The notes below the pieces were generated by a model. It ran no database searches. It was not told where the DNA came from and saw only the letters and a list, made by a program, of their open reading frames with translations. The translations under genes and the position numbers were made by a program. This document shows, piece after piece, positions 1 to 64,000 of a stretch of DNA of 64,000 nt. Each line of letters begins with the position of its first letter. Position 1 is the stretch's first letter. Source of the stretch: Candidatus Beckwithbacteria bacterium (GTDB lineage Bacteria > Patescibacteriota > Microgenomatia > UBA1400 > CG1-02-47-37); assembly GCA_026397255.1 (NCBI GenBank), contig JAPLVF010000013.1, positions 9,481 through 73,480 of the forward strand, in the 5' to 3' direction.

Positions 1-66
1 TTTCTGATTCTTTCATGATAATACTGATGTTGCCATTTTTTCATATTGTGATAAATTTTTGTTTTA

Positions 67-1629
67 TCATATCTTATAGATCAAAAAATTCCTGTTTCTA
101 TAGACAAGTTGGAAATTAAGGGCGGGATGGTTACTGCTAACGATTAAATATTGGAAGGGGTATTGTTGCTGGATTTTGATGAAATCTGATTCACGAAATT
201 GAGTGGAGCTTTTTAAAGCTTCCATTTTATCTTGCCATAATTTGCTATATTCCCAACTATAAAAAACCGCACCCCCATCTTTGAAGTCACCCACAATACT
301 CCTTTCGGAGAAGTTCCTAAAACCGGAAATGTCCGGGGGAATCAAAAAAACCGCAGTTACCGGCGTATTGACCTTGGCCCATTTTTGCACATCCTGCCAA
401 GTATCATAATGGGCCAGACTAACCAAGGGGTTAGGGTAATAAAGATAGTCAGGCAGATTAACTTTGGGTTTAATTAAGAAAAGCATGACTAATAAATGAC
501 CGGTCAGAACCAAAATAATAAAAAGGGGCAGGTAAGAAAATTTCTTCGGCTTTAATCTAAGCAGTTGGGGTTTAACAATCAGCAGAAAGGGCAGAGACCA
601 GATGGCGGCAAAATGCCAAACAGTAAGATGATCTCCCCAAAAATAAACACCGCTAATAGCCAATAAGGTCAATAGTTTAACGAAAAACGGGCCGGTCGTG
701 ACCAGCCGGCAGCAGGCAGCGCTAAAGGCAATCAAGCTGATAATAAAAATAAAATTTATCGACCGCAAGAGTTGGAGTTGAATTAAATCTGCAACCGGAA
801 TGACGGCGCTAATAATAAAATGAAACAAGAACAACCCGGCACAGATTTTTAAAAATAATTTCATTACATAAGCGTATTTAGAAAAAAGTTTATCATTTAG
901 AACCAGCCAGGATGTACCTAACAATGATAAAAATAAACCAAAATTACCCCAACCGCTCCAACGCCAAAGATGAGGAAAACTATAAGTGCCGCGGGCACGT
1001 AAAGTCTCCAGCCAAGCTTGATTTTGCCCTAAATTTATAAAAGCAAAAAGAGGAAACTTTTTTTGTTTTTTTAGCATTAGCCACAACCACAGCAGGCCGA
1101 CGGGTATGGGAATTGACGGATTAGTGAAGGCCCCTAAAAGAATCAATAATAAACCGGAAATGAATTTCCGACGCAAAATAAAGCTTAAGGCCAGTAAAGA
1201 CAGCGCCAGACTAAGATCTCGGCTGACAAAATAAAAATGATGGGTCATGTAGCCGATTTGGGCGGCCCATTTGGGTAAAATAAATAAAAATACGGCTAAA
1301 AATCCAATCATCGATTGTCGATAGATGGTTTTGGCCAAATAAAAGACAGAGAGATAAAGCAACCATAAGCTTAACAAATAAAGAAGCAGGTGCGTCCAGG
1401 CTAAATTAAGACCGCTAATTTTGCTTAACAATACCGGAACGTAATTAAAAAGAGAATAGCTAGCATGGGGTTGGGAAAAATAATAGTCATTAGGATAAAG
1501 AGAGGGGTTGAGCAGCTTGTTTAAATAAGGCAGGTAGTGATCGTGATCCAAAACGCTAAAATAATAGCCGGTTAATAAGGGGCTGATAAGGGTGAGGACT
1601 GTGACCCAAATAATGTCTTTTGGTTTCAT
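67..1629 (-). CDS. polytopic integral membrane protein, candidate GT-C-type glycosyltransferase
   Basis: 520 aa ORF with many hydrophobic helices. Last gene of a co-directional, translationally coupled operon of glycosylation genes. No recognisable soluble catalytic motif. Confidence 0.55.
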   Translation of the reverse strand: MKPKDIIWVTVLTLISPLLTGYYFSVLDHDHYLPYLNKLLNPSLYPNDYYFSQPHASYSLFNYVPVLLSKISGLNLAWTHLLLYLLSLWLLYLSVFYLAKTIYRQSMIGFLAVFLFILPKWAAQIGYMTHHFYFVSRDLSLALSLLALSFILRRKFISGLLLILLGAFTNPSIPIPVGLLWLWLMLKKQKKFPLFAFINLGQNQAWLETLRARGTYSFPHLWRWSGWGNFGLFLSLLGTSWLVLNDKLFSKYAYVMKLFLKICAGLFLFHFIISAVIPVADLIQLQLLRSINFIFIISLIAFSAACCRLVTTGPFFVKLLTLLAISGVYFWGDHLTVWHFAAIWSLPFLLIVKPQLLRLKPKKFSYLPLFIILVLTGHLLVMLFLIKPKVNLPDYLYYPNPLVSLAHYDTWQDVQKWAKVNTPVTAVFLIPPDISGFRNFSERSIVGDFKDGGAVFYSWEYSKLWQDKMEALKSSTQFRESDFIKIQQQYPFQYLIVSSNHPALNFQLVYRNRNFLIYKI

Positions 1630-2723
1630 AATGATCTAAGTAAACTGATTTCTTTTTTAATGATGGTTTGATTATTAAATCGGTGAAGAACAGTCTGACG
1701 GGCTTGTAAGCTTATGTTTTTCGCTTTTTCTGGCTGATCAATTAAACTTTGAATTCCCTGTGTTAAACCTAAAATAGTATTTTCTACCAATAAACCATCT
1801 TTGTTGTTACTAATAATAAACTGGCTGTAAGGTTTGTCAGCGACCACGCAAGAAAGACCGCAAGCCATCGCCTCGAGCAAAGCCTTGGGGCTGCCTTCAT
1901 GAAGTGAGGCCATGATAAAAATATCACCGGACTGCAAAAGTTTTGCCACTTGATCGTGAGGCAAGGAGGGAATAATTCTCAAATTAACGGATAAATCTTT
2001 AGCCAGAGCCTTTAATTTTTCCTCTAACCTGCCGTTGCCGACAATTGTCAGCCGGATTGGTCGCTGGGTTTTTACCTGACTGACTGCCTTAATAACTGCT
2101 TCAAAGTTTTTCTGATAAACCAACCGGCCGACAGAGATGATTTCCAGATATTTTCCCGGTTTTTTCTTTTGCGGTTTAAAAAGAGCGGTATCCACCCCGT
2201 TGGGAAGCAAAACCAATTTATTTTTAGGGATTATCCGAGAGACTTTATCATACATTTCCGGGTTAGTGACAATAACCCGATCGCTAAATTTCAAGCCAAA
2301 ATATTCCGTCAATTTAATAAACGGAGGGATTAAATGATGATCTTCTTTTTTGGCAAAATAAGTATAATCATAACCGTAAGTACTGACTAAAATGGTCGGC
2401 CATAAAATTTTGGCAATTATTCCCGGCCAAATTCCTAATATTTGTTTAACTCTTAAAACCTGACACGATTTTAATTGCTTAAAGTAAATAAAAGGAATTA
2501 AAAAAGTATAAATAAATCTTGGTAGCCCGGTTTTATTAACAAATAGTTGAATATATTTGGGGAAGGGGTTAGGTTCGTCATCATAGGAAAAAACAAAGGG
2601 CCGGCCAAAGGCCGGTAAATAATATTTTAAATAATTGTTAAACCAATGAATGTCCCGACCGCTTTGACGATAGGTTTTAAAACTGTCTCCCAAGTTTAGT
2701 AGAATCCCCAACTGAGGTTTCAT
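1626..2723 (-). CDS. glycosyltransferase family 4 (GT-B, retaining)
   Basis: C-terminal EX7E-type motif HEGSPKALLEAMACGLSCVV typical of GT4. Start overlaps the upstream stop (ATGA). Confidence 0.8.
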   Translation of the reverse strand: MKPQLGILLNLGDSFKTYRQSGRDIHWFNNYLKYYLPAFGRPFVFSYDDEPNPFPKYIQLFVNKTGLPRFIYTFLIPFIYFKQLKSCQVLRVKQILGIWPGIIAKILWPTILVSTYGYDYTYFAKKEDHHLIPPFIKLTEYFGLKFSDRVIVTNPEMYDKVSRIIPKNKLVLLPNGVDTALFKPQKKKPGKYLEIISVGRLVYQKNFEAVIKAVSQVKTQRPIRLTIVGNGRLEEKLKALAKDLSVNLRIIPSLPHDQVAKLLQSGDIFIMASLHEGSPKALLEAMACGLSCVVADKPYSQFIISNNKDGLLVENTILGLTQGIQSLIDQPEKAKNISLQARQTVLHRFNNQTIIKKEISLLRSL

Positions 2724-2727
2724 AAGC

Positions 2728-3792
2728 TTATTTTAACCGCAAATGGCAACAACCGACACACTGAGTCCGGAATTTTCCCGCCTTAATCTGTTGCCGGAAC
2801 CTTCGGTAAACGGAATTATTCCACAACTTCATAAACGGAGTGTCTAAAACTGAGCCGATTTTTAAGTTAAAACAGGGGTAGACATCGCCGAAAGGAGAAA
2901 TCCTCGCCAAATGAAAGATTTTATTACAATAAAGACGGCTTAAATCGACTTTGCCGGAATAATAATCAACAACTTCTGGTAAAGACAGGCTGGGCGAGAA
3001 ACTTAATCTAACGCCAAGTTTTTCAGCGGTTATCATGGCCAACTGCAAGCTTTTTGCTAATTTTGTTTTGGGAAGTTTTAAAAGTTTCTGACAGTAATCT
3101 ATTTTTAAATGTCGTAAATTTGGATGTAAATCGTAGCCGGAACGATCTAAGGACGGGTCAAGCAGCTGAAAGTTAAGCCAGTCAACTTTTAAGTCTTTGG
3201 CCAATTTAACTGTTTGATCCAAGAGTGGATAGTTTTGCGGTAAAATTAAAGAATTCATTGTAATCGTCGGCGTTGGTTTATTCTGTTGTTGTTTTTCCAG
3301 CTGAATCAGCTTTAAACTATGCAGTGTTTTTTTAAAACTGCCTTTGCCCCGACCTTGGTCATGAATCGCCGCTGTCGGTCCGTCAAGGGAAAACATCAAG
3401 GTATCCAAATCGAAGCTAATCAAAGCTTTAATCTGCTCTTTAGTAGCGGCGGTTAAGTTGGAAATCATGCCGACACGGTGCTTTTTCTTAGCATAAGCAA
3501 CAATGGTTAAAATATCTTTATGAATTAACGGCTCACCACCAGTAAAAGACAAAGCAGTTTGAGCGGGAACCTGATCAATGACTTTTAAAATTTCCAGAGT
3601 TAATAACTGTTTCCGTCGGGTAATTTTTTTCACCACTTCTTCCTGACGCAGATAGCAAAAAGTGCAGTTTAAATTACAGCCATAAAGGATTTCAAAAACC
3701 ACATTGATGGGAAATGGCGACCAACCGTTAGGCCAAAAAGAGAAAAATTGCTCGTAAACCGGGGCTAACTTTCTTTTAATTACTTGGAGCAT
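2728..3792 (-). CDS. radical SAM enzyme with C-terminal SPASM/twitch-like Cys cluster
   Basis: CNLNCTFCY (CxxxCxxC) near the N-terminus. C-terminal cysteines YCNK...YPCF...CVGCCH suggest an auxiliary Fe-S domain. Confidence 0.8.
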   Translation of the reverse strand: MLQVIKRKLAPVYEQFFSFWPNGWSPFPINVVFEILYGCNLNCTFCYLRQEEVVKKITRRKQLLTLEILKVIDQVPAQTALSFTGGEPLIHKDILTIVAYAKKKHRVGMISNLTAATKEQIKALISFDLDTLMFSLDGPTAAIHDQGRGKGSFKKTLHSLKLIQLEKQQQNKPTPTITMNSLILPQNYPLLDQTVKLAKDLKVDWLNFQLLDPSLDRSGYDLHPNLRHLKIDYCQKLLKLPKTKLAKSLQLAMITAEKLGVRLSFSPSLSLPEVVDYYSGKVDLSRLYCNKIFHLARISPFGDVYPCFNLKIGSVLDTPFMKLWNNSVYRRFRQQIKAGKFRTQCVGCCHLRLK

Positions 3793-3881
3793 AAAGATGA
3801 ATATAAGTCTAAATGAGTCTCTAAAATTTGTCCACGCTCAAATGATTAAAGTGTCTCCCGGTGATAAAAATAAACCTAAAT

Positions 3882-4658
3882 TCATAAGGATTTTTTAATA
3901 ACTATTCTAAACCCGGTTGATTCATTAATATTTTGGCCGGCTTTGGCTTTTTTATATAAAGCAATTTTTGAGTATAAGCGCAAAGATAATCCGCCCAATA
4001 AATCAATAAAGCCGATCCAAGGTGAATCATAAGTCACCGCTCTGAGGCTGATAATGTCAAAACCGGCTCTTTTAAGGATATTTTTAGCCTGAGCTAAAGA
4101 ATACTCAATTTTATGGTCCGGGTCGGCAAACGGGTTTAAGCCGACTTTTTTTTGCAGCTGCTTCCAGGAAGTATTGAGATTAGGAATAGCAATAAAAGCC
4201 AAACCCCGGGGCTTTAATAACCGCCGAATTGAGGCTAATAACTGATTTCGTCTAATAATGTGCTCTAAAACATCCAAGCAAAGAATTTTGTCAAATGACT
4301 GGTCTTTAAATTTTAATTTTTGCTCTAAATTAAATTGTCTAAAAACAACATTGGTAATATGCTTATCAGCGGCGGAATTTCTAGCAATGGTGAGTTGTTT
4401 TCGGTCATAATCCAAACCGATAATTTTCCGGCATTTAACGGCAGTCTTTAAAGTGTGCTGACCGTTATGACAGCCAAGGTCCAAAACCACATCCTGCCGG
4501 TTAATATCCGCCAAATACCAGAGCGGCTCGATGTTAATCAAATGTTTTGGGTGAATGGCATATTTACTTTTACCGGTAAGCTGCACCAGTCTCATGGAAA
4601 CAGCGGACAGGACTTTAGTTTTTTTTATTAACCAAACAAAAGGATAAAGTAATTTCAT
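3882..4658 (-). CDS. class I SAM-dependent methyltransferase
   Basis: Motif I VLDLGCHNGQ and motif ILCLDVLEHI of Methyltransf_11/12-like proteins. Confidence 0.7.
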   Translation of the reverse strand: MKLLYPFVWLIKKTKVLSAVSMRLVQLTGKSKYAIHPKHLINIEPLWYLADINRQDVVLDLGCHNGQHTLKTAVKCRKIIGLDYDRKQLTIARNSAADKHITNVVFRQFNLEQKLKFKDQSFDKILCLDVLEHIIRRNQLLASIRRLLKPRGLAFIAIPNLNTSWKQLQKKVGLNPFADPDHKIEYSLAQAKNILKRAGFDIISLRAVTYDSPWIGFIDLLGGLSLRLYSKIALYKKAKAGQNINESTGFRIVIKKSL

Positions 4659-5836
4659 GTTAAGCGGCGATAAAGAGCTAAATACTGGTTAATAATTTGT
4701 TGGCGGTTAAAGCGTGTTTGTAATAATTCTAAACTTTTTTGGGAAAATTGTGTTGTATTTTTCATGGCCTTAACTAATGCCTCTGCCACCTGGTCAGGTT
4801 TTTCCGGATCAACTAAATAACCATTGTCTTTCACCAGCTCCTGGTTACCACCGCGATTGGAGGCGACGATCGGTAAGCCGAAACTTAACGCTTCCAAGCC
4901 GGCGCGGGACAACGGTTCCGGCCAGCGGGAAAGAATCGCAAAGGCACTTGCCTGTTCATATAATTTCAAAGTTTGCTCATGGCTTAACTTGCCTAAATAT
5001 TTACAGTTCTTGGGAAACTCGGACTTAAAACTGGGGTTAATGTTACCGCAAAAAATAAATTGGTATTGAGGTAATTGTTCGGCGGCCTTAATTAAACAAT
5101 CCGTACCTTTGCCAAAAGACAACTTTCCTACTGATAGAATCATCCTTTTATTCTGGCTATAGCCCTGAGTTTGTCGGGGGCCATGGCCCTGAGCTTGTCG
5201 AAGGGGAGGCAAATTGTAAATCCAACTAACTTTTTTTACTCCATTATCCTGGTAGATTTTAGCTAACTGGGGCGAAACCGCAATTACTTGCTGGCAGCGG
5301 TTTAAAAACCACTTCAGTTTATACTGCCATAACTTGGCCAGAACCAGTTTCCACTTGGCCGTTCCGCCGTATCTTGACTGATATTCAGGAATCTCTTTAT
5401 TAATGTAATAGCCAAAACCACATTTTTTTTGCTGTTGGGTAAAGCATAAGGCTAAAGGGCATAAAAACTTAAAGTCGCGCACCGTCGCTACCACCGGCTT
5501 ATGGGTCAGCCAGCCAGCTAAAACTGCTCCGGGTAAAATATACTTACCGTGAACATGAATTAAGTCAATCTTTTTTTGCCTGATAGTTTTAATAATAAAA
5601 TAAGCTGAATAAAACCAGAAAAAAGGATTATTAAACCAAAGCGGCGATAAAATCCGGCCGGGTTTAATTTTTTTAGGAAAGGGGAATTTTAAATCGGGTG
5701 ATCGACCGCCTAAGTCAGGCGACAAAATAACCACTTTAATCCTGCGGCGTAGGCCTTCGGCTAAAGCGTGCAGGCTGTATTCAGCGCCGGAAACAGCATG
5801 CGGATAAGCGTATTCACTTAAAAAAATAATATTCAT
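4655..5836 (-). CDS. glycosyltransferase family 4
   Basis: RWPEPLSRAGLEALSFGLPIVAS GT4 C-terminal motif. ATGA overlap with the neighbouring gene. Confidence 0.8.
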   Translation of the reverse strand: MNIIFLSEYAYPHAVSGAEYSLHALAEGLRRRIKVVILSPDLGGRSPDLKFPFPKKIKPGRILSPLWFNNPFFWFYSAYFIIKTIRQKKIDLIHVHGKYILPGAVLAGWLTHKPVVATVRDFKFLCPLALCFTQQQKKCGFGYYINKEIPEYQSRYGGTAKWKLVLAKLWQYKLKWFLNRCQQVIAVSPQLAKIYQDNGVKKVSWIYNLPPLRQAQGHGPRQTQGYSQNKRMILSVGKLSFGKGTDCLIKAAEQLPQYQFIFCGNINPSFKSEFPKNCKYLGKLSHEQTLKLYEQASAFAILSRWPEPLSRAGLEALSFGLPIVASNRGGNQELVKDNGYLVDPEKPDQVAEALVKAMKNTTQFSQKSLELLQTRFNRQQIINQYLALYRRLT

Positions 5837-6585
5837 TTTAAAAGAGTGATAAAATTTTGTCCGCCTTTAATTCTTCCAGAACCATCAGAAACATTTTTAT
5901 AAGATGTGCCTGTGGCTAAGATTTTAAAGCCAAGTTTGCGGCAAATTTGTTTCATTTTGGAAACACGAATGACTAGGCTGGTTTGATTGACAGGAGCGGT
6001 AGTAATTTCTTTATAGCCTTTAAGGAAAAAGCGGATTTGATCCAGGGGATTTAATTTTGAAAATTTACCAAAATACAATTGAGCCACTCCGCCAACTTTA
6101 AGACAACGACGGGTTTCTTTAAGATAACTAGTTAAATTCTCATAATTTGGCAAGTGTTGAAGGACAATAAATGAATAGATAAAATCAAGACTGTCGGAAG
6201 CAACAGCAATTGAACAACCGGAGGTGGTAAGAAGTTTAAAATTTGTTTTACCCTGAGAGGTTAAAAATTTAATAACGGTGTTTTTTTCTTCATGAATGTC
6301 AATACCAACCACTTGTTTAAAATAACTACAGGCAGCATTAAGAATTCTCCCCCCGCCATAGCCTATTTCTAAAGCAATTTTTTCTTCGGGATTGTTAAGA
6401 TGTCTACAGACCGTTTGAGTGAGAATATGAAAAGTTAAATCCCAATAACCTCTCTTGATTGATTCATTAATATCTTTTGATTTATCAAACCACGCCTGAA
6501 ATGCAGCCATGCCTTTTTTTTTACTGGCTTTAATGGCTTGGCTGTATTTTTTTCTATGCTTAATTAAATCTGAAGACTGACTCAT
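5833..6585 (-). CDS. class I SAM-dependent methyltransferase
   Basis: LEIGYGGGRILN glycine-rich motif I and acidic motif II (FIVLQHL). Confidence 0.65.
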   Translation of the reverse strand: MSQSSDLIKHRKKYSQAIKASKKKGMAAFQAWFDKSKDINESIKRGYWDLTFHILTQTVCRHLNNPEEKIALEIGYGGGRILNAACSYFKQVVGIDIHEEKNTVIKFLTSQGKTNFKLLTTSGCSIAVASDSLDFIYSFIVLQHLPNYENLTSYLKETRRCLKVGGVAQLYFGKFSKLNPLDQIRFFLKGYKEITTAPVNQTSLVIRVSKMKQICRKLGFKILATGTSYKNVSDGSGRIKGGQNFITLLK

Positions 6586-7682
6586 AATTGATTAAATATC
6601 TTTAGCTGAGTTTTAATATTTTTCCTCCAAGTGAATTTATTAATAACATATTTTAAGGCTATTTTGCCCATTTTTTGCCGTAAATCCGGTGATTTAATTA
6701 ATTGAAGTATTTTTTCCACCCAATCATTAACATCCCCTGGTTTAGCTAAAAATCCTGTTTGGCCATCTTGAATAATCTCTCTTATTGAAGAATTATTATT
6801 GCCAATCACCGGGATACCACAGGCGCCGGCTTCAGTCAAAGTCATACCAAAACCTTCTTTTGAAGAAGGTAAAACCAGAATGTCAGCTAAACGGTAAAGT
6901 AATACTTTGTCAGATTCCGGAACAAAACCGGTAAATTTGACTCTATCAGTTAAACCTAAATTCTGAACCTGTAATTTTAATGATTTTTCCAATGGGCCTG
7001 TGCCGGCATAAATTAAAACTGTGTTTTTGTTGCCAATTTTGTCTAAAACTGTTAGTAAAAATGCCGGATTCTTCCGCTGTTTTAACCCACCGACAAATAA
7101 AATCACGAAATTACCTGCCAAATCCCAGTGATCAATAAGTTTTTGGGGTTTTGGACCAGGCTGGAATTCCTTGCCAACGCCATCATAAATTACAGAAATT
7201 TTTTCTTCCGGATAGTTTAATCTTGTAATAATTTCGTTTTTAGTAAAATGGCTAACGGCAATAAGGTGATCAAAATTCCTGATGACGATTTTATCAATTA
7301 AGTGATTAATACCCTCTTCCAGGTGATGATAGGTAGCGATAACCGGTACCTGAGGATAAAGTTTTTTAAAAACGCTGGCAGCCGGACCGACAAAATAAGG
7401 GTTATGGACGCGTAAAATATCAAATTTTTCTGCTTTATAAGTTTTAATTAAATACGGCAGGACAAAAGCAGAAAATACATGGGGCGGAAACATGGGTTTA
7501 ATCGGGGCATATGCTACAGTTAAGTTTTTGTGTTTCAGATATGGCCGGTTTTTGGGCAGTAAGCTGAAAACTTTAACCCCTGCCTGGCAAAGCCGGTTAA
7601 TTACTTCCCGGTCATAAACTTCCCCGCCGGAATTACTTTCCGGACTTAATCCCAGCTCTGGTGAACAAATTTTTAAACCCAT
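6582..7682 (-). CDS. glycosyltransferase family 4
   Basis: SSKEGFGMTLTEAGACGIPVIG GT4 motif. Confidence 0.8.
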   Translation of the reverse strand: MGLKICSPELGLSPESNSGGEVYDREVINRLCQAGVKVFSLLPKNRPYLKHKNLTVAYAPIKPMFPPHVFSAFVLPYLIKTYKAEKFDILRVHNPYFVGPAASVFKKLYPQVPVIATYHHLEEGINHLIDKIVIRNFDHLIAVSHFTKNEIITRLNYPEEKISVIYDGVGKEFQPGPKPQKLIDHWDLAGNFVILFVGGLKQRKNPAFLLTVLDKIGNKNTVLIYAGTGPLEKSLKLQVQNLGLTDRVKFTGFVPESDKVLLYRLADILVLPSSKEGFGMTLTEAGACGIPVIGNNNSSIREIIQDGQTGFLAKPGDVNDWVEKILQLIKSPDLRQKMGKIALKYVINKFTWRKNIKTQLKIFNQL

Positions 7683-7705
7683 TCCCTTATTTTACTGTAC
7701 TTCTC

Positions 7706-8356
7706 TTAATCTTTAAATGTTGCGCTGGCATTACCGTACAAAACCTGGCTCTTATAATTACTCCAAAGCCAGCGGCTAACATATCTTCTCCGGTACGAAG
7801 CAGTAGCGCTAGTCATTTTTCGGTAATTTTTCAGCATCGCTTGCCTGGACCGATCCTGCGCTTGCCGGGCGGTTTGCCCTTTTATTAGAGTAGTAACCAC
7901 TAAGTTTGACGGTACAAGAAATAATTTAGCCATTGAATCAGTCAATGGCCTAGTGCGTTTATCGGAATCATAGCCTAAAATAAATTTTTGGTTATAACCG
8001 ATAAAGGCTTTAGCTCCCTCTTTGATTAATACTTTACCCAAAGTAATCCCGGCATCACAGCTCCGGGCATAAATGATTGTTCCGGCCACTGCCGATTTTT
8101 TGCCGGTTTCCAAAAGCGGTTCAAAATCCTGACCGGTAATGGTTGTGCTATTGCCATGACCGTTCAAAAACAGAATCGCGGGCTGGTTAGATTTAAGACA
8201 ACTGTCAAAATTCTTTTTATTGGCCTTCTTTCCGGCCAAGTCATAAACAGCGAATAATTTTTGTTTGGCGGCTTTGATTACCAAAGTTGACCAATAATAC
8301 AAATAGTTAGTTGCCTCATCATGATTGGATCTTGTTACCAGAAGTGATTTACTCAT
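7706..8356 (-). CDS. hypothetical protein with a possible caspase-fold (clan CD-like) His/Cys dyad
   Basis: Ordered LFLNGHGNS ... IYARSCDAG segments resemble the His then Cys catalytic dyad order of clan CD peptidases. Weak, motif-level only. Confidence 0.4.
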   Translation of the reverse strand: MSKSLLVTRSNHDEATNYLYYWSTLVIKAAKQKLFAVYDLAGKKANKKNFDSCLKSNQPAILFLNGHGNSTTITGQDFEPLLETGKKSAVAGTIIYARSCDAGITLGKVLIKEGAKAFIGYNQKFILGYDSDKRTRPLTDSMAKLFLVPSNLVVTTLIKGQTARQAQDRSRQAMLKNYRKMTSATASYRRRYVSRWLWSNYKSQVLYGNASATFKD

Positions 8357-8561
8357 TTTGGTAAATTGCCCCGGATACCAAATCTTTCAAATATTCGAGC
8401 TCTACCCGCATTATTGTTTTTCCGATTTCATCTTCTTGTTCAATGTGTTTAATTACCGCCTGCTTATTCAGCCTATTTCCGCCAATTGCCATATTAAGAT
8501 TTTCCGGCATTAATTTAGCCCGAGCCAAGGCAATTTTTTTTATTTCATCTTTCGCTCTCAT
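8349..8561 (-). CDS. small hypothetical protein (70 aa)
   Basis: Second gene of the operon. Overlaps both neighbours by 4-8 nt (translational coupling). No Cys, no recognisable domain. Confidence 0.4.
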   Translation of the reverse strand: MRAKDEIKKIALARAKLMPENLNMAIGGNRLNKQAVIKHIEQEDEIGKTIMRVELEYLKDLVSGAIYQNE

Positions 8562-8743
8562 TTGAGAATTTTTAGTTTAGTTAATATTTCTAAAATCTCT
8601 TTTCCGACCGGCGTGTTTTGTTCGACTTCCAAGTGGGCGGCATTCCAGGTTAACGGTTCGTTAGCAATAACAACGACTATTTCGTTTCTGATAGACAAGG
8701 GCAAATTAGCATAGATTTTCAAAAAATCTGTTCTCTTATCCAT
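8558..8743 (-). CDS. small hypothetical protein (61 aa)
   Basis: First gene downstream of a TATAAT-containing promoter-like sequence. No recognisable domain. Confidence 0.4.
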   Translation of the reverse strand: MDKRTDFLKIYANLPLSIRNEIVVVIANEPLTWNAAHLEVEQNTPVGKEILEILTKLKILK

Positions 8744-8744
8744 G

Positions 8745-8764
8745 TAAAAAATTATAGCACAAAA
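8745..8764 (-). promoter_or_regulatory. putative promoter of the long leftward operon
   Basis: On the minus strand, GTGCTATAATTTTTTACATGG with a perfect TATAAT lies just upstream of the ATG at 8743. It sits immediately 3' of a copy of the island boundary motif. Confidence 0.3.
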
Positions 8765-8794
8765 TTTTACTTTACTTCCCGGCTCTTTTCACTT
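8765..8794 (-). repeat. boundary motif copy 1 (plus strand TTTTACTTTACTTCCCGGCTCTTTTCACTT)
   Basis: Identical 30-mer recurs at 10662-10691 and in shortened form at 12894-12918. Each copy sits at the 3' end of a minus-strand gene. Confidence 0.7.
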
Positions 8795-9448
8795 ACTTAC
8801 AGTCACGGTTAAATTCTGGCCGTCAAAGTCAAAACTGAAAGTAATCGGCTGGTCCAGATTGTTAACAATATACAGATTTCCTAAGGGGTTGGGGCTTAAA
8901 ATTCCCACACCGTATTCTTTGGGGACTTCATTAATCTGGGCAAAATTATGGTCAGACGGGCTATGGGCAGTTAAACCGGCATCTTCAGCCGCCCAATACA
9001 TGAGCGAAGCTAAGTGGCAGACGCCGTCGCCGATCAGATGGCCGTCAGACTTAAACCCTTCTGCGCCGTTAAAATGGGCATTAGTGGTTTTAACTACATT
9101 GGCCGAATAATCGGGCAAAGTCTTCTCATGGAAAGCGAATTTTTCACCCGGTTTTAAAGTAAACTGGGTTTTAAACGGCTGGTTAATCCTGTCCCAATCG
9201 ATCTGACTTTTGTCAGTCACCTGATTATCCAGATAGTATAGGGTTAAGAGAATATTATCCTTAAACACTCCGCTCACAAACTCATTATCATATCTGTTTT
9301 CCAGGTTAATACTATGGGATGATAAAACCGCATTGGACGCCCCCAAAATTTGCGGTTGGGCCAAGGCTAAATGAAGCGACAGAATCAGTTCATAAAGCAT
9401 ATTTAAGGGGATATTATACCATATTATAGGATATTTGCCAAACCCCAC
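8789..9448 (-). CDS. VanW-like domain protein
   Basis: GDGVCHLASLMYWAA resembles the GGVCQ[VS]S[TS]LYNA core remembered for VanW/YoaR domains. Confidence 0.5.
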   Translation of the reverse strand: MGFGKYPIIWYNIPLNMLYELILSLHLALAQPQILGASNAVLSSHSINLENRYDNEFVSGVFKDNILLTLYYLDNQVTDKSQIDWDRINQPFKTQFTLKPGEKFAFHEKTLPDYSANVVKTTNAHFNGAEGFKSDGHLIGDGVCHLASLMYWAAEDAGLTAHSPSDHNFAQINEVPKEYGVGILSPNPLGNLYIVNNLDQPITFSFDFDGQNLTVTVSK

Positions 9449-9468
9449 AGAATGGTTTAATCTAAAAT

Positions 9469-10080
9469 ATGACCGGAAAACTAATTGGGTTGTTTTTATT
9501 GGTACTGGGGCTAACTATAGGAGGAATATTTGCTTTCAGGCCAAAAGAAGTTAAACCAAATTTTAGTCTAAAAGTCGAAAACGGGGTGATGGGAGTTTTC
9601 CACGGCCAAGAAGTGATGCCGCCGGCAATTGACTTGGCTGCGGTTGAGCCGGAGACTCAGGTTCTGGGCGACGCCGACCCAAATGCAGAAAAACATATTT
9701 ACATTGATTTAAGTACCCAAACCCTAACCGCCTATCAGGGAGACAGTTTGTTTATGCAGGTTTTGGTTTCCACCGGAAAATGGGGCCGGACGCCGACCGG
9801 TGAATTTACGATCTGGTCCAAATTCCGGGCGACCCGCATGTCCGGCGGCTCAGGGAGCGACTATTACGACCTACCCAATGTCCCCTACGTGATGTTTTTT
9901 TCCGGCTCCGGGGTTGCCGCCGCCAAGGGCTTTTCCATGCATGGTACTTATTGGCATAATAATTTTGGCCACCCAATGAGCCATGGTTGTGTCAATATGA
10001 GGACCGTTGACGCCCAAAAACTATTTAATTGGGCCGGTATTAATGAAAAAATAACGATCTATGGTCAAGCCCCAGGCTAA
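9469..10080 (+). CDS. L,D-transpeptidase (YkuD domain) with N-terminal membrane anchor
   Basis: Catalytic segment HGTYWHNNFGHPMSHGCVNM with the invariant His...SHGC(V/I) Cys motif of L,D-transpeptidases. Hydrophobic N-terminus. Confidence 0.85.
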   Translation: MTGKLIGLFLLVLGLTIGGIFAFRPKEVKPNFSLKVENGVMGVFHGQEVMPPAIDLAAVEPETQVLGDADPNAEKHIYIDLSTQTLTAYQGDSLFMQVLVSTGKWGRTPTGEFTIWSKFRATRMSGGSGSDYYDLPNVPYVMFFSGSGVAAAKGFSMHGTYWHNNFGHPMSHGCVNMRTVDAQKLFNWAGINEKITIYGQAPG

Positions 10081-10660
10081 ATCATCACTGTTAATCATTA
10101 TTTGCGTGGCCGTTATCGGCGGGCTCATGTTTTGGCGCCTTAATCCCCAATCAATCCCAATTAAGGTTATTACCGAGCCGAGTCCCGGCCCGGTGCTAAA
10201 TTTATCTGCCAACTCATCAGACGGGAAAATTTACCTGGAGATGAAGCAGAAAAAGGAAGCGAATACAATAACCTGGACCATGACAGCTAAGCAAGGTGAG
10301 GAAACGGCAAAAACAATCTGGTGGCAGACTTTGCCGGCTGATACCACTATCTCTATTCCGCTCAACTCTGTCTCCCCGGATAATAAATATATGTTTTTAA
10401 AGCAAACCGGGCCCGATAAAACCCGCTATATAGTGTTAACCACCAGCGGCAAGCCGCTGGGTTCAGGATCGCAAACAGTGGAATTTGCCGAGTTGTTCGA
10501 GCTAAAGCACCCGGAATATATTATTACCGAGGTGACAGGCTGGGGCGGAACCAACTTAATTGTGTTTAATACTGACAAAATCGCGGGCGTAATTGGCCCA
10601 TCTTTTTGGTTTGACTTGTCCGGCAAATCGTTTATTCAGCTCTCCCACCGCTTTGATTAG
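10061..10660 (+). CDS. hypothetical membrane-anchored exported protein
   Basis: N-terminal TM helix. Overlaps the L,D-transpeptidase 3' end by 20 nt and is likely co-transcribed. Confidence 0.5.
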   Translation: MVKPQAKSSLLIIICVAVIGGLMFWRLNPQSIPIKVITEPSPGPVLNLSANSSDGKIYLEMKQKKEANTITWTMTAKQGEETAKTIWWQTLPADTTISIPLNSVSPDNKYMFLKQTGPDKTRYIVLTTSGKPLGSGSQTVEFAELFELKHPEYIITEVTGWGGTNLIVFNTDKIAGVIGPSFWFDLSGKSFIQLSHRFD

Positions 10661-10661
10661 T

Positions 10662-10691
10662 TTTTACTTTACTTCCCGGCTCTTTTCACTT
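10662..10691 (-). repeat. boundary motif copy 2
   Basis: Exact 30-mer TTTTACTTTACTTCCCGGCTCTTTTCACTT in the 38 bp gap between convergent genes. Confidence 0.7.
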
Positions 10692-10698
10692 GTTCTCT

Positions 10699-11307
10699 TT
10701 AATTTTCAAATATCATTTTCTTGTAAATTTTCCGGGTAGTCTCGACATCTTTTTCGCAGTACTCACAGATTTCTTTAATCCGGCCAGCTTGATAAGCCTT
10801 AGCCACGTCTTTACCTTCGATTTCCCCTTCTTTAGGGCTGGGAATGCCTAAAACCTTAGACAGCGCGTGCAAAGAAATTTTACTTTGCAGATTCCATTTG
10901 CTCCACTCGCACATAATGTCAAAGATGGGAAAGTTACGGTAGCGGGCAAAGTTTAAGTCTTTGCTGGGCTTAACGCCTAAAATAACCGATCTTTGGTAAA
11001 TAAACCTTAAATCAAAGTCCATCAGATTAAAGCCAATAAATAAATCCGCATTTTTGGCAATAGCCCAAAAATCCGTCAGCATTTTCTTTTCGTCTCCGGA
11101 AAGAGTTTTCACCGCTTCGTCATTAACGGCATAAGAAATGCAGGCGATGCGGCCGTAAGACCCGTCCAGTCCGGTGCTTTCGACAAACTCTTCAAAAGTT
11201 CTTGGGGTATATTTACTTCTTCTTTTCCTCTTATAAATATCTTTGAGGATCTCCCTCATTTCTTCCCCTGACGGCAAAGTTTCAATATCTAAGTAGAGTT
11301 TAGTCAT
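10699..11307 (-). CDS. DnaQ-like 3'-5' exonuclease, PolB-exonuclease-domain-related
   Basis: Exo I YLDIET, Exo II-like GFNLMDFDL and Exo III-like YCEKDVETT motifs in a ~200 aa protein. Confidence 0.6.
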   Translation of the reverse strand: MTKLYLDIETLPSGEEMREILKDIYKRKRRSKYTPRTFEEFVESTGLDGSYGRIACISYAVNDEAVKTLSGDEKKMLTDFWAIAKNADLFIGFNLMDFDLRFIYQRSVILGVKPSKDLNFARYRNFPIFDIMCEWSKWNLQSKISLHALSKVLGIPSPKEGEIEGKDVAKAYQAGRIKEICEYCEKDVETTRKIYKKMIFEN

Positions 11308-11374
11308 ATTTAAATTTTACTACTAATTATTACCTTTAGTTGATCTTTAAACCACTATTCTATATATTCAAGTC

Positions 11375-11986
11375 ATGAAATATGATGAGATGTTTAATAA
11401 AGTAAGGAATTTGGAATTTGATACAGAAATGTCTGTTTGTAAATCTCATGATACGGAACTTTATTTGCTTAGACCATCTGTTCTCTCCAAGAGATTTTCC
11501 ACATATAACGTAAAAAAGAATTTTCAAATATGGCTTAGAACTGTTGCAAGAAATTTTAGACCTAATCATCTTAGGGTTTTTATTGATTTAAACTTAAGGG
11601 TAAGAAGCAGACCAGATTTAAAGGAAAAAATGTTAGTTGCCTTTGATGACATTTTCTACGGTAAAGATCCTAACGAGGTAATTCAGGGTTTGAAAAAAGA
11701 AAAATTTGAACATTTTTTGAACCCAATTGAAATAATTGCTAATTTGTCACAACTTTTCATAATTGAGCAGGCTTACTCATACAACAAAGAAAGCAATTTT
11801 GACCCTCCTACGCTTTTTTACCAAGGATGGATAAGGCAAGTTTTAGATGATATTAAAGAAATTGATAATTTGTGTATGAGTATTTCTAGGGGTCAACCTG
11901 CAGCAGCAAAATATACATCGAAAGAAAATAAAAAAAGTAATAAATTCCAGGCTAAATTAAGGCCCTTGTGGTATATTGAGGCATAG
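11375..11986 (+). CDS. hypothetical protein, candidate restriction endonuclease partner
   Basis: AT-rich ORF convergent with, and overlapping by 35 bp, the DPPY DNA methyltransferase. Possible PD-(D/E)xK-like FDD...E.K segment. No direct homology recognised. Confidence 0.35.
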   Translation: MKYDEMFNKVRNLEFDTEMSVCKSHDTELYLLRPSVLSKRFSTYNVKKNFQIWLRTVARNFRPNHLRVFIDLNLRVRSRPDLKEKMLVAFDDIFYGKDPNEVIQGLKKEKFEHFLNPIEIIANLSQLFIIEQAYSYNKESNFDPPTLFYQGWIRQVLDDIKEIDNLCMSISRGQPAAAKYTSKENKKSNKFQAKLRPLWYIEA

Positions 11987-12812
11987 AATAGTTTTCTTTC
12001 ACTAATCTAAGCTGTTTTTTCTCAAGATTGGATTTTAGCTCTTCAAATCTTTGTATTGATAAATCTAAATACTGTTTTTCAGTGTCAATTCCAATAAATT
12101 TTCTTCCATATAAATAAGCGGCTAACCCCGTAGTGGAACTGCCGGTAAAAGGATCAAGGATTAAATCACCCTTTCTAGTACTGGCTAAAACTATTCTTTT
12201 AAGCAAGTCTATAGGTTTTTGAGTCGGATGTTTTCCAAATTTTTTCTCAATCGGTTTAGGCGTATTAATTGACCAAACTGATCTCATTTGCAAGTTCGCT
12301 TTTTTTAATTGGTCTTCCGGCCAATTACCATCTTTCATCAATTTATAGTTAAAGATGTGTTTACCTTCTTTGTCTTTTCTGGCCCAAATTAGGGTTTCGT
12401 GGCTAGCGGTAAAAAAACGGCAGCTTAAATTTGGAGAGGCATTCGGCTTAAACCAAGCAATATCGTTTAATATGTGAAATTTATTAATTTCTAAGGCCAG
12501 ACCGCATTGATAAATGGAGTGATAAGTTCCACTTACCCAAATAGTTCCATTGGGTTTTAAAATCTTTTTACATAGCTTTAACCATTCTCTATGAAATTCA
12601 AAATTTTTCTTTGTTCCATTACTTAAATCCCAGTCTCCTTTTTTTACACTAACCATTTTCCCGTTTTGGCAGGTGAAACTGCCGCTGGAAAGAAAATAAG
12701 GCGGGTCGGCAAAAATCATATCCACGGAATTCTCCGGAAACTGACTCAAGAGTTTTAAAGAATTACCCAAGTAAAGCTCAAAGTTTAGTTTTTCGTAGTA
12801 AGGTTTTAACAT
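11952..12812 (-). CDS. DNA methyltransferase, N6-adenine/N4-cytosine, beta-class
   Basis: Motif IV IFADPPYFL precedes motif I ILDPFTGSSTTGLAA, the order typical of beta-class amino-MTases (N4/N6 methylase domain). Confidence 0.85.
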   Translation of the reverse strand: MLKPYYEKLNFELYLGNSLKLLSQFPENSVDMIFADPPYFLSSGSFTCQNGKMVSVKKGDWDLSNGTKKNFEFHREWLKLCKKILKPNGTIWVSGTYHSIYQCGLALEINKFHILNDIAWFKPNASPNLSCRFFTASHETLIWARKDKEGKHIFNYKLMKDGNWPEDQLKKANLQMRSVWSINTPKPIEKKFGKHPTQKPIDLLKRIVLASTRKGDLILDPFTGSSTTGLAAYLYGRKFIGIDTEKQYLDLSIQRFEELKSNLEKKQLRLVKENYSMPQYTTRALI

Positions 12813-12893
12813 ATCTTTATGGGATCGGGTTTTATTTGTATATCTTCATTAAGAACCCTTTGGCAAATTTTGTCAACAACTACGTACTTATTA

Positions 12894-12918
12894 TTTTACT
12901 TCCCTATTCTTTTCACTT
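12894..12918 (-). repeat. boundary motif copy 3 (degenerate: TTTTACTTCCCTATTCTTTTCACTT)
   Basis: Shares TTTTACTTCCC and TCTTTTCACTT with copies 1 and 2. Lies between the ImmA stop and the MTase start. Confidence 0.6.
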
Positions 12919-12926
12919 ATGATGGC

Positions 12927-13421
12927 TTAATTCCAATTAGCTAATTTATCGTATAGCTTGGTTTCTTTTAATCTCCACATCATCATATCTTTACTTACCC
13001 AGTAATTTTTTGCTAATTCACTCCAAGATAAAGAGATAAGCCGTTCCGCTTTTATCAATTGTAAAGGCACTAATAATTCGGCGGCAAATTTATTAGCGGC
13101 CACCTCATCGGGATTTTTATTTGAAAAGTCTATTGTTCTGAAACCAGAATTATGCCCCATTAAAATATGCCCCAATTCATGAGCGATCGTATACCTTATC
13201 CTTGTTTCAGGTTTTTTATTATTATATATAATCTGAGTCGTTCCAACACTAAAACCATCCTCATCACCTAAATCTTTGCCTTGAACGGAAATTTTAAAGT
13301 CTACTTGTTTTAAAATTAAGTTTAGTCGAATTGGGGGAATTTTTTGAACACTTTGCTTAATAAGATTTCTGGCAAGTTTTAAAGCAAATCCATTGTCATT
13401 TGGTTCATCTTGAAAATTCAT
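12927..13421 (-). CDS. ImmA/IrrE-family zinc metallopeptidase
   Basis: HELGHILMGH HEXXH motif in a ~160 aa protein immediately downstream of, and overlapping, an XRE HTH gene (COG2856-type arrangement). Confidence 0.8.
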   Translation of the reverse strand: MNFQDEPNDNGFALKLARNLIKQSVQKIPPIRLNLILKQVDFKISVQGKDLGDEDGFSVGTTQIIYNNKKPETRIRYTIAHELGHILMGHNSGFRTIDFSNKNPDEVAANKFAAELLVPLQLIKAERLISLSWSELAKNYWVSKDMMMWRLKETKLYDKLANWN

Positions 13422-13737
13422 CTTTTGAAAGCCTTATGGCTTCATTAATGGCTTTATTAAATTTTGGGTTTTTAAGGGCCTTTTTCGAAGCACGGAAAGA
13501 AATATGAATTGATGGAACGCTAAAACCTTCAATTAATTCTTTCAGACTAACCTGTAATTCTCTAGCAATCTTGGATAACGTTCCAAGATTATTGATTTCT
13601 CTCTCGCCACTTTCATAAAGAGCGATTAATGAGGTAGAAAGTCCAAGTTTATTCCCCAACTCCTGTTGTGACGCCCCGACAGCTTCCCTTGCTTCTTTTA
13701 TGTTTTTCCCAATTTTTTTGAAATTTAACTCCATCAT
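13405..13737 (-). CDS. HTH XRE-family transcriptional regulator
   Basis: IKEAREAVGASQQELGNKLGLSTSLIALYESGER helix-turn-helix segment. Confidence 0.85.
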   Translation of the reverse strand: MMELNFKKIGKNIKEAREAVGASQQELGNKLGLSTSLIALYESGEREINNLGTLSKIARELQVSLKELIEGFSVPSIHISFRASKKALKNPKFNKAINEAIRLSKDEFSR

Positions 13738-13759
13738 GCTAGAGTTTAAACCAAAGTTG

Positions 13760-13815
13760 AAAATTTGTCAAATCTGCTTGTTGACTTTGTAAATATTTTT
13801 GTTACAATACAGACA
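13760..13815. promoter_or_regulatory. divergent promoter/operator region between the XRE gene and the payload genes
   Basis: TTGACT -35, 16 nt spacer, TACAAT -10 on the plus strand. The -35 is overlapped by an inverted repeat TTGTCAA-N9-TTGAC. Confidence 0.4.
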
Positions 13816-13841
13816 TAGTTACTAATTATTTTAATTTAATT

Positions 13842-14207
13842 ATGGGTAAAAGTTCAGAATCTAGACGTAAAAATGAACCGGTCGTTAAATCTCGGGGGTC
13901 AACGGGAAGTTATGCCGCCAGTGGTGGTAATAATTCTATTAAACAAGACTGTCTGTTTAGTCTAAAATTTGAGCAAAAAGTCCCTACTCTCATGACTGTA
14001 ATAGTTGGTCAATACGCTGTTTTGTTGCCGGATAATTCCAATCTTTACCTAAACGTGATTATTGACGGTCAAAGTGCCGGAAGATATTCAGGTAAAATGA
14101 GCAAAAAAGTAATTAAGTGTATTAGCGAGGGCTTTGTTTACGAAGGTAAGGTCATCTCTATTAAGGATAGCTCCCTGGCAGTAATCGAAGTTAAGGGCCG
14201 TGGATGA
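13842..14207 (+). CDS. hypothetical protein (121 aa)
   Basis: First gene divergent from XRE/ImmA. Stop overlaps the next start (ATGGATGA). Confidence 0.55.
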   Translation: MGKSSESRRKNEPVVKSRGSTGSYAASGGNNSIKQDCLFSLKFEQKVPTLMTVIVGQYAVLLPDNSNLYLNVIIDGQSAGRYSGKMSKKVIKCISEGFVYEGKVISIKDSSLAVIEVKGRG

Positions 14208-15186
14208 AAAAATTACAGATCAGTTAGAATTTTGGGGTCTCAATGGTTTATCAACAGCGCGCATATCCGGTTGTCCAGTCGTTGATTATTTAGATGATTG
14301 CGACAGCGCTTGTTATCCAACAAAACCTTCAAAGTACGAAGCGCTGACGTGTGGCAGCAAAAAAGGGGCTCAATTTTTGGGAGACGCAAGGGGGGCGACA
14401 TTAAACAACATTAAAGCGTTGAGGGTAAAAATTCCAAAACTGCCAATTTTCATCCCGGAATTACAACATGGTAGCAAGTACTTAGTTAATAATACTAAAT
14501 TAGATTGGGTGGCAGTCAAAATTGACGAAGTTGTGTCAAAACATGATTTAAAAGTTGCCGCTGATATTCGTAAAAGAATAGGAATCGATTCAAAAACAAA
14601 AGTACTATTACTTGGTTACGGATCCGACCGGTTTTTAGAGAATTTATGGACAAACAGGAAGAAAATCTTTCCTCAAATCGCCAGCTTGAAAGCGGATCTT
14701 TACACGGCCATTGACTATTCAGTTTTTCTCGTTCACCCACACCTCGAGAGAGTTCTTAACGTTAAAAGAAGTTTGGTGACTTTTGATATTTTACAAAGGC
14801 TAGGAGTTCCGGTCGTGCCGCATATTTATTGGAGCGGGGAAAAAGACATGAAAAGATGGGCGTTCTGGCTGAACCAAAATTCTGGAGTAAATTTAGTGTC
14901 CATGTATTTAGGTTGGATTAGAAAAAGCGAATGGGTGAAAATATTTTCAGAGCTTAAGTGTCTAAATAAATCGCTTGAGAGAAAAATAAATTACTTGATA
15001 AGCGGGCCGGGCAATTTAACAGAAATAAAACCGTTAAAAGAAATTCTCGGAAACGTAATTTTAACAGACGCAGAATGTGCCTTGAATGCGGCACATCATA
15101 AATTAAGTCAAAATAAATTAAAAGTTACTTACTATCCATTCAAGGAAAATTTAGATTACCATACAGAATTAGTAAAAGCCGCATAA
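14200..15186 (+). CDS. hypothetical protein (328 aa)
   Basis: Translationally coupled to the 121 aa ORF. No motif I can assign with confidence. Confidence 0.55.
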   Translation: MDEKITDQLEFWGLNGLSTARISGCPVVDYLDDCDSACYPTKPSKYEALTCGSKKGAQFLGDARGATLNNIKALRVKIPKLPIFIPELQHGSKYLVNNTKLDWVAVKIDEVVSKHDLKVAADIRKRIGIDSKTKVLLLGYGSDRFLENLWTNRKKIFPQIASLKADLYTAIDYSVFLVHPHLERVLNVKRSLVTFDILQRLGVPVVPHIYWSGEKDMKRWAFWLNQNSGVNLVSMYLGWIRKSEWVKIFSELKCLNKSLERKINYLISGPGNLTEIKPLKEILGNVILTDAECALNAAHHKLSQNKLKVTYYPFKENLDYHTELVKAA

Positions 15187-15201
15187 GGGGTGAGCAACCT
15201 G

Positions 15202-15267
15202 TGATAAGATAAATTTATGAAAAAAGTGATGGTGACGGGGAGCGGAGGGTTCATTGGAAGACAGCTG
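15202..15267 (+). pseudogene. duplicated epimerase promoter/5' end, copy A (MKKVMVTGSGGFIGRQL then stop)
   Basis: TGATAAGATAAATTTATGAAAAAAGTGATGGTGACGGGGAG... nearly identical to the true epimerase start at 17987-18045. Reading frame terminates after 17 codons. Confidence 0.7.
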
Positions 15268-15280
15268 TAGGACGGAAGCA

Positions 15281-15735
15281 CTATTTATAACTAGCAGGAC
15301 AGTTTTTTGCCTTGGTAAAACCGGCTTTACGGGCTTCGGCTTCGGTGCAGAACCAACTATCGCCGTTGTGCAATTGAACATCAACCTTGTTGTAGTAACC
15401 GCAGCCAGGAAAATAATAGGTCATTTCGCCGCTGTTCTGACTGATATCAGCAGAATTTAGTTTAATGTTGCCTTTTATTTGACAATCCGAATTTTCCGGG
15501 TTAAACCTTTGAGTGCAGAGTTCGCTAAAGACCCCCAGTTTGGCCGCCCTGGCTTTTTTGGTGGCCGGCAATTAAAGCCGCCTTATTCCCGCCATATTGA
15601 CTATGAACTTCCGACCAACCAGATGCCAGCATGTTTTCATCGACAGAACCGTCTTCAGTATAAACAAGAGAGATTAATCGGCTAGAATCGCGATAAACGA
15701 CCTTGAGATAAATGTCTTTATTTGGATTTTTTGGC
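15281..15735 (-). pseudogene. thermonuclease (SNase-like) remnant with Cys-rich C-terminal domain, frameshifted and N-terminally truncated
   Basis: Upstream frame encodes LISLVYTEDGSVDENMLASGWSEV, like the SNase C-terminal half. The 96 aa ORF in another frame encodes CQIKGNI...YYFPGCGYY...WFCTEAEARKAGF. A T6 run lies at the frame junction. Confidence 0.5.
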
Positions 15736-15777
15736 TCTTGCGGCAGGCATTACTTAATTGTAACTCAAGTGCAGAAA

Positions 15778-15808
15778 TCAAGTTGTGTTAAGATAAGGAG
15801 TGTTGATG
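15778..15808 (+). repeat. partial copy A' of the epimerase upstream sequence
   Basis: ATCAAGTTGTGTTAAGATAAGGAGTGTTGATGAA versus ATCAGTTGTGTGATAAGATAAGTTTATGAA at 17971-18000. Confidence 0.5.
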
Positions 15809-15812
15809 AAGG

Positions 15813-16277
15813 TTATTTTCTCTTACTTAATGACTTAACGATTAAATTTTGAGCCACAGCCGGATCTATGTGATCGGCTTTAATGAAAAGAATTTGGCGT
15901 TCAGGAAGATATTTCTCAGGCAAAAACCGCCAAATCATAGCAGGATCAATTTTAAACTCTGCTTTGGTATCAATAGGGATAATCGAATCGCCTTGCTGCG
16001 AAAGCCCGAGATCGCCTAATATAGTGTGAAATCCTAAACTCAGGTCATTGATTAATGAACGCCAGTTTTCCCGCTCTTGAAACGTAACCGGACTAACCAG
16101 AAAATAATATCCGGGGCGGGCTTTTATTTTCTGAGCGTCTTCAGGTTTACTCAGATCACAAAAACTAATTTGTTTTTCGCCAATTGCACCAATTTCCATA
16201 ATTGAAAGAACGGTGGTTACTCGCGAGGTTTTTCTGCCTGGATGGAATAATTTATCCCAAGTTTCTTTAAAAGACAT
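15813..16277 (-). CDS. hypothetical protein (154 aa)
   Basis: Second gene of a two-gene unit bounded by epimerase-5' repeat copies. No recognisable domain. Confidence 0.55.
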   Translation of the reverse strand: MSFKETWDKLFHPGRKTSRVTTVLSIMEIGAIGEKQISFCDLSKPEDAQKIKARPGYYFLVSPVTFQERENWRSLINDLSLGFHTILGDLGLSQQGDSIIPIDTKAEFKIDPAMIWRFLPEKYLPERQILFIKADHIDPAVAQNLIVKSLSKRK

Positions 16278-16298
16278 AGATTTCGGGCAGACGGGGAA

Positions 16299-17090
16299 TT
16301 ATACCAGGTTGGGGAAGAGAAAGCCTTTGATATCTAAAAAGTCAATTTTTTTATCCTTGACAAAAATCCTGTCTTTACCACTGATATCAATTTGCCTGGG
16401 AACATAAATTAAGCCGTTAATTTCCCTTAAATCATCCGGTAATACTTGTTTCTTTCGGGAAAAAGCTGAAAGTTTATCGGTAAAATCCTTCAGCGGACTC
16501 ATCCTTTGTCGATGTAAAGCATAACTCGATTCTTTTGGTTTAACAAACAACTTTAAGATGCTTAATTTTGTTTGCTTATTTTGCTTCTCTACTAATGCCT
16601 CTAAGCGAGCTTGAGTATCATCCTTTTCCAACATTGGATTGGCGCCGCTTAAAATTAATAAACCTTCGTTATCCCCAATCACTGTTTTAACGCCGGTAAA
16701 AAATTTCCTTAATTTGAGAACGGCTTGTTTCATTGAATGAAATCTGCCTTCTCTAAATTCAATCGGCTGGTGAAGGCCAACAGCATTACCATGGTTATCT
16801 TTGGCCAACATCAGGGCGCAAAAACTGGCACCATGTATAAAAATTACGGCCGGATCTGTTTCAGTGGAAATAATATTCTCAGAATCTTTGATTTTTTCAA
16901 ATCCGGGCGTGGTTTCATAGACAGTCGGATCTGCCGAGCGAACCTTAAAGCCACTTTTAGGCAAAGATTGCTGTAAATTTTCCGGAGAGGCGTAAGCAAT
17001 TGTGGTATCAAATTTTTTTAGGACATCAAGTATAGGAGAAGGTTCAAGCGTTTGGGGTAAACCCCGGTTAATTTCAAAAAAATCCTGCAT
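16299..17090 (-). CDS. hypothetical protein (263 aa)
   Basis: First gene of the two-gene unit. No recognisable domain. Confidence 0.55.
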   Translation of the reverse strand: MQDFFEINRGLPQTLEPSPILDVLKKFDTTIAYASPENLQQSLPKSGFKVRSADPTVYETTPGFEKIKDSENIISTETDPAVIFIHGASFCALMLAKDNHGNAVGLHQPIEFREGRFHSMKQAVLKLRKFFTGVKTVIGDNEGLLILSGANPMLEKDDTQARLEALVEKQNKQTKLSILKLFVKPKESSYALHRQRMSPLKDFTDKLSAFSRKKQVLPDDLREINGLIYVPRQIDISGKDRIFVKDKKIDFLDIKGFLFPNLV

Positions 17091-17100
17091 ATTTATTATA

Positions 17101-17157
17101 TGATAAGATAAGTTTATGAAAAAAGCGATGGTGACGGGGAGCTCGGGGTTTATCTAA
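17101..17157 (+). pseudogene. duplicated epimerase promoter/5' end, copy B (MKKAMVTGSSGFI then stop)
   Basis: 53 nt almost identical to 17981-18033, then divergence and a TAA stop. Confidence 0.7.
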
Positions 17158-17243
17158 AGACACCTGATAGAAAGACTGAAAAAGGAAAAGTTTAAGAAAT
17201 TTGTCAATAGCCGCTTGACAACGTGCTATAATGAAATTACATA

Positions 17244-17311
17244 GACCCTGTTTCTGAATTGTCACCGTAAGGTGCGCGTTCTCAACTAACGTTGAGATAG
17301 GAACCAGGGTC
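17244..17311. other. structured RNA-like element (long closing stem with two internal hairpins, one with a GNRA loop)
   Basis: GACCCTGTTTCT pairs with AGGAACCAGGGTC, enclosing CACC-GTAA-GGTG and TCTCAAC-TAAC-GTTGAGA hairpins. Lies 3 nt beyond the DUF3800 stop on the minus strand. Confidence 0.3.
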
Positions 17312-17314
17312 GCT

Positions 17315-17938
17315 TTATTTAAACGGCCAAATATCTTCAATTCTTCTTGACCTTTTAAGCATAGTTAAATAATCAGAATCTTTTTTTGTAAAGTCAGAGA
17401 ACACTGCCCCAGCTACCATATCAGCCAGTTGAATCAGCGTGTTTTGTCTTGAATCCACAAACTTTAAATCTTTAAAGATTTTACTGTTCTTATTGTCTAA
17501 ACGCCTGGATAAATAAACTCTTAACTGATTCCTTAGGGTTCTCTCTCCTCTTTTATCAACTTTCAATTTTGCGTTTTTTATTGATCCGCCGCTTTGTTTC
17601 AAAACCTGCATGATTACATAGTTATAAAAATCTTCTTTATTGCTTCTTAATCTTTGGCTGCGAATTAATGCTTTGTTAACCATAATGGCTCTAACCCTAA
17701 ACTTAAATGATCTGATAGCGTTGAAAAAGGCTTTGCGAAATTTTCTGTTGGTTTTATTGAACTTAAATTCGTATTTATCTTGTAATTTCAGTTTTCTCCT
17801 TAGTTCTTTAATTGCCACCGAGGTCTTTTCTGCTTCCAGGTTGTCATTGAAAATAACTAAGGCCAACACAAAAATATCGCTTGAGCCTTTTTGGAGCTTA
17901 AAACCTGGATCTCCGGATTCGTCAATAAAAACTATCAT
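17315..17938 (-). CDS. DUF3800 family protein
   Basis: N-terminal MIVFIDESGDPGF matches the conserved iY/F-IDESG start remembered for DUF3800 proteins. Confidence 0.65.
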   Translation of the reverse strand: MIVFIDESGDPGFKLQKGSSDIFVLALVIFNDNLEAEKTSVAIKELRRKLKLQDKYEFKFNKTNRKFRKAFFNAIRSFKFRVRAIMVNKALIRSQRLRSNKEDFYNYVIMQVLKQSGGSIKNAKLKVDKRGERTLRNQLRVYLSRRLDNKNSKIFKDLKFVDSRQNTLIQLADMVAGAVFSDFTKKDSDYLTMLKRSRRIEDIWPFK

Positions 17939-17995
17939 TAAATTATTTTATCACCTAAGGCCTGAAAAATATCAGTTGTGTGATAAGATAAGTTT

Positions 17996-18856
17996 ATGAA
18001 AAAAGCGATGGTGACGGGGAGTTCGGGGTTTATTGGGAGAAAACTGATCAAGAGATTACAAAAAGACGGGGTGGAGGTAGTGGGGTTTTCTAGAAAAGAG
18101 GGGAAAAATATCACCAAAAAGGAAGATTTTGCGGGGTTGGGAAAGGTGGACACGGTGTTTCATCTGGCGGCAGTGTCGGGGTATAAGGACTGTGCGGAAA
18201 ACACCGGTTTGGCGTATGAGGTGAATGTGGGCGGAACAACTAATGTTTTAGAATATTGCCGGAAAAGCAAGGCAAAATTAATTTTTCCCAGCACGTATGT
18301 TTATGACCAGCCTTATTCAGAGGTGAAAACGGAAACGAGTGCGACGAAGCCGACGACGCATTATTCTTTCACGAAATTCTTAGGCGAAGAACTCTGTCGT
18401 TTTTACACGCGGGTATTTAAAGTGAACAGTTTGATTTTACGAACAGCCAATGTGTTCGGATTTGGCCAAGAAGACAAGTATTTGGTGCCGATTATCTTTA
18501 ATAATATTCTGGCAGGCCGAGAGTTTGAGCTGACCAAGCCGGAAATTGAACGGAGTTTTATTTATATTGCTGATTTGGTGGAGGCTTATGTCCGTCTGGC
18601 AGAAGCGAATAGCGAAAGCGGAGAAACATATAATATCGGACCGGAGAAGCCAACAACTTTGCAGGAATTGGTGCAGGCGATGGAGAAGGTAACCGGAAAG
18701 AAAGCCCGGGTAAAATATTCCGGCCAAGAGCGGCCAAATGAAGTGAATTTAAACCGGGTGGATACAGGTAAGATGAAAGCAAAACTTAACTGGCAGCCGG
18801 AAATCAGTTTAGAGCAGGGATTAAAACAATATCTGGAAAAACTTCATGAAGTTTAA
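17996..18856 (+). CDS. NAD-dependent epimerase/dehydratase (extended SDR)
   Basis: GSSGFIGRKL Rossmann motif and YxxxK (YSFTK). This is the intact copy of the repeated 5' end. Confidence 0.85.
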   Translation: MKKAMVTGSSGFIGRKLIKRLQKDGVEVVGFSRKEGKNITKKEDFAGLGKVDTVFHLAAVSGYKDCAENTGLAYEVNVGGTTNVLEYCRKSKAKLIFPSTYVYDQPYSEVKTETSATKPTTHYSFTKFLGEELCRFYTRVFKVNSLILRTANVFGFGQEDKYLVPIIFNNILAGREFELTKPEIERSFIYIADLVEAYVRLAEANSESGETYNIGPEKPTTLQELVQAMEKVTGKKARVKYSGQERPNEVNLNRVDTGKMKAKLNWQPEISLEQGLKQYLEKLHEV

Positions 18857-19607
18857 AAAAACAGCATTGTCCGGTTACTATACTGACCAATATTTTAAAT
18901 CCCGGGTAAACAAGCAAAAAACTTTACGCCAAGCAGACCCGGCAATTTTCCAAAAGGTCGCTCAATTTATCAACTTAACCGGCCCGGTTGGCGATATTGG
19001 CTCTGGGGCAGGAAATTTTCTTAAAGCCTGCGAGACAAGAGGCATTAAAGCAATTGGAATTGAGGGCTGCAAAGCCGCCGTGCTCTGGGCCAATAAAAAT
19101 TCTAATAACAAAACTATCCGGCATGATTTAACTAAAAAACTGCCTTTTAAAGACAATTTTTTCCAGCTGGTGCAAAGCAATTCAGTCGTGGAACACTTAA
19201 AACCAGCCGCGGCCGACCAGGTGATCGCTGAAGCTTACCGAATTCTTAGGCCGCAGGGCCTTTTTGTTTGCAGCTGCCCGAATTATTTTGACTGGGCAGA
19301 AAGATTCCCGGAACATATTAACCTCTATACGCCGACAAGATTAAGGCAAGCGCTGAAAAAGCATAAATTCCAAATAGTTTATGAGCATTTCAGCTTCAAT
19401 TTGTCATTACTCACTCCCTGGGAGAGATTTAAAGAGAATGTGCCGACCGGAAAGTGGCGCCTGATGACGAAAAAAAACTCAAGGTTAATTAATTTAATTT
19501 TGGCGCCAATCTGGCTGCCGGTAAGACTCATTAATAAATATATTTTAAACTGGGAAACATTAGATATTGTGGCAGGAGAATGTTATTTTATCGGCCGGAA
19601 AAATTAA
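18846..19607 (+). CDS. class I SAM-dependent methyltransferase
   Basis: DIGSGAGNFL motif I. Overlaps the epimerase stop. Confidence 0.65.
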   Translation: MKFKKTALSGYYTDQYFKSRVNKQKTLRQADPAIFQKVAQFINLTGPVGDIGSGAGNFLKACETRGIKAIGIEGCKAAVLWANKNSNNKTIRHDLTKKLPFKDNFFQLVQSNSVVEHLKPAAADQVIAEAYRILRPQGLFVCSCPNYFDWAERFPEHINLYTPTRLRQALKKHKFQIVYEHFSFNLSLLTPWERFKENVPTGKWRLMTKKNSRLINLILAPIWLPVRLINKYILNWETLDIVAGECYFIGRKN

Positions 19608-20974
19608 AAGAATTCCAAAGATGCGGCAATCTGTAAACAAATGTCTTTATATTGGTTGCGGACGTCCTGGGCGGTGCCATTCCAGGTAAGGTTAAGAATA
19701 TAATCGTTGTGGTCAATAAAGATGGAAAAGATGTCATTCCCCTCGCCCAGACTGCTGAAAAACAGACCGGCGGAGTTAGCGATCACTAACTGACGGGATT
19801 CACGGCCCTGATCGGTTAAGGCCGTAACTGCCGGAAAATTGGCTAAAGCGTAGTTACCTTTCTTGGCGGCAGTCGCAATAAAAATGACGTGGGGAGCAGA
19901 CAATTTGTCTTCAGCAACATTACTGAAAGTAACGACTCCCGGATTCTGGTTTTGATTAATGACGGACCAATCAAAGGGGTGGCGGAGTTTATAACGAAAA
20001 GTTTCATTGGAATAATATTTCCAGTTGGTATAAGTGGGTTTAGTCACGGCTGAAGTAGTCGCAACAGGCGAAGCAATTCCGGCGGCTGACGGAGAAGCTG
20101 AAGGTTCGTTGATTACTGGCTGAGGAGCAGCTGATTGACAGCCGCTGAAAACCAGCAGGCTGAAAATTAAACAGCCGGACCAGAAAAACTGACGATACAC
20201 AGCTTTTTTTATACCAACTGGGACTAAAAAAGACAAGAGGGGTTTTATCAGCTTCCAAACCTCGCTTTTGGGATAATGGTATTTGGTTAAAGCTAACCAA
20301 CGGGCTTTTAAGGCTAATTTTTCCTGGGTTTTTAAATTTTTTAAAGAAATGGCCGAAGCAGTATTCACCCGGTAATAAAGCAGAGGTTCGGATAGGTTGG
20401 CGGTCTGGTATTTGGCAACAATTCTTAAAGCTAATTCATAATCCTGAGCAAAAGGGAAGGTGTCGTCATAACCATCCAGGTCAAAAATAATTTCCCGCCG
20501 GACCAGCCAGGTGGGGTGAATAAAGGGACAGTATTTAAGAATATTGGCCCGGATATGCTGATGATCCTGAGGATTTGTCTTGAGGCCAACTTGTTTACCC
20601 TGACTATCAATTAAATAAGCGGCTGTGCCTAACAAGACGATGTCCGAATGGCTGGTCATATACTGCAGCTGTTTGGCCAGACGGGTCGGGAAACTGATGT
20701 CGTCGGCGTCCATGCGGCTAATCAGCGGGGTTTTGACCTGCCTTAAGGCTTTATTTAAGGATTTAGTTAAACCAAGGTGGTGCTGATTGGTAATGATTTT
20801 GATGCGATTGTCTTTTTTGGCAAATTTAGCCAAAATCCGGGGAGATTCATCACTGGAACAGTCGTCAACAATATAAAAAACAAAGTCGGAAAAAGTTTGA
20901 GATAAAATACTAGTGATGGCTTGGGCTAAAGTGGTTTCGTTGTTATAAACGGTCATCAAGACGCTTAACTGCAT
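19604..20974 (-). CDS. glycosyltransferase family 2 with TM segment and C-terminal extracytoplasmic domain
   Basis: N-terminal LSVLMTVYNNE...VDDCSSDES...RMDADD GT2 (DxD) core. Later hydrophobic segment with SGCQS and a Pro/Ser-rich linker. Confidence 0.8.
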   Translation of the reverse strand: MQLSVLMTVYNNETTLAQAITSILSQTFSDFVFYIVDDCSSDESPRILAKFAKKDNRIKIITNQHHLGLTKSLNKALRQVKTPLISRMDADDISFPTRLAKQLQYMTSHSDIVLLGTAAYLIDSQGKQVGLKTNPQDHQHIRANILKYCPFIHPTWLVRREIIFDLDGYDDTFPFAQDYELALRIVAKYQTANLSEPLLYYRVNTASAISLKNLKTQEKLALKARWLALTKYHYPKSEVWKLIKPLLSFLVPVGIKKAVYRQFFWSGCLIFSLLVFSGCQSAAPQPVINEPSASPSAAGIASPVATTSAVTKPTYTNWKYYSNETFRYKLRHPFDWSVINQNQNPGVVTFSNVAEDKLSAPHVIFIATAAKKGNYALANFPAVTALTDQGRESRQLVIANSAGLFFSSLGEGNDIFSIFIDHNDYILNLTWNGTAQDVRNQYKDICLQIAASLEFF

Positions 20975-20998
20975 ATATATTCATAGTATACTATCCTC

Positions 20999-21880
20999 AT
21001 GAAAGCGTTTATAACCGGCATTTCCGGGTTTTCCGGCTCCCATCTTAAACAACTATTGGAAAAAGAAAAAATTCAGGTCAGCGGCTTGTATAGTGATTTA
21101 AGGGGTAAAACCGGCTTAAAAAAAATTGTTGAAAAAGTTAAGCCTGATTGGGTGTTTCATTTAGCCAGCCCGGTAATAAGAAGCAAGCAAATGATTGATG
21201 AGGGTTTGGCGAAAAATCTGGAAGTGGATTTATTCGGGACAGTGAATTTAATCGAAGCCCTGGCCGAATTAAAAACCATGCCGAAACTGCTGATTACCGG
21301 TACGGCGGCGGAGTATGACCCGGAAATTAAGGCGGCGAGGCAAGAAACCGATGCCTTAATCCCCAATTCCAGCTACGGCTTGAGTAAAATGACCCAGGAG
21401 TTAGTCAGCCGGAAGTTATGCCAAAGCTATGACATCCCTTTGATTTACGCCCGGTCGTTTTTATTAATCGGGCCGGGCCAGAAACCGGGCTTTGTGATTA
21501 ACGACTGGTGCCGGCAATTAGCACAAAGTCAAAAAAAGTTAATCACCGGCAATTTAAGCATCAGGCGGGATTTTACGGATGTGCGTGACGGAGTCGCGGC
21601 CTACTTATTACTCATGAAAAAAGGCAAGCCGGGAGAAGTTTATAATGTTTGTTCGGGCCAAAGCCGGGAATTAAAAGAAGTTATTCTGGCATTAAAACAG
21701 GTGGTGAAAAATGATTTTATCGTTGATGAAGATAAAAATAGATTTAAGAATAATGATCCACTGGAATTATTCGGCGATAATACGAAATTAAAGGCTTTGG
21801 GGTGGAAACAGAAATTTTCTTTGGAAGATAGTTTGAGAGAGACACTGGATTATTGGTCCAGTAAGGTCCGACCTTTTTGA
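20999..21880 (+). CDS. NAD-dependent epimerase/dehydratase family (GDP-sugar reductase/epimerase-like)
   Basis: MKAFITGISGFSGSHL N-terminus and YGLSK catalytic YxxxK. Confidence 0.8.
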   Translation: MKAFITGISGFSGSHLKQLLEKEKIQVSGLYSDLRGKTGLKKIVEKVKPDWVFHLASPVIRSKQMIDEGLAKNLEVDLFGTVNLIEALAELKTMPKLLITGTAAEYDPEIKAARQETDALIPNSSYGLSKMTQELVSRKLCQSYDIPLIYARSFLLIGPGQKPGFVINDWCRQLAQSQKKLITGNLSIRRDFTDVRDGVAAYLLLMKKGKPGEVYNVCSGQSRELKEVILALKQVVKNDFIVDEDKNRFKNNDPLELFGDNTKLKALGWKQKFSLEDSLRETLDYWSSKVRPF

Positions 21881-21938
21881 AATCTAAGATCCGTTAAGGT
21901 CGGACCTTAGAAAATCAAGGAGTCACCTTCTACATTCC

Positions 21939-21974
21939 AAAAAGGTCAGACCTTGTAAGGTCTGACCTTTTTAA
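21939..21974. terminator. bidirectional intrinsic terminator
   Basis: AAAAAGGTCAGACC-TTGTAA-GGTCTGACCTTTTT is a perfect 14 bp stem flanked by A5 and T5, between convergent genes. It overlaps the last codons of the GT4 gene. Confidence 0.7.
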
Positions 21975-22962
21975 ACGCTTGATAGTAGCGGGAAGCGGTT
22001 TTGGACCAGGAATAATTTTTCGAAACTAACTGATAACCATTTTCACCCATCACAGCTAAAGACGGGTTTTGCAGAGCTAACTTCATGGTACGGGCTAAGG
22101 CTGGAGCGTCTCCGGCAGGAACTAAGTAACCGTTAGCCTGATTAACAAATTTAGCGACACTGCCGACTTGAGTGGCAATTACCGGCAACTGATGCGCCCA
22201 GGCCTCAAATAAAATCAAGGGGTGGCCTTCGGCTAAAGACGGCAAAACCAGACAGTGGGCCCGGAATAATTCTTTGTCTAAATCCGCTTGGCTCAACACT
22301 TTAAAACCAGGACCAAATAAGTGCAGTTTTGTTTGGGGAAACTGTTTTTGCACGAGTGAAAAAGCTTCTTGTAAAACCGGAATCCCCTTCCGCGGCTCGT
22401 TGCGGGCGACGGTTAAAAAAGTAAAATTACCCCACTTCGCCCCCACTTCGCCAGAGGCTACGCGGGGCAAGCTGACTCCGTTGGGGATAAATTTGGCATC
22501 TTTTAAGGTCAGGTCGTCGGTTATAACCAAATTATATTTGAATTTTTGGGTGATTAATCTTTCTAACCACTGGAGGCGGCTGCCGAAACCAATCGCCACT
22601 AAAACCACCGGAGTTTTTTTCACTAATTTAATTAATTGAAGGGTAATTGCCGGCAGCCAGGTAGAAGCGAGGAAAATATCCGGCTTGAACTTTAAACAAT
22701 AAAAGAAAGACTGAATTATAAACCAAAAACGACCAAGAGGATTAAAAAAAGGCAAAGCTGGTCCGAGGCGGATAATTTTCAAACGATTATTAAAATAAGT
22801 TTCGTTGTTAGCAAAAATTTTACCCTCGTAACGCAAGGTCCGGGTGACAACGGTAATTTGGCAATGATGGTCTTTAACCAAACGGCTGGTTAATTCCCAA
22901 AATAACTTCTGGCCGCCGCCGATAAGCGGCTGCCAGGCATCGCAAATAAAAACAAGGTTCAT
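21946..22962 (-). CDS. glycosyltransferase family 4
   Basis: SLAEGHPLILFEAWAHQLPVIATQVG motif. Confidence 0.8.
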   Translation of the reverse strand: MNLVFICDAWQPLIGGGQKLFWELTSRLVKDHHCQITVVTRTLRYEGKIFANNETYFNNRLKIIRLGPALPFFNPLGRFWFIIQSFFYCLKFKPDIFLASTWLPAITLQLIKLVKKTPVVLVAIGFGSRLQWLERLITQKFKYNLVITDDLTLKDAKFIPNGVSLPRVASGEVGAKWGNFTFLTVARNEPRKGIPVLQEAFSLVQKQFPQTKLHLFGPGFKVLSQADLDKELFRAHCLVLPSLAEGHPLILFEAWAHQLPVIATQVGSVAKFVNQANGYLVPAGDAPALARTMKLALQNPSLAVMGENGYQLVSKNYSWSKTASRYYQAFKKVRPYKV

Positions 22963-22963
22963 G

Positions 22964-23659
22964 TTAATCGTTGACTAAGCGATATTTGATAATCGTAAAC
23001 ACCAAGTCCAGGCCGTCGCGAAAACGGATTTTCTTTCCCTGAAGACGGGTGCGCGGGTGGAAACTCACGGGAACTTCAGCAATTTTAAAACCTAATTTTA
23101 AGGCTTTGACCGTAAACTCGGCGTCAAACTCAAACTGAACAGAACGGAGGTTAATTTTGGTTAAAACCTCTTTGGTAAAGGCTTTATAGGCAGTATTAAT
23201 ATCGCTGACCCAGTGGCCGAAAAGAAGCCCGGTTAAGGTGCTGGTAATCTTGGTCGCCAACCAACTTTTAAAAGGGATTTTGGTTTGGGAATTTAGAATT
23301 CTTGAACCGTAAACAATTTTGGCTTGGTTGCTAAGGATCGGCTCTAAAAGCAGGTGAAATTCCTGCGGATCAAGCTCCAGATCAGCATCCTGAATAATCA
23401 CAATGTCGCCGGTAGACTGTTTTAAACCTAAGCGGATAGCCGCCCCCTTACCTAAATTAATCGGCAGTGATAAAACTTTAAGGTTCGGAATTTTTTGAAG
23501 TTTGGCGTTGATTTGCTGACGGCTATCATCAGTGGAGCCATCATCAACCACAATAATTTCTTTGGTAATATTTTTAAGTTTTACCGCCCTAACTTTTTCA
23601 ATTAAAGCGGCAATTGTCGCCTGTTCGTTGTAAACCGGAATGATTACGGACAATTTCAT
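22964..23659 (-). CDS. GT2 polyprenol-phosphate sugar synthase (DPM1/GtrB/ArnC-like)
   Basis: MKLSVIIPVYNE...VDDGSTDDS...IQDADLE in a ~230 aa soluble GT2. Confidence 0.8.
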   Translation of the reverse strand: MKLSVIIPVYNEQATIAALIEKVRAVKLKNITKEIIVVDDGSTDDSRQQINAKLQKIPNLKVLSLPINLGKGAAIRLGLKQSTGDIVIIQDADLELDPQEFHLLLEPILSNQAKIVYGSRILNSQTKIPFKSWLATKITSTLTGLLFGHWVSDINTAYKAFTKEVLTKINLRSVQFEFDAEFTVKALKLGFKIAEVPVSFHPRTRLQGKKIRFRDGLDLVFTIIKYRLVND

Positions 23660-24741
23660 AACTGTTTACTTATTACAGACAAATAAACTTTCTTGGTTTC
23701 ATTGTAAATTTTTTGCCAAGTGTAGTGATTAGATAACTTTAAGGCTTCCAGTTGTTTTTGACGATAAAGTTCTTTGTCAGTTAAAAGACGTTCAATTTGC
23801 TTAGCCAAATCACTTTCGTTCCCCGGCTTAAAGAAAAGCGTCCCCTGGCCAAAATTGGTAATTTCCTGATTAACCGGAATACTGGCTAAAACGCAGGGTA
23901 GGCCGCAGGCCATGGCTTCAATCGTCGCCAAACCAAAGCCTTCCACAACCGACGGCAGGCAAAAAATCCGGGAGCGGGACAATGTATCAATTAGTTCATG
24001 ACGGGAGAGATAGTCAACAATTTTGGCTTTATCTGTTAAACGGAATTCCTGAATAAGTTTAAGTAAATGTTTCTTTTGCGGGCCGCGGCCGATGATCAAT
24101 AAACGTAACGGCAGATTATCCAATAAAGACATTGCCTTAATTAAAACATCAATCCGTTTGGTTTTAACCAAACGCGCCAGGCAAATAATTGTGGTTTTAG
24201 TAAACTTTTCCGGGGAAGAAGTGAAGCTAAACTCTTTCGGGTCAATGCCGCCGTGAACGACAACTAAATGATCAGTTTTAACTTTGGCTTTTAACAGCTT
24301 GGTTTTGGTGGAATCGCTTAGGGCAATCACCCCGTCCCAGGACAGTTTTAAATAAAGTTTTTCCATCAGCCAGCCGGTGATGCCGACAAACCAACCAAAA
24401 TCCAGCCAGTTTTTTCCTAAAACATCCGGCACCCAGATTATTACCGGCTTGGTTTTAAGCCGAGCCGCCAAAAACGCCGGCAAGTAAGTGACGACATTGG
24501 AAGCTTCGACTAAATCAAATTTGGTAAACAGGGCTTTAATTAAAGATCTAAATAAATAACCGGTCCGGCTGAACACGGATAAAGGCGTAGCCGGCACCTG
24601 CCGGGAAGAAGAAGCAATCACTTTAACTAAAAAATCTTTTTTAGCCTGTTTAATGATGTAGTATGCCCGGGCCTCAACTCCACCGGTAAATATCAATTCG
24701 TCGTTTTTAGGGAAAAACTCGGTTAAAAACAACAATTTCAT
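23656..24741 (-). CDS. glycosyltransferase family 4
   Basis: VVEGFGLATIEAMACGLPCVLA motif. Confidence 0.75.
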   Translation of the reverse strand: MKLLFLTEFFPKNDELIFTGGVEARAYYIIKQAKKDFLVKVIASSSRQVPATPLSVFSRTGYLFRSLIKALFTKFDLVEASNVVTYLPAFLAARLKTKPVIIWVPDVLGKNWLDFGWFVGITGWLMEKLYLKLSWDGVIALSDSTKTKLLKAKVKTDHLVVVHGGIDPKEFSFTSSPEKFTKTTIICLARLVKTKRIDVLIKAMSLLDNLPLRLLIIGRGPQKKHLLKLIQEFRLTDKAKIVDYLSRHELIDTLSRSRIFCLPSVVEGFGLATIEAMACGLPCVLASIPVNQEITNFGQGTLFFKPGNESDLAKQIERLLTDKELYRQKQLEALKLSNHYTWQKIYNETKKVYLSVISKQL

Positions 24742-25076
24742 TTCTTTTTTTCCTGATTCAAGGCAATCATCCGGACCAGTTTAGTCAAATCGTGGCGCAG
24801 GTTTTCCAGCAAAACATTAGTCCGAAAAATAAGATAAAACAGTAAAATAATGGAGGCATAAATAACGGCGTCACTGCCCCGGTTAATACCTAATTGCTTA
24901 GCAACAATCGAGGTTAATTCCGGTTCAAAGACGCCCAGTAAAGCCACAATAAACAAACCAAACCAAAAACTGCCGCTAGCTAAAGTTAAACTGCCGTCTT
25001 TTAATCTTAAGAAAACCCGGGAAGCGGCAAAAAGCAGAAAAACACTGAAAATAATCTGAACCGGCAAAAAGGACAT
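24738..25076 (-). CDS. DUF2304-like small membrane protein (GT2-associated)
   Basis: 112 aa, two hydrophobic helices, then RGSDAVIYASIILLFYLIFR and a charged tail. Sits directly upstream of a DPM1-like GT2, as is typical for DUF2304. Confidence 0.5.
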   Translation of the reverse strand: MSFLPVQIIFSVFLLFAASRVFLRLKDGSLTLASGSFWFGLFIVALLGVFEPELTSIVAKQLGINRGSDAVIYASIILLFYLIFRTNVLLENLRHDLTKLVRMIALNQEKKK

Positions 25077-25080
25077 AAGT

Positions 25081-25767
25081 TTACCTTAATAATCTTAGCA
25101 CCAGGCGGAACAAAATGGCAAATACATTACCGGGCTTGACGCCTTTACTCAATGAATAATCAGTATAAATAACTTTTATCGGCACTTCGGTAAATTTCAG
25201 CTGATGGTATTTGATTTCCCGGAAAAATTCGTTGCTGACTTCCATCCGTTCGGTCTTTAATTCAATTAATTGAATCGCTTTCTTATTAAAGCCGCGAAAC
25301 CCGGATAAAGAATCCGTAGTGCTAACGCCGAAAAAAACTTTGGTTAATAAATTAAAGGCCTGATTGTTAATTTTTCTTAAAAACGGCATTTTGCCGATTT
25401 GACTTAGAAGACGGCTGCCGATAACCACATCGGCCTGGTGATTCAGTAGTGGATTTAATAGTTTAATTAAATCAGCCGGGTCGTGCTGGCCGTCCGAATC
25501 CATGGTGATGGCAAAGTCCGCGTTAATTTTTTCGGCATAGTTAAGACCGGTGGCTAAAGACGCACCTAAACCCCGGTTAATCACGTGAGTTAAAACCGTG
25601 ACGCCGGCAGTCTTGGCGACTGGAGCGGTTTTATCGGTCGAACCATCATTAACCACGCAAATTTCTGATTCGAGCGGAAAGGCAACCACGGTTTTTTTCA
25701 CTTCCCGTAAAACCTGATCAAGAACCTTGGCTTCATTTAAGGCAGGCAGAATAATTAAAAGTTTCAT
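25081..25767 (-). CDS. GT2 polyprenol-phosphate sugar synthase (DPM1-like)
   Basis: LLIILPALNE...VNDGSTDKT...TMDSDGQHDP. Confidence 0.8.
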   Translation of the reverse strand: MKLLIILPALNEAKVLDQVLREVKKTVVAFPLESEICVVNDGSTDKTAPVAKTAGVTVLTHVINRGLGASLATGLNYAEKINADFAITMDSDGQHDPADLIKLLNPLLNHQADVVIGSRLLSQIGKMPFLRKINNQAFNLLTKVFFGVSTTDSLSGFRGFNKKAIQLIELKTERMEVSNEFFREIKYHQLKFTEVPIKVIYTDYSLSKGVKPGNVFAILFRLVLRLLR

Positions 25768-26645
25768 AAACTTAATAAACCATCGGCTAATTTTACTTTT
25801 GGCTGCCAGTGAAGATTTTTGACGGCTAAATGGTTTGCCAAAACACTCCGGACAATATCCCGGCCGCGGGCCGGAACCAATTTGGCTTTCAGCTTAGTTT
25901 TACCATTCCCGCATAACTTTAATAATTGATTAATGGTCGTTTCCTGACCGGTGCTGATATTAAAAATCCCCGATTGGGAAAACGATAAAGCCCGAATCAT
26001 GGCGGTAACGACATCGGATACATGAATAAAATCCCGTGTCTGTTGACCATTGCCGTAGATTAGCGGCGTGATCCCACGTTGAATTTGATTTAAGAAAATT
26101 GGGACAACCCCGCCTTCGGCCGAACTGTTCTGAAACGGACCGTAAACATTAGCCAAACGGAAAATCACTGTCGGGAAAAATTTTTTAAATTGACGGCAAT
26201 AAAGCTCACCGGTCAACTTAGATAAACCATAAAGAGAAATTGGTTTTAACGCGGAAGTTTCCTGAATCGGAAAGTTCCGGACTTCACCATAAACCGCGGC
26301 TGAAGAAGTAAATATTAATTGTTTGACTTGAGCGGCTTTGGCCGCCTCTAAAACATTATAGGTACCGATAATATTATTATGGATAATTTTGTCCAGCGTG
26401 CCGCTGACGCGGCTTTCCGCAGCCAAATGATAAATTACTGCCGGTTTAATTTTTTGAATCGTGTCAACCAGTTTTGAATCAGCAATATCCTGCCGGATGA
26501 CGCTAATAGAACCGGGCAAGCGGTTAGAGCTGGGAGAAGAAAAATTATCAATTACAAAAATTTGATAATTTAAATTAGTTAACTTTTTCACCAGATGAGA
26601 GCCGATAAACCCCAAACCGCCGGTGACGATAATTTTTCTGGTCAT
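25764..26645 (-). CDS. NAD-dependent epimerase/dehydratase (GalE-like)
   Basis: VTGGLGFIGSHLV and YGLSK motifs. Confidence 0.8.
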   Translation of the reverse strand: MTRKIIVTGGLGFIGSHLVKKLTNLNYQIFVIDNFSSPSSNRLPGSISVIRQDIADSKLVDTIQKIKPAVIYHLAAESRVSGTLDKIIHNNIIGTYNVLEAAKAAQVKQLIFTSSAAVYGEVRNFPIQETSALKPISLYGLSKLTGELYCRQFKKFFPTVIFRLANVYGPFQNSSAEGGVVPIFLNQIQRGITPLIYGNGQQTRDFIHVSDVVTAMIRALSFSQSGIFNISTGQETTINQLLKLCGNGKTKLKAKLVPARGRDIVRSVLANHLAVKNLHWQPKVKLADGLLSL

Positions 26646-27784
26646 GATATCCAGTACCCCCGGGAAAACCTAATAAACGCCCAGCTTAACAGCAGAACTG
26701 AGGCTATCAACCAAAGTATTTTCACTAATTTAGACTTAGTTGCCGCCACGAAATAAAACAAAGGGAAGGCGGTTAAGACATAACGCGGCATTGAGGCAAA
26801 ACTGCCGGTCAAAGTCGGCAGCAAATAGGCAGGAATAAGAAACAACAGATAACTTGTCCGGAATTTTTTCAATAAAGCAGAGATAATTAAAACCAGAAAA
26901 ATCAGGGAAATTAAAAATTCAAAAACCAGAACCGGGTAAATCTCATTTTGCGGACTGACCCCGAAAAACATTTTTAGGTAGCGAAAAATAACCTGATAAA
27001 TCATGACAAAAGTGTCTACCTGGCGGCCGGAACCAAAGCCCGGCTGCGCCGTGACAAAAATTAAGAAATTATGGAAACGGTGCTGTAAATAAGCCAAGTA
27101 CAAAAGTAAGCCGGAAGCGCTTAAAAAAGAGATTTTGAATAATGCCAGGAGATGATTTTTTTTATTTACCTGATAATACTCCCACAAAATCAGCGGCAGC
27201 AAAAAAATGCCGACCAAGCGGGTAGCCGAGGCCAGACCGGCAATTATGGCGGCAGGGATAAACCGCCGGGTCCGGGCTGAATAAAGGCAAAGAGCGACTA
27301 AAAAAAGGAACAAAGATTCAGTATAGACGCTGAAAAAGAAAAAGCTGGCCGGAAACAATAGCAATAGTAACAACGACCAACGGAGAGTTTTGACGGAATA
27401 ATCCAAGCGGCCCAGCTTAATAAAATAATAAATAAAACCAATCAGGCTTAAATGGGAAATAATCAGGCCGGAAAGCAAGTGGTTATGGGTAAGCAGGCTT
27501 AAAAATTTAATTAAATTTGGGTAGAGCGGAAAAAAGACCTGGGTTAAACCATAAAGATAACCTTCCTGGGCAATACTAAGGTAATGGACGCCGTCAAAAT
27601 TACCCCACAACCACAGCCAATCCGGCCCCTTGGGCTGCAAAAAAAGGTCCCAGTAAGGAAAACTACCCTTAAAGGGAACAAATTTTATCGCCAAACCGGC
27701 CACTAATTGTAAAAACAGACGGACGATTAAGGCTAAACCTAAAGCCTGGACAAATAATTTATTGTTGGTTAAGAATTTTTTCAT
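26642..27784 (-). CDS. polytopic membrane protein, candidate GT-C glycosyltransferase
   Basis: About 10 predicted TM helices. FDGVHYLSIAQEGY loop motif with conserved acidic/aromatic residues. Confidence 0.5.
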   Translation of the reverse strand: MKKFLTNNKLFVQALGLALIVRLFLQLVAGLAIKFVPFKGSFPYWDLFLQPKGPDWLWLWGNFDGVHYLSIAQEGYLYGLTQVFFPLYPNLIKFLSLLTHNHLLSGLIISHLSLIGFIYYFIKLGRLDYSVKTLRWSLLLLLLFPASFFFFSVYTESLFLFLVALCLYSARTRRFIPAAIIAGLASATRLVGIFLLPLILWEYYQVNKKNHLLALFKISFLSASGLLLYLAYLQHRFHNFLIFVTAQPGFGSGRQVDTFVMIYQVIFRYLKMFFGVSPQNEIYPVLVFEFLISLIFLVLIISALLKKFRTSYLLFLIPAYLLPTLTGSFASMPRYVLTAFPLFYFVAATKSKLVKILWLIASVLLLSWAFIRFSRGYWIS

Positions 27785-28784
27785 AAACTTTTAAGGTGGC
27801 GTGAGCAGTTGCAGCCCAAGAGAATTTAGCTGATTGAGTTAATCCTAACTGACGGTATTTTTCCCGTAAAGCGGAGTTTAGCCAAAAATTATTTAAGGCT
27901 TCGGCTAATTCAGATGGATTGGCAGGATTAATTAAAATTGCCGCCGAACCGCTGATCTCCGCCAAAGATGTGTCTTTAGAAGTAATTACCGGACAACCAC
28001 AGGCCATGGCTTCCAAAACCGGCAGGCCAAAGCCTTCGGCCAAACTGGGCTGACAATAAACTGTGGCTAAATTATAAACTGACACTAACTCATCTGTTTT
28101 AACAAAACCCAGGGTAATAATCTTATGGGGATTGGCTTTGGCTAATTCCTGAAATCTTACCAAGGCTTGGTTTTCCGGGTGATGCTTAGCAAAATCATGA
28201 CTGACAGCCTGTTGGCCGACTACCACTAAGGGAAAATTTAATTTAAGGCAAGTTTTGGCTAAAAATGGTAAATTTTTATTGAAATTAACATCACCAACAT
28301 AAAGAATAAATTTTCCCGGCAACCCAAAATTGTTGCTTGGTTTTATCGGCTTAAAAACCGGGTCGGGAGCTAAATAAACCACATTAACTTTGTCAGCGGA
28401 AATGCCGGTAAATTTGACAATGTCTTTTTTAGAAATTTGAGAGTCAGTGACAATTGCCGAGGCTGATCGTAATTGATTTTTTTGGATTAACCATCTGAGC
28501 TTGCCTTTAATTCCCGGTGGGAACTGGTCTGGAAATTTTAAGGGAGTTAAGTCATGAACCGTAATGACATAAGGGAAACGATTAATCAAAGGCAGGCTGA
28601 AATGGAAGGGATTAAAGCCCGGATAATGAACTAAATCAGCCAGCGAAGGCGCCTTTTTCTCAAATTTAATTAATTGAAGTGAAGGGATTTTTTCCAGTCC
28701 GGCGATTAAACGACGGGTATAAAAACCAATGCCCCGGAAGGAACTGGCAGAATTAAAACAACTGATATCAATGCCGATTTTCAT
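27759..28784 (-). CDS. glycosyltransferase family 4
   Basis: SLAEGFGLPVLEAMACGCPVITS motif. Confidence 0.8.
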   Translation of the reverse strand: MKIGIDISCFNSASSFRGIGFYTRRLIAGLEKIPSLQLIKFEKKAPSLADLVHYPGFNPFHFSLPLINRFPYVITVHDLTPLKFPDQFPPGIKGKLRWLIQKNQLRSASAIVTDSQISKKDIVKFTGISADKVNVVYLAPDPVFKPIKPSNNFGLPGKFILYVGDVNFNKNLPFLAKTCLKLNFPLVVVGQQAVSHDFAKHHPENQALVRFQELAKANPHKIITLGFVKTDELVSVYNLATVYCQPSLAEGFGLPVLEAMACGCPVITSKDTSLAEISGSAAILINPANPSELAEALNNFWLNSALREKYRQLGLTQSAKFSWAATAHATLKVYEKILNQQ

Positions 28785-29601
28785 GATTAAGCTCCCAAAA
28801 TTTAAGATAAATTACCGGAAAACGCAAAGCCGACATTAAAGAAAAAATAAAACCGGGCAGGCCATCGACAAAACCTTTATGGCGAAAGTAGGTAGAAAAA
28901 AACCAAACCTTAGGTTTAATAATAAAATACTGAAAACACAGCCAAAGGCTTGGTTTAAAATTCTCTTGTTTAAGTTTAGCGGCAGCCAAAGAGGTGTAGC
29001 GATTAAAGCGGGTGAGATAACGACTAAAATGGCGGTCAGAGTAATGAATGATAGGATTGGTAAGATAACCGACCGGACCGTCAATGATAATCTGCTCATG
29101 AACAGTTTCACAGGGAAAACTCCCCTTACCGTTAAGAAAAAGACGGATAATATAATCAGGATATTGGCCGCCTTTAGTTAAAAACCTGGTCAGAAAAAAA
29201 TTTTTTCTGGGAAGATAATAGCCATTAAATTGAGGGTGTGGTTGGTTGATTATTTTTTTAATTTCCCGAGCCAATTCCGGACTGACTCTTTCATCGGCAT
29301 CCAGCTGTAAAATCCATTTACCGCTAGCTTTATCCACTGCCAACTGTTTATTAATATGAAAAATCGGCTTATTGGTCACCTGAAAAACTTTGGCGGAAAA
29401 AGTTTTAGCAATCTCTCTGGTTTTATCCTGTGAACTACCGTCAACAATAATAATTTCGTCAGCTAAAGTTTTAACTGATAATAAGCAGTCTTTAATATTA
29501 GCCGCCTCGTTATAGGTGGCTAAAACTACACTAAGCGATATTTGCATAATAAGTAAAACGCCTGCAGGCCGTCTACCCAGGTAATTTTTTTTCCTTCGCA
29601 A
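28768..29601 (-). CDS. glycosyltransferase family 2
   Basis: LSVVLATYNEAANI...VDGSSQDKT...LQLDADE. Confidence 0.75.
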   Translation of the reverse strand: MRRKKNYLGRRPAGVLLIMQISLSVVLATYNEAANIKDCLLSVKTLADEIIIVDGSSQDKTREIAKTFSAKVFQVTNKPIFHINKQLAVDKASGKWILQLDADERVSPELAREIKKIINQPHPQFNGYYLPRKNFFLTRFLTKGGQYPDYIIRLFLNGKGSFPCETVHEQIIIDGPVGYLTNPIIHYSDRHFSRYLTRFNRYTSLAAAKLKQENFKPSLWLCFQYFIIKPKVWFFSTYFRHKGFVDGLPGFIFSLMSALRFPVIYLKFWELNHENRH

Positions 29602-30197
29602 AATTCGCGGCCGGAATAAGAAATCGGCACTTCGTAAATTCGGATTCCCTGTTTTAAAATTTTACTGGTAACTTCCGGCTCAAAACCGAAACGGTTCTCT
29701 TTCAAATCCAGGGAAAGTAATAGTTTTTTAGGAAACAATTTATAGCCGACTTCCATGTCAGAAATAGTGGTGTTGTAAAAAAGATTTGTCAGAAAAGATA
29801 AAAATCTGTTTCCGGCTAAGTGCCAAAAAAGCATATTCCGATGCGGCCCCAAAAACCTAGAGCCATAAACAACTGCCGCCTGGTTATTTAAAACCGGGGT
29901 AAGTAATAACTTAATATCCTCCGGATCATATTCCAAGTCCGCATCCTGGATTAAGACATAGTCGCCGGTGACTTGTTTAAGGCCGGCCCGAATCGCTGCC
30001 CCTTTACCTTGATTTTTGGATAAATTAATCGTTTTAATTCCGGAAATTCCGGCAATAATTTTTTTGGTCGTATCAGTCGAACCATCGTTAACGACAATAA
30101 TTTCCGGGGAAATTTTGGTTAATTTCTTAACCTTAGTAATAATCTGACGAATTGTCCCGGCTTCGTTAAAACTGGGAATAATAACTGATAATTTCAT
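29526..30197 (-). CDS. GT2 polyprenol-phosphate sugar synthase (DPM1-like)
   Basis: MKLSVIIPSFNEAGTI...NDGSTDTT...IQDADLEYDP. Confidence 0.8.
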   Translation of the reverse strand: MKLSVIIPSFNEAGTIRQIITKVKKLTKISPEIIVVNDGSTDTTKKIIAGISGIKTINLSKNQGKGAAIRAGLKQVTGDYVLIQDADLEYDPEDIKLLLTPVLNNQAAVVYGSRFLGPHRNMLFWHLAGNRFLSFLTNLFYNTTISDMEVGYKLFPKKLLLSLDLKENRFGFEPEVTSKILKQGIRIYEVPISYSGREFCEGKKITWVDGLQAFYLLCKYRLV

Positions 30198-30730
30198 AGA
30201 CGCTGTAAATCGGGTTTAGTGGCCGAATATAACCACTGTTTGCCGTCACTGCCGGCAAACTGCATTTGTTGGGTGGAAGGATAATAAGCTTTAAAAATTA
30301 AGTCTGTCTGATGATTTAGCTTTAATCTGATAAGCTGGATTAATTCCCCGCGCCCGTCGATAACGTAAAAAGTCGGCTCCGGCGCTTTGTCCTGATAACC
30401 GATTAAGTTCTTGTCCGAGTCAAAAAACTGAAGGGTTAAATCAGACAACCGTCCGTTAGGATCAATTTCCACCCGGGCCGGAATGGTTTTGTCTTTTAAC
30501 TTAAACTGGCAAAAATCCCGGCAGTCAACCTTAATCAATAAAGGATCAATTGAGGCAAGCGGTGTTCCTAATTCCGACGCCTCATATTTTAAACTAGTAA
30601 AAGCGTGAACAAACCGGCTAAGACTAATCCGCCGGTAGCCAGAATCGACAAAAACCTGATAAAATACAAGCAGTAGAAGCCAAAGCAAGGAAAGACAAAG
30701 AAATAACCAATGGCCAACAAGTTTATTCAT
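30194..30730 (-). CDS. hypothetical membrane-anchored protein
   Basis: N-terminal TM helix then a soluble domain. No recognised motif. Confidence 0.45.
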   Translation of the reverse strand: MNKLVGHWLFLCLSLLWLLLLVFYQVFVDSGYRRISLSRFVHAFTSLKYEASELGTPLASIDPLLIKVDCRDFCQFKLKDKTIPARVEIDPNGRLSDLTLQFFDSDKNLIGYQDKAPEPTFYVIDGRGELIQLIRLKLNHQTDLIFKAYYPSTQQMQFAGSDGKQWLYSATKPDLQRL

Positions 30731-32086
30731 AAAATTATCCGATCCAAGAGAATTATATCATTAATTATCGTTTGGGCCCTGATAATTTTAGGGGTAACTT
30801 TAAGGGGATTTAAGGCCGATATTTATCCAACCGATAACAACGACGACGGCTTGTTTTATGCTTGGGCCGGAATTTCTTTCTGGGATAACCCACTTAGACC
30901 GATCACCCATTCAATTTTTGACAATAACAATCCGGCGCTTGTCTGGCGGTCACAATTTAGAGATTTTATTCCGTTAGAAAGATTTGGTCTGAAGCTGGTT
31001 GAGCCTTGGCTGGACCATCCGCCGTTAGGCGCGGCAATTATCGGCCTGCCGGCCCGATTATTGGGCTACCGGGGCTTTGAACCGATTCCCCAGATGATTG
31101 TCCGCTTGCCGGCCTTAATTGCCAGCATCTTTACTTTATTTTTAACTTATCTTTTAGGGAAAAAACTATTCGGGGAAAAAGTCGGACGATTGTCATTATT
31201 ATTTCTCGCTACCGTTCCTTATTATGTCATCAGTCAGCGGCAATCCTTCTTAGAAAATATTTTAACGCCGGTGGTTTTAGCCGCCTTAATTTTCTTACAC
31301 GAAAGCAAACTATTACCAGCGCTAATTTTGGCCTTCTTTTGCGGCTGGATTAAAGTGCCGGGTTTTGCCGTCCCTCTGATGATCGCTGTCTGGCTACTGC
31401 AGAAAAAACAACTAAAAGCGGCGATGGCTTTTGTCGGAACAGGAATTTTATCCGTAGTCACTTATCTTATTTACGGTTTTGCGGCCGACAGAAATGCGTT
31501 TTTATTTATTTTGACCAATCAAGCTGACCGAGGCGCTTTTGTTAATTCAGTCTTTGATGCAATTACTAAGCCTCATTTTTACGGCGGGTTTAACGACGGC
31601 TGGTATGTTTTAGGCTTTATCTTCAGTTTTTTAATGCTGACAAAATTTAAAAAAGAATCTTTTAAGTTTTTTAATTGGTTTTTAAGTATGTGGCTGTTGC
31701 TGCTTTTTTTAATTGCCGGCCGCTATAATAATTCGCCCTGGTACTGGTTTCCTTTGATTCCTTTTTTCTCCATTTCCTTAGGTTATTTTGCTAATCTTCT
31801 CTTAAAAAAACACCATTTGTTTTTGGTTTTACCTTTTTGGCTCTTAGGTTTAACCGGTTTTGATTTGTTAAAAATTAACCTCAACCCGAATTATTTGCGT
31901 TTGGCAACGATATTTTTCTTTATTCCATTTGGACTGAATTTAAAAAAAATTACTGTTTGGCTGACGCGATTATTGCTAATTGCTTTGGTTTGCCTAAATA
32001 TTTATGTAATCTTACGTTACCCGACGATTCACTGCCGGGAAGAAGAGTGCCTGGCGCCGACAAAAATAATTCTAAATTATGAATAA
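30710..32086 (+). CDS. polytopic membrane protein, candidate GT-C
   Basis: 458 aa with multiple TM helices. First loop contains DNNDDGLFYAWAG, an acidic cluster. Confidence 0.5.
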   Translation: MANKFIHKIIRSKRIISLIIVWALIILGVTLRGFKADIYPTDNNDDGLFYAWAGISFWDNPLRPITHSIFDNNNPALVWRSQFRDFIPLERFGLKLVEPWLDHPPLGAAIIGLPARLLGYRGFEPIPQMIVRLPALIASIFTLFLTYLLGKKLFGEKVGRLSLLFLATVPYYVISQRQSFLENILTPVVLAALIFLHESKLLPALILAFFCGWIKVPGFAVPLMIAVWLLQKKQLKAAMAFVGTGILSVVTYLIYGFAADRNAFLFILTNQADRGAFVNSVFDAITKPHFYGGFNDGWYVLGFIFSFLMLTKFKKESFKFFNWFLSMWLLLLFLIAGRYNNSPWYWFPLIPFFSISLGYFANLLLKKHHLFLVLPFWLLGLTGFDLLKINLNPNYLRLATIFFFIPFGLNLKKITVWLTRLLLIALVCLNIYVILRYPTIHCREEECLAPTKIILNYE

Positions 32087-33557
32087 GCAAAGAATTTTTC
32101 ATTTGGTGGTTTTGGGAATAGTTATGCTGGTGTCTTTCCGGATTGCCCAAGCAAGAAGCCTATCAATGCATTTCGTGGATGAAGAAGATCATATGACGAT
32201 TGGTCGACTGACCAACAGAGGATTCAAACTTTACCAGGATATCCAGTCAAACCATCAACCGATTGTCTATTTTACTTCGGCTAAACTGCAACAATTACTT
32301 AATCCGCCGAATATTTTTATGCTGGTCCGCCGCCACCGGCAGGCAATGTTTGTTTACGGAGCAATCTGGAGTTTACTGATTGTCTGGCGTTTTAAAACCG
32401 TCGGTTTAATTTTCGTAATCTTTTTTGAATTTTTAAAGTATTATCTCTTCGGCAATCTTTGGTTAATGGAGGCGTTTGCCGCATATCCGGCAGTGTATTT
32501 ATTCGGAACAATGCTGCAGGTTTGGTTTAAAAATCAAAATATTAAAAAATCCGAACTTGTCTTTTTAGGCATATGTTCGTTTTTAGTTTTGTTTAATTTG
32601 GTGCCTTTGTGGCCATGCTTAGCTTTTATGTGGCTGCTCTTTTTATTAAAAATTAAAAAGAAAATTTTTTGGATGGTAGCGGCATTATTAACATCAACGC
32701 TAATTTTTTTCACACTGTCCCGGTATTCCGTCGCTGATTGGTTTATCAGAACAGTCTATAACAACTTTGTTTATGCCGTCCCGACCATGTCACCATTGCA
32801 TGGACCCGGTGACTGGTTAAAAATGATTTTTTTCCCGTTTTTGGCCTACTTTACCCCCAACTCTTTGCAGGCGCAATTTATTAGTTTATTTTTCAGCGTC
32901 TATCTGTTGGCCGTGGTCTTTAAACGAAAATTGTTAATAATTTACCCCTTACTGCTTCTGGCTAATAACCGGGTACTATCGCCCGGCACGGTTTATTATG
33001 AAGGTTTTCATTTACTCCCCTGGCTGGGATTAATGATTTTTACTTTCAGTTTCTGCTTAAAAACAATTAAATTTAAATTTTGGCCGGTTTGGTTAATTTG
33101 GGCGATGATTTTACTGACTAATAAAAACATGGCCTATTTTTGGAAAACTGACCCAAATTATGAATACTATGTAAATTATTCCACTTTTGACGATTTAAAT
33201 TTTGCCATAAAAATAATCAACCAGGAAGGCCAAAAAATGGCGGTTTCTGTTTTAACTAATGAGGTTTTAGTCCAATGGAAAACTTTAACCAGCCCAGCGA
33301 CTAAACAAGTGGTTAGTTACGCCTGGGAGCGGAAAATTCCGGCATTAAAAGAAGAGTATAGTCGGGTTTTTAATATCAATAATCCTAATCCGCCGGAATT
33401 TATTTACGGCGAAATGGAACGTGAGTTAGTTCAAGCTAAATACCATTCTCTTTCCCGGGACGGAAAATCGACGGGATTATTTATCAGAAAAGATATTTAT
33501 GGAAAAATTACTCCTGAGCAATGGGAAGCGTTAGCGACCAGAAGATTTAGTCGCTGA
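32079..33557 (+). CDS. polytopic membrane protein with C-terminal soluble domain
   Basis: 492 aa, about 12 TM helices then a ~120 aa hydrophilic tail. Confidence 0.5.
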   Translation: MNKQRIFHLVVLGIVMLVSFRIAQARSLSMHFVDEEDHMTIGRLTNRGFKLYQDIQSNHQPIVYFTSAKLQQLLNPPNIFMLVRRHRQAMFVYGAIWSLLIVWRFKTVGLIFVIFFEFLKYYLFGNLWLMEAFAAYPAVYLFGTMLQVWFKNQNIKKSELVFLGICSFLVLFNLVPLWPCLAFMWLLFLLKIKKKIFWMVAALLTSTLIFFTLSRYSVADWFIRTVYNNFVYAVPTMSPLHGPGDWLKMIFFPFLAYFTPNSLQAQFISLFFSVYLLAVVFKRKLLIIYPLLLLANNRVLSPGTVYYEGFHLLPWLGLMIFTFSFCLKTIKFKFWPVWLIWAMILLTNKNMAYFWKTDPNYEYYVNYSTFDDLNFAIKIINQEGQKMAVSVLTNEVLVQWKTLTSPATKQVVSYAWERKIPALKEEYSRVFNINNPNPPEFIYGEMERELVQAKYHSLSRDGKSTGLFIRKDIYGKITPEQWEALATRRFSR

Positions 33558-34905
33558 TGGTGACATTGGCAAACTGATAGGCATTAGTCAGGCCGGCGGT
33601 ATCCGGAGGAGTCCAGAGTGCAGTCTGCTGAAATAAGACCGGATCAATCTTTAAATATATTAACGGGTAAAGATAGGTAGAATCATGAACTCCGGATAAA
33701 TTTATTGGCTCAGAATCTTCAGAATTTTTAGTTAATTTTAATAAATTTTCTTTTAAGCCAATCGGCAGACTGGAGGTAACTTTAACAGGATAAACTTGGA
33801 GATATTGATAGCCGGCATAAGCAACATTAATAAAATAGATTACAGCAATTATGGGTAAGAATTTTTTAATTTTAGTTAGTCCGACAGAAGCTAAAATTAA
33901 GATAATCGGCAATAAAAATAATGCCCGGGTGGAATGAGGCGCATCAATCGTTATTGCCGAGGTTAGGGGGGCTAACAGCAACCAGCTGATAAATAATAAT
34001 TTAGGCTTGGTTAATTTAAGCAAGCCGATAACCGCTAAAATAATTTCGATGGCGTAGAAATTGCCCACTCCGGGAATTTGATGCCACGGATGATTGTCTC
34101 CTTTAAAAATTAAAAATTGAGGGGAAAAAGTGTTTAAATAATTCCTGGCAGTTATTTTACCGAAATAAATATATTTATTGAAAAATAATTTGGTTTTCAG
34201 AGGATTTTGTTGATATTGAATTGTCCGCTCGCGATTATAGGTGTCGATTAAATAAGGATCGGAAAAAACCGTAATTGCCTGCTTTTGCTGGGAAACCCGC
34301 CAGATACCGGCAAAAACTCCTAGGAAACAACAAATAAACAAAACAGAGGCAATTATTCCCGGACGGTAACGCCAAAAGAAAACCAGGGAAAACAAGGGGA
34401 TAAAAATTAATGCCGAAGAATAAGCCAGACAGGCTAACAGCCAAAAGAAAAAGCCAAGGGTTTTTTTCTTTAATAACAGCCAAAGACCGACGAGAAATAA
34501 GGCCAAAGCTAAGTTTGCCTCAAAAGCAATCCGGGAATAAAAAACTGCCCAGGGATTTAATGCCAAAAAGAAACTGGCCCATATATTTTTTGAGATAAAG
34601 TAAATAGCGATAACACTAATTACTCCGGAAAGAGCTGACCAGAAACGGATGGAAAAATCATTAAGGCCGAAAAGTTTAACCGGTAAAACCGTGGCATAGA
34701 TATATAAAGGCATTTTATAATCACCGATAGATTTAAAAGCTAGCGGCCAAGAGACACCATGTTCGTCTTTCCCGGTTTTTAAAATCGAGTAGGCATTATA
34801 ACCAATGGCGGCTTCATCACGGTTTAATGCCGGCGGCAAACTATCCAAGCCGGCAAACCGGATTAAGGCAGCCATTAAAACTATTACTAAAAAGAATTTA
34901 GACAA
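33547..34905 (-). CDS. PMT/ArnT-like GT-C glycosyltransferase (GT39/GT83-like, PMT_2)
   Basis: First-loop motif NRDEAAIGYNAYSILKTGKDEHGVSWPLAFKSIGDYKMPLYIY. A DE dyad in loop 1 as in PMT/ArnT families. Confidence 0.65.
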   Translation of the reverse strand: MSKFFLVIVLMAALIRFAGLDSLPPALNRDEAAIGYNAYSILKTGKDEHGVSWPLAFKSIGDYKMPLYIYATVLPVKLFGLNDFSIRFWSALSGVISVIAIYFISKNIWASFFLALNPWAVFYSRIAFEANLALALFLVGLWLLLKKKTLGFFFWLLACLAYSSALIFIPLFSLVFFWRYRPGIIASVLFICCFLGVFAGIWRVSQQKQAITVFSDPYLIDTYNRERTIQYQQNPLKTKLFFNKYIYFGKITARNYLNTFSPQFLIFKGDNHPWHQIPGVGNFYAIEIILAVIGLLKLTKPKLLFISWLLLAPLTSAITIDAPHSTRALFLLPIILILASVGLTKIKKFLPIIAVIYFINVAYAGYQYLQVYPVKVTSSLPIGLKENLLKLTKNSEDSEPINLSGVHDSTYLYPLIYLKIDPVLFQQTALWTPPDTAGLTNAYQFANVTISD

Positions 34906-36209
34906 ATAGCCTCCTGAGGACAGACTGACGGCAGATAATAATAAAATTTTTGATTGGCTGGGAATAAACTTAAATCATTTAAATAGAAAGCAAAATATAA
35001 TTCCGGCTGGTATAACCGATTGCTAATATAAACCGGCTGAACCGGCAGTCTGTCTTTAAATTGCAGGGCTGCTTGTTTATACGGCAAAATCCAGGCAGCG
35101 GCTGACCGACCGGGATAATGAATAAAATAGTCATGTAAATAAAAAGATAAATTTAAAATTAAAGCCAGGCTAAAAATAATGCTAATAATGGTCTTAAACC
35201 GGCTCCAGCCTAAGCCAATCAGCCAGGCTAAAGGAATCATCAGATAAATTGCCCGGGAAGCATGCGGAGTTTCGTTTACTAAGGCGGCGATTGTCGGGCT
35301 TAATAATAACCAAGCCAATATCAGCCAAACTTCTTTCCGACGGTAATTTAATAAAGCCACGAGGCCGCTGACCAATAAAATTCCCTGTACCAGTAGCAGT
35401 TCACCGCCAAAGCCGGAATGATGGCGAAGATTGGGGTCGCCGCTGACTAATAAGAACTGCGGATCAAAATAAGATGAGTAATTAAGCAGAAATTTTTTAA
35501 TTCTTTCCGGCTTTCTTTCAGTTGAAGTAATTAAATTATCATTGGAAAGACGGTACTGCTGACTGGCCGCATAATAAGGCGATTTAATTAAAATAATCAG
35601 GCTGACAATAATTAAGAGCAAGCCTAAAAAAAACTGTGTTAATTTAGTCCGGCTGTAAAGCAAAAAAGCCAAGACAAACAAAACCGGGGCTAAAATTCTC
35701 AAACTAAAATAGGTGTAAATGCCTAAAATAACGGCAAGGCTGGATAAAAATACCCTTTTTTTGATAATTAAATAAACGGCTAAGACTAACCAAAATAAAG
35801 ACAGGTGCGATTCCATGCCGATGCGGCTGAAATGAATGCTCCAGGGCATAATTAAAAAGCTCACCGCTACATATGGACCAAGCCATTTAAATAACAGCCA
35901 GGCGATTCCCAATGAGGCTAATAGCGACGGCAGTCGGATGGTTAACTCGGAAATATTAATGACTTTACCCAAAATCGTTACCAGCCAAATATAAACCGGG
36001 GCCTTGTAGTCGCCGTAAGAAATAAAAATCGGCTGAAGCCAGGAATGACCGTTAAGGTCTTTACCTGTTTGCAACAACGAACGGGCATCTAAGCCAATGG
36101 CAACTTCATCCCAATAAAGGCTGACAGGAATTTTCCCAAACTGATAAAAACGGGCAAACAATCCCAGAAGCCCTAATCCAAATAAAAGAACTAACAGACC
36201 TTTTTTCAT
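34887..36209 (-). CDS. PMT/ArnT-like GT-C glycosyltransferase
   Basis: WDEVAIGLDARSLLQTGKDLNGHSWLQPIFISYGDYKAPVYIW is the paralogous motif. Confidence 0.65.
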   Translation of the reverse strand: MKKGLLVLLFGLGLLGLFARFYQFGKIPVSLYWDEVAIGLDARSLLQTGKDLNGHSWLQPIFISYGDYKAPVYIWLVTILGKVINISELTIRLPSLLASLGIAWLLFKWLGPYVAVSFLIMPWSIHFSRIGMESHLSLFWLVLAVYLIIKKRVFLSSLAVILGIYTYFSLRILAPVLFVLAFLLYSRTKLTQFFLGLLLIIVSLIILIKSPYYAASQQYRLSNDNLITSTERKPERIKKFLLNYSSYFDPQFLLVSGDPNLRHHSGFGGELLLVQGILLVSGLVALLNYRRKEVWLILAWLLLSPTIAALVNETPHASRAIYLMIPLAWLIGLGWSRFKTIISIIFSLALILNLSFYLHDYFIHYPGRSAAAWILPYKQAALQFKDRLPVQPVYISNRLYQPELYFAFYLNDLSLFPANQKFYYYLPSVCPQEAICLNSF

Positions 36210-36227
36210 TTATACTATTATTATAGT

Positions 36228-37643
36228 ATGTTAATATTTTTATTGCTTTTTGCTTTGGCGACCCGCCTGCCTCACATTTGGGGCTATAACATCCCTTTTA
36301 GTTATGACCACGGCCGGGATGCCTTGGCGGTTTTAGATTTGATAAAAAACTTTTCTTTAAAATTCATCGGGCCGTGGACCAGCATTCAGGGGGTCTTTTT
36401 CGGACCGGGCTGGTATTATTTGCTGGCTCCGCTGTATTGGCTGCTAAACGGGAATCCTTTAGCCGGACCGCTGACCATGCAGATAATCGGCCTAGTAATT
36501 ATTTGGCTGGCTTATAAACAATTCGGCATTTATGAAGCGGTTATTTTCGCCTCGGCGCCGATTTTTACCATGATCAGCGTCAGCGCTGCCAATCCTTTTC
36601 CAATGGCTTTAATCGGACTACTGATACTTATTTGCTTAAAAACCCCCAGCCGGCACCCAATAAGTTTAGGCTTATTAGTCGGTTTAGGCTTTCATTTTTC
36701 TTCAGCCTTGGCAATTTTTTATTTACTGATAATTCCGTTAATTTTATTATTCAGAAAAATTAAGTTAAATCTAATAAAATTAATGATCGGGTTGATTATT
36801 CCTTTTATCCCGCAAATACTGTTTGAAATTAAATATAATTTTTTAGAAGTTAGGTCACTAATCAGTTATTTTGCCGCCGGGGAAAGCCAGCATATTAATC
36901 CGGGGAAAATAGAAATTGTGACTAAGTCTGTTTTCCATGAATTAAGTCTGGCAGTGTTACCGGATGGCAGTTGGTTAAAATATTTAGCTTTGGGATTACT
37001 GATAACCGGAATAGTTTATTTAATTGCCAAAAGAAAAATTAATACTTTCTGGCCGGATATTGTTTTATTTATTTTAATTCCCACCATTGGTTTTTGGTGG
37101 CTTCATTACAATGTCTGGTATGTCTACGGTTTGTTACCGGTGGCGGTCGTGGCTATCGGCCGGATTTTACACTCAGTACCAAAAATTATTACTTATAGTT
37201 ATTTAGGGTTGTTAATTATCGGCGGTGTTAAAATTCCTGTGCGTCAAATCGGGAATGGCTTTTTACCGATTAAGCTTCAGGTTTTAAATTACATCTATGA
37301 TCAGGCTCAAGGTAAATTGTTCAGTTCCTACCAGTACTTACCCAATATTTACGACTATCCTTACCAGTATTTGTATTTCTGGCAGGCATTTAAGGGCAAA
37401 CCCTTACCGGTGGAATTTGCTTATAAGCCGGGAGAGATAAGTTATGTGAGCGAAAAGCCAAAATTACTAAAATTATTTCCTAAAAATAATCAACCACCTG
37501 ATATTATTTTTTTGATAATCGAAAGGCCGGAAAATATCTGGCACTACCCATTCCAATCATGGCTTAATAACATTAAATATTCAGAAATTATCAGTAAAAA
37601 AGAGTTCGGCCCGGAACTGGAAGTTTGGCAGGTAAAGCCCTGA
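36228..37643 (+). CDS. polytopic membrane protein, ArnT-like DxGR loop motif
   Basis: YDHGRDALAVLDL...GPWTSIQGVFFGPGWYY. Paralog of the 48831-50333 gene. Confidence 0.5.
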   Translation: MLIFLLLFALATRLPHIWGYNIPFSYDHGRDALAVLDLIKNFSLKFIGPWTSIQGVFFGPGWYYLLAPLYWLLNGNPLAGPLTMQIIGLVIIWLAYKQFGIYEAVIFASAPIFTMISVSAANPFPMALIGLLILICLKTPSRHPISLGLLVGLGFHFSSALAIFYLLIIPLILLFRKIKLNLIKLMIGLIIPFIPQILFEIKYNFLEVRSLISYFAAGESQHINPGKIEIVTKSVFHELSLAVLPDGSWLKYLALGLLITGIVYLIAKRKINTFWPDIVLFILIPTIGFWWLHYNVWYVYGLLPVAVVAIGRILHSVPKIITYSYLGLLIIGGVKIPVRQIGNGFLPIKLQVLNYIYDQAQGKLFSSYQYLPNIYDYPYQYLYFWQAFKGKPLPVEFAYKPGEISYVSEKPKLLKLFPKNNQPPDIIFLIIERPENIWHYPFQSWLNNIKYSEIISKKEFGPELEVWQVKP

Positions 37644-39044
37644 CTATTTTATCCTTTTCAAAAGCACCCCGGCGTAACTTAAATATAGTTTTTTATAATT
37701 ATTGTCGTTTAATAAACTGTTTTTTAAACTCTCCATGTCTTCATAGGTCATTGGATAGAAACTTTCAGTAAAGGTTAAAACTATATAATCAGCTTCTTGA
37801 TAGTTATTCGGAAATTTATAAATTTGATTCCGATTAATTAAGTGGGCCAGCAGGGGAACTTGGGCAGAGACTGAAGCATTTTCCGGAATTAATTGCATCA
37901 TTTTATAGTAATCATCATTTCGCGGCGGTAAAACATAAAAAGATCTTTTAAAAATTAAAGCAAGCGGAGGAGCGGGATAATAAGGATCAAGACCGGGCCG
38001 GTTAGTATAAAACGTTCCCACGATGGCCATCAATATTGACAGATAAATTAAAGGCTTGAATTTGATTTTTTGTAAAACCTGAACTGCGCTAAAGGCCAAT
38101 ATCGGCGTCAAGGTGGCAGCATAATGTCTTTGGAGGCTATATCTGACCGCATCATTGGCAAAATGCCTTAAAAAGGTAAACGGAGCCATCAGCCAATATA
38201 AAGGTGAAAAAAAAGGCAAAAATCCAAAAGAGAATGAAGTCAGTAAGATATTTCTCAGCTTAACTAGCGGATAAATAAAATCCTTTAAAAATTCTAGGGG
38301 TGAAGTTAAAAAAGTTTTAATAATCATATTAGGAGTGCCTTTTGTTCCGAAAGAGTTGCGGGCAAAGACAGCTTCACCGTTAAATAGGGGAAGAAAAAAA
38401 TTGTAAATTAAGTAATAGTAGGTAATGGATATAATTGCCGTGATTAAACTAACTTTTCTTTCTTTTTTAATAAAAAATCCATAAAGACTTAAGCCAAATA
38501 AATAAATTGCCACATCCTCCCGACTAAATAAAGCCAAAATAAAAGTCGGCCAATAATATTTCCATTTTTTGGTTTCGAAAAAGTAAATTGCCAGGCCAAG
38601 AAAAGTGGCAGAAATAGTAGCAGAATGATAATCAGAAGAAATCGCTGATTGGATGCCGATAAAATATAAATATAAAAAAGAAATACATAACGGAATGAAT
38701 TTGCCTTTTATTTTTCTGGTTGAGTATAAATAAACCGGAATTACACCTAAAACAACAATTATCTGTTGAAAGATTATCAAAACTCTCGCGTCAGGCCAGA
38801 GTCGATAAAAAGGAGCGAATAATAAAAGAATCGGGTCAAAATGGTCGTTAAAACTAAGGCTTTGGAGTACTGAACTATAGGGTGCTTCCAATCTTGAAAG
38901 GTGCCAAACCGGTTGAGCAGAATGCGCCAAATCCTCACCAGTTTCAAAACGGTTATATTTTTGAATGCCAATTGTTAAATAGGCAACTAAAAAAAATCCA
39001 ACTAAAAACACCCAAAGTTTATTATGTTTATAAACTTTTTTCAT
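37644..39044 (-). CDS. DUF2079-like polytopic membrane protein
   Basis: N-terminal TM then FETGEDLAHSAQPVWHLSRLEAP segment as in DUF2079 proteins. Confidence 0.5.
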   Translation of the reverse strand: MKKVYKHNKLWVFLVGFFLVAYLTIGIQKYNRFETGEDLAHSAQPVWHLSRLEAPYSSVLQSLSFNDHFDPILLLFAPFYRLWPDARVLIIFQQIIVVLGVIPVYLYSTRKIKGKFIPLCISFLYLYFIGIQSAISSDYHSATISATFLGLAIYFFETKKWKYYWPTFILALFSREDVAIYLFGLSLYGFFIKKERKVSLITAIISITYYYLIYNFFLPLFNGEAVFARNSFGTKGTPNMIIKTFLTSPLEFLKDFIYPLVKLRNILLTSFSFGFLPFFSPLYWLMAPFTFLRHFANDAVRYSLQRHYAATLTPILAFSAVQVLQKIKFKPLIYLSILMAIVGTFYTNRPGLDPYYPAPPLALIFKRSFYVLPPRNDDYYKMMQLIPENASVSAQVPLLAHLINRNQIYKFPNNYQEADYIVLTFTESFYPMTYEDMESLKNSLLNDNNYKKLYLSYAGVLLKRIK

Positions 39045-41361
39045 ATCTGTATTTTATCTTAAAATAGATCGCCAGTAAGATTAAACTTAAACTAATCAGA
39101 GAAATCTTAGCTCCAAGATAGAAAGATTGTGGCTGAAAATTAAAAATTACCCGGCTATTATCTTCGTTGATGACTACCGAGCGAAAGATATTTTCATACG
39201 GACTAATAGCGGCTGGTTGATTATTAACCGTCGCCGTCCAGCCGGGATAATAAGTATCATAGACGACCAATCTACCCTTATTCTTGACCTGAAGTTCCAG
39301 CTTATTGGGATCTTTTTGAATAATCGATGGTGTATCAATAATTTTTTGCTGATTATCTAGTAAAACAGCCCGAGGGAGGGCTTTATCATTTTGGTAAATT
39401 GAAACATCCCCATCGCTAAAAACTAACTGATTCTTAGGTAAACCCAAATCCCGATTGGTAACAAAATACTTAACGGCTAATTGTTTAAAAATATCATCAT
39501 CAAGGCTGATCCTGCCAAAATCGATTTTACTCAAAGCCAAATCGCTCCGTCTTTGAGAAATAAAAGGGTTGAATTGTACCATCTCTTCATAAAGAGGGTT
39601 TATTGCGGAATTCTTTTGAAACAAATCATTGTATCTTTTAATCACAAACGAGGTGTAGCCATTAACCGTCGCTAAACCGTAAAAGGCGCTGAAGTTGGGT
39701 GGAATCAACCTCAACTCGTCCGAAAGTTTTTTACCAATTGCCGCCGCGGATAATCGCTGATTTTCCTTAGTAAAGGGCGACTGTAAATCTAACATACCGT
39801 AGAAATCGTTTAGGCCGCTGTAAGGTACCGCTTCGGAAGAAGAAAGAAAACGGCTATCGCCTAAATTATCAGCCAAATAAGCCGCAACCGGATTAGTTTG
39901 GGTAAAATACTTATAATCAATAGTGTAAAGATTGCTGCGAGTAAAAAAGAATAAGTCAATTACTGTCATAATAATAATGATTCTCTTCCGTTTGAACCAA
40001 AACGTTAAACTGCCGAATAACCCGATAATAAGAAAGTTTTTTAGGATAAAATCGGCAATTACCCAATCAACCGAAAGATTATGAAAAGTGGAAAGAGATT
40101 TATGTATTAGGTCCGCAGTTTTAAGAAGAATAAAATGCGGCAAGGCGTGGTTAATAAAAACTGCCAATAAGGCGACAGCAGAAACAACGGTGACTGAAAA
40201 AAAGCCAAAAAACAGCCATCCTTTTTTTGGCTTAAATTTAAAAAAATCAAAGCTGTAGCCTGCCAAAAGCGACATAAAAAAAGTGTACAACGACAGAAAA
40301 ACCATCGGATTACGGAAAAGCCTGAAAATAGGGATATAAGTGGTAAAAATCTTAAAAAAAGGCAAATACGTTCCAAAAGAAATAATCAAAGCCGTTACCG
40401 CGATAATTAAAAAACTTAAAGTAATTTTCCCCCGTAAAATTTTTTTTAGATTTAAAACCACCAACAGTAAAGGCAGAAAACCAATATAACCGATTGTGGT
40501 TGTATCCATCGTTCCCCAGCCGCTGCCCTGATTTTTAATACCCCAGAAATGAGCGAAAAAAAACCGGACTAAAGAAATGGGGTTAAGCGAATAGTTTTGG
40601 AAAATTGATAAATCTTTATAAGCTTCCTGCCTGGTTGTATAAGGAATTAATTCTAGTGCTGGAATAAGGGAAATACTGGAAAAAAGCAGGGCTAAAAGCA
40701 CAACTGCCATCAAAATTACCAGACGGGTAAAAATTTCTTTTCTGGTCCGGGATAAAAAGATAATCACCGGAGAAACCAATAATTCAATAAAAACATACTG
40801 GACGTGACCGGCGAAAATCTGTAAAGATAAAGCCAAGCTGCTCAAAATTATCCCGGAAATTTTTTTAACCTCAAAGGCCCTAAAAAGGCTGTAAAAGAAA
40901 AGCGGAAACAAAGCAATAACGAAAAATCTTTGCGGATCAGCCGTATAATTAACCAAAATCCCGGAAAAAGAATAAACAATGCTGATAAAAAACGAGGCTG
41001 GCGAAGAAAGTTTCAACAGTCGCCCTAATCGGTACATAAAAAATCCCGCCAGAAAAAAATGACCAACTAACAACCAACTGACACTTCTGATTGATGTCTC
41101 TAAAAATAAAATAAAAGCGGGTAGATAATAGTTGCTCAGAGTCATGTCGGCAAAAAAAGGGTAACCGGAATAAACATGAGGATTCCACAAAGGGAAAATT
41201 CCCTTTCTGAAGTTATCAAAAAAGAATTTTCTAAACGGCAGAAAAATGGAAACAGTATCACCATAATAAAAAACCTGATTTTGAAAAATTACCGGGAAAA
41301 AATATAAAACAATTAACAAGCCTATCAGAAAATATTGAGAAAAAATTATCCGTTTGACCAT
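39028..41361 (-). CDS. YfhO-family GT-C membrane protein (~780 aa)
   Basis: YYGDTVSIFLPFRKFFFDNFRKGIFPLWNPHVYSGYPFFAD matches the YfhO N-terminal region. Start set at the internal Met to avoid a 56 bp overlap (longest ORF reaches 41418). Confidence 0.6.
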   Translation of the reverse strand: MVKRIIFSQYFLIGLLIVLYFFPVIFQNQVFYYGDTVSIFLPFRKFFFDNFRKGIFPLWNPHVYSGYPFFADMTLSNYYLPAFILFLETSIRSVSWLLVGHFFLAGFFMYRLGRLLKLSSPASFFISIVYSFSGILVNYTADPQRFFVIALFPLFFYSLFRAFEVKKISGIILSSLALSLQIFAGHVQYVFIELLVSPVIIFLSRTRKEIFTRLVILMAVVLLALLFSSISLIPALELIPYTTRQEAYKDLSIFQNYSLNPISLVRFFFAHFWGIKNQGSGWGTMDTTTIGYIGFLPLLLVVLNLKKILRGKITLSFLIIAVTALIISFGTYLPFFKIFTTYIPIFRLFRNPMVFLSLYTFFMSLLAGYSFDFFKFKPKKGWLFFGFFSVTVVSAVALLAVFINHALPHFILLKTADLIHKSLSTFHNLSVDWVIADFILKNFLIIGLFGSLTFWFKRKRIIIIMTVIDLFFFTRSNLYTIDYKYFTQTNPVAAYLADNLGDSRFLSSSEAVPYSGLNDFYGMLDLQSPFTKENQRLSAAAIGKKLSDELRLIPPNFSAFYGLATVNGYTSFVIKRYNDLFQKNSAINPLYEEMVQFNPFISQRRSDLALSKIDFGRISLDDDIFKQLAVKYFVTNRDLGLPKNQLVFSDGDVSIYQNDKALPRAVLLDNQQKIIDTPSIIQKDPNKLELQVKNKGRLVVYDTYYPGWTATVNNQPAAISPYENIFRSVVINEDNSRVIFNFQPQSFYLGAKISLISLSLILLAIYFKIKYRYEKSL

Positions 41362-41362
41362 A

Positions 41363-43015
41363 TTATTGAATGAGATTTTCTTTCTCAAATAAGACAAATG
41401 CCGGCTGGCCGTCGTCAAATAAAATCATATCCTTAAACTGAGTAAAGCCAATTTTTGGTCTGTCTTCTTCAATAGCAATATTGCAAACGTATAAGACTTT
41501 ATCTTCCGCGATTTTAGTGGGACATCTTTCGCCGATAAAATATAAATTGTCAACTTTATTAATTGTGGAGAAGCCGAATTTATCCGGAGCGGTAATTGAT
41601 TCATTGGCTTGGGCTTGCCATTTAACCGGATCATATTGATTGTAAAACAGAAAATAAATATAAGCCGTGCCGCGCGAATCGGTAATCAGAGCTTTGTCGT
41701 AATTGGGCATCATTTCATTGACTCTTTTCACTAATTCTTTATAGCCACCCTGCCACTCATAAGGCTGGTGGATCGGGGCATGAACAAAATAAGCATCAAG
41801 ATAAGAGAAAAAATTAAAGCCAAAAATTAACAATAAAAGAAAACGCAAGTAAGGAAATCGTTTAATCGTTTCACTGGCTCCTAAAGCAATTGCTAAAGAT
41901 AAAGGAATGATCATCAGAATCGCCCTGATGGCGCTGGGAGTTTCAAAAGTAATTGCCGCCGGTAAGGGTGCCAATAATAACCAAACTAAAATCGGCCAAT
42001 GTTTGTTTTTGACTAAAAAATATAAACCGAGAAAAAAGAAAGGTAAAGTAAACCAGAGGGCTTGACCGGTATCCGGTACCCGGTAACGCGGCCGAATCGG
42101 GTCGCCATTAAAAAATAAAAAATTTGAATCAAAATGAGAAGCGTACCGCCGAATAAAATCAACCGTGAACTCAACCGGTTTATTATGAAAGGCCCGGGTC
42201 AACCACAATGGCTGATTTCTGGTTTCTATAAATTTTTGCTGCAAACGCTGGCTAACCCCGGATTGAGCGTTAAAAATACTAATGCCGGCACTTCTGGTTA
42301 AACTGGCTTTTGAAAAATTTAGAATGAGCCAAGGAATAAAAACAATTATTAATGTGTGAATAATTGTTTTCTTTATCGGCAGTTGGCGACGATATTGCCA
42401 AATCAAATAAATCAACCAAACCGGAATAAAAAGTCTGGGGGCGTGGTAGGAAAAAACGGACAAAGTCAGGGCAGTCAGACTGACAATGAGTTGTCCGGCT
42501 TTAGATGATTTAACAAAACGAAAGAAAAATATACTGCCTAAAACAAGCCAAAATAGACCGACATTAGCTTCAAAAGCTGCCCGGGAAAAATGAATATGCC
42601 AAGGCATGGTGGCCAGCACTAAACTGGCAATTAGGGCGAAGGGCGAGGGGTGCCGGGCGAAATTTTTAGCCAAGAAATAAACTAATAAAACCGTCAAGCT
42701 GCCAAATAAAGCCGAAGGAAAACGAACGGCAAACTCAGTTAAACCAAAAATTAAGACTGAAGGAATAGTCAGGTAAAAGTAAACCGGCATTTTACCGTCG
42801 CCAAAGGATTGAAAAATCAAAGGCCAACTTTTACCAAATTCGTCTTTGCCGGTTTTGATTAATGAATAAGCATTATAGCCAAAATCAGCCTCGTCGTTAA
42901 CAAAGCCTGAAGGAACTTTACCTAGTTTATAAAAACGTAAGGCTATCCCTAAGATAAAGATTAACCACAGCCAAAATTTTTCAGATTTGATAAACTGAAG
43001 TTGTTTCATCGCCAT
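41363..43015 (-). CDS. PMT/ArnT-like GT-C glycosyltransferase
   Basis: VNDEADFGYNAYSLIKTGKDEFGKSWPLIFQSFGDGKMPVYFY. Confidence 0.65.
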   Translation of the reverse strand: MAMKQLQFIKSEKFWLWLIFILGIALRFYKLGKVPSGFVNDEADFGYNAYSLIKTGKDEFGKSWPLIFQSFGDGKMPVYFYLTIPSVLIFGLTEFAVRFPSALFGSLTVLLVYFLAKNFARHPSPFALIASLVLATMPWHIHFSRAAFEANVGLFWLVLGSIFFFRFVKSSKAGQLIVSLTALTLSVFSYHAPRLFIPVWLIYLIWQYRRQLPIKKTIIHTLIIVFIPWLILNFSKASLTRSAGISIFNAQSGVSQRLQQKFIETRNQPLWLTRAFHNKPVEFTVDFIRRYASHFDSNFLFFNGDPIRPRYRVPDTGQALWFTLPFFFLGLYFLVKNKHWPILVWLLLAPLPAAITFETPSAIRAILMIIPLSLAIALGASETIKRFPYLRFLLLLIFGFNFFSYLDAYFVHAPIHQPYEWQGGYKELVKRVNEMMPNYDKALITDSRGTAYIYFLFYNQYDPVKWQAQANESITAPDKFGFSTINKVDNLYFIGERCPTKIAEDKVLYVCNIAIEEDRPKIGFTQFKDMILFDDGQPAFVLFEKENLIQ

Positions 43016-44651
43016 AAACTTTAATAAACTGCTGACTATTCCTTATTGTTTCAAGAGTCGCCTTTAAAGGCAAGGCTTCTTTGTCTTTTTGATAAAGCGT
43101 TAACATTTCTTGTTCGTGAATAATAATCAGTTTTACCTGTAAAACTTTAAGTTGACTAATTGCTTCTTCAATGGGTAACGTTCGCAGAATCGAAATCGTC
43201 TTAGTCCATTCCGGTGGTTCAAAACCAGAATAACCGTTAATGAAAACGTGACGGGCGGGGAGCAAAAATGAATGATAATAGAGCCGTTCGATTTCTAAAT
43301 CGTGTAAAGGCATCACCCAAGTCTGAATCGGCAGTTCTAAAACAATGCTGGGCTGCTGAGAAAGCAGCCAGGGATAAACCGGAGGAATCTGGGTAAGAGT
43401 CGGGACTGATTTGACGAACAGCGGCAAACGAATTTCCGTTACTATTAAGATGATAATTAACAAAGAGAATAATTTTACCCACATTGGTTTTATTTTTTTA
43501 AAAACGCCTGCCAGCCAAAGTCCGATTAAAAGCGATAAGCCTAATAAAGCTAAATGGGACCAACGTTGGGGCACACGCATGCTTTTAAAACCCGGAATCA
43601 AGTAGTAACTCAGCCAGTAAGGCAAAGGTAAAGGCAGACTTAATTTTTGTTTAATGATTTGGAAATACGGACCAAAACTCATAACTAACCCGGTTAAAAA
43701 AACCAAAAAAGTGGTTTTAGTTTTAGTTGAGCGGAAAGCAGTCATTAAACTTAAGGCACCTAAAATTGAAACCACTGCCCCAAGATAAGCAGGCCAAGGG
43801 TGTTTGACAATAATTGCTTGCGCCAAAGTTTCCAGGCGTGAAGAATGTGTCGGATAGAAATATTCCAAAAAATAAGCCGAGCCGGCGAAGACATCTTTTA
43901 AAGATCGGCCAGCTTGCCAAGTCCGGGCGACCCGCAAATAGGGCTGAAAAACCAAAAATAAGACAACAAATGCCAGCAGAAAGTATTGCCCCAAGAGTAA
44001 AAAATGGGCCCGCTTAATCTGCCGTTTAATAAAAGCGATAAGGGTAAAAATACTCAAGGTAAAAATAAAAACATAACCAAGAAAAATCGTATTTAAAATT
44101 TGGCACAAGAAACAGCTTGTCACTAAAAGAGCGTATCGATGAGAAGGCTGACGGAAAAATTTTATTAAAAAATAAATTCCCAGAGGAATCCAGTACATGG
44201 TTAAAACCTGAAGATGTTCAATGGTGTCAATCTGACCAATCGAAAAAGCAAATAACGCTCCACTTATTAAACTTGCCCACCAATGTTTAGTTAACAAATA
44301 AACAACTAAGTAAACGCTAAAACCATTAAGAACAAAACTTAAAAACAGATTAAAACTGTAGGCTAAAAACGGTTGATGAAATATTTTAACGAAAGGCAGG
44401 GCTAAAATGGCGCTGGTCAGCAATGGGTCAGAAAATGCCAAAGTGTCTTTCAGCGGATAAAAAAAAGGAACTTGGAAAATTGTTCCGGGTTTAGTAGTTA
44501 AGGCTTGAATATCCCAGTTCATTAAATAACTTAAAAGGAATTCTTCTCTACCGGCAGCCGTTAAAGCGGCGGGATGTAAAACCAAGGGCCAAGTTATTAA
44601 AACCGTTAAGACAATAAAAATTAACAAACTCCAACCATGCTTAAATTTCAT
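42981..44651 (-). CDS. polytopic membrane protein, candidate GT-C
   Basis: 556 aa, about 13 TM helices, in the middle of the GT-C array. No soluble-enzyme motif. Confidence 0.5.
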   Translation of the reverse strand: MKFKHGWSLLIFIVLTVLITWPLVLHPAALTAAGREEFLLSYLMNWDIQALTTKPGTIFQVPFFYPLKDTLAFSDPLLTSAILALPFVKIFHQPFLAYSFNLFLSFVLNGFSVYLVVYLLTKHWWASLISGALFAFSIGQIDTIEHLQVLTMYWIPLGIYFLIKFFRQPSHRYALLVTSCFLCQILNTIFLGYVFIFTLSIFTLIAFIKRQIKRAHFLLLGQYFLLAFVVLFLVFQPYLRVARTWQAGRSLKDVFAGSAYFLEYFYPTHSSRLETLAQAIIVKHPWPAYLGAVVSILGALSLMTAFRSTKTKTTFLVFLTGLVMSFGPYFQIIKQKLSLPLPLPYWLSYYLIPGFKSMRVPQRWSHLALLGLSLLIGLWLAGVFKKIKPMWVKLFSLLIIILIVTEIRLPLFVKSVPTLTQIPPVYPWLLSQQPSIVLELPIQTWVMPLHDLEIERLYYHSFLLPARHVFINGYSGFEPPEWTKTISILRTLPIEEAISQLKVLQVKLIIIHEQEMLTLYQKDKEALPLKATLETIRNSQQFIKVYGDETTSVYQI

Positions 44652-46173
44652 AAAATTTAAAAATAACCTGACCGTTAAAATCGTCGATTTCCTTTACCAG
44701 TCTGGCTTTTGCGGGAGAGGCCTCTTGCGCAGCGGTCACCACCAGACTCTTCGCGGCAGGTTCGCCTTCGGGCAAAGAAAAGTTAATTTTCCCAAATTCC
44801 AAATATTCCCCCTGATCTTTTTTTACTTTTGTATTAGCCGCCTGAACTAACTGCGGATCAGTTTTAGTATAAAACCAGTAATAGATTGACGGCCGGCCCA
44901 GGCTGCGGGTGATGTAAATATGATCATATTTACCCTCATTATCAGCCACATACCCAACCATTTCCTGATAACCATACTGCCACTCTCCTGCCCATTGCCG
45001 CGGATAGATTTGATAATAGGCCTTTAAATAACGACCGGTCTCTAATATTAAAATTAAGATTGCACCGTAAATTAATAGTTTTCTGGAATTAATTAATCCG
45101 CGGGCGGTAAAAATCGTTAAAGGCACAAGCAGAGCCAAGCTTCTTAAAGCGTGCGGTGCGGCTAAAGTTAAAGCGGCCGGAACCGGCGCTAAAAACAACC
45201 AAGACAGCAGTACTAAATCTTCTGTTGTCCGTTTTTTGAGGCTCAACAATACCCCATAAAGCAAAAACGGGAGCTGGATCAGATACAATCCGCCGACTGT
45301 TTGAATCGAATGCCGCGGATTGGCATCACCGGAAATAAATAAATAGTTAAAATTAAAGTGGCTAAAATAATTGGTTAAGAAAATCCGGCCATACTGCCAG
45401 TAACGGTGGTGAATAATTCTGGGAAGCAGACCCCCGCCGTCGGCGGCAATTAATTGATTGGACTTAATAATTGGTTCAAGGGTAGAAAAAGCGCTGGTTT
45501 CATTAAAACGCTGACGGATTTGGGGAGAATTTAGTTTAACAGCAAGCGGCAGGGCTAATAAAATTACCAAAACTCCGGTGAAGAAAACTTTTTTTTGGCG
45601 AAAAATAAAAAATAGAACAATTAATAAGAGCGGCACAAAAATCCGATCGGCATGATAGGAATACAGACAAGCAGCAAAACTAATCGCTCCAGCAAGTATT
45701 TTATTTTTCAATAATAACCACACCCCTAAGACAACCAAAAATAAACCTAAATTGGCTTCAAAGCCGGCGCGGGAAAACTGCAAATGCCACGGCGAAACTG
45801 CTAAAAGTAAAGCGACCAGTAAACCCACCCGCCGATCTTTAACTAAGAAATAGACTAATAAAACTGTCAGTGTGCCGAATAAGGCCGAGGGAAAACGGAC
45901 CGCAAAAGTATTTAAACCAAAAACAGCAATCGAGGGAACGGTCGCATAAAAATAAAGACTGGGTTTGTAATCGCCAAAAGATTCAAAAGCCACCAAAGGC
46001 CAGGCATTACCATGAAAATCTTTGCCGGTTTTAAGAACTGAATAGGCATCATAGCCGATAGCGGCTTCTTCCCAATAAGGAGAGGGTGGATTAGACCCAA
46101 GATGATAAAATCTTAAAATTGCCGCCAGAATTAAAACGGCAACTATTTGTTTGACAGTTTTGTTGACAACCAT
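44641..46173 (-). CDS. PMT/ArnT-like GT-C glycosyltransferase
   Basis: YWEEAAIGYDAYSVLKTGKDFHGNAWPLVAFESFGDYKPSLYFY. Confidence 0.65.
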   Translation of the reverse strand: MVVNKTVKQIVAVLILAAILRFYHLGSNPPSPYWEEAAIGYDAYSVLKTGKDFHGNAWPLVAFESFGDYKPSLYFYATVPSIAVFGLNTFAVRFPSALFGTLTVLLVYFLVKDRRVGLLVALLLAVSPWHLQFSRAGFEANLGLFLVVLGVWLLLKNKILAGAISFAACLYSYHADRIFVPLLLIVLFFIFRQKKVFFTGVLVILLALPLAVKLNSPQIRQRFNETSAFSTLEPIIKSNQLIAADGGGLLPRIIHHRYWQYGRIFLTNYFSHFNFNYLFISGDANPRHSIQTVGGLYLIQLPFLLYGVLLSLKKRTTEDLVLLSWLFLAPVPAALTLAAPHALRSLALLVPLTIFTARGLINSRKLLIYGAILILILETGRYLKAYYQIYPRQWAGEWQYGYQEMVGYVADNEGKYDHIYITRSLGRPSIYYWFYTKTDPQLVQAANTKVKKDQGEYLEFGKINFSLPEGEPAAKSLVVTAAQEASPAKARLVKEIDDFNGQVIFKFYEI

Positions 46174-47297
46174 AATAAACCGGCCATGGGCAGGTAGCGC
46201 AAAAATAAGTAACTAAAGAATTTTAACGGCAAAGGAGAAATAATCATTAATCCCTCATTTGGTTTAATCCAAGGGGTCGTATCCACAATCAATAAAATCA
46301 AACTAAGCATCATAAAAGCTAACTGTTGTTTGATTGATTTAAACGGAAATAAAACTATTAAAGGAATCAGCCATAAATGGAACGGTTGGGAAAAAATTTT
46401 GGCGGTAAAGAAAATCGTCAGGAAAAAAATTAAGCTGATTTTGATGCTGCCGGCATAAGTATTAAGTTTATTTTTTCTGGCATAAAGTAAGACTAATAAG
46501 ATAGAGAGAGGAAAGATTACCGAGACTGCTTTTTCCGCCGCTTGGGAAACCGGTCCCTGTAACTCAAAATCCGGCGGCTGGTCGCGCCGGACTTCACTAT
46601 GAGTGAAATAATTAACCGTCTCGACGACAAAACCGGGAAAAGAAGCATACTTAATCCCCCGTTCATTGTTGTAAACAAACATCACCCCCAAAGAAGAACG
46701 AAAAATTAAAAGCGGTAAACCCCAAACTAAAATAAACCCCAATATTATCATTTTCCAGTCTTTTTTTAAGAAAATCAGTGCCAGCGGCGCGGTTAGTAAT
46801 TTAAGTGCGGTTGACAACCAAAATAAAATCCAAAAGAGTAACCGTTTAGTCATAAAAATTATTGCCAAAGCTAAACTAGCCGTAAATACCCAGTCAATCC
46901 CTTCGTAAAAAAAGTCTTTGGCAATCATCGGCGCAATCAGATAAAAACCTATACTTAAGTATTTTGACAAAGGTTTTGTTTTAAGTTTCTGAATCGTTTT
47001 AAGAATAAAGAAAAATAAAACCGTATCGAAAAGAAAAATCTGCCAACGGTAATTTTGATAATAATGACCGATGTTTAAACGGTTTAAAATCTGAGGCACA
47101 TAAAGTAAAGGAATTGTCGCCGGCGGATATTCATAAAGATGCTTGAAGTAAGGAATAATGCCGCTTTGCCACATTTCCGCATAGCGGCGGTAGTCATGAA
47201 AAACATCGGAGTAAAATGGCGGCGGAAATTTTAAAATATAAAGCCGGCTTAAAAAGAAAAGGATAAATGCCAAGATTAATAAACGATTTTGTTTCAT
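46143..47297 (-). CDS. polytopic membrane protein, DUF2029/GT87-like candidate
   Basis: SDVFHDYRRYAEMWQSGIIPYFKHLYEYPPATIPLLYVP loop with a YPP motif. Weak assignment. Confidence 0.4.
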   Translation of the reverse strand: MKQNRLLILAFILFFLSRLYILKFPPPFYSDVFHDYRRYAEMWQSGIIPYFKHLYEYPPATIPLLYVPQILNRLNIGHYYQNYRWQIFLFDTVLFFFILKTIQKLKTKPLSKYLSIGFYLIAPMIAKDFFYEGIDWVFTASLALAIIFMTKRLLFWILFWLSTALKLLTAPLALIFLKKDWKMIILGFILVWGLPLLIFRSSLGVMFVYNNERGIKYASFPGFVVETVNYFTHSEVRRDQPPDFELQGPVSQAAEKAVSVIFPLSILLVLLYARKNKLNTYAGSIKISLIFFLTIFFTAKIFSQPFHLWLIPLIVLFPFKSIKQQLAFMMLSLILLIVDTTPWIKPNEGLMIISPLPLKFFSYLFLRYLPMAGLLWLSTKLSNK

Positions 47298-48850
47298 AAT
47301 GGCGTTTTAACAATCCGGAAGGCCGGTTGACCATCAGGGAAATTAATTACTTTAATTATACCAACGGCATCAGCGGGAATTTCCTCAGGAGAACCGATAA
47401 TTAAAACGTTGCTTTTCTGGCTATCCTCTGGCCAATTAATGTTGCGAAAAAGATATTTGCTCATCGCTCCCCAGAAAACACTGGCGGCCTTTCTGTCTTG
47501 ATAGAAATAGGTAAAAATATACGGTTGTCCATAAGTGCTGGTAATAATAATTTTATTAACCTGATTTTCTTGCTGGCGGGCAAAATCTGCTGCTAACTGA
47601 TAGCCATATTGCCAAACCGGAGCAGAATAAACCGGATAAACGACAAAATAGTGATAAAGAAAATAAGCTAGATTAACGATAAATAAAATAACCACTAAGG
47701 TTCTTAATTGGGATTTTAACAAACGTAAAAAATAAACTAAACCAATAGCGGTAATGATAATTAATGCCGGTAAAACATTGTCAGAACGAAGCGGGTGAGG
47801 TACATCCCGACCAATCATGGCCGGAATCGGGCCGACAATTAACCACCAAAAAAGTAATTTTGACCAAGTTGCGGATCTTTTTTTCAGCAAATAAATTAAT
47901 CCCATCAGTAAAAACGGCGCTTCAATTAATAACAGCGGGCCGACTGTTTTAAGTTGTAACTGAGGCATAAGGCTGCTGCCGGAAAAAAGATAGGCGGGAG
48001 AGTAATGAATAATATAGTTTTTAAAGGCTTGGTTAATTAAGGAAAATTTCAACGGTAACGGTTGATCTTTTTCGTAAAAAATCGAAGTACTCTCAAACCG
48101 ATTGGCCCCTTTTTGGAAAACTATTTCCTTAATTAAGGGGATAAGTAACAATAATCCCAGGGTGACTGAACCAATCAGCCAATAACTATTTTTTTTGACA
48201 AAAATCTGCCGCCGGAAAATAAAAATTATTCCCAATAAAAATACCGGCACAAAAATTTTGGGACTGTGATAAGTATAGAAAGACAATACAAAACTTAAAA
48301 CAGAAAACAGGTAATATTTAGGTTTGGTTAAAGACTTTAAAAACAGATAAGTTCCCGATAAAACAAACATTAAGGCTAAATTAGCTTCAAAGGCCGGCCG
48401 GGATAAAATTACCTGCCAGGGAGTAATCGCCATCAGTAAAGCTGCTAATGGTGCGGTGTACGGTGTACGGAGTCCGGAGTTTAACAATAATGCATTAGTA
48501 ATCAAGTAAATCAAATAAACACTGGCAATGCCGGCGAGAACGGAAACCAGGCGGACAGAAATAGGGTTAGCTCCCAATAAACCAACAAAGGGGGCGGTTA
48601 AATAAATATAGACCGGCGCTTTATAATCACCGAAAGATTTAAAACTCCAGGGTAAATGAGTACCATATTCGTCCAGCCGCGTCTCCCAAATAGTTTTAGC
48701 ATTCCAGCCAATCGCCGCTTCATCCCAGTTTAAAGAGGCTGGATCAGAGCCTAAATGATAAAACCGCAGAACCCCGGCTAATAAAATTATCAGCAGCAAT
48801 AAAAAATTACGCTTGAATAAAAATCTCATATTAAAATTGGTATTTTTCAA
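47294..48850 (-). CDS. PMT/ArnT-like GT-C glycosyltransferase
   Basis: NWDEAAIGWNAKTIWETRLDEYGTHLPWSFKSFGDYKAPVYIY. Confidence 0.65.
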   Translation of the reverse strand: MKNTNFNMRFLFKRNFLLLLIILLAGVLRFYHLGSDPASLNWDEAAIGWNAKTIWETRLDEYGTHLPWSFKSFGDYKAPVYIYLTAPFVGLLGANPISVRLVSVLAGIASVYLIYLITNALLLNSGLRTPYTAPLAALLMAITPWQVILSRPAFEANLALMFVLSGTYLFLKSLTKPKYYLFSVLSFVLSFYTYHSPKIFVPVFLLGIIFIFRRQIFVKKNSYWLIGSVTLGLLLLIPLIKEIVFQKGANRFESTSIFYEKDQPLPLKFSLINQAFKNYIIHYSPAYLFSGSSLMPQLQLKTVGPLLLIEAPFLLMGLIYLLKKRSATWSKLLFWWLIVGPIPAMIGRDVPHPLRSDNVLPALIIITAIGLVYFLRLLKSQLRTLVVILFIVNLAYFLYHYFVVYPVYSAPVWQYGYQLAADFARQQENQVNKIIITSTYGQPYIFTYFYQDRKAASVFWGAMSKYLFRNINWPEDSQKSNVLIIGSPEEIPADAVGIIKVINFPDGQPAFRIVKTPL

Positions 48851-50333
48851 CTATGATTATGCCGAAATTAGTTTTATCAATTAATTTTTTCCCTTCAGTA
48901 AGAGGGCGATACCAATCTAAAAACCAAGGCTTGAGTTCAGCTTGATTATTTTTCATCCAGGTATCCGGCTCATAAATCACAAAATATTCCTGGGTAAATT
49001 CAGTGAAGCGCAAGTTTTTAATACCTTGTTTTTGCGCTTCCCTTTTTAATAAATATTCATAAGTGGCCGGGCGGCCATCCGGAGGCCTTGCCCAGATTGC
49101 CTGACCGTTATAATTTTTCAAAACATAGTTAACCGTTTTATTAAGCTGCATTAATGAATATCCGAGACTGTTTGGAAACAAAAATGTATCCGCCTGAGAA
49201 ACATTGGAAAAAATTATTATTGATAAAACAGCAACTTTTAAAACACGGCCGTGTTTAATAAACTTTGTTAAAGAAACCAATGAATAACTGGCAAGAAGAA
49301 GCAAGGGTAAGAATTGAGAAACTATATAATAGTCGAAAAAGAAGCCAAAATTTCCGGTATAAAAAAGATAGCAAACGATCGGGAATAATAACCATAATAA
49401 CAATAAAATTATTCCTTTTCTATCTTTGACTGAAACTTTTTTAAAGAAGTAAACAGGCAGAAAAATTATACCTAATAATAAGGCTGAGCTGACAAGAGGA
49501 AAAAACATTTTGTTTAAAATACTCGGAGTTAAAGAGTTAATAAACCATTGATTAAAAAAACCCGGCCGGGAGTGCCAAACAACTGCAAGGCTGGTTTTAT
49601 TAACGTCACTGATAAAGTTTCCCAGCAAAGACTTTGAGAGAAGATGCTCATGACGAAAATTGAAAAGTAGCTGCGGGAAAAAGGTGCTTAAAAATAACCC
49701 CAGACCTAAGAATAAATTAATCAATCCGATTTTCTTCCAAGACGGCAGCAAATAAAGAAAAATCGCTAAGGTTAAAAAGAAAGCATTGGCTAACTGCGTT
49801 TGAAGACTGAGACCCATAACTAAACCTAAAAGCGGAAAGTATTTCTTGTTGTCTTGTTTGATTTTGTAGGCTAACCAAAACATTAATAAAGAAATAAACA
49901 TCAGCGGGGAGGGATTTGACAACATTCTGGAAAAGTAAATGCCCTGACTGGAAAAACATAATAAAGCGGCAGCGAGTAAACCAACTTTTTTACCAAATAG
50001 GTCTTTCCCCAGTAAATAAATTAAATAAATACTTAATGTTCCCAATAAAACCATTTCTGTTGCCGGCCAAACAGGATTCCCCTGTCCTAAAAAATAAAAA
50101 GGTAAAATTAAATAATAAAAAAACGGCCCGAGAAAGACTCCTTCAATACCGGTAGTCGGGCCAATTAGTACGGGTTTATGATTTTTAATTATTGACTCAA
50201 CTACCAGAGCATCACGACCTTGATCGTAACCAAAATGAAGATTTAGATGTAAATTCCAAATCCGCAAAAGAAAACCAATACTTAACAAAAATATTAAAAT
50301 TGAATTTTTCTTTACGAAAATCTTAAAAGGCAT
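48831..50333 (-). CDS. polytopic membrane protein, paralog of the 36228-37643 gene
   Basis: GYDQGRDALVVESIIKNHKPVLIGPTTGIEGVFLGPFFYY parallels YDHGRDALAVLDL...GPWTSIQGVFFGPGWYY. Confidence 0.5.
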   Translation of the reverse strand: MPFKIFVKKNSILIFLLSIGFLLRIWNLHLNLHFGYDQGRDALVVESIIKNHKPVLIGPTTGIEGVFLGPFFYYLILPFYFLGQGNPVWPATEMVLLGTLSIYLIYLLGKDLFGKKVGLLAAALLCFSSQGIYFSRMLSNPSPLMFISLLMFWLAYKIKQDNKKYFPLLGLVMGLSLQTQLANAFFLTLAIFLYLLPSWKKIGLINLFLGLGLFLSTFFPQLLFNFRHEHLLSKSLLGNFISDVNKTSLAVVWHSRPGFFNQWFINSLTPSILNKMFFPLVSSALLLGIIFLPVYFFKKVSVKDRKGIILLLLWLLFPIVCYLFYTGNFGFFFDYYIVSQFLPLLLLASYSLVSLTKFIKHGRVLKVAVLSIIIFSNVSQADTFLFPNSLGYSLMQLNKTVNYVLKNYNGQAIWARPPDGRPATYEYLLKREAQKQGIKNLRFTEFTQEYFVIYEPDTWMKNNQAELKPWFLDWYRPLTEGKKLIDKTNFGIIIVEKYQF

Positions 50334-50337
50334 AATA

Positions 50338-51081
50338 CTAATTATATCTTCCTAAAGAAGATACCAATTTAAAACAAATAAAAACAGGCTCAAAAAAATC
50401 TGTCCAGGAAAGTTTAGACACACCTGCCCGGCGGTCTTTAAAAACAATCGGAATTTCTTTAACTTTATAACCATTTTTTAAAACCCGAAAGACCGCTTCC
50501 ATAGAAATAGCCAGGCCTTTTCGGGAAAAAAGGCTAGCTGGGTTAATTGATTCCAGGGCTTTTCTCTTATATGCCTTAAAACCTGAACCCATGTCTGTTA
50601 AATGAATTCCCAAAATGAAGCGGAAAATAATTCCGGAAAGCCGACTAATTAAGGTGCGGAAAGGAGAACGATTGACCTCACTTCCACCTGGTAAAAACCG
50701 AGAACCCAAAACTACATCGATTTCTGGTTTTGATAGCTGCCGAAGCATTAGAGGAATATATTGCGGATCATGAGAAAAATCCGCATCCATTTCTATAATG
50801 GCATCTGCCTTTTGTTTTAAACAATACCTGAAGGCATCTTTGCCGGCCAAAGCCCGGCCACGCGGCGGTTGGCGGTGTAAAACACTAATTTCCTTGGGAA
50901 ATTTGACGGTTAATTTATCGGCAATTTCTCCGGTTCTGTCAGTGGAATTATCATCGATAATCGCAATATGTAAATTGGGAATTTTAAGCTGAAGAATAGT
51001 GGCAACTAAATCGGCAAGATTCCCTTCTTCATTATGGCAGGGTAAAAACAACCAAATGTTTTTAAAAAGAAATTTTGCCAT
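50338..51081 (-). CDS. GT2 polyprenol-phosphate sugar synthase (DPM1-like)
   Basis: WLFLPCHNEEGNL...IDDNSTDRT...EMDADFSHDP. Confidence 0.8.
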   Translation of the reverse strand: MAKFLFKNIWLFLPCHNEEGNLADLVATILQLKIPNLHIAIIDDNSTDRTGEIADKLTVKFPKEISVLHRQPPRGRALAGKDAFRYCLKQKADAIIEMDADFSHDPQYIPLMLRQLSKPEIDVVLGSRFLPGGSEVNRSPFRTLISRLSGIIFRFILGIHLTDMGSGFKAYKRKALESINPASLFSRKGLAISMEAVFRVLKNGYKVKEIPIVFKDRRAGVSKLSWTDFFEPVFICFKLVSSLGRYN

Positions 51082-51781
51082 TTTGATAGTCCTTGGTAAC
51101 TTGCGTTAATCTTTCCGGCGTACCCATATCCTTAGAATAACAGTCGGAATAATAGGCGTAAAGTCTTTGACCGCGGGCTAACAAACCGGGAATTAACTGC
51201 TCTTCTAAAGAAAATTCAGTTTTTCCGGGAATAAAGTCCAAAACTTGCGGTGTAAAGATATGAGTGCCGGTTTTAGCCAGCGGCTTAAATTTATCTCCCT
51301 GGTGGGGCCGGAAAAAACGTTTAATCAAAAAATTGTGATCAGACTCAACCAAATCTGAGTCAAACGGATGATCGGTCGGGTGCACTAAAAAAGTTCCCAA
51401 ACCCGCCTTTAACTGATGAAATTTAGCCATAGCGGTTAAATCAACATTGGTCATGACGTCACCGTTAAGAACAAAAAAACTGTCGTTTTTCAATAATTTT
51501 TCCGCCAGTTTTAAGGCACCGGCGCCGCCCATGATTTGGTTAATTTCACGCGAGTAATTAATGTGAACACCAAACTTATTTCCATCTTGAAAATAATCAG
51601 TAATGACTTTTGGAAAATAATGAAGATTAATAATAATGTCTTTAAAGCCGTGAAAAGAACAAAGATTAATTAAGTGTTCGAGAATTGGTTTGTCTCCGAT
51701 TTTAACCATTACCTTGGGCTGATGGTTAGTTAAGGGTTTTAATCTGGTCCCCAAGCCGGCGGCTAAAATAAAAACTTTCAT
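51062..51781 (-). CDS. sugar-1-phosphate nucleotidyltransferase, HddC/GmhD-like
   Basis: MKVFILAAGLGTRLKPLT nucleotidyltransferase signature. Placed immediately after the heptose kinase/phosphatase and isomerase genes. Confidence 0.7.
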   Translation of the reverse strand: MKVFILAAGLGTRLKPLTNHQPKVMVKIGDKPILEHLINLCSFHGFKDIIINLHYFPKVITDYFQDGNKFGVHINYSREINQIMGGAGALKLAEKLLKNDSFFVLNGDVMTNVDLTAMAKFHQLKAGLGTFLVHPTDHPFDSDLVESDHNFLIKRFFRPHQGDKFKPLAKTGTHIFTPQVLDFIPGKTEFSLEEQLIPGLLARGQRLYAYYSDCYSKDMGTPERLTQVTKDYQNGKISF

Positions 51782-53394
51782 TTATGTTTGAGAATAAACT
51801 TCACCGCCGCCAATAAATCCTGACAAGTTTCATCGGGGTGGCCGGGATAAAGAGGATCCTTGCCGGCATGACCGGTTTTAACTAAAATTGTAAAAACATT
51901 TTCTTTTTTACCCATGAGAATATCCCGGCCATTATCGCCGACCACATAAGATTTGTTTAAATCTAAATTAAACATTTCTGAAGCTCTGACAATCATACCC
52001 GAATCCGGCTTTCTCCAGGAGCATTGGCTGATGTAGTCGGGATTAAAGGCCGTCGGATGATGAGGGCAGTAAAAGAGGGCATCAATATAAGCGCTTTTTT
52101 CCCCGAGTTTTTCCAGCATATAACGATGCAGTTTCTGGACTTGGTCCTCATCACATAATCCCCGGGCAACAACAGAGGCGTTATGGTAAACAATCACCGG
52201 AATATCAGCCATGTTTAATAACTTAATTGCCTGGATTGAACCGGGAATAAACTCAAAATCTTTTAATTGGTAAAGTAAATGAGTTTCCTTATTAATCACT
52301 CCATCGCGATCCAAAAAAACAGCCCAATTTTTCTTGGGGGTAAATTTTTCTCTGATGAGAACCGGATGAAAATTATTTTCATGCTCAATTTTGGTGACCT
52401 GTAAACCTACTTCATCAAGATTAAAATTAATTATTTGAACCCCTTCGGCTTCCAGAGCGCTGATTAACTGCTTCTGTTTTTCCGGCGGGCAGAAAAAAAA
52501 CATATGACCTTCACCGCCGGCGCCCATCACCTTGCCGCCGAGCGCCCCCTGTTGGCGGGCCAAATCATAAAGAGAGTCTAACCGGTTATTGGTCGCCGCC
52601 GGGTTGGAACGTTTTTTATTCTGCCAAGACTTATTTAAAATCCCACCCAGTTTCAGCCATTTTTTCTGGAGCAAAAAACGGTGAAATTCCGCAGTGGCTG
52701 ATTTTAGGTCTAATAAGGCTTTAATTTTATTTTTTTCGGACATGCCTTTTTTCAGCTGTTTTTGCATTTCGCTGGAATGACGGGAACCGCCGGTAAAACA
52801 AAGCACTAACCAACGGTTTAGCTCGAGTTTGACTTGAGCGTTTAAGTTAATTCCCTTAACCGAAAAATTATTGTTTTTCCCGAAAGTCATCAGATTGACG
52901 CCCCCGAAAACAGCGGCAAGCTGATCTTGCTTGCCGGAAATCCATTTCAGCTCTTTTGTTTCCATTTCCCAGGCAAGAAGGGCAATTTCCTTTTTAGTTA
53001 AATTTAAAGCTAGCCATTGGTTAAAAGCACCGATAATGGCTACGGCAGCCGCTCCGGAGCTGCCTAAGCCGGCCGAATGGTTGCCCTCAAAACGGTCATA
53101 AAGATTAAAGCCGGTCGGGAGATGCTTTTTAAAATTATTTAAAATCGCATAAACTAAATCAAACTTTTTATCCTCGCCGTAACCGGGGAAAGGCTTATCA
53201 AGACTAAGTTGGCGGACTTCGCCTAAATTCTCAATAAAAATATTCCGGTCTTCCCGGGGAACTAAGGTTACCCGATGATACAAAGAAATCGCCAGGCTAA
53301 TCACTTCCCCGCCATATTGGGAAGCAAAGGGATCAACATCGGTCCCTCCCCCGATTAGACCAATCCGGGTAGGGGCCTGGGAGATAATTTTCAT
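51778..53394 (-). CDS. bifunctional D-glycero-D-manno-heptose 7-phosphate kinase (HddA-like GHMP) / D,D-heptose 1,7-bisphosphate phosphatase (GmhB)
   Basis: N-terminal half has the GHMP motif HSAGLGSSGAAAVAI. C-terminal half has VFLDRDGVIN plus CPHHP...C.WRKP zinc loop and VGD, the GmhB (HAD IIIA) signatures. Confidence 0.75.
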   Translation of the reverse strand: MKIISQAPTRIGLIGGGTDVDPFASQYGGEVISLAISLYHRVTLVPREDRNIFIENLGEVRQLSLDKPFPGYGEDKKFDLVYAILNNFKKHLPTGFNLYDRFEGNHSAGLGSSGAAAVAIIGAFNQWLALNLTKKEIALLAWEMETKELKWISGKQDQLAAVFGGVNLMTFGKNNNFSVKGINLNAQVKLELNRWLVLCFTGGSRHSSEMQKQLKKGMSEKNKIKALLDLKSATAEFHRFLLQKKWLKLGGILNKSWQNKKRSNPAATNNRLDSLYDLARQQGALGGKVMGAGGEGHMFFFCPPEKQKQLISALEAEGVQIINFNLDEVGLQVTKIEHENNFHPVLIREKFTPKKNWAVFLDRDGVINKETHLLYQLKDFEFIPGSIQAIKLLNMADIPVIVYHNASVVARGLCDEDQVQKLHRYMLEKLGEKSAYIDALFYCPHHPTAFNPDYISQCSWRKPDSGMIVRASEMFNLDLNKSYVVGDNGRDILMGKKENVFTILVKTGHAGKDPLYPGHPDETCQDLLAAVKFILKHK

Positions 53395-53996
53395 AAATTT
53401 ATTTTGGGAAAAATGGCCTGTTCAACTAAATCACAAATTATATGTAAAGCCAAAAGCTGGCCTTCTTGAATCCGCGGTGTATCCGAAGAAGGAATTTTGA
53501 CAGCGGCATCGAGCAATGGTAAGGCAATTTTGGTTTTATCACTGACTAAGCCAATTGTTTTTAGGCCGATTTTTCTGGCTGATTCCAGGGCCAAACCTAA
53601 GTTTCTCGAGTGAAAATTAGCCTCATTCAGGGAAACATCGCTGGTAGTAATAATGATTAAAACATCACCTTTTTTCCCTAAGGCTTCAACTTGTTTAGAA
53701 AAAACATAGCTAAAACCAAAGTCATTGCTGATTGAAGTTAAGTTGGAGGTATCGGTGGTCAAGGCGATTGCCGCTAAAGGACTTCTGTCCAAACGGAATT
53801 TATTAATCATTTCCGCGGCAATGTGCTGCGCCTGGGAAGCACTGCCGCCATTACCGCAAAGCAATACTTTCCCGGCTTGCTTAAATGTTTTGATAATCAT
53901 CTGCGCCGCTTGTAAAATGCCTGCTTGACAATTTTTAATCATGGCGGCGGAGACAACTGAAGCGGTTTGCAACTGATCAATTATTATTTTTGTCAT
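53391..53996 (-). CDS. gmhA: phosphoheptose isomerase (SIS domain)
   Basis: LLCGNGGSASQAQHIAAEM matches the GmhA signature GNGGSA.DAQHFAAE. Confidence 0.8.
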   Translation of the reverse strand: MTKIIIDQLQTASVVSAAMIKNCQAGILQAAQMIIKTFKQAGKVLLCGNGGSASQAQHIAAEMINKFRLDRSPLAAIALTTDTSNLTSISNDFGFSYVFSKQVEALGKKGDVLIIITTSDVSLNEANFHSRNLGLALESARKIGLKTIGLVSDKTKIALPLLDAAVKIPSSDTPRIQEGQLLALHIICDLVEQAIFPKINL

Positions 53997-53999
53997 AAT

Positions 54000-54875
54000 T
54001 TATATTTTACCAAAAGGTTGGACCTTTTTGAATGATAACCACAAATAGATGGCTTGGAAAAAAGCAAGAATAAATAAGCCATGAGTTCTAATTGAGGTAA
54101 ATATAAAATGGTATGGCAGCCAGAGGAAATGCTCCAAAAGCCGGCGGCCGTGAATGTTTTTCCAAACAAATAAAATCTGGTTACGTAAAGCCATCAACTC
54201 CATTTTTCTTTTGCCAAAGACACTGACATTAGTCGTTTCGTGATGGTGATAAACTACGGCTTTCGGTTCAAATAAAATTTTCCAGTGGAATTTTTCTCTG
54301 GCTGTCCAGGATAAATCAATATCTTCCCAATAGGCCGGTTTGTATAAAGGATCCATACCACCAATCTGTAAATATTTTTTGCGGTCAAAGGCGCTCGAGC
54401 CACCGGTGGCCCAGCAGTTAGTTACCTTCCTTTTCAAATTCCCGATGGGGACGGCTGAATGGACCAAAAATCCGCGCTGAAATCGGCATTGGTTCCGGCC
54501 GGAAAATGCCTCTTTATTCTCATGACTTTGAATTTCCAAACAGGAAACGGCAAAAACACTATCGTCACGGAAATGAGCCAGCAACGGCGCCAGAAAATTT
54601 GGTTTCGGAGCGACATCAGAGTTTAGCAATACCACAACGTCACCATGAGCGGCTTTAACGCCATTATTACAGGAAACGGCAAAACGCTGATTGATTTTAT
54701 TAACCACCACTTTTACCTGAGGAAAATTTTGTTTTAGAAAATCTCTCGTGTCGTCCGGAGAAGCGTCGTCAACGACAATAATTTCTGCACCCGGGCAAGC
54801 CTTAATCACTAGCGGTAAGTATTTGATTAAGGGTAGTTTTTTCCAGTTGGGAATAACGACGGAAACTGTTTTCAT
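54000..54875 (-). CDS. glycosyltransferase family 2
   Basis: VSVVIPNWKK...IIVVDDASPDDT, a GT2 N-terminal fold. Confidence 0.75.
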   Translation of the reverse strand: MKTVSVVIPNWKKLPLIKYLPLVIKACPGAEIIVVDDASPDDTRDFLKQNFPQVKVVVNKINQRFAVSCNNGVKAAHGDVVVLLNSDVAPKPNFLAPLLAHFRDDSVFAVSCLEIQSHENKEAFSGRNQCRFQRGFLVHSAVPIGNLKRKVTNCWATGGSSAFDRKKYLQIGGMDPLYKPAYWEDIDLSWTAREKFHWKILFEPKAVVYHHHETTNVSVFGKRKMELMALRNQILFVWKNIHGRRLLEHFLWLPYHFIFTSIRTHGLFILAFFQAIYLWLSFKKVQPFGKI

Positions 54876-55969
54876 AAGTTAAAAATTTTCCTGGTGGTTT
54901 GGCAAAACTTGATTAAAGAAAAATCTTTGGCCCGTTTTTGGGCTTGAGTCGATAATTTCTGCCATAGTTTTTGATCGTCAATCAATTCCCCGGTTTGCTG
55001 AATCAACTGCGGTTGTGTCTGCCAGAGAAGGCCGTCGACCGCGTGGTTAACGATTTCCGTTTGCCCGCCTTTTTTAATTACCACCGGTACGGCAGCGGCG
55101 GCCATGGCTTCAATCGTCGAGATGCCGAAATGCTCCGCCGCCTGCGGATTGGTTTGTTCATCAATCCTATAGCCGGTCGCGTGCCAATAGATTTTTGCTT
55201 GGCCGTAAGCCTGAAGCAAGGAATCAAAACTGGTCTTTGACGGTAAATCAATCGGATAACCCTGAGCCAAACTTTTAACGCGGTTAAAATAATTAAGATT
55301 GTCCTTACCTTTATCAACCGGGCCGATTAGTTTCAGGCGCCAACCAACTAAACCCTGATCGCACATTTTCCGGAAAGTTTTAACCAAAAAATCCTGGCGT
55401 TTGCAGTGTTTGTTAAGCGATGGTGAAAACCAGCGGCCGACGCTAACGATCAGATTCTGTTTTGGCTGCGGTACAAAAATTTCGGTATCAACCGCCCCCC
55501 AGTGAACAAAATTAATTTTAATTTTCCAGATTCGCTCCAGTGCCTGTTTACAAAAAAATGAGTGGGTGGTTTTGACCTGCCAGGTGTTTAATTTTAACCG
55601 CTGTATTAAACCGGGCGGCCGGTTAAAGGGAATCATAAAGTGAGCGATGTTTCTTTTGGCTCCGGAGACAAAAAAACTAGCATCGGTCATGTAGTAAAAA
55701 ACATCATAACCACCGGTAAATTGCCACCGTCCCCAAGCGGAACTACCCGGACCGAACGGCCCGGGAATAACATTTAAACCATCAAGCTTTAAGTGAAAAT
55801 TGTCAGTAAATTTTTGTTTCAAGCCGGAAATCAGTTTGATTTTATTCCGGGGAATAATTAAATCCACCCGGTGCTTTGGCAATAAACATTCAGCCACGGT
55901 TAATAAATAGCGTTCGCCGCCGCCGATGTTATCTGCCAAAAATGGACTATATAAACCGATCCGGCTCAT
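54872..55969 (-). CDS. glycosyltransferase family 4
   Basis: EHFGISTIEAMAAAAVPVVIKKGG motif. Confidence 0.7.
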   Translation of the reverse strand: MSRIGLYSPFLADNIGGGERYLLTVAECLLPKHRVDLIIPRNKIKLISGLKQKFTDNFHLKLDGLNVIPGPFGPGSSAWGRWQFTGGYDVFYYMTDASFFVSGAKRNIAHFMIPFNRPPGLIQRLKLNTWQVKTTHSFFCKQALERIWKIKINFVHWGAVDTEIFVPQPKQNLIVSVGRWFSPSLNKHCKRQDFLVKTFRKMCDQGLVGWRLKLIGPVDKGKDNLNYFNRVKSLAQGYPIDLPSKTSFDSLLQAYGQAKIYWHATGYRIDEQTNPQAAEHFGISTIEAMAAAAVPVVIKKGGQTEIVNHAVDGLLWQTQPQLIQQTGELIDDQKLWQKLSTQAQKRAKDFSLIKFCQTTRKIFNL

Positions 55970-56751
55970 TTTGGTTTTCTGGCAACGCAGACCACACAGG
56001 CGCTGTATAGCCAGTTTAAATGGAATAAATTATAAAATCTTTTAAGCCTCTGGCCAAAAATGGTCAAACGGAAATCCGGATTGTTAATCTCTTGTCTTAA
56101 ACCAGGCCAATCAAGCCACAAGCCGATGCTTTTTTGGGGATTAAGGTCATCTTTAGGGAAAAACTTCGCTTCAACAAAACCGGCCTGCGTCATAAACTTT
56201 TTAAGTTCGTCTTTAGTGTAATGATATTCGTAAAATTCTCGGGCAAATTTTGCTGGCTTTCTTGGTTTTATAAAGCGTAACCAGCGGCGCGATCGTCTAA
56301 TCAGGTTATCAAACGGCACTTCGACAATTGCCAGGCCGCCAGGCTTTAGCACCCGAAAAGCTGCAACCAGGACTGCTTGCGGCCCGTCAATAAAATGTTC
56401 GACTACGCCCAAAGAAAGGTAAACAGCAAAACTATTTGGCTTAAACGGCAGCTGACGGACATCGCCCAACTTAATCCGGGCCGCCGGATAATAACCGGTA
56501 AGTTTTTTTAAAGCTAAAAGGTTGTTGTCGACACCGACAATATTATAGCCTCTTTTGCCAAAATAAATTATCCACTTGCCGGCGCAGCAGCCGGCCTCAA
56601 TGATGGCTGGTTTTTTAGTTAAATACTTTCTAAAAATCGGTAAGAGACCATCGCTTTGACACAATTCCATTTCCCGTTGGTAATTGGTTTTTTGCCAATA
56701 AGAATCCCATTGGGTGGCACTGGTTTTGGGAACAAAGACTTTATCGGCCAT
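55966..56751 (-). CDS. class I SAM-dependent methyltransferase
   Basis: IIEAGCCAGKW motif I and VLKPGG. Start set at the internal MADKVFV Met because the longest ORF (to 56889) overlaps the upstream GT2 by 149 bp. Confidence 0.65.
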   Translation of the reverse strand: MADKVFVPKTSATQWDSYWQKTNYQREMELCQSDGLLPIFRKYLTKKPAIIEAGCCAGKWIIYFGKRGYNIVGVDNNLLALKKLTGYYPAARIKLGDVRQLPFKPNSFAVYLSLGVVEHFIDGPQAVLVAAFRVLKPGGLAIVEVPFDNLIRRSRRWLRFIKPRKPAKFAREFYEYHYTKDELKKFMTQAGFVEAKFFPKDDLNPQKSIGLWLDWPGLRQEINNPDFRLTIFGQRLKRFYNLFHLNWLYSACVVCVARKPK

Positions 56752-57526
56752 CGAGTTTTTGATATTTTTTCGCCATGGACTCCGACTGCTGTTTTTCCCA
56801 AAGTTTGGCGTAAGTGATAAACGTATCAAAGGTTTGGTACAAAACGGTAATAAACCCCTCCATGCCTTCAAATAAGCCGCCTTTGGCAATTCCCCGCTGC
56901 CAAAACTGCCTCATTGGCGCAGTCAGTGAATGCCACCAGCGGCAGCGGAAAGTGTGTGCCTCCGCCATCAGCTCGGCCACATGATCGGTGTAGTCAATAG
57001 TTTTCCTAAGATTCCAGTTTATCCCCCGGTGGGTCAGGTGAATAAACGGTTGATTAAGACGGCCTGTTTCCCCAGTCAGCTGCGGATACTCGTGGATCCG
57101 GCCCACCCATTTTTTAAATTTGGTTTTATTAATCAGCCGGGTCTGCCAATCGGGATACCAACCGCCTTTTTTCAGCCACTTACCCAAAATAAAGTTTTTC
57201 CGCTTAACTTGAAAGCCCGCCTCCGGCGATGAGGCAGACAAATGATTGATTTCCTGTTTTAATTCCTCGGTCATCCGCTCGTCGGCGTCCAAATAAAACA
57301 TCCAGTCATTTAAAACCTTTTGCGCTCCTAAAGTCCGTTGCCGGCTAAAACCCAACCAGGGCTGGTTAAAAATCCGGCAGCCGAATTTTTTGGCAATCTC
57401 CAAAGTTTTATCAGTACTCCCGGCATCAACCACCACAATTTCTTTGGCCCAACCGCTGACTGATTCCAGACATTTAGCAATAAAGTCCTGATTATTCTGG
57501 GTTAAGATAATGACGCTGACTTTCAT
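56741..57526 (-). CDS. glycosyltransferase family 2
   Basis: MKVSVIILTQNN...VDAGSTDKT...YLDADE. Confidence 0.75.
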   Translation of the reverse strand: MKVSVIILTQNNQDFIAKCLESVSGWAKEIVVVDAGSTDKTLEIAKKFGCRIFNQPWLGFSRQRTLGAQKVLNDWMFYLDADERMTEELKQEINHLSASSPEAGFQVKRKNFILGKWLKKGGWYPDWQTRLINKTKFKKWVGRIHEYPQLTGETGRLNQPFIHLTHRGINWNLRKTIDYTDHVAELMAEAHTFRCRWWHSLTAPMRQFWQRGIAKGGLFEGMEGFITVLYQTFDTFITYAKLWEKQQSESMAKKYQKLDGR

Positions 57527-58431
57527 AGAACGCTACCTTTCCCTAAACGGTGTAAATAAAAATCAAGGACGCCTTTTTTTTCACCGGGCCGGCCGTTTAA
57601 TAATTGTTTAAGACTTTGCCTAAGAAGGGCAAATTTTGTCCTTAAGCTGGCGTACTTAAAGCCGAACACCAGTCGATTCCGGGTAATGTAATAGTCGTGT
57701 AACTGTGAACCGGAGCCGGAACTGCCGGAGCTTTTGTGCCAAATCCGGCTTTGAGGGACAAATACTTGCCTGAAACCGGCAAGTTGCGCCCGGTGGGAAA
57801 AATCGGCATCCTCCCAATAAAGAAAGTAGGCCGGGTCGAGCAAGCCGATCTTAACAAACACCTCTTTTTTGATTAAGACACAGCAAAAATTAACAAAGTC
57901 GACTATTTTAGCTTGGTTATACTGGCCGGTATCGACTTTATCAACACCCAAATGACGGCCGAAAACTTCGTTCCAGTCAAATCGGCCGCCGGCATACCAA
58001 ATTACTTTCCCCAGCTCATCCGGCTGATAACGGTCTTTATGATACTCATAACCTTTGGCAAAGTAGACTTTGGATACGGCTAAGTCTGCTCCGCCTTGGG
58101 CGGCTTTAAATAACTGAACCAGAAATTGCCGGTCAACAATAATATCGTTATTGATCAGTAAAAAGTATTTTGCCCCCCATTTTAGGCCGCGCTGGATACC
58201 AAGGTTATTGCCGTCGGCAAAGCCGGTGTTCTGTAAGGCAGTAATCAATTTAACGTCTTTATATTTTTTCAAGGCTTTTTTTAAGGAACCGTCGGGCACC
58301 GGACTGTTATCGACCACCACAATCAGTTGCTTAACGCTTTTGGGAAGAACCGCTTGCCTGAGCGAGTCGATCGTTTCCAAAGTCATCTGGGGATTCTGGT
58401 ATTCCAAAATCACCGTGCAAAGTTTAGTCAT
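57523..58431 (-). CDS. glycosyltransferase family 2
   Basis: LCTVILEYQNPQMT...VVVDNSP GT2-like N-terminus, and a DxD-type segment WEDADFSHRAQ. Confidence 0.7.
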   Translation of the reverse strand: MTKLCTVILEYQNPQMTLETIDSLRQAVLPKSVKQLIVVVDNSPVPDGSLKKALKKYKDVKLITALQNTGFADGNNLGIQRGLKWGAKYFLLINNDIIVDRQFLVQLFKAAQGGADLAVSKVYFAKGYEYHKDRYQPDELGKVIWYAGGRFDWNEVFGRHLGVDKVDTGQYNQAKIVDFVNFCCVLIKKEVFVKIGLLDPAYFLYWEDADFSHRAQLAGFRQVFVPQSRIWHKSSGSSGSGSQLHDYYITRNRLVFGFKYASLRTKFALLRQSLKQLLNGRPGEKKGVLDFYLHRLGKGSVL

Positions 58432-59885
58432 GAATGCTTAATTATACTCCACAGCCAGTTAATATCGACGTTTAAGCGTCTCCTGTCAAAAGCAAATAAA
58501 AAGACTAAATAAATCAAGCCGCCAGAAATTCCCACCAGGAATAAACTGATTAAATTAGTGGCCAAAAAGCTTAGCTTAAACGCCAGCAGTCCGGCTATGG
58601 CGCTGGCTAAAAATGCCGGCCAAGAATGGCGGATTACTTCAACTTTGACGATTTTTCTGATGTAGTACCAAGTCAGCGGTAAAGAAACGTACAACACAAT
58701 CACCGAGCCGATCATCGCTCCGTTAAAACCAAAAAGATAAACCAAGGGAATACTGGCGCCCCAATTAACCAAAGTATAAATAATTAACAGTTTGACGGCG
58801 ATTTTGGTTCTGCCTAAAGCCCAGAAAGCATCCATAAAGGTATTGGTAATGCCGACGATAATAATCCCCAAAAGATGGATGTAAAATGCCGGCAGGGCCG
58901 GCAGCCACTTGTCAGTAAAAATAATCGTCACAATCGGCCGGGCCAAAGCCGCCAGTAAAAAGCTGGTCGGAAATAAAAATAAATTGGTAAAGCGGATGGT
59001 TTTTTCGATGGCTTTTTTTAACACTTCTTTGTTTCCCTGAATCCGTGAATAAGTGGGAAAAGTCACCCGGAAAATATCACTCATAAAAAGAATCGGCAGT
59101 TTGCTAAAAGTGAGCGCCCAGTTTAAGTAGCCGACAGCCGCCGCGCCGGAAACAGCGCCGACGAAAATCGGCATGACGGCATCTTTAATCGTGGCAATAA
59201 AACCGTTCAAGTTGTAAGGAATACCAAAACTAACCAAACGCCTGGCAATCGCTTTATCCCAGGCAAAACTGATCCGCCAAGGTGACAGCCAGAATAAAAC
59301 GATTGCCCCCAAAAAACTTCTGACCAATAAGGCCAAAATAAAACTCCAAACACCTAAACCCATATAAGCCAGAGTGACGGCAATGATTTGAAACGAGATG
59401 ACTTCGACTACTTCCGGCCAGATTAAGCGTTTAAATTGGAGTTTGCGTTCCAAGAGGATCGAGGGAATGGTTTTTAGGGAAGTCAAAAACAAGGACAGGG
59501 AAAACACCCGAAATAACCAAATTCCCTGCATCCCCAGCTGGTATTTATTGGCAAAAAACGGCGCCGTCAACCAAATTAAAGCAGTCACCGTCACTACCAG
59601 AATTTGCTGTAAAGTAAAAGTAACACTTAAGTCTTTCGGGCTTAACTTGTCTTTTTTTTGAATCAAGGCCGCACCCAAGCCCACGTCCGAGAAAAAACCA
59701 AAAAAAGTAATGATAAAACTGACGATGGCAAAAATGCCGAAAATCTCCGGCATTAAAAGCCGGGCCAAAATAATGCTGCCCAAATAGCTGATTGCTTTAA
59801 GCAAAAATTTTCTGATGGTCAGGACCATCACCCCGGAAACGGCGCGCTGACTGATTTCGTCTAAATTAAGGTCTGGTTCGAACAT
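58428..59885 (-). CDS. Wzx-like oligosaccharide flippase (MOP superfamily polysaccharide biosynthesis protein)
   Basis: 485 aa, about 12-14 TM helices. Its architecture and position at the head of a GT2/GT4 run are typical of Wzx. Confidence 0.65.
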   Translation of the reverse strand: MFEPDLNLDEISQRAVSGVMVLTIRKFLLKAISYLGSIILARLLMPEIFGIFAIVSFIITFFGFFSDVGLGAALIQKKDKLSPKDLSVTFTLQQILVVTVTALIWLTAPFFANKYQLGMQGIWLFRVFSLSLFLTSLKTIPSILLERKLQFKRLIWPEVVEVISFQIIAVTLAYMGLGVWSFILALLVRSFLGAIVLFWLSPWRISFAWDKAIARRLVSFGIPYNLNGFIATIKDAVMPIFVGAVSGAAAVGYLNWALTFSKLPILFMSDIFRVTFPTYSRIQGNKEVLKKAIEKTIRFTNLFLFPTSFLLAALARPIVTIIFTDKWLPALPAFYIHLLGIIIVGITNTFMDAFWALGRTKIAVKLLIIYTLVNWGASIPLVYLFGFNGAMIGSVIVLYVSLPLTWYYIRKIVKVEVIRHSWPAFLASAIAGLLAFKLSFLATNLISLFLVGISGGLIYLVFLFAFDRRRLNVDINWLWSIIKHS

Positions 59886-61317
59886 AAAAAATGAGTCCTA
59901 TCCAACTTAATAAACTGATTATATCTGACCAGAACTGGAGGGGTGTTTTAGTTAGTTTAATTTCTGCTCCGGCGCCGGCGATCAGCCCGGTTTCTGCATC
60001 CAATTGGGCAGCAACCCATTGACCAGCCGTTTTCACTTGCCAACCGGGGAAGTAGAACTGATTGAAAGGACCATTAATATCCCGTGGCTGGGTTGGTTTT
60101 TTAGCGGTTTTAGGTAAATAATCGGCTAAAATGTCGCTCATTTGCAAAGCAATCAACTGCCGGTCGGTATAGTAATAGTCATTAACCGGAGAGAATTTTT
60201 CCGGCCGGAAATACTGCCAATTTAAGGCGATAATTAAGACAATCAACACCAGCGCGGCAAATTTATTTTTAATCCAGTAAAACAGGGAGCCGGAGAAAAA
60301 CGCCACAAAAGTCGCGGCAAAAGCTAACAGCCGCCACGGGAATTGGGCCAGGGCCAAAATCGGCAGCCGATCCCAAATAAACTGGCTATGAAACGTCATC
60401 ATAAAAACTGCCAGGCCCAAACCGACAAAAACGTAAAGCAAGCGGCGCCACAGAAACACGGCCGGTAAAATTAACAATAGCTGCGGCCAACCCAGCTGAA
60501 AAGAAATATTGTCTTCCAAACCAAAGATCGAGCCGCCATACCCCCAGGATCTCTCCCATAATTGCCTGAGATAAATAAAATGCAAAGAATAATGCGAATA
60601 ACCGCCGGTCAGGCTGTTAACCACAGTTAAATCTTTTTCAAAAAAGGCCGGGATAATGAACCAGGCGGTTAAAACCAGGGTCAAACCAGAGACTATCAGC
60701 CAGCGGCGCCAGTATTTTAAATTAAACAGGAAATACAGCCCAAAAAAACCTAAAGAAAATAAGGCAATAACATTGTGAGATAAAAATATTGCCGACCAAG
60801 CTAACGACGCCAGCACGACTTTTTTCTTTTGGCTAGCATAAAAAAATAAAGGGATAAAGGTCATGGCCGTTAATTCTGCCAGCGAACCGCGGACATAAAA
60901 CTGAACTGCCCGGTAGGGCAGATAAACAAAAGCGGCGGCGCTAACCAGACCACCCAGTTTTCCCCACCGGTCTTTGGCCCAAAGATACATAAAATAAAAC
61001 CCCAATAGATAATTCAAGGCAAAAACAGCTTTAATCGCCCAAACTGCCGGCAGTTTAATTAAATAAAGTAATTCGGCTAAATAGTATGGTAAAGGGCCGT
61101 AAAAATGAAATAAAGGCATGCCGTAACCCCAACCGAAATCGATCGCCCAGCGGGACGGAAATTGGCCGGCTTTTAAAGCTAAGTCCAGTTCGACCAAGCG
61201 GGCCACGTGGGTAAAATCGTGCATCTGGAAAAAATCAGAACGGAATAACGGCCAAAGAGTCGGTAAAACCAAGATCAAGCCGATGAATAAAAGCCAATGA
61301 TTTTTAATGAACTTCAT
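59866..61317 (-). CDS. polytopic membrane protein, candidate GT-C (archaeal-type membrane-protein family with FxMHD loop)
   Basis: LFRSDFFQMHDFTHVARLVELDLALKAGQFPSRWAIDFGWGYGMPLFHFYGPLPYY first loop. Confidence 0.45.
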   Translation of the reverse strand: MKFIKNHWLLFIGLILVLPTLWPLFRSDFFQMHDFTHVARLVELDLALKAGQFPSRWAIDFGWGYGMPLFHFYGPLPYYLAELLYLIKLPAVWAIKAVFALNYLLGFYFMYLWAKDRWGKLGGLVSAAAFVYLPYRAVQFYVRGSLAELTAMTFIPLFFYASQKKKVVLASLAWSAIFLSHNVIALFSLGFFGLYFLFNLKYWRRWLIVSGLTLVLTAWFIIPAFFEKDLTVVNSLTGGYSHYSLHFIYLRQLWERSWGYGGSIFGLEDNISFQLGWPQLLLILPAVFLWRRLLYVFVGLGLAVFMMTFHSQFIWDRLPILALAQFPWRLLAFAATFVAFFSGSLFYWIKNKFAALVLIVLIIALNWQYFRPEKFSPVNDYYYTDRQLIALQMSDILADYLPKTAKKPTQPRDINGPFNQFYFPGWQVKTAGQWVAAQLDAETGLIAGAGAEIKLTKTPLQFWSDIISLLSWIGLIFYVRTRP

Positions 61318-62722
61318 AGAACATTAGTTTCTCTCCCCCTGGTCTTGGATATTCACTAATTAATTTCAGTCTTTGAATATCACTTAGATTATATCGGTGG
61401 AAATTAACTACAAGATAAACTTTTTTCCCGGCAGCTAAAGCTTGCTCCATTCCCGGACTGACGGTTTTACTAGGGAAACCGACCCCTAAAATCTGAACAT
61501 TGGAAGAGTGATTAAAATATATTTCCAAACCGTTAGGCAAGGTGCCGAAAGAACCTTCGGTGGCGACAACGACAGATTGATCTTTAGGCAGATTATTTAA
61601 ATAGTTTCTGATTTCTTTCAAACCATAACCCGATGACCATTCTTCTAAATATTGCCCTCTTTCCCAAGGATCAAGCGGCGCTTTAATCGGATTAGTTAAT
61701 AATAACCAATCAAATCTTAACCAGTAAAAAAGAAATAGAATTCCTAACAGCCAAACAAATTTATTAAATTTAGTAATTCCCCAACTGCAGATAATTAAAA
61801 GAAACGGAACAATCGGCAGCAAATAACGGGGGTAAATAATTTTGCCGATACTAATTTGGACTAAAACCGGAAGCAGCGACCAAACAAATAGGATAACGGT
61901 TATTTTTGTTTTATTTTTGATCGCCAAAAGCAGACTAATAATTATCAAAACAAGGGCTGGCCAGGAGAAATAACTCACCAGCCAGGAGAAAAAAACCTGA
62001 GCCGTCGGTAAAAAATATTGAAATAAGTGCTGAAGAATCTCCTGACGGCTGCGTAAATAATCAGCGCTGCGGGAACTGATTAAAGGAAAGGAACCGGACA
62101 AACGGAGACAGTTGTATAAACCGAGAGAAATCAGAATAGCAAGGATACCCGGTTTAATAAACGATTTGATTTTTTTAAACGGGAAAAGCAGGACTAAAGC
62201 AACGTTGAGAAGCAAAAATAATAAACCGGAGGGTTTGGTTAATAAAACCATCCCGGCCAATAAACCCAAAATTGCTCCTAGTTTGAGCGAAGGCCGGTTA
62301 AATAACTGATAAGTAACATAAAACGACCAAAGCGTTAAAGCCGTTAATAAACTATCGGTCAGACTGATTCGGTCGTAAAAAAGCAAAAAGGGGCTAATAA
62401 TTACCAGAAGACTGCTGATGACGGCGATTTTAAGGGAAAACAATTTTTTGGCTAAAAAATAAACGCCCAGTAAAGTGGCTAAACCGGAAGCAACGGACAG
62501 TAAACGGCCGGCGAGCAACGGATCTTTAATAACCCACAAAAGCGGCGCCAACAGCCACATAAATAAAGGGGTTTTGCCGTCGGAAAGCGGAACAAAAAGA
62601 TGTCCTTGATTAATCAGCTGTGTCCACCGGATATAAATTGCCTCGTCGGCAAAGATGGGCAAAAGCGTTAAATTAACCAGCCGGCTAATCAAGAAAACAA
62701 CAATCAGGATTCCTAAAGCCAT
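61304..62722 (-). CDS. ArnT/PMT_2-like GT-C glycosyltransferase
   Basis: PIFADEAIYIRWTQLINQGHLFVPLSDGKTPLFMW, the ArnT-like DE(A/G)xY loop motif. Confidence 0.6.
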   Translation of the reverse strand: MALGILIVVFLISRLVNLTLLPIFADEAIYIRWTQLINQGHLFVPLSDGKTPLFMWLLAPLLWVIKDPLLAGRLLSVASGLATLLGVYFLAKKLFSLKIAVISSLLVIISPFLLFYDRISLTDSLLTALTLWSFYVTYQLFNRPSLKLGAILGLLAGMVLLTKPSGLLFLLLNVALVLLFPFKKIKSFIKPGILAILISLGLYNCLRLSGSFPLISSRSADYLRSRQEILQHLFQYFLPTAQVFFSWLVSYFSWPALVLIIISLLLAIKNKTKITVILFVWSLLPVLVQISIGKIIYPRYLLPIVPFLLIICSWGITKFNKFVWLLGILFLFYWLRFDWLLLTNPIKAPLDPWERGQYLEEWSSGYGLKEIRNYLNNLPKDQSVVVATEGSFGTLPNGLEIYFNHSSNVQILGVGFPSKTVSPGMEQALAAGKKVYLVVNFHRYNLSDIQRLKLISEYPRPGGEKLMFYEVH

Positions 62723-62726
62723 TCTC

Positions 62727-63827
62727 TTATTTTACCATTTTCCGCTTGATGAATGGGGTAAAAAAGATTGAGCCAAGCCAAATCAGGTTTCTGAGTAAAT
62801 ATACCGGCGGATCCCAGTGGCCGAAATAAAGATAAGGAGCGTAGCGCAGGAGCGCACCGATGGTCAAAGCCGTAAAAATACTGATTACCCATTTGGATTT
62901 AGCGAGAACTGCAAAAGAAAAAGCCCAAATCAAATACCAGGAATGAAGCTGACCCGGCCGCGTCAGCATCACCCCGAGCAAGATTACAGAAAAAAGTGTT
63001 GGTAAATCAATCCGTTTTGCCTTCAAGGAGAGAACCTGTAGGTAATAAAACGGCAGCAGTAAAATCGTGACGTATTTTATCGAAGCGGAAAAAATTAACA
63101 ATATAATTGATTTAAACTTGTTTGAGTTTAAGAAAAACCAGTAGCTTAACAAGGCCGAAAACATCATCACGACGTCATTATGTCCGACGATTAAAGTTTC
63201 GATTAAGACTAAGGGGCAGAAAGCAAATAAACTCCAACGCCATGGCTCATGAGGAAAAAGCCGATTGACTAATTTCTTTAAAATCCATAACTGCCCGAGC
63301 CAAAACAAAGCAACAAATAATTTCATTGTCCAAAAAGTCAAAGTAAAATTGTGGCTAAACCAAACTAGACCCGGCAAGAGGGAAATCCCCGTCCAGCCAT
63401 AGGCATAAGGCGCCGGCGTCTGAACGTTGTGCATGAAGCGAAGCAGCGGATCAAAGGCAAATTCAATCGCAGTTTTAATATGAGGGTTAACATGATAAAT
63501 AATCACCATTTTGGCATTAAAAAGATAATTGAAAACATCATAGGAAAAAAGCGGATAGGCTAAAACGCCAGAAAGAGTTAAAAATATTAAAACATTCCAC
63601 TCCGGAGTGGAATGTTTTTTACGAATATAATTAAGATAAATAATAATTAACAATAGGCTTAAAACTAAAAAAATTACCGTGTTTAAAGGCCGTTGATAAA
63701 ATCCTAAATGTTGTATCCAAATCCTAATCGGGTTCCACCAAGAAAAATTATAAAGCGTTAAATTTAAATCCTGCTGGCTGAAAGAAAACAAGCAAAGCAA
63801 TATCCAAACAAACAAAAATTTAATCAT
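62727..63827 (-). CDS. polytopic membrane protein
   Basis: 366 aa, about 10 TM helices. Start overlaps the stop of the partial GT2 upstream by 8 nt. Confidence 0.5.
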   Translation of the reverse strand: MIKFLFVWILLCLFSFSQQDLNLTLYNFSWWNPIRIWIQHLGFYQRPLNTVIFLVLSLLLIIIYLNYIRKKHSTPEWNVLIFLTLSGVLAYPLFSYDVFNYLFNAKMVIIYHVNPHIKTAIEFAFDPLLRFMHNVQTPAPYAYGWTGISLLPGLVWFSHNFTLTFWTMKLFVALFWLGQLWILKKLVNRLFPHEPWRWSLFAFCPLVLIETLIVGHNDVVMMFSALLSYWFFLNSNKFKSIILLIFSASIKYVTILLLPFYYLQVLSLKAKRIDLPTLFSVILLGVMLTRPGQLHSWYLIWAFSFAVLAKSKWVISIFTALTIGALLRYAPYLYFGHWDPPVYLLRNLIWLGSIFFTPFIKRKMVK

Positions 63828-64000
63828 ATAATCTAATTTTTAAGACATGCCAAAACATTCTGATCGAATCACGGAAAGGACTGACTCTGGTAGTGGCGGC
63901 GTGTGTCCAAACAATCGGGACTTCGGCAATTTTAATACCACTTTTCCCGGCCAAATATAAAAGTTCGACATCAAAAGCACCGGTGAAAGCATATTTTTCC
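63820..64000 (-). CDS. partial (C-terminal 60 aa) GT2 polyprenol-phosphate sugar synthase, truncated by the window edge
   Basis: Minus-strand translation EKYAFTGAFDVELLYLAGKSGIKIAEVPIVWTHAATTRVSPFRDSIRMFWHVLKI resembles the C-terminal region of DPM1/GtrB-like enzymes. Confidence 0.5.
   Translation of the reverse strand, partial: EKYAFTGAFDVELLYLAGKSGIKIAEVPIVWTHAATTRVSPFRDSIRMFWHVLKIRLYD

What the first reader, a model, noticed from the sequence alone, without database searches (positions are those of the whole stretch)
51062..53996. Complete GDP-D-glycero-alpha-D-manno-heptose pathway with an unusual HddA(GHMP kinase)-GmhB(phosphatase) fusion
GmhA (GNGGSA...HIAAE), then a 538 aa protein joining a GHMP kinase half (GLGSSGAAAVA) to a GmhB half (VFLDRDGVIN, CxHxxxxxxxC.C zinc loop), then an HddC-like nucleotidyltransferase. 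The GDP-heptose route is established for S-layer glycan and capsule heptoses. Kinase-phosphatase fusion is not the canonical organisation (E. coli fuses kinase with adenylyltransferase instead). It implies a heptose-containing glycan in a CPR-like organism.
Basis: partly seen in the sequence, partly recalled or inferred. Interest (0 to 1): 0.55.

Follow-up and report, generated by a model that had tools for sequence, protein, structure and literature searches.

The report
Fused heptose kinase-phosphatase in a CPR bacterium
A tiny uncultivated bacterium (Candidatus Beckwithbacteria) carries all four enzymes needed to make an activated seven-carbon sugar, with the kinase and phosphatase steps joined into one protein by a simple fusion of neighbouring genes; the fusion is real and rare but mechanistically ordinary, and the sugar probably goes into the cell-surface glycans.

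Summary
Three translationally coupled minus-strand genes encode GmhA (53996-53391), a 538-aa HddA-GmhB fusion (53394-51778) and a PF00483 nucleotidyltransferase (51781-51062).

- **Kinase half:** it groups with the heptokinases HddA and WcbL by HMM, sequence and fold, not with galactokinase. The catalytic Arg and Asp are kept.
- **Fusion:** it is not an artefact. It recurs in 12 protein clusters at 50-83% identity on independent contigs. It arose by stop-codon loss between adjacent hddA and gmhB, which the nearest relatives still keep separate. It is rare: two of 1.84 billion cluster representatives span both halves. Heptose enzymes are fused in nearly every other pairwise combination elsewhere, so it is a new variant of a known kind.

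Two corrections:

- **Zinc loop:** it reads C-x-H...C-x-W, not CxC. HAD motif 2 Thr is replaced by His. Both changes are specific to this clade.
- **Transferase:** "GDP" and "HddC-like" are not established. The enzyme fails the HddC model and carries a MurU-like Asn52/Glu79 pair. Context nevertheless supports heptose-1-phosphate as its substrate.

The most interesting lead is a Dpm1/Ppm1-like polyprenyl-phosphate glycosyltransferase with PMT_2 (GT-C) enzymes. It abuts the operon in 12 of 12 related contigs, hinting at a lipid-linked heptose donor.

The parts
53391..53996 (-). gmhA: sedoheptulose-7-phosphate isomerase (201 aa)
   Evidence: PF13580 SIS_2, 71.6 bits. The best NCBIfam models are GmhA equivalogs at 168 and 163 bits, below their cut-offs, with DiaA lower at 117. 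It is 37% identical to E. coli GmhA over the full length, with the AE(M/L), RIQE and (L/I)HI positions aligned.
52387..53394 (-). HddA domain of the fusion (aa 1-336): GHMP-family D-glycero-D-manno-heptose-7-phosphate 1-kinase
   Evidence: NF049969 HddA 229.6 bits over residues 3-333. PDB sequence hits: C. jejuni HddA 4n3o 186 bits, B. thetaiotaomicron 3k85 161, WcbL 148. Foldseek: WcbL TM-score on the target 0.88. R10 and D157 correspond to WcbL R13 and D163 and are invariant in the family.
52369..52386 (-). Fusion junction (aa 337-342, IEHENN), where the hddA stop codon and the gmhB start codon used to be
   Evidence: Collinear with unfused L004: '...GLEVKVIK*', then 6 nt, then 'MKKFYHLVDFRTDFKPERNW'. 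Apart from the zinc loop, this is the only stretch with pLDDT below 50 (residues 339-341).
51778..52368 (-). GmhB domain of the fusion (aa 343-538 plus stop): HAD-IIIA heptose-1,7-bisphosphate 7-phosphatase, a clade-specific variant
   Evidence: TIGR01656 94.2 bits (cut-off 84.15) and TIGR01662 74.2 (cut-off 44.6). GmhB PRK08942 141.5 bits, below its cut-off of 178. E. coli GmhB 2gmw 100 bits. D362, D364, K462 and D487 are kept. H404 replaces E. coli Thr53, A406 replaces Gln55 and W460 replaces Cys109.
51062..51781 (-). Sugar-1-phosphate nucleotidyltransferase (239 aa; 'NT2' type), inferred heptose-1-phosphate nucleotidyltransferase
   Evidence: PF00483 119.6 bits. It is 43-54% identical to the gene in the same position after gmhB in relatives. 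It has the same HMM profile as transferases physically fused to GmhB or HddA. It is the only transferase of this family in the 64-kb window.
50338..51081 (-). GT2 polyprenyl-phosphate glycosyltransferase (Dpm1/Ppm1-like, 247 aa); its start overlaps the end of the transferase gene by 20 nt
   Evidence: PF00535 93.6 bits. The best solved relative is P. furiosus Dol-P-Man synthase 5mlz (85 bits), then ArnC. Orthologs abut the heptose operon in 12 of 12 related contigs.
46143..50333 (-). Two PMT_2 (GT-C) membrane glycosyltransferases (48831-50333 and 47294-48850) and a 384-aa membrane protein (46143-47297)
   Evidence: PF13231, 51.1 and 38.7 bits. The same gene order follows the GT2 in L001-L004, L088 and L090-L093.
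54000..59885 (-). Upstream genes of the same array: GT2 (54000-54875), GT4 (54872-55969), methyltransferase (55966-56889), GT2 (56741-57526), GT2 (57523-58431), Wzx-type flippase (58428-59885)
   Evidence: Pfam. The same order is kept in L001-L003, L088, L090 and L092.

Best explanation
The three genes encode the alpha-anomer route to a nucleotide-activated D-glycero-D-manno-heptose.
1. GmhA isomerises sedoheptulose-7-phosphate to D-glycero-D-manno-heptose-7-phosphate.
2. The N-terminal GHMP-kinase domain of the 538-aa protein phosphorylates O-1, giving the alpha-1,7-bisphosphate.
3. The C-terminal HAD-IIIA domain of the same polypeptide removes the 7-phosphate.
4. The downstream PF00483 transferase couples heptose-1-phosphate to an NTP. 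GTP is likely by analogy, and UTP is not excluded.

The bifunctional protein arose when the stop codon between adjacent hddA and gmhB was lost. The two catalytic domains are joined by about six residues. The likely benefit is fixed 1:1 stoichiometry and local hand-over of the bisphosphate intermediate.

The product feeds the surrounding envelope-glycan cluster, either directly through the cytoplasmic GT2 and GT4 enzymes or through the adjacent polyprenyl-phosphate GT2.

Shown: domain identities, retention of catalytic residues, the reality, rarity and origin of the fusion, and the conserved neighbourhood. Inferred: all enzyme activities, the anomer, the nucleotide, channelling and the acceptor.
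For: - Domain and family assignments by HMM, by sequence against solved structures and by fold.
- WcbL catalytic R13 and D163 (PMC4691232) align to R10 and D157, which are invariant in the 12-member family.
- The GmhB nucleophile pair D362/D364, Lys462 and Asp487 are invariant.
- The fused ORF occurs on independent contigs L001, L002, L003 and L090.
- The closest unfused relative, L004, has hddA and gmhB 6 nt apart in the same order, and its GmhB N-terminus is collinear with the fusion's inter-domain stretch.
- The gmhA-hddA-gmhB-transferase order is kept in all 12 related contigs.
- A related PF00483 transferase lies with hddA, gmhA and gmhB in many phyla.
- Transferases physically fused to GmhB or HddA have the same HMM profile as this one.
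- In lineages that lack the second transferase paralog (window, L001-L004, L090) the heptose genes are still conserved, so this transferase must take their product.
Against: - None of the four proteins reaches the curated equivalog cut-off of its NCBIfam model: HddA 230 against 600, GmhB 141 against 178, HddC 83 against 300, GmhA 168 against 276.
- The phosphatase domain lacks the HAD motif 2 Ser/Thr (it has His404) and one zinc ligand.
- The transferase is closer to ManC-, CugP- and MurU-type enzymes than to characterised HddC. It carries Asn52, the UTP-holding residue of MurU (PMC6981941).
- Relatives carry two transferase paralogs, so the assignment of roles is not unique.
- No biochemical data exist for any member.
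Confidence: 0.78

Rival explanations
1. The transferase belongs functionally to the downstream polyprenyl-phosphate GT2. It would make GDP-mannose or UDP-glucose for a polyprenyl-phosphate-hexose donor. Heptose-1-phosphate would then be activated by another enzyme elsewhere in the genome, such as an NT1-type paralog.
For: - The best HMM is a mannose-1-phosphate guanylyltransferase model, and the best solved relative is a UTP-glucose-1-P uridylyltransferase.
- The transferase gene overlaps the start of the GT2 gene.
- Relatives L086-L088 and L091-L093 carry a second paralog, NT1, upstream of gmhA that could be the true heptose enzyme.
Against: - NT1 is absent from the window and from L001-L004 and L090, yet gmhA, hddA and gmhB stay conserved there.
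- The transferase is also translationally coupled to gmhB by an ATGA overlap.
- Transferases physically fused to GmhB or HddA show the same ranking of ManC-type above HddC.
- Only 64 kb of the genome was examined, so an NT1 gene elsewhere cannot be excluded.
Confidence: 0.15
2. The GmhB half is catalytically impaired or has a changed role, such as a binding or regulatory domain or a different phosphatase specificity, because it has lost the HAD motif 2 Thr/Ser and one zinc ligand.
For: - His404 (Asn or Tyr in a few members) replaces E. coli Thr53, Ala replaces Gln55, and Trp replaces Cys109.
- This holds throughout the clade (12 fused and at least 24 stand-alone sequences), whereas the remaining GmhB domains compared almost all keep [TS]NQ at motif 2, mostly with the C-H-C-C ligands.
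- The variability H/N/Y suggests that position is no longer catalytic.
- The GmhB equivalog cut-offs are not reached.
Against: - The Asp nucleophile and general acid (DxD), Arg-Lys-Pro and motif 4 Asp are invariant.
- The variant is kept as the only phosphatase in the operon in every relative with it.
- Sequence conservation of the half is high.
- One lineage (L088) has put a different HAD phosphatase in the same slot, and P0126 fuses that type to HddA. Both argue that a phosphatase activity is needed at this step.
Confidence: 0.1
3. The fusion is an assembly, frameshift or gene-calling artefact, and the organism really has two genes.
For: The source is a metagenome-assembled genome, and the closest unfused relatives have the genes only 6 nt apart or overlapping.
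Against: - The same uninterrupted ORF occurs in 12 clusters at 50-83% identity from four independent data sources, including a 2016 Beckwithbacteria genome.
- The junction is in frame.
- The main fused clade is monophyletic in 100 of 100 bootstrap replicates.
Confidence: 0.02

Closest known systems
[quoted passage not shown]
   Same: The same four enzyme families in one operon. The GHMP kinase has the WcbL catalytic Arg and Asp. The phosphatase is HAD-IIIA and the transferase is PF00483. The same chemistry is expected up to heptose-1-phosphate.
   Different: The kinase and phosphatase form one polypeptide. The phosphatase lacks the motif 2 Thr and the fourth zinc ligand. The transferase is not an HddC equivalog and its nucleotide is undetermined. 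The host is a CPR bacterium, and the operon is joined to a polyprenyl-phosphate GT2 and GT-C enzymes.
HldE (RfaE) of E. coli: bifunctional heptose-7-phosphate kinase / heptose-1-phosphate adenylyltransferase of the ADP-heptose route
   Same: A fusion of two enzymes of a nucleotide-heptose pathway, with the kinase as one partner.
   Different: From general knowledge, both HldE domains belong to other families (PfkB/ribokinase-like kinase and cytidylyltransferase-like transferase). HldE makes the beta-anomer and fuses steps 2 and 4 rather than the consecutive steps 2 and 3. No PfkB or cytidylyltransferase domain was found here.
Other metagenomic fusions of alpha-route heptose enzymes
   Same: The same domain families joined in pairs: GmhA-HddA (P0124), transferase-HddA (P0141, P0147), GmhB-HddA (P0198), transferase-GmhB (P0111, P0120, P0229), HddA-HAD_2 phosphatase (P0126), GmhB-GT4 (P0251), and a distant independent HddA-GmhB from the Tara Oceans 0.1-0.22 um fraction (P0136).
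   Different: The HddA-then-GmhB order is the rare one. Only two of the 1.84 billion cluster representatives span both halves. None was seen among the 24 two-gene loci checked out of 80 from GTDB species representatives.
Multi-component transmembrane glycosylation systems: a polyprenyl-phosphate GT2, a flippase and a GT-C transferase. Examples are Ppm1 with Pmt or the mannosyltransferases of mycobacteria, ArnC/ArnT, GtrB/GtrC and CsbB/YfhO (PMC8035078, PMC11127046, PMC3485146)
   Same: A Dpm1/Ppm1-like GT2 is followed directly by several PMT_2, YfhO and DUF2079 GT-C-like membrane proteins.
   Different: Here the module is tied to a heptose operon. No polyprenyl-phosphate-heptose donor turned up in the paper search. 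The donor sugar is untested.

Membership tests
HddA (D-glycero-D-manno-heptose-7-phosphate kinase, NCBIfam NF049969) | Score at or above the curated equivalog cut-off (600 bits) | tested here: not met
   229.6 bits over residues 3-333. HddA is by far the best model (next is fucokinase at 85), but the score is below the cut-off.
HddA (D-glycero-D-manno-heptose-7-phosphate kinase, NCBIfam NF049969) | GHMP kinase N- and C-terminal domains with the P-loop-like GLGSS motif | tested here: met
   PF00288 53.5 bits and PF08544 29.1 bits, both above the gathering scores. G109-L-G-S-S-G-A is present, with G109, G111, S112 and S113 invariant.
HddA (D-glycero-D-manno-heptose-7-phosphate kinase, NCBIfam NF049969) | Catalytic Arg and Asp of the heptokinase WcbL (R13, D163) | tested here: met
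   R10 and D157 align to them in the phmmer alignment. Their roles are taken from PMC4691232. Both are invariant in the family.
HddA (D-glycero-D-manno-heptose-7-phosphate kinase, NCBIfam NF049969) | Closer in sequence and fold to solved heptokinases than to galactokinase, mevalonate kinase or fucokinase | tested here: met
   PDB sequence scores: 4n3o 186, 3k85 161 and WcbL 148 bits, against fucokinase 54, mevalonate kinase 47 and galactokinase 30. Foldseek ranks 1-5 are WcbL and HddA, with TM-score on the target 0.82-0.90.
HddA (D-glycero-D-manno-heptose-7-phosphate kinase, NCBIfam NF049969) | Phosphorylates O-1 of D-glycero-D-manno-heptose-7-phosphate to give the alpha-anomer | not testable with these tools
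   This needs an enzyme assay. Only co-location with gmhA and gmhB supports it.
GmhB (HAD-IIIA heptose-1,7-bisphosphate 7-phosphatase) | HAD-IIIA / histidinol-phosphatase-type domain (TIGR01662, TIGR01656) | tested here: met
   TIGR01662 74.2 bits (cut-off 44.6) and TIGR01656 94.2 bits (cut-off 84.15).
GmhB (HAD-IIIA heptose-1,7-bisphosphate 7-phosphatase) | Score at or above the GmhB model cut-offs (PRK08942 178; TIGR00213 149.6; NF050049 250) | tested here: not met
   141.5, 109.6 and 98.1 bits respectively. GmhB is still the best-scoring function-specific model.
GmhB (HAD-IIIA heptose-1,7-bisphosphate 7-phosphatase) | HAD motif 1 DxD, motif 3 Lys and motif 4 Asp | tested here: met
   D362, D364, K462 and D487 align with E. 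coli D11, D13, K111 and D136 and are invariant.
GmhB (HAD-IIIA heptose-1,7-bisphosphate 7-phosphatase) | HAD motif 2 Ser/Thr (E. coli Thr53, in the TNQ signature) | tested here: not met
   His404-Asn-Ala. In one search, 90 of 108 GmhB domains compared have [TS]NQ. Only this clade has [H/N]NA there, and a Tyr variant appears.
GmhB (HAD-IIIA heptose-1,7-bisphosphate 7-phosphatase) | Zinc-binding loop with Cys-His-Cys-Cys ligands (E. coli C92, H94, C107, C109; ligand roles recalled from the GmhB structure literature) | tested here: not met
   C443, H445 and C458 are present, and the fourth position is W460. This is clade-wide. The loop has low model confidence (residues 449-454).
HddC (heptose-1-phosphate guanylyltransferase, NF049965) | Score at or above the equivalog cut-off (300 bits) | tested here: not met
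   83.4 bits, below the ManC-type model (135) and MurU (124). Solved Y. pseudotuberculosis HddC scores only 66-68 bits. Transferases fused to GmhB or HddA also fail it.
HddC (heptose-1-phosphate guanylyltransferase, NF049965) | PF00483 fold with the GxGTR(x)nPK signature | tested here: met
   PF00483 119.6 bits. The sequence reads G9-L-G-T-R13...P22-K23.
HddC (heptose-1-phosphate guanylyltransferase, NF049965) | Guanine-reading Glu80 in the motif EXEPLGTGGA (PMC6981941) | tested here: inconclusive
   Glu79 is at the equivalent position, but the motif reads E-I-N-Q-I-M-G-G-A-G-A with a one-residue insertion. The position of HddC Ser53 is Asn52, as in UTP-using MurU. The paper shows that specificity is multifactorial.
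HddC (heptose-1-phosphate guanylyltransferase, NF049965) | Gene lies in an operon with gmhA, hddA and gmhB | tested here: met
   It lies directly after gmhB with an ATGA overlap. The orthologous position holds in 12 related contigs, and related transferases lie with heptose genes in many phyla.
GmhA (sedoheptulose-7-phosphate isomerase) | SIS domain, GmhA as best model, and alignment of active-site positions with E. coli GmhA (Glu65 and His180; roles recalled from the literature) | tested here: met
   SIS_2 71.6 bits. GmhA models score 168 and 163 bits and are the best hits, although below their cut-offs of 276 and 209. It is 37% identical to E. coli GmhA, with Glu and His aligned.
HldE-type bifunctional heptose enzyme | PfkB/ribokinase-like kinase domain fused to a cytidylyltransferase-like adenylyltransferase domain | tested here: not met
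   Pfam and NCBIfam find GHMP and HAD domains only. No PfkB or PF01467 match was found.
Polyprenyl-phosphate GT2 + GT-C extracytoplasmic glycosylation module | A Dpm1/Ppm1/ArnC-like GT2 next to GT-C membrane transferases | tested here: met
   The GT2's best solved relative is Dol-P-Man synthase 5mlz (85 bits), then ArnC. PMT_2 proteins follow directly. YfhO-like and DUF2079 proteins lie further on.
Polyprenyl-phosphate GT2 + GT-C extracytoplasmic glycosylation module | The donor sugar of the GT2 is the product of the adjacent pathway (here, heptose) | not testable with these tools
   Only adjacency is available: 12 of 12 contigs in this clade, lost at 51% and 43% identity.

The most novel reading that the evidence does not exclude
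In Beckwithbacteria and their relatives, the nucleotide-heptose may not be used only by cytoplasmic glycosyltransferases. The Dpm1/Ppm1-like GT2 that overlaps the transferase gene would convert it to polyprenyl-phosphate-heptose. The battery of PMT_2, YfhO and DUF2079 GT-C enzymes would then use that lipid to add heptose to proteins or wall polymers outside the membrane. This would be a lipid-linked heptose donor and a class of GT-C heptosyltransferases that turned up nowhere in the paper search. The chemistry is plausible because D-glycero-D-manno-heptose shares the manno configuration with the normal Dpm1 and Ppm1 substrate, and Y. pseudotuberculosis HddC was itself assayed with mannose-1-phosphate (PMC6981941).
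Probability: 0.25. Interest if true: 0.7.

Novelty: new variant of a known kind. Interest (0 to 1): 0.4.

Why it matters
- **Annotation.** NCBI names the protein only 'HAD-IIIA family hydrolase' and JGI names it only as the kinase. Automated metabolic reconstructions will therefore miss a step. One survey of freshwater CPR reported heptose synthesis only as the ADP route, in Paceibacteria (PMC9166423). This locus shows that a Microgenomates-group lineage encodes the alpha (HddA-type) route.
- **Enzymology.** The fusion joins two consecutive steps, so it is a natural single-polypeptide catalyst for making heptose-1-phosphate. The clade-wide replacement of the HAD motif 2 Thr by His is an unusual active site that could be tested directly.
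- **Biology.** The tight linkage to a polyprenyl-phosphate GT2 and many GT-C enzymes gives a concrete hypothesis about how these ultra-small, uncultivated bacteria decorate their envelope. It could be tested by heterologous expression.

Tried and rejected
- **Artefact.** Rejected, because independent assemblies carry the same ORF.
- **Galactokinase, mevalonate kinase or fucokinase identity for the kinase half.** Rejected on HMM, PDB sequence and fold ranking.
- **A single origin of the fusion.** Rejected. The kinase-domain neighbour-joining tree gives 0 of 100 bootstrap replicates for monophyly of all 12 fused proteins, and P0136 is far removed. This is a distance tree only.
- **Using HMM ranking to name the transferase's substrate.** Abandoned after the control showed that transferases fused to heptose enzymes rank the same way.
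- **Reading nucleotide specificity from Glu80 and Ser53 of HddC.** Inconclusive.
- **Scan of GTDB species-representative genomes for fused genes.** It returned 80 loci from many phyla. All 24 loci where both halves matched within about 2.3 kb had separate hddA and gmhB ORFs, or other fusions.
- **Literature searches** for an HddA-GmhB fusion, for heptose in Patescibacteria and for polyprenyl-phosphate-heptose found nothing specific.
- **Structure prediction.** It gave two confident domains, but pTM 0.67 and no contact map, so it says nothing reliable about inter-domain packing or channelling.

Full report
**What is there**

The window region 51062-53996 holds three minus-strand ORFs exactly as described: a 201-aa protein (53996-53391), a 538-aa protein (53394-51778) and a 239-aa protein (51781-51062). 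Successive genes overlap by 4 nt (ATGA), which is typical of translational coupling. The 538-aa protein is 100% identical to a protein of a Candidatus Beckwithbacteria MAG on a 358,919-bp contig. NCBI names it only 'HAD-IIIA family hydrolase'. The lineage is Patescibacteria group, Microgenomates group, so 'CPR-like' is correct.

**Identity of the parts**

- **ORF 1** is a SIS_2 protein whose best NCBIfam models are GmhA equivalogs (168 and 163 bits). It is 37% identical to E. coli GmhA over the full length, with the active-site Glu and His positions aligned.
- **The 538-aa protein, kinase half.**
  - Residues 3-333 match the HddA model at 229.6 bits. The next models are fucokinase (85), mevalonate kinase (74) and galactokinase (62).
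  - Against solved structures, the kinase half is closest to C. jejuni HddA (186 bits), B. thetaiotaomicron HddA (161) and the B. pseudomallei heptokinase WcbL (148).
- **The 538-aa protein, phosphatase half.**
  - Residues 357-536 match GmhB/HAD-IIIA models. TIGR01656 and TIGR01662 pass their cut-offs.
  - Its closest solved relative is E. coli GmhB (100 bits).
- **Structure model.**
  - An AlphaFold2 model has mean pLDDT 85.9 and two confident domains.
  - Foldseek ranks WcbL and HddA first (TM-score on the target 0.82-0.90), ahead of fucokinase, mevalonate kinases and galactokinases.
- **Catalytic residues.** The WcbL catalytic residues R13 and D163 (PMC4691232) correspond to R10 and D157, which are invariant in the family.

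**Is the fusion real, and how rare is it?**

- Eleven more clusters (at 90% identity) with the same architecture, 50-83% identical, come from ENA, JGI, Logan and NCBI assemblies.
- Contigs L001, L002, L003 and L090 carry it as one ORF in the same neighbourhood. L090 is a Beckwithbacteria genome, assembly GCA_001776045.1.
- An exhaustive HMMER search of 1.84 billion cluster representatives (at 50% identity) found only two that align across both halves. One is P0008, which stands for this family. The other is P0136, at 33% identity, from the Tara Oceans mesopelagic 0.1-0.22 um fraction.
- I checked the 24 loci, out of 80 from GTDB species representatives, where both halves matched within about 2.3 kb. 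None had a fused ORF, although hddA directly followed by a separate gmhB is common in Acidobacteriota, Chloroflexia and Lachnospiraceae.
- So the architecture is real and rare.

**How it arose**

The nearest unfused relative (L004; kinase 54% identical) has the order gmhA, hddA (337 aa), a 6-nt gap, gmhB (204 aa), transferase, GT2, PMT_2. Its GmhB begins MKKFYHLVDFRTDFKPERNWAVFLDRDG. This is collinear with the fusion's NNFHPVLIREKFTPKKNWAVFLDRDG.

The apparent linker is therefore the old N-terminal extension of GmhB. That extension is conserved in fused and unfused forms alike (H343 is invariant; F351, P353 and W357 are nearly so). The true junction is about six residues, and it is the only low-confidence stretch besides the zinc loop (residues 339-341).

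In a kinase-domain neighbour-joining tree:

- the main fused clade (P0001-P0010) is monophyletic in 100 of 100 bootstrap replicates;
- all twelve fused proteins together are monophyletic in 0 of 100;
- P0136 lies far away.

Fusion, or later fission, has therefore occurred more than once.

**Context among other fusions**

Long HddA or GmhB hits show nearly every pairwise fusion:

| Architecture | Example |
|---|---|
| GmhA-HddA | P0124 |
| Transferase-HddA | P0141, P0147 |
| GmhB-HddA | P0198 |
| Transferase-GmhB | P0111, P0120, P0229 |
| GmhB-GT4 | P0251 |
| CBS-HddA | P0186 |
| HddA fused to a different (HAD_2-type) phosphatase | P0126 |

The same HAD_2-type phosphatase replaces GmhB as a separate gene in L088. 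Kinase-phosphatase coupling has thus been selected convergently. This supports a functional benefit, but it also makes the present fusion one more variant rather than a new principle.

1. **The zinc loop is not CxC.**
   - The sequence is C443-P-H445-(12 residues)-C458-S-W460.
   - In an alignment of 108 GmhB domains, 81 have [TS]NQ at motif 2 together with C-H-C-C ligands.
   - Only this clade has His (rarely Asn, and Tyr) in place of E. coli Thr53, Ala in place of Gln55 and Trp in place of Cys109. The clade comprises the 12 fused proteins and at least 24 stand-alone GmhBs at 48-60% identity.
   - The Asp pair, Arg-Lys-Pro and motif 4 Asp are invariant, so activity is likely retained. Still, this is an unusual HAD active site.
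2. **The transferase is not demonstrably HddC, and GDP is not established.**
   - HddC scores 83 bits (cut-off 300), below a ManC-type model (135) and MurU (124).
   - The best solved relative is a UTP-glucose-1-P uridylyltransferase (125 bits), and Yersinia HddC scores only 66-68 bits.
   - A control shows that this ranking is uninformative. Transferases physically fused to GmhB or HddA score the same way: P0111 124 against 85, P0120 154 against 101, P0229 156 against 91, P0141 194 against 151.
   - In Y. pseudotuberculosis HddC, Glu80 reads guanine, and Ser53 corresponds to the UTP-holding Asn52 of MurU (PMC6981941).
   - The window's enzyme has both Glu79 and Asn52. The Glu is conserved across the heptose-operon transferases. 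The Asn is confined to a Patescibacteria subclade.
   - GTP is plausible and UTP is not excluded.

**Two transferase paralogs**

More distant relatives (L086-L088, L091-L093) carry a second paralog, NT1, upstream of gmhA. NT1 is about 30% identical to the window's enzyme and has the variant signature GGFGSKLRE (L086, L087) or GGFGIGLRE (L088), read directly in those three. The window's enzyme is the ortholog of the downstream paralog, NT2 (43-54% identity).

NT1 is absent from the 64-kb window and from L001-L004 and L090, yet the heptose genes are conserved there. This argues that NT2 activates heptose-1-phosphate. An NT1 gene elsewhere in the genome cannot be excluded.

**Neighbourhood**

The genes lie in a minus-strand array from 37.6 to 63.8 kb. 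In order of transcription it encodes:

- a 366-aa protein with no family match;
- PMT_2;
- a PTPS_related membrane protein;
- a Wzx-type flippase;
- GT2, GT2, a methyltransferase, GT4, GT2;
- gmhA, the fusion and the transferase;
- a 247-aa GT2 whose best solved relative is P. furiosus Dol-P-Man synthase, then ArnC;
- two PMT_2 proteins, a 384-aa membrane protein, PMT, a 556-aa protein, PMT, a YfhO-like protein and DUF2079.

Orthologs of the Dpm1-like GT2 abut one of the two transferases in every related contig examined: the window, L001-L004, L086-L088 and L090-L093, which is 12 of 12. The last four were picked only for contig length. In L086 and L087 the GT2 has moved to the other side of the operon, so the adjacency survives rearrangement. 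The link is lost in a Kaiserbacteria homolog at 51% identity and in a homolog at 43%. The GT2 family as a whole is therefore generic, and the association belongs to this subfamily.

**Mechanism proposed**

Sedoheptulose-7-phosphate is converted by GmhA to heptose-7-phosphate. The HddA domain, using ATP, makes the alpha-1,7-bisphosphate. The GmhB domain makes heptose-1-phosphate. [quoted passage not shown] The fusion enforces 1:1 stoichiometry and proximity for two consecutive steps. The product is used by the cluster's glycosyltransferases. All activities are inferred.

**The more novel possibility**

The adjacent GT2 may make polyprenyl-phosphate-heptose for the GT-C enzymes. Only the conserved adjacency and the shared manno configuration of the sugar support this. 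I give it about 25%.

**Verdict**

This is a rare but mechanistically ordinary fusion within a known pathway. It has two secondary points of interest: the remodelled GmhB active site and the link to the polyprenyl-phosphate GT2 and GT-C enzymes.

Noticed in passing
window 51778-52368 (GmhB domain; H404, A406, W460); also L004 9021-9635 and P0272-P0294: A whole clade of GmhB phosphatases, fused and stand-alone, has lost the canonical HAD motif 2 Thr/Ser (replaced by His, rarely Asn or Tyr). Gln55 has become Ala and the fourth zinc-ligand Cys has become Trp. The Asp nucleophile, the Lys and the motif 4 Asp are kept.
   Followed up: yes
L086 6691-7383, L087 796-1479, L088 6708-7391, L091 3540-4121, L092 3524-4120, L093 3375-4079: Relatives carry a second PF00483 transferase paralog (NT1) directly upstream of gmhA. 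In L086-L088, where the sequence was read, it has a variant signature (GGFGSKLRE or GGFGIGLRE instead of GxGTRLxP). It is absent from the window and from the main fused lineage. Its substrate is unknown.
   Followed up: partly
L088 9034-9765; protein P0126: In one lineage a HAD_2-type phosphatase (FDQDGT) occupies the slot after hddA in place of GmhB. P0126 (620 aa) is HddA fused to that other phosphatase type, which makes it a convergent kinase-phosphatase fusion.
   Followed up: partly
window 37644-50333 and 59866-62722: There is an unusually dense set of GT-C-like membrane proteins in one array: five PMT or PMT_2 proteins, one PTPS_related, one YfhO-like (796 aa) and one DUF2079. Three large membrane-array proteins have no family match (46143-47297, 42981-44651, 62727-63827).
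   Followed up: partly
window 50338-51081: The Dpm1/Ppm1-like GT2 is more conserved (66-78% identity across about 80 clusters) than the heptose enzymes beside it. In this clade it is always adjacent to the heptose operon. Annotation pipelines name it dolichol-phosphate or polyprenol-phosphate mannosyltransferase without evidence for the sugar.
   Followed up: yes
window 55966-56889: The methyltransferase ORF as listed (TTG start) overlaps the upstream GT2 (56741-57526) by 149 nt. The ATG at 56751 (Met47, MADKVF) is a more likely start, giving about 261 aa, closer to the 272- and 276-aa orthologs in L088 and L090.
   Followed up: no
window 17244-17315 (+): An Rfam DUF3800-IX RNA match (64.1 bits; gathering score 36.8) abuts the ORF at 17315-17938 on the opposite strand.
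   Followed up: no
window 1-64000: ARAGORN found no tRNA gene in the whole 64-kb window.
   Followed up: no
window 51778-53394: Public annotation is incomplete. [quoted passage not shown]
   Followed up: yes
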